Below are positions 1 through 28,629 of a DNA stretch of 28,629 nt, piece by piece. Numbering within the stretch: position 1 is the stretch's first letter; each line of letters starts with the position of its first letter. Position numbers and translations under genes: made by a program. Below the pieces are notes generated by a model. That model was not told the DNA's origin. It ran no database searches and saw nothing but the letters and a program-made list of their open reading frames with translations. This DNA is from an uncultured Rickettsiales bacterium (GTDB lineage: Bacteria > Pseudomonadota > Alphaproteobacteria > Rickettsiales > UBA1997). The stretch is from NCBI GenBank assembly GCA_951800555.1, contig CATOJU010000001.1, positions 1-28,629 of the forward strand, given 5' to 3'.

Positions 1-35
1 AAACTTAACTTTTTTTTTAAAACTTCAAACATAAT

Positions 36-557
36 TTATTTACAAATTTTTAATAATTCTTCATATGCTTCATCAAAACCACTTAAAGAATATATGTCAA
101 TTAATCGTTTATCATTTATATATTCCACAGTAACACTAAAAAGAGTAGAATTTTTTAATTCTTTGATAATTTCCATATCGTCATTTAAATTATAGGCCCA
201 CGCTTTATCTTCATAAATAAAAATTGGAAATTTTCTTTTTGCTATGTCTAACTCTGCTCTAACTACTTTTTTATTCAAAATTTGTCCAAATGATAAATAT
301 ATTTCTGGCTTAATTTCTTCTCCTTTTTCCACTATTATATTAAAAAAAGACTGCCCTCTTTTATTAAAATTATCATATCTTTGCTGTGGAATTGAAACCA
401 TGTAACACAATAACTTTTTATGATTATTTGTTGTTTTAAATAAAACCCAATCACCAAATAATGCTACAGGTTCCCCTCCATAGCTATTAAAACTATAAAA
501 AAGATCGAATAATAAAAAAATTAAAATAAATAATATATTATTTCTTAATTTTTTCAT
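36..557 (-). CDS. Exported protein, invasion-associated locus B (IalB)-like family
   Basis: Hydrophobic N-terminal signal; FGDW near the mature N-terminus, CYMVS-P, WAYN and DIYSLSGFDEAY resemble alphaproteobacterial IalB-like proteins (recalled). Confidence 0.55.
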   Translation of the reverse strand: MKKLRNNILFILIFLLFDLFYSFNSYGGEPVALFGDWVLFKTTNNHKKLLCYMVSIPQQRYDNFNKRGQSFFNIIVEKGEEIKPEIYLSFGQILNKKVVRAELDIAKRKFPIFIYEDKAWAYNLNDDMEIIKELKNSTLFSVTVEYINDKRLIDIYSLSGFDEAYEELLKICK

Positions 558-581
558 ATCTTTATATTATTTATTAATTTT

Positions 582-734
582 CTAACCTTGAGAAACTTTG
601 TTTCTTGGATTTTTTTTATTAATTACTACTAAAACTGTCTTTTGAGAGCCATCTTTTCTACTCTTTTTTCTTCTAACAACTTTACAGTTTTTGTCTCTGT
701 TTTTACACATTTTTATTGATGCTGCAATTCTCAT
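582..734 (-). CDS. rpmJ: 50S ribosomal protein L36 (Zn-independent type, with insertion)
   Basis: True start is the ATG at 734 (MRIAASIK...VVRR...[16 protein letters not shown], 50 aa). The C-terminal VINK.NPR.K..QG is typical of L36. The ORF-track start at 773 overlaps the promoter/5' UTR. Confidence 0.9.
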
Positions 735-775
735 TGTATTTAAAAATTGTTGATAAAAATAATAGTTACACAATT

Positions 776-804
776 ATTATAGTATATAATAATTATTTTG
801 TCAA
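776..804 (-). promoter_or_regulatory. Consensus sigma70 promoter for rpmJ
   Basis: Minus strand TTGACA (804-799), 17 nt spacer, TATAAT (781-776), ending 41 nt upstream of the ATG at 734. Confidence 0.8.
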
Positions 805-974
805 TAGATTTTTGAAATTTAATATAGTTATATTTACTATTTATATAACATTATTTTCTTTTTAATTTATTTCAACATAAATCAGCATAAAAAATATAAA
901 AGCTCCTAATTCAAAAATAAAACTCAAATTTATATACTTCAAAAATCCCAGACTATCTGGATGTTTCGGGATAC

Positions 975-1011
975 AAAAAATAACCCATTAAAAATAAATG
1001 GGTTATTTTTT
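975..1011. terminator. Intrinsic terminator downstream of hup
   Basis: AAAAAATAACCCATT-AAAAATA-AATGGGTTATTTTTT inverted repeat with A/T tails, just after the hup stop codon. Confidence 0.75.
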
Positions 1012-1026
1012 ATTTTTTATAAAAAT

Positions 1027-1320
1027 TTATTTTCTTTTTTTAGAAGTACCTTTTATATCTTCTTTTAAATTTTTTCCAACAGAAAATTTAATTTTTCTAG
1101 AAGCTGGAATTTTAATTTCTTTACCAGTTTGTGGATTTCTACCAATTTTAGCTTTTGTATCTACAACGCTAAAAGTTCCAAATCCAATTAAAGTAATTTT
1201 TTCACCTTTTTTTAAAGCCTTTTTTACATTATCTATAAATGTATCAACTAACAAACCTGCATCTTTTTGTAAAAAACCTGTTTGTTCTGCTATCGCTTTA
1301 ACTAAATCAATCTTATGCAT
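1027..1320 (-). CDS. hup: DNA-binding protein HU
   Basis: KITLIGFGTF...IGRNPQTGKEIKIPA..IKFSVGKNLK, the HU/IHF signature. Confidence 0.95.
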   Translation of the reverse strand: MHKIDLVKAIAEQTGFLQKDAGLLVDTFIDNVKKALKKGEKITLIGFGTFSVVDTKAKIGRNPQTGKEIKIPASRKIKFSVGKNLKEDIKGTSKKRK

Positions 1321-1520
1321 AATTTTTATATATTTAATTAATAAATTAGTCTAATATGACTAGTAAGTTCATTTTAAAAATTAATTCAAATAAATCAATA
1401 TTTATTTATAAAATATTAAATACAATAAAAAAAATTAATATTTACTATACGACAAATAAAGTATTTTTATATATTTTTTGTATAGTTTTTAATTTTTTAT
1501 ATTTTTTTCATATACATTTA

Positions 1521-2987
1521 TTATTTTAAACTATTACCTATATTATTAATCGCGTCAATAATTTCAGGATTATTTTCCATTTCTGCTTTAATTTTATTAA
1601 CCGCGTGTATAACTGTAGCGTGATTTTTGTTACTAAATTTTTTTGCTATATCCGGAAAACTTTTATTTGTAAGATTTTTACTTAAAAACATCGCTATATG
1701 TCTAGCAAGTACAAGATTTTTTACTCTTTTTTCAGATTTCAAATCATCTAAAGATATATCAAAATATTCAGCCACTTTTTTTTGTATAGCTTCAATAGTA
1801 ACACTTTTTTTAGCTTGGCTTAAATTATCGCATAAAATATCTTCAATATTTTCTCTTTTAATTTCGATATGCATAATATCTTGATTTATTTTTAATCTTT
1901 TCAAACAACCTTCAATTTCCCTACAGTTTGTATTAATATTCTCAGCAATAAATTCCGGTAAACCTTTTGAAAGATTTAAATTTAAATCACTAGCTTTTTT
2001 TTTAATAAGATCAAGTCTTAATTGATAATCCGCTTCTTTAATATCTATAATCAATCCACCATTTAATCTAGATTTTAATTTTTCATCAAGATTTTCCAAA
2101 TAAACAGGTGATCTATCACAGGCTAAAATTATTTGTTTTTGTTCACTAATTAAAGTATCAAATGTATAAAAAAACTCTTTTTGGGTTTTATCTTTTCCAA
2201 CTATAAATTGTATATCATCTATTATTAAAGTATCAACATTTCTAAATCTATTTTTAAAATCATTTATATTTTGATTCTGCAAAGCTTGAATAAATAAATA
2301 CATAAATCTTTCTGCCGATAAATATATTATTTGTTTATCATTATTCTCTTTTAATTTCCAAGCTACAGCTTGACATAAATGGGTTTTTCCAAGACCAACA
2401 TCACCATATAAAAATAATGGATTTACACCAAAATTTATATCTTTATTTTCTACTAATCCTTTGCATATTTGATATGCCAATTTATTCGATTGTCCAACAA
2501 CAAAATTTTCAAATGTATATTTTTCGTTTAATTCAGTTCCAATATTAAATAAATTATCATTTTTCGATAGACTAATTACTTTATTTTCAAAAGAATCATT
2601 ATTATTAGTATTACTACTAATAGTATTATTTATTTCATTAATTACTTCAACATTTTTATCAATTATAATTTCATAAGAAACTAAATTTGGAAAAAAATCT
2701 AATAAAATTTGTTTTATTCCTTTTCTTAAGCAAACTTGTTCGCCATTAATTTTTTTAAAAACACCATTAAAATACTCTCTTTTAATCCAATCTCTTACAA
2801 AATTTGTAGGAACAGACATAACTATTTCAAATTCACTTAAGCTATACAAATTTAAGTTTGATATCCAAGCTTTATAGACATCTTCTCCAAATTCTTTATA
2901 AAAAGATTTTACAACTTGCGCCCACTTTTCTTCTTTAGACACAAAATTACTATTATCAATAAAATCCTTATTGCCTATAATTGACAT
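1521..2987 (-). CDS. dnaA: Chromosomal replication initiator DnaA
   Basis: YTFENFVVGQSN, NPLFLYGDVGLGKTHL (Walker A), IIDDIQF, NCREIEG, and domain IV ARHIAMFL...NHATVIHA. Confidence 0.98.
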   Translation of the reverse strand: MSIIGNKDFIDNSNFVSKEEKWAQVVKSFYKEFGEDVYKAWISNLNLYSLSEFEIVMSVPTNFVRDWIKREYFNGVFKKINGEQVCLRKGIKQILLDFFPNLVSYEIIIDKNVEVINEINNTISSNTNNNDSFENKVISLSKNDNLFNIGTELNEKYTFENFVVGQSNKLAYQICKGLVENKDINFGVNPLFLYGDVGLGKTHLCQAVAWKLKENNDKQIIYLSAERFMYLFIQALQNQNINDFKNRFRNVDTLIIDDIQFIVGKDKTQKEFFYTFDTLISEQKQIILACDRSPVYLENLDEKLKSRLNGGLIIDIKEADYQLRLDLIKKKASDLNLNLSKGLPEFIAENINTNCREIEGCLKRLKINQDIMHIEIKRENIEDILCDNLSQAKKSVTIEAIQKKVAEYFDISLDDLKSEKRVKNLVLARHIAMFLSKNLTNKSFPDIAKKFSNKNHATVIHAVNKIKAEMENNPEIIDAINNIGNSLK

Positions 2988-3028
2988 AAAATATTATTAT
3001 TTGTTTTTAATAAAAATTCATATGTTAT

Positions 3029-3057
3029 ATTATATATATAAAATTTAAAATAGTAAA
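3029..3057 (-). promoter_or_regulatory. Candidate sigma70 promoter for dnaA
   Basis: Minus strand TTTACT (3057-3052), 17 nt spacer, TATAAT (3034-3029). The AT-rich context lowers certainty. Confidence 0.5.
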
Positions 3058-3368
3058 GTACATTTTTTTTAAAAAAAGTAATTTTTTTGCTTGACAACTT
3101 TTTATTCTTGAAAATCAATAAATATGGTTTTTATTGAAAAATAAAGAAAAATTTGACATAAAATTGTTGATTTTTTCTTTTTTTTGAAGGTTAATTTTGA
3201 CTTAATGTTTTAAAATTTTAACCAAAATTTTTTAAATTTTTATTAAGAAGTTATTATTTTTTTATCAAAAAAAATTTTTAATTTTCGAAATTTCTATTTT
3301 TTAAAAAATATAAAAAATAAAATCTGCCAAATATGCCTGAAAAAATCAACAAATTAGCAATCGTAAAT

Positions 3369-6302
3369 CTAAAAAAGAATCCCTTCAACCTTAGAATTAT
3401 TCAATTCACAATATTTTAAAATATCATCCAATCTTTCATTATTACTTTTTTTCAAATAAAATGTATTATCATCTAAAATAGCATAATGCCAAACAGAGTT
3501 CATTCTATCATCACTAGAAAGTTGATTTATTTTTTTAATCCAATCTAATGCCCCTCTTTGTTTTTGAATAACATTTTCTTGATTGATATCTTTACGAGCT
3601 TTTGTTTCTACTAAATAAATATTATCAGCAATTTTAACTATAAAATCTGGATAATAGGAAGAAAACATTCCATCACTTCTAATATATCTAAGACTTGCGA
3701 AAGTATGATAATTTTCATTAATTTTTAATAATTTTTCAACTTCACTATCCGCATCGGCAAATAACAAAAATTCTCTTTCAAATTCACCTTTATTTGATGG
3801 ATATGCAGTTTTTTTATAAATTGATTTAGTAATATCTAAACAAAAATTTTTTCTCATTTTTAAAGTTTTAACTTCTGAAAAATATTTCTTTATTACTATT
3901 GCATCTTCAACTTCAATATTATTTTGTAAATTATTAATTACTTTGCTAATTTCTTTAATAATATGTTCAATTATATTAATTTTATTTAACATTAAAATTC
4001 TCCAATTATTACCTTCCATTGGATTAAAAGGTTGCCCAAATAATTTATTTCTTATATATTCATCAATTACACCCATTAAATAATTTTGATTTACCTGTAA
4101 AGTTGGAAAGTCTTTAATCGAATGCAAAGATAAATGTCCAATATTACTTGAAATAATCTGTATAATTTTACTTAAAAATTCATTATAACTTCTAGTATCA
4201 AATAAATTAGCATTAACTTTATATTCACCAAATATTGTTTTTACTAACATTTCCTGCGATAAAAATATTTCTCCATCATCTTTATCCAAAAAACCTTTTA
4301 ATTGTTCCAATGTAAATCCATCAAGTTTTTCAAGATTTTTAACACTCAAATTTTCAGTAGTTAAAAGTTCTTCTTTATCTCTAACTATTATAGGAATATA
4401 AAAATCATAATCTTCATAATTTTCCTTTAAATCAACCGTAATAATATCTCCAAGAACATTTTCTCTTTTTATTTCTTCCTTTTCTTCATATATTAAATCA
4501 TCATCAAGATCTTCATAAAATTGAATATAGGCTGGATGTTCTACAATATGCAATATGTCATAGTAACTACTAGGTTCCTGTTTTAAATTAAGCATTTTAT
4601 GACGATCTTCTGCTTTAATTTCAATATACTCTGGTTCTCGCCACATAAGTCTTAACCCTCTACCTATAACTTGCTCTAATAATATAGGAGCCTGTGAAGA
4701 CCTTAATGGAACAATTACACAAATATTATTTACATCAAACCCCTCTCTCAACATAAGAACTGATACAATAACTTTCGGAGATTCCTTTTTATCTATTGCA
4801 AATAAATCTTGTTTAACTTTTGCCCAATCTTCTTGATTAATAGATCCTTTTTTATTAGAATCTATCTGTATAACATCATTTTCATTAACTCCATTTTGTA
4901 TTAAAAATTCCACAACTAGTGGCGACACTTTAGTATCTTCACATACAACTAACATTTTAGGATGTTTATACTGACTAACCTTTGTAAATTCATTTTCCAA
5001 TAATTCTAAACGTGCAAGTCCAGCCTTTAACATCAACCGCTGTCCTTTAGATAATCCAATAACTTCATTCCCATCTCTAATTGCTTTAAAATCTAAATCT
5101 TCATTTGGCAATGATGCAATTTCCTTTCTTTTATCAATAGCTATTACCTTAACTAAACCAGCTTTAATAGCCAAATTTAATCCATAATCAACTATTATAT
5201 GTGGAAAATAATGTTTTATTTTTTTATTACCTGAACCCACTGCATCATAAGGAGTTGCCGAAAAGTCTATTTGAATAAAATTATTTTCTTTATTTTTTGA
5301 TATATAATTTAATGCTTTTTGCCATTCAACTTCTAAAATAGCATCAGCACTTTTATTTTCGTGAATATGATGAGCTTCATCATTAAAAACACAAATATTT
5401 GGCAATGACTGCAAATATTCAAGTTCTCCACCATTTAAAAAATTATTATCTAGACTATCCAAAGAATGTCCAGATGTTGTTCCTGGTTTAATTGGTAAAA
5501 GATCATTTACAATTTTACTCGGATTTTTTAAAGGTGAAACATCGGTATCCAAATCTTTAATACCTTCCTCTTCTCTTTCAATATCATCGGCACCCATTAA
5601 TTTATGCCAATTCAATATAACAATAATAGCATCACTAGTAATTTTTTTACCTATCTCTTCTTTTTTAACAACATTATTTTGTACGAAATTAAAAACAGCA
5701 TCCCTATATTTTTCTGGTATAAAAATATCTTGATTTCGTTTCAAATCAGATGTTTCAAAATTCCTAATTCCATTAATATCCTCCTTTCCCAAAAAAGAAT
5801 CCAACAATCTATCATAAACAATTAAACCAGGTGCTATAAATAAAAAATTTTTAGTAAAAGAACAAAGTTTATTTTCATTATATTTAGCGTTCAAATATTG
5901 CCAAAGAAAAATAGCATTCATACACCAAGTTTTACCTGTTCCTGTAGCCATTTTTACACAATATTTAGGATAAAAAAACTTTTCTTTATTAATACATTTT
6001 AAAAAATTATCATCAACAATTCCATTACCTATAGCCTGATACATTTCAATAACAGATTTAGTTTTCAATATTTCATAGCAATAAATTACATTCAAAATAG
6101 CCTGCTTTTGCCCTTTATGAAAATTAACACTTCTTTCATCACAAAATGTTGGTGAAAACCAAAACCTTAATAAATCTTGTGTTATTGGACTAACTTTTTG
6201 AATAAAACTTCCATTCTCCCACTCTTCATTAACAATAGCAGTAAGCTGTTTTGCAAACTGCAATGGAATATTATTAGTTCCTAAATTAACTGAATTTGAC
6301 AT
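3369..6302 (-). CDS. res: Type III restriction enzyme Res subunit (SF2 helicase plus PD-(D/E)xK nuclease)
   Basis: KMATGTGKT, FNDEAHH, FSATP, VLMLREGFD, EQVIGRGLR, and C-terminal YYPDFIV...LVETK. Starts 1 nt after the mod stop. Confidence 0.9.
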   Translation of the reverse strand: MSNSVNLGTNNIPLQFAKQLTAIVNEEWENGSFIQKVSPITQDLLRFWFSPTFCDERSVNFHKGQKQAILNVIYCYEILKTKSVIEMYQAIGNGIVDDNFLKCINKEKFFYPKYCVKMATGTGKTWCMNAIFLWQYLNAKYNENKLCSFTKNFLFIAPGLIVYDRLLDSFLGKEDINGIRNFETSDLKRNQDIFIPEKYRDAVFNFVQNNVVKKEEIGKKITSDAIIVILNWHKLMGADDIEREEEGIKDLDTDVSPLKNPSKIVNDLLPIKPGTTSGHSLDSLDNNFLNGGELEYLQSLPNICVFNDEAHHIHENKSADAILEVEWQKALNYISKNKENNFIQIDFSATPYDAVGSGNKKIKHYFPHIIVDYGLNLAIKAGLVKVIAIDKRKEIASLPNEDLDFKAIRDGNEVIGLSKGQRLMLKAGLARLELLENEFTKVSQYKHPKMLVVCEDTKVSPLVVEFLIQNGVNENDVIQIDSNKKGSINQEDWAKVKQDLFAIDKKESPKVIVSVLMLREGFDVNNICVIVPLRSSQAPILLEQVIGRGLRLMWREPEYIEIKAEDRHKMLNLKQEPSSYYDILHIVEHPAYIQFYEDLDDDLIYEEKEEIKRENVLGDIITVDLKENYEDYDFYIPIIVRDKEELLTTENLSVKNLEKLDGFTLEQLKGFLDKDDGEIFLSQEMLVKTIFGEYKVNANLFDTRSYNEFLSKIIQIISSNIGHLSLHSIKDFPTLQVNQNYLMGVIDEYIRNKLFGQPFNPMEGNNWRILMLNKINIIEHIIKEISKVINNLQNNIEVEDAIVIKKYFSEVKTLKMRKNFCLDITKSIYKKTAYPSNKGEFEREFLLFADADSEVEKLLKINENYHTFASLRYIRSDGMFSSYYPDFIVKIADNIYLVETKARKDINQENVIQKQRGALDWIKKINQLSSDDRMNSVWHYAILDDNTFYLKKSNNERLDDILKYCELNNSKVEGILF

Positions 6303-6303
6303 A

Positions 6304-8324
6304 TTAAATCTCCTTTACAACATTACTTTCAAAACCAAATACATCAACTGCTTTAACACAAATCTTTCTTTTACAATTGTTGCATCTTGGAATTACAATT
6401 TTAGCGACATTAGATACCCTCAACTCATCATTATTAATAAATGTATTTTCTCTATAATCTTGCCATCTACTTCTAAAAGTTTTTCCATCATAATTTGGAT
6501 CAACACTCCAATATTCAATCAAGGCCAAAGGTTCTTTAGCTATTATTTCTTGCAATACTTGTTTATTTTTATCATCCAAAGGTACTATATCCGGCGATGT
6601 TAATACATAATTATCCAACTCAACTTGCAATTCTTCTTCATTATCAGATATCTGTTTAATAATAGGATCTTTTATTGTCAGATATTGTAAAGAAGAAAAA
6701 CGAATATCTTTATTTTTTACCAATTTTTCATAACCATTATTTTTACTTAACTGCGACAATAAATCTGGTGGTATAACTAAAACTTCTAATTCATTTTTGT
6801 CATATTGCTTTACAAGCTCTGCAATATTAAAAACAAAATTCCAACCCAATACTATAACTTTATTCCAACCACCACAAAAATTATTTTTTAATTCGAATGC
6901 TTTATTTAAAGTTGCTTTACCTGTTGCTTTATTAGGACTATCCACGAAAACTAATGTTCTTCCATTATCCTTTTTTCCTAAATTCTGCGGAGCATTCATT
7001 TCCAAAAATGGTGTAGCACCAAATAAACCTAGGACTACTTGAGATAAATCCCCCACCCTTTTAAATTCTTTATTATTAGCAAAACTTTCTTTTTGATAAT
7101 CACCTATTGATTGGTAAAGAAACGGCTTAGCCTCTTGATCGATCAATCTTTTTCTCATTATCATAGTTGCTGGTTTACCAAGATCTGACATAATCCATTT
7201 TCTTCCTAACGATTCAGCTACTGCTCCAGTAGTGCCAGATCCAGCAAAAAAGTCAGCAACTATGGAATTTTCATCGCTACTTGCTTTTATAATTCTTTCT
7301 AAAAGTTTTTCTGGTTTTTGGGTAGCATAACCTACTACTTCTGGATTTCTTCCGTGTGAAATATTAGAAATATCATTCCATAAAGAACCAACAGCTAATT
7401 TGAATTCATCTAAATAATATTTTTTATATTCTTGCCCAGTAGATGTTATATGAATTAAATTTTGCTGTCGCATTTCTTCAATAGTTTTTTCTATATAACC
7501 GCCTAATGTAACAATTTTATATTTTCTTCCATTATTTTCACTATATCTAAATTCTTTTAATTGTGTATAAGTTAAATCATCACCTTCTACATATTGTTGA
7601 AAATATTGCATATTTTTAGTCTTTGAATAAAGATAAATATTATCTATTTCCCTCGAATATTGTGCTGATGTTTTTTTAGCACCCTTTCCCACTGCATCAC
7701 GAGTCCAAACAATTTCATTCCTAAAATTTTCCCTACCAAATATTTCATCCATCATCACTTTTACATAATGACCTACATGCCAATCCAAGTGCACATAAAT
7801 ACTACCTTTATCACTTAATAATTCCTTCATTAAACACAATCTAGGATACATCATTTTTAAATAACTAATTGTCCCATCCTTCCAAGTATCTGAATAAGCA
7901 AATTGCTCTAGAACCGTAGCATTTAAATTAATGTCAATATTTTTTAAATTATTACCCCCCCCCCACAAATTGCAGGCAGCTTTATTTTAGTACGGTAATC
8001 TGCTTTCGAATCGTATGGTGGATCAATATAAATCAGGTCAATTTTTCCTCTCATTGATGGTAGTCCTGTTGATTCATCTCCTGTTAATAATGCTTGCATA
8101 ACCATTAAATTATCGCCATAACAGAGACGATTTAGCCAATTATGGCTACCTAGATCTTGGCATTCACCAGTAAATAAATTTTGACCTTTTGCAGTTGGTA
8201 ATACATATTCATTTGTCTGTAATAACATTTTATTGTTGCTTTCTAGTCTACCTAGTATTTTGGCAACCTCTTTTTTACCGTCAGATACTACTTCTGGTAA
8301 TAATTCAATTAGAGATTTAGACAT
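6304..8324 (-). CDS. mod: Type III R-M Mod (N6-adenine MTase), split by a frameshift at a G10 tract (candidate phase-OFF allele)
   Basis: 5' part from ATG 8324 (MSKSLIELL...YGDNL..M...[10 protein letters not shown]). 3' part (track ORF 6304-7968) has [33 protein letters not shown] and [12 protein letters not shown]. The two frames meet at C10 (7955-7964 on +). Confidence 0.9.
7955..7964 (-). repeat. G10 homopolymer (simple sequence repeat) inside mod
   Basis: + strand ATTA-CCCCCCCCCC-ACAAAT; the only long G/C run seen in this AT-rich window. Confidence 0.9.
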
Positions 8325-8485
8325 AACATTAACACTTTCCCCTATAATTTTTATATGTAAGGATATTATTTTTATAATTATAAGAATCAAGAAAATTTTT
8401 ATTACTATTTACAAATTTGTTGATGTAATTATTTTATACTTTTTAATTTTTACTATTTTTATAGATTAATTATAAATCTACTTAA

Positions 8486-8959
8486 TCTTTAATTTTCCAT
8501 TATTTATGTCATTCCAGATTAGAATTACTTTGATAATTTATTGTCTAGTAATTCTTAATGTGGAATTGGGTTAATAGTGTCATTCCAAATTAGATTTTCT
8601 TGTAAGCTTGCCTTACTAGAAAATCTTAATGTGGAAAACAAGGCAGGAAAATGATATGCTTGCATAATCATTTTAGCTTGTCGTCCTGCCGCAGTTTGCC
8701 GGAACGAAGTGGAGGAATCTAGTAATATAAAATGTGTTAAATATAGAAAAATTACTAAACTTTTTTGTATTTATTCTTTAATTTTCCATTATTTATGTCA
8801 TTCCAGATTAGAATTACTTGATAATTTATTGTCTAGTAATTCTTAATGTGGAATTGGGTTAATAATGTCATTCCAAATTAGATTTTCTTGTAAGCTTGCC
8901 TTACTAGAAAATCTTAATGTGGAATCTAGTAATATAAAAGGTGTTAAATATAGAAAAAT
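8486..8959 (+). repeat. Tandem direct repeat, two copies (8486-8752 and 8775-8959), the second lacking an 81-bp segment
   Basis: Near-identical TCTTTAATTTTCCATTATTTATGTCATTCCAG...CTTAATGTGGAA (151/150 bp), followed by TCTAGTAATATAAAA(T/G)GTGTTAAATATAGAAAAAT. Copy 1 has the extra 8637-8717. Confidence 0.9.
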
Positions 8960-9237
8960 ATTTTATAGGTTTTTTATATTATAGAATATAAAAAATTATT
9001 AATATTCTTTTTTTTATTAAAGTAATTTATTACTAGATTCCTCCACTTCGTTCCGGCAAACTGCGGCAGGACGACAAGCTAAAATGATTATGCAAGCATA
9101 TCATTTTCCTGCCTTGTTTTCCACATTAAGAATTTCTAAATAAACAAGTTTATTAAGAATTTCTAATCTGGAATGACATAAATAATGGAAAATTAATAAA
9201 ATAAATATACTTACAAGAAAACATAATCTGGAATGAC
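8508..9237. repeat. Cluster of GTCATTCCA...TGGAAT(CTAG) palindromic elements (dRS3/RPE-like)
   Basis: GTCATTCCA starts at 8508, 8579, 8797 and 8867; reverse copies TGGAATGAC end at 9177 and 9237; variant GTCGTCCTG...GGAATCTAG at 8680-8722. The complete units close long hairpins. Confidence 0.7.
8624..9131. repeat. Perfect 104-bp inverted repeat (8624-8727 / 9028-9131)
   Basis: 9028-9131 (TATTACTAGATTCCTCCACTTCG...CCACATTAAGA) is the reverse complement of 8624-8727. Confidence 0.9.
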
Positions 9238-9385
9238 ACAAATAAAGGGAAATCAAAAAAAATAATAAACATAATAAAAATATAAAGATAAAAGGTAGGC
9301 AATCCCCAACTTAATAAAAAAATACTTTAATTTTAAAATCAAACATTTATTATTATTAATTAATAATATATTTACAAAATTATCA

Positions 9386-12300
9386 ATGGCAAAATTTATA
9401 CATTTACGAAATCATACAGAATATTCTTTATGTAGTGGAGCAATAAGAATTAAACAATTAGTAAAAATAGCCAAAGAAAATAAAATCCCCGCTCTTTCCA
9501 TAACAGACAGTAATAATATGTTTGGTGCATTAGAATTTTCTATAATGTGTAGTAGTGCCGGAATACAACCTATAATTGGTTGCGAATTAATAATTGATGC
9601 AAATCCATTATTAACAAATTCTGTAATTCAAAATAAAGATAAATTAGAAGAGAATTTTTGCAAAATTGTAGTTATAGCTAAAACAGATGAAGGGTTTTTA
9701 AATTTAATGTCATTGTTAAGTCAAAGTTATTTAAAAAGACAAGATAAAATAACACCGCATATTGATTTAAAAACCTTTTCTGAAAAAAGCAATGGGATAA
9801 TAGTATTGTCTGGTGGTTCTAGCGGAGTTTTAGGAAAAGCAATATTAAATGAAAAAATCGATAAAATAGATAAAATAATTGAATATTTTCTTAATAGTTT
9901 TGGTGATAATTTTTATATGGAAATACAAAGGCACGGTTGGAATGAAGAAATAAAAACTGAACCATATTTTTTAGAAATAGCACAAAAACATAATATCCCA
10001 TTAGTAGCAACTAATGATTGTTATTTTATAGAAAAAGATATGTTTGAAGCGCAAGATGCTTTAACATGTATAGGGACACAAAGATTCGTAAGTGAAAGTA
10101 ATAGACCAAAATTGACGCCAGAGCATTATTTTAAAACAGAAGATGAAATGATTGATCTTTTTAGGGATATTCCAGAGGCTATTGAAAATACTATAAATAT
10201 AGCAAAAAGAATATCAACTATGGCCTATACTAGAAAACCAACTTTGCCGCATTATGATTTGCCAGAAGGTGTTTCCGAAGCCGATGAAATGGAGAGAATT
10301 GCGAGAGAAGGATTAGAAGATAGATTAAAACAAAAATTTATAGTGGATGATATTAAAACGCCAGAAGAGCAAGAAAAAGTAAGAGAGGAATATACAAAAC
10401 AATTAGAATTTGAATTGGGTGTTATTAAACAAATGGATTTTCCTGGTTATTTTTTAATTGTGGCAGATTTTATAGTTTGGAGTAAAACCCACGGTGTTCC
10501 TATTGGTCCCGGTAGGGGTTCTGGTGCCGGTTCTGTAGTAGCTTGGTCTATGAAAATTACGGATCTTGATCCTATAAAATTTGAATTATTTTTCGAAAGA
10601 TTTTTAAATCCTGAACGTGTGTCAATGCCAGATTTCGATGTGGATTTTTGTCAAAGAGGTAGGGCAAGAAGTATTGAATACGTGCAAAATAAATATGGGA
10701 AAGATATGGTAGCGCAGATTGTAACTTTTGGAAAATTACAATCAAAAGCAGTTATTAGAGATGTTGGAAGAGTATTGGGAATGGGTTATAGTGATGTTGA
10801 TAAAATAAGTAAAGTAATACCTTTTGATTCAAATTTAGAAGAAGCATTGGCAATGGATGAAGATTTGAGAAGAAATAGGCAAGAAGATGGCGAAATTGAT
10901 AAATTATTTGATATAGCTATAAAACTTGAAGGATTAAATAGACATTCATCTATGCATGCGGCTGGTATAGTAATAGGTGATAAACCTTTAGAACAGATTT
11001 GCCCTTTATATTTTGATGATTCTGCCGAAATGCCTGTAGTACAGTATGATAAACATTGGTGTGAAGAAGTTGGACTTGTAAAATTCGACTTTTTAGGATT
11101 AAAAACACTTACAGTTATTAAGGATGCTTTAGATTTTATAAAGGCAATAAAAAATATTGATATAGATATTGATAATATAAGACTTGATGATAAAGAAACT
11201 TTTGATTTAATGAAAGATGCCGATACTTTGGCAGTATTTCAAATTGAATCAAGTGGTATGAAAAGTATGTTAAAGCAGATAAAACCAGATAATATTGAAG
11301 ATATTATAGCTTTAATTTCTTTATATCGTCCTGGTCCTATGGACAGTATTCCTACATATATTAAAAGAAAACATAGGCGTGAACCAATAGAATATATGCA
11401 TCCAAAAATGGAGCCAATTTTAAAAAATACCTATGGAATTATAATATATCAAGAGCAAGTAATGAATATTGCTAAATCTCTTGCTGGTTATAGTTTAGGT
11501 GGTGCTGATTTATTAAGAAGGGCTATGGGTAAAAAAATTCCCGAAATAATGGCGCAACAAAGAGGTGTTTTTGTAGAAGGTTGTAAAAATTTTAGTAATA
11601 TAGATGAAAAAAAAGGAAATGAAATATTTGATTTATTAGCAAAATTCGCAGAATATGGGTTTAATAAAGCCCACGCAGCAGCCTATAGTTTTATAAGTTA
11701 TCAAACAGCGTATTTAAAAGCACATTTTCCAGTGGAATTTATGACGGCAACTTTAAATATGGAATCTAAAGATACTGATAAAATAAATTATTATTTGCAG
11801 GATATAAAAAAACATAAAATTACTATACTTCCACCAGATATTAATAAATCCGACCCCTATTTTAAAGTAGAATTAATAGATATTGAAGGAAAAAGAAATA
11901 AACCCGATATTTACTATTATGAAAATAAAGAACTTGCCATTAGATATGGTTTAGGTATAATAAAAGGAGTTGGAATTGATTTAACTGAAAATATTAAAGA
12001 AGAAATTAATAAAAATGGAGAATTTAAAACTATTTTTGATTTTTGTGGAAGAGTTGGAACTAAAATTGTTAATAAAAAAACAATAGAATCTTTGGCGAAA
12101 TCTGGAGCTTTTGATTCTATACATAAAAACAGAAAACAAATTCACGATTCTTGCGAAATATTAAGTTCCTATGCAAGATCAAAAGAAGAAGAAAGAAATA
12201 GTATACAAATTAGTTTATTCGGTGATTTGATTGATAGCAATACAAGTGCGTTACCGAAATTAGTTAATACAGATGATTGGATAGGCTATGATAAATATCA

Positions 12301-13027
12301 AAAAGAATTTGAAGCTTTTGGTTTTTATTTAAAAAATCACCCACTAGATACTATAAAAGATGAATTAATTGCAAAAGGAATTACATTCTTTAATGAAATT
12401 GAAGAAACAATAGAAAATAATAGTATAATAAAAATGGCTGGGGTTATAATATCAACATCAATAAAATCAAATAATAAAGGCAGATATGCATATATTTCTC
12501 TTTCGGACCCTACTGGATTAGCAGAAGTATCATTATTTAATGGAGATTTGATCACAAAACATAAAGATTGGTTAGATGATAAAGAACATCATCAACTTGT
12601 TTTTGAATGCCAAATAAGAAAAGATGAATCAACTATGAGAATAAACGCTAGAGATTTTTGGCTTTTAGATGATTATTTAAAAAATACTACAGAAGGAGTA
12701 GAAAAGGTTAGAGTAATAAAAAAACGAACTCCTGAAGATTTTAAAAATTATAAGAAAAAAAAAGAAGAAGTAAAAACTGAAATTGTTACTAAAGAATATA
12801 ATCTTTTTAGTGAAGTAAAAATTCATATAGAAAATGATAAATGTTTAAAAGATTTAAGTATTATATTTGAAAAAGCACATTTCCCAGAAAAAGAAAAACA
12901 TACAAAAGTAGAATTTGTAACGGCAGATAGCTTAATTCAACTGCCAGATGAATATTGCATAACAGAAGTAGAATTGAATAGAATAAAGGGAACTTTCGGA
13001 ATTGGAAAAGTTGAAGGAAAGAATTAA
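9386..13027 (+). CDS. dnaE: DNA polymerase III alpha subunit
   Basis: PHP domain HLRNHTEYSL...ITD, GPGRGSGAGS, ERFLNPERVSMPDFDVDF, KFDFLGLKTLT, YGFNKAHAAAY. Confidence 0.98.
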   Translation: MAKFIHLRNHTEYSLCSGAIRIKQLVKIAKENKIPALSITDSNNMFGALEFSIMCSSAGIQPIIGCELIIDANPLLTNSVIQNKDKLEENFCKIVVIAKTDEGFLNLMSLLSQSYLKRQDKITPHIDLKTFSEKSNGIIVLSGGSSGVLGKAILNEKIDKIDKIIEYFLNSFGDNFYMEIQRHGWNEEIKTEPYFLEIAQKHNIPLVATNDCYFIEKDMFEAQDALTCIGTQRFVSESNRPKLTPEHYFKTEDEMIDLFRDIPEAIENTINIAKRISTMAYTRKPTLPHYDLPEGVSEADEMERIAREGLEDRLKQKFIVDDIKTPEEQEKVREEYTKQLEFELGVIKQMDFPGYFLIVADFIVWSKTHGVPIGPGRGSGAGSVVAWSMKITDLDPIKFELFFERFLNPERVSMPDFDVDFCQRGRARSIEYVQNKYGKDMVAQIVTFGKLQSKAVIRDVGRVLGMGYSDVDKISKVIPFDSNLEEALAMDEDLRRNRQEDGEIDKLFDIAIKLEGLNRHSSMHAAGIVIGDKPLEQICPLYFDDSAEMPVVQYDKHWCEEVGLVKFDFLGLKTLTVIKDALDFIKAIKNIDIDIDNIRLDDKETFDLMKDADTLAVFQIESSGMKSMLKQIKPDNIEDIIALISLYRPGPMDSIPTYIKRKHRREPIEYMHPKMEPILKNTYGIIIYQEQVMNIAKSLAGYSLGGADLLRRAMGKKIPEIMAQQRGVFVEGCKNFSNIDEKKGNEIFDLLAKFAEYGFNKAHAAAYSFISYQTAYLKAHFPVEFMTATLNMESKDTDKINYYLQDIKKHKITILPPDINKSDPYFKVELIDIEGKRNKPDIYYYENKELAIRYGLGIIKGVGIDLTENIKEEINKNGEFKTIFDFCGRVGTKIVNKKTIESLAKSGAFDSIHKNRKQIHDSCEILSSYARSKEEERNSIQISLFGDLIDSNTSALPKLVNTDDWIGYDKYQKEFEAFGFYLKNHPLDTIKDELIAKGITFFNEIEETIENNSIIKMAGVIISTSIKSNNKGRYAYISLSDPTGLAEVSLFNGDLITKHKDWLDDKEHHQLVFECQIRKDESTMRINARDFWLLDDYLKNTTEGVEKVRVIKKRTPEDFKNYKKKKEEVKTEIVTKEYNLFSEVKIHIENDKCLKDLSIIFEKAHFPEKEKHTKVEFVTADSLIQLPDEYCITEVELNRIKGTFGIGKVEGKN

Positions 13028-13184
13028 TAATTATTTTTATTTATTAAGATATTTTTTCATTATTAAAAATATTAAAAAATTCTTGTCTTTTTGTAATATT
13101 TGAAAAAAAATTTTTTTACACAGAAGGCCTATTAGTAAATTTTTTATTTCTATTAATTTTTTATAAAAAACATCAATAGAAAAT

Positions 13185-13484
13185 TTATTTTATAGTATTA
13201 ATATTAGCTTTGTCTAATTCTTTGCATATTTTTACCTGACAAGATAATCTTGAAGTAGGTGTTAAATTTATTTGTTTTTCTAGGGTATCTAATTCTTCAC
13301 TTGAAATTTCAAGTTTATCATAATGTTCTTTATCAAAAATAACATGACATTTTCCACAAACTCCATTTCCTTCACAATTTGCTTTAATATCAATATTATT
13401 TTCCAAAATAACATCCAATAAACTTTTATCTTCATCGGAATCAACAATTATCTTTTTTTTATCAACGAAAAATTCAATTTGCAT
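13185..13484 (-). CDS. fdx: 2Fe-2S ferredoxin (adrenodoxin/ISC type)
   Basis: CEGNGVCGKCHV...SRLSCQ cysteine pattern. Confidence 0.9.
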   Translation of the reverse strand: MQIEFFVDKKKIIVDSDEDKSLLDVILENNIDIKANCEGNGVCGKCHVIFDKEHYDKLEISSEELDTLEKQINLTPTSRLSCQVKICKELDKANINTIK

Positions 13485-13501
13485 AATTTATCAATTAATT
13501 T

Positions 13502-14239
13502 TTAAATCATTAACATACCACCATTAACATGTAAAGTTTGTCCGGTTATATAACCAGCTTCTTTACTTGCTAAAAATATTATAGAATTTGCAATATCTTC
13601 AGGCTGCCCCATACGACCCTCTGGAATATTTGTTAACATTTTATTTTTTTGTTCATCTGTTAAAATTTCTGTCATTGGTGTTTCTATAAATCCAGGCGCT
13701 ATACAATTAACTGTTATTCCCCTAGAGGCAACTTCTATAGCTAAACTTTTTGACATTCCAATAATACCTGCTTTTGATGCTACATAATTTGCCTGCCCAG
13801 CATTTCCCATAACACCAACTATGGAACTAATATTAATAATCCGTCCATATTTTCTTTTAATCATTTTTTTAATTGCTTCTCTATTAAGAATAAACGTAGC
13901 TTTTAAATTTACATTAATAACTTCTTCAAAATTTTCTGTCGTCATTCTAATAGACAACATATCTTTTGTAATTCCCGCATTACATATTAAAATATCAATT
14001 CCATTCATTTCTGCATCGGCTTTTGCAAATAATTCTTCAACTTCGTTTATATTATTTAAATCACATTCAAATATATGGGTTTCTGTGTTTAATTTATTTT
14101 TTAGTTTATTTAATTTTTCTTCATTTCTTCCACATAAACCAACAATTGCTTCTTGTTTTGAAAATAATTCTGCTGTAGATTGTCCTATTCCTCCTGTTGC
14201 GCCAGTGATTAGAACCTTTTGCCCTTTAAAATTCAACAT
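13502..14239 (-). CDS. fabG: 3-oxoacyl-ACP reductase
   Basis: Start ATG 14239 (MLNFKGQKVLITGATGGIG), NAGITKD, YVASKAG, GITVNCIAPGFI, GQTLHVNGGM. Confidence 0.95.
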   Translation of the reverse strand: MLNFKGQKVLITGATGGIGQSTAELFSKQEAIVGLCGRNEEKLNKLKNKLNTETHIFECDLNNINEVEELFAKADAEMNGIDILICNAGITKDMLSIRMTTENFEEVINVNLKATFILNREAIKKMIKRKYGRIINISSIVGVMGNAGQANYVASKAGIIGMSKSLAIEVASRGITVNCIAPGFIETPMTEILTDEQKNKMLTNIPEGRMGQPEDIANSIIFLASKEAGYITGQTLHVNGGMLMI

Positions 14240-14637
14240 ATATATTATTTTAATTTTTTGTATAATTAAATAAATAAAAATTATTAAAGTCAACATATTT
14301 AAAAAATATAATATATCAATTTTTTATAATTTTTTTATTAATTTTAATGATGTTTTTTAATAAATTATTGTTTTTTATCTTTAGCAGTAAAATTAAATTA
14401 TTAAAAAATATTTTAATTAATTTCTATAAAAATATTTTTAAAATACCTATCTAAAAAGTACTATCTAAAACGTAGTAAAATATATTTCAATATTGTTAAT
14501 TTTTTTAAAATTTTTCTTTCAAGACTATTTTTTATATTCTAAAAGCTTTTATTTATCAAGGAAATATATAAATTTAAACTGTAACTATTGTTGATACACA
14601 ACCTATAATGTGTATTTAATACAACTATAAATTTTTA

Positions 14638-14718
14638 TTATATATTAAATTTATTAAAATTTACCATTCTGCAACTTATCAATAATAACATTAATATCAT
14701 TGATGTTAATTTTATCAT
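14638..14718 (-). CDS. Overlapping tiny lipoprotein-like ORF (26 aa), possible o-spanin remnant
   Basis: MIKLTSMILMLLLISCRMVNFNKFNI with lipobox-like LISC, in another frame overlapping the 3' half of 14654-14791. Confidence 0.25.
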   Translation of the reverse strand: MIKLTSMILMLLLISCRMVNFNKFNI

Positions 14719-14791
14719 ATTCTCTATTTATTCCATTTTTTCTACCTAAAAAATAAGAAAATAGAATTAAAATTATTATTGTGTAATACAT
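14654..14791 (-). CDS. Small membrane protein (45 aa), possible i-spanin-like
   Basis: Manually translated MYYTIIILILFSYFLGRKNGINREYDKININDINVIIDKLQNGKF; N-terminal TM segment; lies directly after the holin-like gene. Confidence 0.4.
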   Translation of the reverse strand: MYYTIIILILFSYFLGRKNGINREYDKININDINVIIDKLQNGKF

Positions 14792-14835
14792 ATTTCTAAA
14801 ATATATTTAATTTTTCTCTATAAAAGTACATATTT

Positions 14836-15054
14836 TTATTTTCTATCTATAATATTCTGATACACTTGACTTGCACTATCTATACCTGATTTAGTAGTTA
14901 AAGCTATTAATAGAGTTAATACTCCATTATTTATATCTATGTTCTTAAATATACAAATAAAGATTATTATCCAAGTTAAAATAGTATTAATTAGTATAAA
15001 AACTATTCTATTAGATATGTTTCCATCTTTGTCTTTTAAAAAGGTATTATTCAT
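14836..15054 (-). CDS. Holin-like small membrane protein
   Basis: 72 aa with two hydrophobic segments, N-terminal LKDKDGNISNR and charged C-terminus; strong RBS AAGGAG; located at the end of the late operon. Confidence 0.55.
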   Translation of the reverse strand: MNNTFLKDKDGNISNRIVFILINTILTWIIIFICIFKNIDINNGVLTLLIALTTKSGIDSASQVYQNIIDRK

Positions 15055-15078
15055 ATTTTACTCCTTGTTTTAATGTGC

Positions 15079-15107
15079 TTGACTTTTTAATTAAATTGTT
15101 ATATAAT
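15079..15107 (+). promoter_or_regulatory. sigma70 promoter for ncRNA-1
   Basis: TTGACT (15079-84), 17 nt spacer, TATAAT (15102-07). Confidence 0.8.
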
Positions 15108-15113
15108 GTATTT

Positions 15114-15212
15114 AACAAATACGAGTTAAGAGAGGAACCCCTAGCTGGGAGTTAGTGTCTGTCTCTAGTAATGGTAAATTAGTAACCTAACCTTTTACCA
15201 ACTTGTATTTTT
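15114..15212 (+). ncRNA. Putative structured small RNA 1, convergent with nuclease gene 15195-15650
   Basis: Follows the promoter. Closing stem AAATACGAGTT (15117-27) / AACTTGTATTT (15200-10) with one G-U pair, then a T run; internal hairpins; no ORF. Confidence 0.65.
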
Positions 15213-15650
15213 CTTATAATCATAATCATAGTAAGCGGTTAATAAAAAATTAAATCTTCCATTCTCTAAAATTCTAAAACCTATAATAGCAGTTTTTCTT
15301 TTATGGGATATAGTAAATTTCTTATTATCCATATCTGCTATAATTTCCCCATTCTCTATAACTTCCACTAGAGAATCAAACAACTTACCTAAAGGTTGTT
15401 TTAGCTCTTTCCTTCTTTTAATAATATGTTGTAAACCTTTTTTATCATCTCCCCATACCAAAGCTATATTACCTATTTCTTTTCTAAAGAAAGCATCTTT
15501 TATATATCCTCTTCTTTCTTCCATAAGTTTATCTATGGCATCTCTACCTTTATAGCCTACAAATTCTTCTCCTAAAAAGCTTTTTAATTCTTCTTCACTA
15601 TTGTTTTTATCTTCTCCTTTTATTTCTATGGTTATTTTTATTTCTTTCAT
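15195..15650 (-). CDS. PBECR1-like (barnase/EndoU/colicin/RelE-like) putative ribonuclease with N-terminal leader
   Basis: GEEFVGYKGRDAI..L...G....AF...IGNIALVWGD...GLQHIIKRR and terminal strand FLLTAY match my recollection of PBECR1 domains of phage polyvalent/MuF proteins. Confidence 0.7.
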   Translation of the reverse strand: MKEIKITIEIKGEDKNNSEEELKSFLGEEFVGYKGRDAIDKLMEERRGYIKDAFFRKEIGNIALVWGDDKKGLQHIIKRRKELKQPLGKLFDSLVEVIENGEIIADMDNKKFTISHKRKTAIIGFRILENGRFNFLLTAYYDYDYKKNTSW

Positions 15651-15710
15651 AATTTATTACCTTTTTAAATTTATTAATAATTTGCATATTTAACATATAA
15701 ATTCAGTTAC

Positions 15711-15739
15711 TTGACTTTTTAATTAAATTAATATACATT
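15711..15739 (+). promoter_or_regulatory. sigma70 promoter for ncRNA-2
   Basis: TTGACT (15711-16), 17 nt spacer, TACATT (15734-39); 15710-15729 is identical to 15078-15097. Confidence 0.75.
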
Positions 15740-15745
15740 ATAACT

Positions 15746-15860
15746 AATAGTTAGGTTGAACTGCAGAAAATCGGTCCCGACTGCCGTTTGGTTTCTAACC
15801 ATACGATGGAGGGATACCCTTAAATGGGATTGACCGTCCTCCCAATCTAACTATTTTTTT
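15746..15860 (+). ncRNA. Putative structured small RNA 2 (closing stem plus three hairpins), convergent with nuclease gene 15859-16347
   Basis: Closing stem AATAGTTAGGTTG (15746-58) / CAATCTAACTATT (15843-55) with one G-U pair, ending in T7; GC-rich island with three internal hairpins. Confidence 0.7.
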
Positions 15861-16347
15861 ATTCTTTATAGTTTTTATCATCTCTTTTCCTTGTAAGCTT
15901 TAATGTTCTCCCTGTCATTTTATGTATATGAACTATTTCATAATTTTCATTATTTTCTACCATATCTATTAATACAACAGAATATCTGTCAGTCTTTATT
16001 TTTCCAATAAAATTCATATATTTTGGATTATGACCAGAAAAAACATACTCTGCTTCATATAAGGCTATTGAGATTAAAAAATTATAATCTTCTTCTTTAA
16101 CGTCCGGATGTACTTCTTTATTCCTATCTATTATACTCTTCTTAAGTAAAACAGGTTTATCCTTCTTATTCAACTCTCTCAAATCTTCCTTATTTAATCT
16201 TGGTAGATAATTATCTCTAGTAAAATCTATATTTACCATAGATTGTTTTTCTCTTATTTCCTCTAGTGTTGTAAATTCACTGGATTCTTCTTTATTATCA
16301 TTTTCTCCTTCTATTTCTATTTTCACTGTTATAATTTCCTTTGTCAT
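15859..16347 (-). CDS. PBECR2/3-like putative nuclease with N-terminal leader
   Basis: LP.L....L..L....KPVLLKKSIIDRNKEVHPDV..EDY...YSVVLIDM...YEIVHIHKM resembles PBECR-family domains (recalled). Confidence 0.6.
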   Translation of the reverse strand: MTKEIITVKIEIEGENDNKEESSEFTTLEEIREKQSMVNIDFTRDNYLPRLNKEDLRELNKKDKPVLLKKSIIDRNKEVHPDVKEEDYNFLISIALYEAEYVFSGHNPKYMNFIGKIKTDRYSVVLIDMVENNENYEIVHIHKMTGRTLKLTRKRDDKNYKE

Positions 16348-16370
16348 TTGTAATCCTTTTATTTGTTGAT

Positions 16371-16399
16371 ATTATACACTAATTTTTCCCATTTAGCAA
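16371..16399 (-). promoter_or_regulatory. sigma70 promoter for the nuclease cassette
   Basis: Minus strand TTGCTA (16399-94), 17 nt spacer, TATAAT (16376-71) preceded by TG; RBS AAGGA before the ATG at 16347. Confidence 0.7.
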
Positions 16400-16411
16400 G
16401 TGAAATAACCA

Positions 16412-16810
16412 CTAAAATGGAGACTTTTCAAACTCATCCTCATCTATTTTTATCTTGTTTAGTTGCTCTTCTGTTTCTGCTTCATTTATTTGCTTGATTA
16501 AATAATCATAGATATATACATTACTACTATGGAACTTTTTAAATTCTTCTTTTTCTTCTTCTGTACCAAAGATAGCTATATTATTTTGTTTATACTGTGG
16601 ATAGTTATTATAGAAATAATTTTCTACATTTATCTTTAAACTATTTAACTTTTCTTTTTTTATATCATCTAGATTAAGTTTTTGTTTAATACCTTTTAAT
16701 TCATTATCAGATTTAACAATAATCAAATTGTTCTTATTACAATAGCTGGCAAACTTTGCTTATTGTAATTGAGTATATGGTTTTTTTAAAATATTTTTGT
16801 TTTCTGTCAT
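16412..16810 (-). pseudogene. Tail fibre assembly/chaperone-like gene with in-frame TAA
   Basis: ATG 16810 with RBS AAGGT reads MTENKNILKKPYTQLQ*AKFASYCNKNNLIIVKSD...; TAA at 16762-16760 is in frame with track ORF 16412-16726. Confidence 0.7.
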
Positions 16811-16820
16811 TTTATACCTT

Positions 16821-18167
16821 TTATTTATTTAATAAATTCAGAATCAGTATAACCTTTGCAATCCACATAAATTGTCCCGAATTTTGTCCCTGACCTCTGA
16901 ATCTTAACTGCATACTTATACTAGATTTTGTTTTGGTTTGATAACATATATCAATTACACCAGCAGAAGAATTTAACATGCTCGGAGTAGCAATTAGTGT
17001 GTAAGTTGTATCTTTAAATGGAATTAAGAAGGTAATATTATTAACATTACTAGTCCCACCTTGCTCTACCCAACCATCACTATATTTTCTATACCAATTA
17101 CCATTACCATCTATAAAAGTATCTTCAATATAAATTCTATTAGATAAATTATTTATATCATTAACTATATTATCAATATCTACTTCAACATCTGTTTTAG
17201 TTGTTGTTCCTACTACAATATAAACTAAATACTTAATACCTCTTGGAACTACCTAGTTTGATTTTCCATAAATAGAATTTGAAGAACTTGCATTACTAGT
17301 TGTTCCAATACCTCTTGTATCACCATAATCAGCACCTGCAAAAATATTATCTAAACTATGTGTTTTATCATAAGTACCTTGTAAATTAGCAGTATGATAA
17401 TGGTCTGGAAGTCCTATTTCATTACTAACTCCATTATTATTTATATCTGTTGTTGTTTCTATCCATCCATTTATAGTAAGTAATCTAACATATTCATTTT
17501 TAACAAATACATATTTTCCACAGTTACCATACAATGATATAGAATTATTATATTCTTCTTCAGTGCAAAAAATATTATCTCTTATGGTTTCATTATCATA
17601 TAACTTTTCCATAAAGCTATAAAAATCTTTATATATACCATTATAAACAATTTTACTTCCATCAGCCAAATGTAAATTAGCATCAGTTAAAGGTACTGTA
17701 CTTGTTATTAAAGTACCAGCAGGTGCACCACTTCCTCCAAATTGTAATATTCTCCAATTATTGCCATCAGTATCATTTATTGGGTTGTTTCCTTTATTAT
17801 TATCTGTATATGAATAATATAAATTAGGTTCATTTTTACTATTAATAACCATACAAATATTGCCTTTAAAATATGTTGTGTTTTCACTCCATTCTGCAAT
17901 ACCTTTTTGTAATAAATAAGCTAAATTATAACTATTTACATAAGAAACAGCATTAAAATCTTCCATTAGTGGAGAATTTCCATTTAAAACAGCACTACTC
18001 CAGCCATTATTCCAATTTATACCATTATTATTTATTCCCTGTATTATATTAGGGTCATTAGAAAACTCCATTGTTCCTGTTTGTGCTTTGCTTCCAAAAA
18101 CTGCGACATTATTATTAATATTTTCACTAGAAAATATTAATTGTTCTTTTCTTTCTAAATCTGTCAT
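16821..18167 (-). pseudogene. Tail fibre gene with in-frame TAG at 17255-17253
   Basis: N-terminal VFGS...W..GW...SPLMEDFN...AYLLQKGIAEW. After the TAG the same frame continues open for about 140 codons (VVPRGIKYLVYIVVG...NWYRKYSDGWVEQGG...ITFLIPF...WIAK), a typical fibre C-terminal domain. Confidence 0.8.
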
Positions 18168-18169
18168 TT

Positions 18170-18799
18170 TTATATAATATTATTGTTATTTAAAAAAGTT
18201 GCTTTTATTAAGTTATTATTAGTACTAAATCCAACAATAAAATCTTGAGGTTCAATATTATTTTTTCTAAAACCAAATATTTTATCTGTTGTTATTCTAA
18301 CAATATAATTAACATATACCCCAGCAGGAGCTGGTAATATATCCCTATTTTTCAATATAATTTTAATTATATTGTCTTGTTCGCTTTCTCCGAAAATAAT
18401 ATAACTTATTGTCATATCTGTATTATTTACAAATACTAACTTATTATTTAGAAAGTTATATATACCATCAGAAATTGATTTTATACTATTTACTGAATAA
18501 TTATTTATACCTTTTAATTTTATTAATGTTCTATAAGTTTCATCATCAAGTTTATTAGGTGCTGGGGTATTTTCAAACTCAATACCTTCGTAAATTCTAC
18601 TTATTCCCACTATAGCTCCTATTATATCAAGCTGGGTACCTATAGCTGTATTTATATTAAAATTATCAGTAAAATTATTAATAATATTATTATATAACAA
18701 AACATTATTTAAAATTAATGTTTTTATAGTTGCTTTTGCTTTAGGTTTGTTCCAATATTGCTTAATTAATAAATCTGTATAATATTTTATTAAATCCAT
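18170..18799 (-). CDS. Baseplate wedge protein (DUF2612-like)
   Basis: YYTDLLIKQY..KPKA.ATI, AIGTQLDIIGAIVG, LDDETYRTLIK, LPAPAGV. Confidence 0.8.
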   Translation of the reverse strand: MDLIKYYTDLLIKQYWNKPKAKATIKTLILNNVLLYNNIINNFTDNFNINTAIGTQLDIIGAIVGISRIYEGIEFENTPAPNKLDDETYRTLIKLKGINNYSVNSIKSISDGIYNFLNNKLVFVNNTDMTISYIIFGESEQDNIIKIILKNRDILPAPAGVYVNYIVRITTDKIFGFRKNNIEPQDFIVGFSTNNNLIKATFLNNNNII

Positions 18800-18800
18800 T

Positions 18801-20279
18801 TTAATTTTGTGTAATTGTTATATTTGCTTTTTCAAGTTGAAATATGTAATTGTAATTTGTATTTTGTACTATATCTTGCCAAGTAGTACCATCTAAACTT
18901 AATTTTATATCAGTATAAATTAAATCGTTTTGTATCCCTCTTAAAATACAACCCACTTGATTTATATCAACAGTCGTGTATAATGTAAGACTTAAAGAAT
19001 TTATTAATTGTTCTTTTAAAAAATCTAAATCAACAACAGTATCAGATTTCTTTTTAGTTATATTAAATTTAATATATAAATCTTCATACGAAGGTCTGTC
19101 CCATTTAATCTCTGTTGCTACCCCTTGTTTTGTGTAAACTGTATAAGATGTCTCTCCTCTCATACCACAACCTGCATTTATAGTTGAATATATAGCTTTT
19201 GCAATATCTTCATTACTTCCACCTTCAACTATTAACCAAACAGAATGAGCTGGTGTTCCTGCTGTACTTGTTATATTTGTATTGTTATTTTCACCAGTTG
19301 CTATAATAACACCTTTAACATTTAATAAAGCTGATATAATATTATCAAAAGCACCAGTTCCACCATTTCCATTTGTATTTAAAAATCTGTTTCTTAATGA
19401 TAAATCGCTTTCTTCATCAGTTCCTTCTGTTGCAACTTGTGTATTATTTATAACACTAACAACCCCAACTTGTGGAGTATTTATATTTGTTATTGTTTCT
19501 AACCCAACTTGCAAAACTCCAATGTCTTTTGCTCTAAATTGTACTGTTTTCGTTCCACTTTCTGTAAATTCTACACTATTTATTAAATAAAATTCATTAC
19601 CAGCATTATCACTAACAGTAAAAACATCGCTTGCTTCTAGTTCATTATAATTATCATCTAGACCTTTTAAAATTAATGGTGTATTTACTTGTATTTCTAT
19701 AGGAACAATGGTATAACTTCCACCATTTCTTACAATACTATGATATGTTGCTATATTATCAAGTGCTTGTCCTACTGCTAAATTAGGGTTCAAACTATTA
19801 TATAAATTTATAATAGTTTCATTTATATCTGTTTGATTTTGTGAAAAAATATTAATTAATTGACTATCGGGTGTATTACTATTTAAATTTATATCTTCTC
19901 CATATATTTCTTTAAATTTATTTTCATAATATTCTATTATTTCATTTATATTAAAATTATTGTTATAAATAGTATTTAAAACAATATTAATATTAATTTT
20001 TCTTTCTGGAGTTATAGAATAATTTATATCTTTAATCTCAATTACTCCATCAATATTTAAAATTAAACTCACTAATTGATTAATTAATTTTTTATCACTA
20101 CTAAAACTTCCTAGAATATTATACCAATCAATACCTCTATCTAAATCATAAAAGCAATTATTTTTCCAACATTTAATATTAGTTAAAATGTCAAGTTCCA
20201 TTGCTTTCTGATTAATAGCATAATCTTGCTTTCCATTTCCAAAAGTCCAATCCCAATTTTCGTCTAAATTTCTAATCAT
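18801..20279 (-). CDS. Fusion of small baseplate wedge (gp25/gp46-like) protein and baseplate J-like protein
   Basis: Likely start ATG 20279, overlapping the TK-like stop (ATGA). First ~112 aa RNLDENWDWTFG.G..DY...W..NCFYDLDRGIDW; remainder IYGEDINL.SNTPDSQ...A.GQALD...G.DEESD..LR.RF...HSVWLIVEGG. Confidence 0.8.
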   Translation of the reverse strand: MIRNLDENWDWTFGNGKQDYAINQKAMELDILTNIKCWKNNCFYDLDRGIDWYNILGSFSSDKKLINQLVSLILNIDGVIEIKDINYSITPERKININIVLNTIYNNNFNINEIIEYYENKFKEIYGEDINLNSNTPDSQLINIFSQNQTDINETIINLYNSLNPNLAVGQALDNIATYHSIVRNGGSYTIVPIEIQVNTPLILKGLDDNYNELEASDVFTVSDNAGNEFYLINSVEFTESGTKTVQFRAKDIGVLQVGLETITNINTPQVGVVSVINNTQVATEGTDEESDLSLRNRFLNTNGNGGTGAFDNIISALLNVKGVIIATGENNNTNITSTAGTPAHSVWLIVEGGSNEDIAKAIYSTINAGCGMRGETSYTVYTKQGVATEIKWDRPSYEDLYIKFNITKKKSDTVVDLDFLKEQLINSLSLTLYTTVDINQVGCILRGIQNDLIYTDIKLSLDGTTWQDIVQNTNYNYIFQLEKANITITQN

Positions 20280-20830
20280 AATAATATATTCATTGTTTTT
20301 ATAGGTTCCCAATGTTCTTTGCAACAAGCAACATATTTGTTATAAATACCTTCAATATAATCTGTTGCTCTTTTATCTCTTATTAATTTTGTTCTAGTTG
20401 ATGGTTTGCCGCAGATTTCACATTTGCCTTTAATATGTATTTTTTTATCTGCTATATTTTTAAATTCTTCAAATTGCTTAAATTTTCTATTATCTGCCAT
20501 TCTATCTAAACAAGCAATATAAATTTGTTTTTTTTGTTTTTTTAACTCTAAACAATCTTTTTTTAATTGTTCTATTTTTTTTATATTTACAAGATTTAAT
20601 TCATCAAAAATAATTATATCTGCATTACTTTTTAATTTATCTTTATATATTTTAGTTTTTATTGTTTGTGTGTATTTTCTACTTTTTAAAAATCCATTAT
20701 CTCTTGTATTCTCTTCTGGTTCAAATAAATCTATTGTTTTATTTGCTTCTTTTAAATTATTATATAAATCAATTAAATAAGCAGATTTTCCTGATTTCAT
20801 TGCCCCATATATTAAAGTTATATTTTCCAT
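20276..20830 (-). CDS. Divergent thymidine-kinase-like protein
   Basis: YGAMKSGKS P-loop, IIIFDE Walker B, KCEICG and YVACCKEHW Zn-site of the type II TK fold. Symbol withheld because the family is divergent. Confidence 0.7.
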   Translation of the reverse strand: MENITLIYGAMKSGKSAYLIDLYNNLKEANKTIDLFEPEENTRDNGFLKSRKYTQTIKTKIYKDKLKSNADIIIFDELNLVNIKKIEQLKKDCLELKKQKKQIYIACLDRMADNRKFKQFEEFKNIADKKIHIKGKCEICGKPSTRTKLIRDKRATDYIEGIYNKYVACCKEHWEPIKTMNILL

Positions 20831-20831
20831 T

Positions 20832-21263
20832 TTAATTAATTTCTGTTATTAATCCATTAGTAATTGTCAGTGTTTTTCCACTTGCTCCTTGTCCTGTATC
20901 AACAAAAGTACCAGAAATACCAGCTTGTCCTCCTGTACTATATGTTGATGCTTCAATATTTCCTAAAATATTTATATTTTCTGATATATCAAGATTACCA
21001 TTTATTTTTGAATTATAATTTAAACAAATAGCAGTATTATCATATTGAATAGCATTAACTAAACTATTTAGTCCACAAATAACTATTCCATCACTTAAAT
21101 CGTGTTTTCTATCACTATAAGGTAATTGAGCTTCGCCTGTTTCAAAATAAACATTTAAATCATAATCATTAAATAAAAATCCATTACTAAAATCTTTTAA
21201 TCCTTTATCTTCTACTTTAAAGCCAAGTAAAGCACACATTCTAGTAATTATTTGTTCTCCCAT
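20832..21263 (-). pseudogene. Chimera of tape-measure N-terminus and baseplate spike (gp138/gpV-like) C-terminus
   Basis: Starts MGEQIITRMCALLGFKVEDKGLKDF (TMP-like start, right after the chaperone genes), then FLFND.D...FETG...P...R.HDLSDGIVICG and GISGTF....TITNGLIT (spike-like). Confidence 0.7.
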
Positions 21264-21264
21264 T

Positions 21265-21505
21265 CTACTTCCTAATTTTATTATATTCTTCAGCTTCTAA
21301 TTGATTTAAAAAAATAATGTAGTTATAAAAATCTAATACTTCATTAATAGGTGTATTCATAACTTCGGCATAACTACCGAAATTATTTTTTATAACTACA
21401 AACACAAATAAATTTAAAGGGTCGTCTATAGTATAGTTTTTATAATTATCTTGATTGTTGCAAGTACAATTTTTTATTTTGTACTTGCTTTTATTGTAAA
21501 AAAAA
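21265..21505 (-). CDS. -1 frameshift extension (GT-like) of the tail assembly chaperone
   Basis: The -1 frame is open from the T8 slippery run (A8 at 21498-21505 on +) to TAG 21267-21265: YNKSKYKIKNCTC...FGSYAEVMNTPINEVLDFYNY...EYNKIRK. Confidence 0.7.
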
Positions 21506-21851
21506 CCCTCAAATTCTCCAACATTATATTATAGAATATTTTAAAAAAATATTTTCTATTATCTATATCATCAAATAAATTTTTTGTAATTCTTTCATTA
21601 TTAAAAATACAATTATTAGATAATTTAAAAAATATGTTTTCAAGTTCTTCATCACCTATACAATCACAGATTAAACCTAAAAGCCCAGAAAAATCTTGTA
21701 AATCAAAACCATCTTTTAAAGAGTTTTCATTTAATTCAAAACCTTTTAAATTATTTTTTGTTTTTCTACTAATAAATCTTATTAAAGTTAATACATCACC
21801 AGTACTTCCATAATTAAACTTTAATATTTTATCATCAATTTTTATTTCCAT
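21474..21851 (-). CDS. Tail assembly chaperone (G-like)
   Basis: Located between tube and tape measure; ends ENLRVFF with a slippery GTTTTTTTT. Confidence 0.7.
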   Translation of the reverse strand: MEIKIDDKILKFNYGSTGDVLTLIRFISRKTKNNLKGFELNENSLKDGFDLQDFSGLLGLICDCIGDEELENIFFKLSNNCIFNNERITKNLFDDIDNRKYFFKIFYNIMLENLRVFFTIKASTK

Positions 21852-21862
21852 AATTAACCTTT

Positions 21863-22318
21863 TTAGTTAATAGAAACATCACAATTACTAAAAGATAAAT
21901 TCCAAACACTAACAATTGCCTCAACATTTCCGACAGTACTTTCAACAGTGCCAGCATTTCTTACCACAACACCACCAGATAAATCAAATACTTTTTTAGT
22001 CAAATTACCTTTTCCGTCCCCTGTTCTTTTTGTAAAAGTTCCAGTTATTAAAGAAAAACTTGTCGGGTCGTTGCTATATTGAGATAATTTATTTATAAGA
22101 TATTTGTCTGTGTCTCCATTTAAAATAACCCTTAAAGTAATATTTGCAATTTTACCCTGTTCGTTTTTAGTAAATAGAGAATTGCCATTTTTGCCTCTTG
22201 TAATAATTGCCACATCGTTTGGAAATTCAAGAGTTATACAATCGTTGTCTGCTCCATCAAGTATTAATTCACCATCAAGAATTAAACTATCATTACCTGC
22301 TAAACTTTCTATTGCCAT
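21863..22318 (-). CDS. Tail tube protein
   Basis: Follows the sheath; beta-rich, G.NGN.LF..N..G...T.R; size typical for DUF3383-sheath phages. Confidence 0.75.
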   Translation of the reverse strand: MAIESLAGNDSLILDGELILDGADNDCITLEFPNDVAIITRGKNGNSLFTKNEQGKIANITLRVILNGDTDKYLINKLSQYSNDPTSFSLITGTFTKRTGDGKGNLTKKVFDLSGGVVVRNAGTVESTVGNVEAIVSVWNLSFSNCDVSIN

Positions 22319-22327
22319 TTATTCCCC

Positions 22328-23815
22328 CTAATTATTTACATTAATAATAATATTTGAGCTATTAATTGCTCCAGCTAATTTTACAGCAATTTGACATAAA
22401 GGTGCTTTTCTGGCCTCTCTATCAGCTTGAGATTGTTGAGCTATAGGAGAAAAATAAATATAATAACCAAAATTAGATATATTATCTAAAAACAACTCTT
22501 GATTACCAAAAGTATAAGGTAAAGTCCAGCTACCAGCTCCTATTAATCCATTATTTACACCTTGATTTAAAACTTTTGCATAAGTATTGTAAAGCATACT
22601 TACACCTTGCTCTGTTTGTGCTATTTTAGTCGGTACATTTCTTAAAGCAGAAAAACCATTTTCTTCAAGTTGTAATTTTAACCATATCAAACCTACAACA
22701 GTATCAAACCATTCATTTTTACCAGAGCAGAAAACAGCCCCAACACCACCAACAGAAACGTAAACATCACAACCTAATTCTTGAGCTTGTAATAATTCAG
22801 TTTCTCCAATAGTATTATCTGGCAATACACCAGTTAATTCTTTTGCATGTAAATTTTTAACTGTGTTGCTTCCTTGATAATTTACAGCCATATAAGAACT
22901 TGTATAAGCTCCAGCATAAACTAATGAGTCAGTTTCTCCATTATAATATAAACATCTACAATGTGTTAAAGCTGATTGTTGTATTTTATAAAATACATTA
23001 GCTGTTTCTGCTTTTAAGTAATTTTCACCACCTTTTGCCACAACTAAAACAGAATTTAAAGATTGAATAAGATTTGCACCTGCTTCAATTTCTTCATCCG
23101 AAATATCCCAAGTTGCTAAACAACAACCATAATAAGAAATCTTTTGGGTTCTTAAAATTATGTCTTGTAATCTTTCTTCACCTGTGTATTCAACTTTTCC
23201 TATTACTTCAACAGCATTAGAGGTATTTAATAGATTTACATCACTTAAACTTGTTCCCTCTGTTCCAGCACTTAAAACAATTTTACTATCCACACCTGTT
23301 GTTTTGCTTGTAAAAATAATATTGTTGTTTTCATCAGCAGAAATTACAACATCACTTATTTGAGCTTGTAATATATCTACAACATCCGAAAGACTTTTTA
23401 CAGTACTAAAGTCTAAACCATTATAACTTTTTGCTTCTGCCCCATCTACAGCAATATTTAAACTACCATCAGTTATATTTTTAAAGTTTTCGTAAATAAT
23501 TGATTTGCAAGTTGTATATCCAGCAGTTGCCGGTTCTGTTATATTTGCTAAAGCAGGAAATACCATAACATAACCATCACCAGCTAAAATATTCGGCGAT
23601 TGACTAAAGATTGAATTAACAACTTTAAAAGTCTTACTATCAATACCAAAATCATTGCCACAAGCTTCAGATGCTTTATAAACAACATAATTATTTATAG
23701 GAACATTAGCAGGTTCTTTTGTAAAAACACCTATAACACAAACATTTCTTGCTGTTATACTTGTCGGTGCTGTTGATAAACTTACATTTATGTAATTATT
23801 AATATTTATTGCCAT
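22328..23815 (-). CDS. Tail sheath protein (DUF3383-like)
   Basis: IN.YINVSLS, FSQSPN...G.GY, W....LE, QT.QG, Q.QADREARKAP..Q.A.KLAGAI....I. Confidence 0.85.
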   Translation of the reverse strand: MAININNYINVSLSTAPTSITARNVCVIGVFTKEPANVPINNYVVYKASEACGNDFGIDSKTFKVVNSIFSQSPNILAGDGYVMVFPALANITEPATAGYTTCKSIIYENFKNITDGSLNIAVDGAEAKSYNGLDFSTVKSLSDVVDILQAQISDVVISADENNNIIFTSKTTGVDSKIVLSAGTEGTSLSDVNLLNTSNAVEVIGKVEYTGEERLQDIILRTQKISYYGCCLATWDISDEEIEAGANLIQSLNSVLVVAKGGENYLKAETANVFYKIQQSALTHCRCLYYNGETDSLVYAGAYTSSYMAVNYQGSNTVKNLHAKELTGVLPDNTIGETELLQAQELGCDVYVSVGGVGAVFCSGKNEWFDTVVGLIWLKLQLEENGFSALRNVPTKIAQTEQGVSMLYNTYAKVLNQGVNNGLIGAGSWTLPYTFGNQELFLDNISNFGYYIYFSPIAQQSQADREARKAPLCQIAVKLAGAINSSNIIINVNN

Positions 23816-23821
23816 AATTAT

Positions 23822-24337
23822 TTAATTATTAGTTATTAAAAAAATATCATTATAATCATTGTAATAAGAAGTAATAACTTCTTTTTTGCTTTGATATATT
23901 AAATTAAAGTCTAAAACAAACCTATTTAATATTTTTGTCCCATCTTTTTCGTCATTTTGATTAAAATTAAGTGGTAAAGTTCCTATACTAAAACCATATT
24001 GAGCTTGCAAGTTTTTTGCTTTATCACTATTTAAAGCCATTAATATTTCATCTTTTCTATTGGTTGCTTCCATATCATAAGAAAAAATATTTATTGTTAT
24101 TTCAGCAATATTATTTACAAAAAAACATTCTTTAAAAGCTCCATTTTCTTCTTTATATTCTTTGCAATTAGCAACTGGTTTTACATTACTACAACCCACC
24201 ACAACACAAAGCTTTTTATCATTAGGTATTATCCATTTCTGATTAAAAATATAAATATGTTTGTTGTCTAAATCCATAAAGTCTTGTATCAAACTACATA
24301 TTAATTTTAAGTAATCTTCAATATTCATTTTCTCCAT
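23822..24337 (-). CDS. Tail terminator/neck protein
   Basis: Position just upstream of the sheath; size and composition typical. Confidence 0.55.
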   Translation of the reverse strand: MEKMNIEDYLKLICSLIQDFMDLDNKHIYIFNQKWIIPNDKKLCVVVGCSNVKPVANCKEYKEENGAFKECFFVNNIAEITINIFSYDMEATNRKDEILMALNSDKAKNLQAQYGFSIGTLPLNFNQNDEKDGTKILNRFVLDFNLIYQSKKEVITSYYNDYNDIFLITNN

Positions 24338-24731
24338 CGTCTTCTTTGTCTTTTAAATCTTCATAATCTTCTATCATATTATACCTATAATACCCATAAT
24401 AGGTATCTTCGTTCTGTGTTCCCATTATTCTAAATTGCTTTTCTCCCACAATTACAACATCATCATTATTGAAATGATAAGTAGTTATTAATTTGTACCA
24501 TTTCCAATTTCTTTCACCTTCTGGCCTTAATTCTAATTCTTGAGTACTTAAATTTTGCACCATTCCCCTTATATTAATGGGTGTTCTTGTTTCTACAAGT
24601 TTAAAATCAATTAATTCTTTTTTTATCAAAATAACAGTATAGGGACTACTCCAACTTTCCACAATATCGGCAACATTAATTAAATTACTTGTGCCTGCTC
24701 CTGTTATTTTATTACTATTAAATTTTATCAT
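24318..24731 (-). CDS. Head-closure/head-tail joining protein
   Basis: G.VQ.L...EL..RPEGERNWKW motif; position in the neck module. Confidence 0.6.
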   Translation of the reverse strand: MIKFNSNKITGAGTSNLINVADIVESWSSPYTVILIKKELIDFKLVETRTPINIRGMVQNLSTQELELRPEGERNWKWYKLITTYHFNNDDVVIVGEKQFRIMGTQNEDTYYGYYRYNMIEDYEDLKDKEDDGENEY

Positions 24732-25213
24732 TGTTTTACTAATTCAAAAGTTATTGATTTTCTTAATCGCCCTGTGTCTATTAATGGATGACTACTGCCT
24801 TTTTGTCTAATAGTAGAGGGTGCATTTGGAGCCCAAGTACCATCTCCTAAATTTTCAAAACTATCTATTATAATATTCTGTGCTATTGCTCCTAATATAT
24901 TATATTTATCAATAGGACTTGCACTTTCATTAAAAATTACTTTATTAAAAGTTTTAGATTTATTTAATTCTTCTTTTAGATGATTTTTTAAAGGTTTACG
25001 AATAAAACTTCTTTCTGGTATATTTCTTTTTATACTTCCGAATTCTTGAATTAACCCTACTGTTGCAATAGTCGGGGGGAATTTCCCCCCTTCAGCATTA
25101 TCATATTTACCACCTAAAATCCCCACTTTTACAACATAATCCAACTTATCCAAGCTCTCCCTAAACTTTTTTAAGTTTTTATCATCAACTTCTATTTTAA
25201 TATTATTTTGCAT
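24728..25213 (-). CDS. Neck/virion morphogenesis protein (HK97 gp10-like)
   Basis: VKVGILG, EFG...IPERSF.R, PNAPSTI.QKGSS.PLIDTG.LR.SI. Confidence 0.75.
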   Translation of the reverse strand: MQNNIKIEVDDKNLKKFRESLDKLDYVVKVGILGGKYDNAEGGKFPPTIATVGLIQEFGSIKRNIPERSFIRKPLKNHLKEELNKSKTFNKVIFNESASPIDKYNILGAIAQNIIIDSFENLGDGTWAPNAPSTIRQKGSSHPLIDTGRLRKSITFELVKQ

Positions 25214-25214
25214 A

Positions 25215-25793
25215 TCAAGTAATAGTTGTTGTTCCTCTTATTGTATATACTGCCCCTATAGTAAAAGGTATCAAATATTGTAAATATTTTAACCCAAAAC
25301 TTGTACTGGCAAAATATGAGTAATATGGACTTTGTAAATATTTTTGGGGTATTCCATAACTTGCACTCACACCATCAACTGATTTACTAGTTATTAAAAA
25401 ACTTCCTACTCCATTACTATTTGCCATATTTAAATCCATAACTAAATAATGTGCTGTTAAAAGCAAAAAAGCTATTTTCATTTTATCTTTATTATTTAGA
25501 AATAAATTTATATTAAAACTATTTCTAGCTTGTCCGAAAGCTTTATATAAATCGTTGTCGGTTATATAATCATATATATTGCCTATTGTTATTTGCCAAT
25601 AATCAGCTGATTTATCAGGTTCATTATTTTTATTATTATCTTGTAAAGAAATATAAAAATTATTGTTATAGTAAACTTTATTATCTTTAAAATAATTTAT
25701 TTCTTCATTCCAAATTATATCAGAAAAATATTGAAATTCTCTCGGAAAATAGTCCTTAAAATCTTCAGGAGTAAATAAATCTAGTTGTTCCAT
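25215..25793 (-). CDS. Head-tail adaptor (DUF4054-like) with inserted aromatic module
   Basis: F..YFPREF, LLTAHYL, SKSVDGVSASY, T.FG..YL..L; insertion W28-W66. Confidence 0.75.
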   Translation of the reverse strand: MEQLDLFTPEDFKDYFPREFQYFSDIIWNEEINYFKDNKVYYNNNFYISLQDNNKNNEPDKSADYWQITIGNIYDYITDNDLYKAFGQARNSFNINLFLNNKDKMKIAFLLLTAHYLVMDLNMANSNGVGSFLITSKSVDGVSASYGIPQKYLQSPYYSYFASTSFGLKYLQYLIPFTIGAVYTIRGTTTIT

Positions 25794-25795
25794 CT

Positions 25796-26029
25796 TTATT
25801 TATGTTTATTTTTATTTTTATTTTTAATAATAGTAGAAGTTATTTTTTCTTTTTTTTCTTCACTATTTTTTATTTCTTTTTTTTCTTCTTCAACAAATAA
25901 AGGTTTTATTTCATTAAAACATTTTACTTTATTATATTCTTCATTAGTTAAAGTAAAATATGTATTAGGTTCAATTCTTTTATCCCCTATTATATACACT
26001 CTTTTACTTTGATTTATAAAAGTTTTCAT
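25796..26029 (-). CDS. Small hypothetical phage protein
   Basis: 77-aa ORF between capsid and adaptor, tightly spaced in the operon. Confidence 0.55.
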   Translation of the reverse strand: MKTFINQSKRVYIIGDKRIEPNTYFTLTNEEYNKVKCFNEIKPLFVEEEKKEIKNSEEKKEKITSTIIKNKNKNKHK

Positions 26030-26052
26030 AATTCTTCCTATTTTATTAAAAT

Positions 26053-26072
26053 AAAAGGGGTATTTCTACCCC
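26053..26072 (-). terminator. Intrinsic terminator after the major capsid gene
   Basis: Minus strand GGGGTA-GAAA-TACCCC-TTTT, GNRA loop. Confidence 0.75.
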
Positions 26073-26079
26073 CATTTAA

Positions 26080-27030
26080 TTAGAATGTCAAATATAAAAC
26101 TTCTTGAGGTCTAAAAATTCTAACTCCTCCTACTTGTCCGTAGCCTACATTATAGAATGTATAATTATCAGCAGTATTGAAAGCATTTGTTTGATATTCA
26201 ACAGGTAAATCAAATACCATAACTTCTGGGTCTTTGTTATACAAACAATAGATATTTTTGCCTAATTGATTATATTCAGCTTGTGCATAAACAACTGGTA
26301 TAATTTTAAAGTCATCTCTTCTAGTTGCTCCCTTAAAAGCATCTTCTAAATATTCTAATTTAGTTTTAATAGGGAATTCAGCACTTGAAGAAGTTGATAA
26401 TCCCAAGAAATCTTGATAAGGAATAACCAATCTATTTGGTGTTGAAGTATAATCACTTTGTTTTGTATAAGCTCTTAATAAAGCACCAACTATTGATTGT
26501 AAATCTGTTGCAGACATAGCAGAAAATTCTTGTGTTAAATCTTCACTATCAATAGCAACTTCATCATTATTTAAAAGACCTTTACAGTTTTCAAATACTT
26601 TATTTCCTAAAAATACACAATCTTGTAGCATTAAGTCAAAGTTTCTTTTTCTAGCTTCTAATTGGTCCCCTATAAAGTCAAAGTTTGTTTCACCTCTATC
26701 TAAAGCAACTTTTAATTGTTCTAAATCTTTAATATTGTATACACAATATTTGTTCCATAAATGTCTAAAGTCAGTTCTTCCATTGTAATTTACACTAACT
26801 CTTGGCATTCTTGCTTGATTTGTATTATCGTCTTGAAAACCATCAAAACCATCAGTAGCATTGTCGTAAGCTTGCCATTTAAAAATACTATCAGCATAAG
26901 CCCCATTTCCTACATCTATTTGAATGTAATCAGGTATTGATATTGTATAAAACTTTTGTTTTACAACTTCTTTATCAATTTGAGTTAATGTTGTTATTGC
27001 TTGTCTATAAGCTTGTAAATTTGTATACAT
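26080..27030 (-). CDS. Major capsid protein (DUF2184-like, HK97 fold)
   Basis: 316 aa; FYTI...DYI.I.VG.GA, GLLN, PNRLVIP, GGV.I.RP.EVLY; follows the decoration gene. Confidence 0.85.
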   Translation of the reverse strand: MYTNLQAYRQAITTLTQIDKEVVKQKFYTISIPDYIQIDVGNGAYADSIFKWQAYDNATDGFDGFQDDNTNQARMPRVSVNYNGRTDFRHLWNKYCVYNIKDLEQLKVALDRGETNFDFIGDQLEARKRNFDLMLQDCVFLGNKVFENCKGLLNNDEVAIDSEDLTQEFSAMSATDLQSIVGALLRAYTKQSDYTSTPNRLVIPYQDFLGLSTSSSAEFPIKTKLEYLEDAFKGATRRDDFKIIPVVYAQAEYNQLGKNIYCLYNKDPEVMVFDLPVEYQTNAFNTADNYTFYNVGYGQVGGVRIFRPQEVLYLTF

Positions 27031-27050
27031 ATTTAATCTCTTAATTATTA

Positions 27051-27881
27051 CTAAAATTCAATATAAATTTTTACTAAAGTATTAGCCGGTGCATCATGTA
27101 AAGCATAACCACATTTTACTAAACCTTCAGTTGCTGTTGTAGATGGCAAAACTTTTCCAGTATTTGCACCAGCAACATTACCAACAACACTTATAGCAAG
27201 TGGTGTTTTTAAAGCATCAAATAAATCTCCACTTGTACTTGATACAGCAACAGAGCTTGAAACCCCAGTTGTTGCAGATTTAACAAGAATATTATTTGTT
27301 CCATCAACAGTTGCAGTTGCAACACTTGCTAAAGCAGTATTTAAAACAGTTGCAACATCAGTTAATGTTGTTGCACTTGAAAAATCTAAAGCAGTAAGTT
27401 TTTTTTCTGCTCCATCAATAACAAAGTTAATTTCTCCACTAGTAATTGTTTTTAAATTTTCTAAATCTAAATTTACAAATTCCATATAACCAGCTGTTGC
27501 TTCGTTTCTTGTATCATAATAAGCTTCTTGTCCGCAATTAATTGCTGTTTCAGTAAGCATTAACATTATACAACCATTCAAAGCAACCCCTACTGTTTGA
27601 TTATTATCAACATATTCAGATTGCTTTATATTTTTAACTACAAAGCCTTTTAAAGTTTTAGTCAAAGTATCAGCAGTATCAGAGCTTAATACTTCTCTTA
27701 CTGTTGGCAAATAATCATTGCCAGGAACAAATACTAATAAATCACCAGCAGAAGTTGTTTGGTTCTCATTAGCATTATTCAATTTAGCATAAATAGGAAA
27801 ATCAATAGGTTGTATTAGTGTACCCCTTGCTCCTGTCTGTCTAAATTGATTTAATTTTTGTATATTTCCTAAAGTTGTCAT
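27051..27881 (-). CDS. Capsid decoration/cement protein with sheath-like insertion domain
   Basis: LNQF.QT, position upstream of the capsid gene; aa ~128-214 align by eye with sheath aa ~96-182. Confidence 0.65.
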   Translation of the reverse strand: MTTLGNIQKLNQFRQTGARGTLIQPIDFPIYAKLNNANENQTTSAGDLLVFVPGNDYLPTVREVLSSDTADTLTKTLKGFVVKNIKQSEYVDNNQTVGVALNGCIMLMLTETAINCGQEAYYDTRNEATAGYMEFVNLDLENLKTITSGEINFVIDGAEKKLTALDFSSATTLTDVATVLNTALASVATATVDGTNNILVKSATTGVSSSVAVSSTSGDLFDALKTPLAISVVGNVAGANTGKVLPSTTATEGLVKCGYALHDAPANTLVKIYIEF

Positions 27882-27907
27882 TTTAGTTTTCCAATAGTTA
27901 TTAATAA

Positions 27908-28432
27908 TTATAAAGAATATTTTTTATTTGTTTCGGCATATCTCTGTGATTTTGTATAAATAACAGGTGCTGAAATACTATTTCTTATTGAATTTTTTAA
28001 AGTATTTAAGATTGGCTTTTGTTCTGTTTTTTCTTCAAGTTTTTCTTCGCCATCTTCTCTTTGTTCTTCAACAATATTATTACATTTGTTGTCTTTTTCA
28101 CTTCTAGTTGATGGGTTGTAAGCATCTTTTTCTACAAGACCAATAATTGTTCTCCAAATTTCTTCACTTACTTTGCCTTTAAGAATACCACCAATTTCGT
28201 CAATAATTTTTCTTTTATCAACTCCTTCGTCATTTTCAATAATACTGTCGTCGTGGTCGCCTTCTTCTAACTCTTCCTTAAAGAATTTGTTAGTGTCAAC
28301 TATAGCATTTTCTTCTTCACCTTCGCCAAAGTCTACATTTAATTTTTCTGCTATTATAGCTAATAGCTTAAAAATATCATCCATTGTTGCACCTATTTCT
28401 TCAGGTGCTTCGTTTTTCTTTTTTCCAAACAT
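27908..28432 (-). CDS. Acidic scaffold-like head protein
   Basis: Acidic; VDKRKIIDEIGGILKGKV.EEIWRTIIG resembles the scaffold portion of DUF2213-type protease genes (recalled); position upstream of decoration and capsid genes. Confidence 0.55.
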   Translation of the reverse strand: MFGKKKNEAPEEIGATMDDIFKLLAIIAEKLNVDFGEGEEENAIVDTNKFFKEELEEGDHDDSIIENDEGVDKRKIIDEIGGILKGKVSEEIWRTIIGLVEKDAYNPSTRSEKDNKCNNIVEEQREDGEEKLEEKTEQKPILNTLKNSIRNSISAPVIYTKSQRYAETNKKYSL

Positions 28433-28629
28433 AGTTAATTTTATTAATTAATAAAAATTGTTAAAATATTAAATTGAGTAAAAACTCATTTTAATTCATG
28501 GCATTGCAACTTAAACAGTTTATTCCCAGTCATTATTCATTATTTATTATCAAGTAGAATATGCCAATATATTTTATCAAATAATAGATATAAACTATAT
28601 TCTACCATTTCCTCTGATTTACTATATCT

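Follow-up and report, generated by a model that had tools for sequence, protein, structure and literature searches.

A G10 run in a type III mod gene of an uncultured mouse-gut bacterium: a candidate hypermutable ON/OFF frameshift site

The mod gene of a type III restriction-modification operon in the window, that is, the whole stretch of 28,629 nucleotides analysed here, is divided between two reading frames at a run of ten G residues. The explanation that we favour, with some reserve, is that this gene is phase variable, that the run is a slippage-prone ON/OFF frameshift site, and that the assembled allele is now in the OFF state. We infer both that this run switches and that the Mod made in the ON state is active; control of a regulon through methylation is speculative. 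The term “phasevarion” is used below as a hypothesis only, and the defensible description is a “hypermutable ON/OFF frameshift site in type III mod”. The features concerned are collected in Table 1.

Table 1. Features of the mod-res region and its borders, with positions in the window.
Feature	Position	Strand	Remarks
dnaA	1521-2987	-	One side of the mod-res operon
res, 977 aa, intact	3369-6302	-	ResIII, Helicase_C; GTGKT, DEAH, QVIGRGLR, C-terminal PD...ETK (YPDF...VETK)
mod, 3' part	6304-7953	-	Target-recognition region, motif I (FFAGSGTT), C-terminal domain; TAA 6306-6304
32-nt lineage-specific insertion GCAATTTGT-G10-TAATAATTTAAAA	7942-7973	-	Loop after motif IV; codon-level comparison with L005
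mod, 5' part	7944-8324	-	ATG 8324 to premature TAA 7946-7944; contains motif IV DPPY
G10 homopolymer (C10 on the + strand)	7955-7964	-	Frameshift site; one of only two G/C runs of at least 8 in the genome
MITE-like repeat cluster between mod and dnaE	8479-9274	.	One edge of the species-specific mod-res segment
dnaE	9386-13027		Other side of the mod-res operon

On the minus strand, the sequence at the break reads GCA ATT TGT, G10 (7964-7955), T AAT AAT TTA. The ATG from which mod starts aligns with the N-termini of all homologues, and the run occupies codon 121-124 of the gene. Codon reading demonstrates that a change in run length moves mod in or out of frame. With G9 a TAA follows at once and with G10 a stop is reached three codons on, so that both OFF frames end within 0-3 codons, while the two frames are fused by G11 (673 aa) or G8 (672 aa), G14 also being in frame. 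The frames and their rescue by G11 or G8 are therefore as originally predicted, and the tract indeed lies just after DPPY, in a segment that has no counterpart in the homologues. When both parts are joined into a Mod of 673 aa with X placed at the break, the product matches Pfam N6_N4_Mtase (1.3e-41). Downstream of the break, an ORF of 554 aa stretches from 7968 to 6304; a role of its own for this ORF was considered and rejected, as motif IV is missing from it. A poly-G artefact of two-colour Illumina chemistry was also discarded, since the flanks on either side hold the same gene in register and the run is the same in separate assemblies.

The type III class is indicated by the order of motifs in Mod, where motif IV (DPPY) is located N-terminal to motif I (FFAGSGTT) with a region between them that varies among the aligned homologues, and by the SF2 helicase motifs and C-terminal PD-(D/E)xK nuclease motif of Res. 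Along its whole length (residues 1-977), the latter is collinear with the res that follows mod in more than 30 homologous operons (best identity 62%), and it had no sequence match in the PDB. The ATG of res (6302) begins 1 nt past the mod stop. It had been proposed that res is intact and translationally coupled to mod; intactness is confirmed, while coupling is only possible, since a Shine-Dalgarno sequence of its own (AAGGAG, 6315-6310) makes it dispensable. The Mod family is spread over many phyla, including DPANN archaea, and the best homologues, at 61-70% identity, are found in MAGs of many phyla. In one homologous locus, from a Micrarchaeota MAG (L063), mod is frameshifted at (AG)9 near codon 60 (L063:3182-3199), and the frame would be restored by loss of one AG unit. 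The DPANN archaea may thus have an SSR switch of their own, for which this gene is a candidate, and its frameshift indicates that SSR-interrupted mod genes recur in this family.

The G10 run sits inside the 32-nt insertion, which was placed at 7973-7942 through codon-level comparison with the same-family homologue L005 and would, in frame, encode AICGGGGNNLK. Exactly 24 residues separate DPP[YF] from EQFAY in 118/118 protein homologues and in 70/73 genome loci, and none of the approximately 190 homologues of standard spacing carries the insertion. In the Mod of the window, the spacing would be 35 (G8) or 36 (G11) residues, which bears out the original prediction in that homologues are shorter here. 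Extra residues are present at the same loop in three other sequences: one in L005, 12 in frame in L081 (a Nitrosomonadales MAG), Gly-rich and accompanied by a GC palindrome, and 42 in frame in L021 (a Desulfovibrionales MAG), with C7, C8, G6, and G7 runs. Longer segments in three other lineages indicate that the loop tolerates additional residues. The Mod of EcoP15I moreover aligns without gaps across the lengthened segment, and from this alignment together with the tolerance of the loop, the in-frame Mod allele is likely functional. An AlphaFold2 model of the joined Mod had a mean pLDDT of 58, with residues 105-148 below 50, and was excluded from all arguments on fold and loop. Regarding the origin of such segments, the insertions in L021 (L021:2338-2514) and L081 (L081:3343-3429) both lie directly after “LP” and consist of GC-rich palindromic DNA, a pattern that resembles a hot spot at which small palindromic elements insert within an ORF.

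The genome to which the window belongs is a MAG from mouse gut metagenomes, with 229 contigs, 1.19 Mb, 23.1% GC, and 93% completeness. LpxC is present, and DnaE shares 74% identity with a same-family genome, 49% with a same-order genome, 46% with a Holosporaceae MAG, 42% with another alphaproteobacterial MAG, and 40% with a Gastranaerophilales MAG. An AT-rich, alphaproteobacterium-like host, as had been suggested, is weakly indicated by LpxC and by the DnaE identity of 46% to Holosporaceae versus 40% to Gastranaerophilales; an alphaproteobacterial host is plausible on these sequences. In the 93%-complete genome, no MutS (PF00488, MutS_V) or MutL (PF01119) domain was found, and no tmRNA was found (ARAGORN, RF01849).

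Runs of G or C are scarce in this genome. There are 832 of length 4, 148 of length 5, 26 of length 6, and three of length 7, a drop of approximately 6-fold per added base in a log-linear fit. Over the whole genome, runs of 8 and 9 are absent, whereas there is one run of 10 and one of 11. For runs of at least 10, the log-linear fit predicts approximately 0.02 in the 1.19-Mb genome, versus two observed. The G10 run is far from chance, and one of the two outliers is located inside a type III mod of 2 kb, a gene of the class best known for SSR-driven switching. Other G/C-containing simple repeats of note were not found in the genome. The second outlier (G000:C94:3193-3203) is located in a decayed partial copy of rplS, an intact rplS being present on C8. 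It is G11 in the genome of the window and G9 in GCA_948483415.1 and ERZ17912901 (the ENA assembly of SRR10593853), with 0 mismatches in the flanks over 1.7 kb between the G11 and G9 assemblies. Different lengths between identical flanks indicate that poly-G runs change length within the strain; a miscall of G9 or G11 is less likely, as the two G9 calls agree. The same run also has no obvious switching function, which tempers the argument from rarity: its position in a functionless fragment implies that long G runs are possible in this genome without selection for switching. The rplS copy itself (G000:C94:3125-3298, equal to L018:1501-1674) lacks its 5' end and has lost 179 nt internally, between short direct repeats. 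In it, TA and G11 stand in place of the native GAAGGAGTTG; the G9 versions are located at L099:4300-4308 and L100:3818-3826.

Run length at mod was compared across assemblies. Exact matches to the 554-aa product and to Res both occur on the same five contig records, namely GCA_949021165.1, GCA_948483415.1, ENA ERZ17912901, Logan SRR10593853, and the genome of the window itself, and the mod run is G10 in all five. The locus sequences match the window at 100% identity over 5.7-7.4 kb, so the five records represent one clonal strain in few samples. Neither an in-frame allele nor an alternative-start product above 70% identity was present among 5.8 billion proteins. The variation in tract length that had been anticipated did not appear in these contigs of a single strain or, as an ON allele, in that protein collection; neither did the uniform G11 or G8 by which an assembly error had been expected to reveal itself, as the assembled contigs read G10. 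Exact-protein look-ups with Res, Map, and the 46-aa neighbour yielded no further independent contigs. Two pattern scans of JGI metagenome contigs, one with both flanks and a variable gap and one with the left flank alone, gave no match, implying that the organism is apparently absent from that collection.

Logan contigs, as distinct from raw reads, of four runs from four studies were placed on the region. In the probable source run, a contig spans the mod run as G10 at a word depth of 33. In the three other runs (X3, X6, and X10; depth 6-9), the contigs break at the mod run: those upstream of the break in the sense of the gene, at higher coordinates, align from 7955 in X6 and X10 and from 7960 in X3, the X6 contig having two more unaligned letters past 7955, and those on the opposite side end at 7945, 7946, and 7879. 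A de Bruijn graph ends a contig at the edge of a run where its length is polymorphic. Low coverage together with homopolymer read errors can equally be the cause of such breaks. Opposite-side ends 9 nt short of the run are not predicted by pure length polymorphism, and low coverage with read errors fits these ends better.

The operon lies between dnaA and dnaE and is accessory. A same-genus genome (G001) shares dnaA and dnaE at 86-90% DNA identity and is without mod-res, while the same-family genomes G020, G032, and G030 have intact mod homologues with no repeat run; it is this distribution that marks the operon as accessory. When window 3317-9317 is set against L105 and L102 of G001, an ABC-ATPase gene and an EngB-like GTPase gene come after dnaA there, and a different contig holds dnaE, beside the HU-like gene and in inverted orientation. 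The difference in gene order indicates that the origin-proximal region has been rearranged between the two species. The MITE-like repeats are densely clustered and have a GC-rich core, with direct and inverted copies of 50-125 nt; they occur also at G000:C94:1592-2264, and the family has more than 150 matches in G001. No Rfam family was found in the window, the MITE-like repeats included, and promoter and terminator scans gave nothing above shuffled expectation. Further along the window (15000-28600), the remnant of a decaying prophage retains genes for the tail and capsid of a myophage (DUF3383 sheath-like, baseplate J, DUF2612, and major capsid), together with genes for the nuclease domains PBECR1 and LPD13 and a thymidine-kinase-like gene inside the baseplate module.

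The proposed switch would operate as follows. A type III restriction-modification operon, probably acquired horizontally, is placed between dnaA and dnaE, and its mod would have received the G10 run within a short insertion specific to its lineage, in a surface-variable loop that directly follows catalytic motif IV. During replication, slipped-strand mispairing may alter the length of the run, in a genome without detectable mismatch repair. A run of 8, 11, or 14 would then give full-length Mod, the ON state, and a run of 9 or 10 would stop translation within the few codons described above, the OFF state. In type III enzymes, Res depends on Mod for DNA recognition. Switching of mod would be expected to toggle methylation and restriction together, and the sampled population would be mostly OFF (G10).

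Recent non-adaptive pseudogenisation is the rival that deserves the most serious attention, although we consider it unlikely. A shrinking genome would here be losing an acquired operon: slippage by one base at a G run that was already there would have silenced mod, decay would follow, and any reversion would be mechanical instead of selected. The OFF allele is the only one ever seen, the operon is missing in the same-genus genome, and the host genome is reduced with its other poly-G run in a dead gene fragment, all of which agree with such a loss. The state of the genes, however, speaks against it. Mod was compared with 18 mutually distant homologues at 130 positions invariant in the others, in a leave-one-out design, and it retains 129/130 of the family-invariant residues, across both halves. 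The one changed position compares with 0-8 in intact genes under the same test. The 5 kb of mod and res contain a single frameshift and no second lesion, which is not the picture of a decayed pseudogene. In a genome of 23% GC, long open frames persist only if they are under selection or recent. The conserved residues together with the intact Res imply that mod is not an old pseudogene, and from the lack of decay at this base composition the frameshift is either recent or regularly reverted. Furthermore, a G10 run is unlikely to last in a genome that otherwise has no G/C runs longer than 7.

Two further rivals were considered. A homopolymer miscall, with a true run of G11 (or G8) and an intact mod, is improbable. 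Short-read assemblies may misjudge long homopolymers (PMC5909438), the three low-coverage runs were unassembled across the mod run, and the sister run is G11 or G9 depending on the assembly. Against this, G10 was obtained in the five contig records from at least three assembly pipelines, and the sequencing run that was assembled twice gave G9 for the sister run both times, so that the G9/G11 difference lies between samples and not between assemblers. More improbable still is production of some full-length Mod with no change in DNA, through RNA-polymerase slippage on G10 or -1 ribosomal frameshifting. Passage from the upstream to the downstream frame does require a -1 shift, and transcriptional slippage rescues frameshifted genes at poly-A runs in reduced endosymbiont genomes, which counts for this possibility; yet neither a canonical slippery heptamer nor a structure downstream of the run was found, and such rescue is documented mainly at A/T runs. 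The phase-variable reading is retained as the preferred one.

Comparison with known systems places the present gene, as a probable new case, among switches of a familiar kind. Helicobacter and Campylobacter are not known to have MutS/MutL-type mismatch repair, and they resemble the present host in this respect as well as in being host-associated and AT-rich. In silico, a phase-variable type III mod is recognised by a mononucleotide run of at least 9 in the mod ORF (Atack et al. 2018, PMC5909438), a length that the G10 run exceeds. In modH, modJ, and modL of Helicobacter pylori and modU of Campylobacter upsaliensis, a G run of at least 9 in the type III mod ORF sets the frame (PMC5909438), as it does here. 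In contrast to those genes, the run here lies in a lineage-specific insertion past motif IV, the Mod belongs to a different subfamily, switching is predicted from sequence, and the host, probably an alphaproteobacterium, is an uncultured bacterium of the mouse gut with a reduced genome. The modA genes of Haemophilus influenzae and Neisseria (PMC1976455) likewise carry an SSR in the mod ORF with res immediately downstream, and in them the SSR switches expression ON and OFF, but their phasevarions employ tetranucleotide repeats and have a demonstrated regulon, whereas here the repeat is G10 and the regulon hypothetical. In the dedicated phasevarions of Haemophilus, res is often inactivated (PMC1976455), while it is intact here; with an intact res, switching of restriction or defence is no less likely a role than gene regulation. 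Among solved structures, the best sequence match of Mod is EcoP15I Mod (PDB 4ZCF, 4zcf_A; E 7e-16), followed by Mbo45V and a Helicobacter pylori Mod. EcoP15I, the archetype of type III enzymes, shares with the present system the placement of motif IV before motif I and the operon order mod-res, but it is not known to be phase variable and its similarity to this Mod is distant.

A bolder extension of the phase-variable reading can be formulated, which we regard as decidedly doubtful. In it, the G10 run of mod would be the sole protein-coding contingency locus of a reduced, mismatch-repair-less gut symbiont that otherwise purges G/C runs, would have originated from a dedicated small insertion at an insertion-tolerant loop hit independently in several phyla, and would drive, in an uncultured alphaproteobacterial commensal, either a true phasevarion or a form of bet-hedging in which defence against the uptake of genes varies.

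The mechanism proposed for mod is a known one, and its current understanding is unchanged by this case. What is added to a well-documented mechanism is a host group, namely a reduced-genome and probably alphaproteobacterial gut commensal, and an unusual position of the run, in an inserted loop after motif IV. If the run switches, the only recognisable type III restriction barrier of this bacterium would flip on and off, and perhaps its methylome too, which would affect the uptake of foreign DNA, resistance to phage, and the reading of MAG-based methylation binning.
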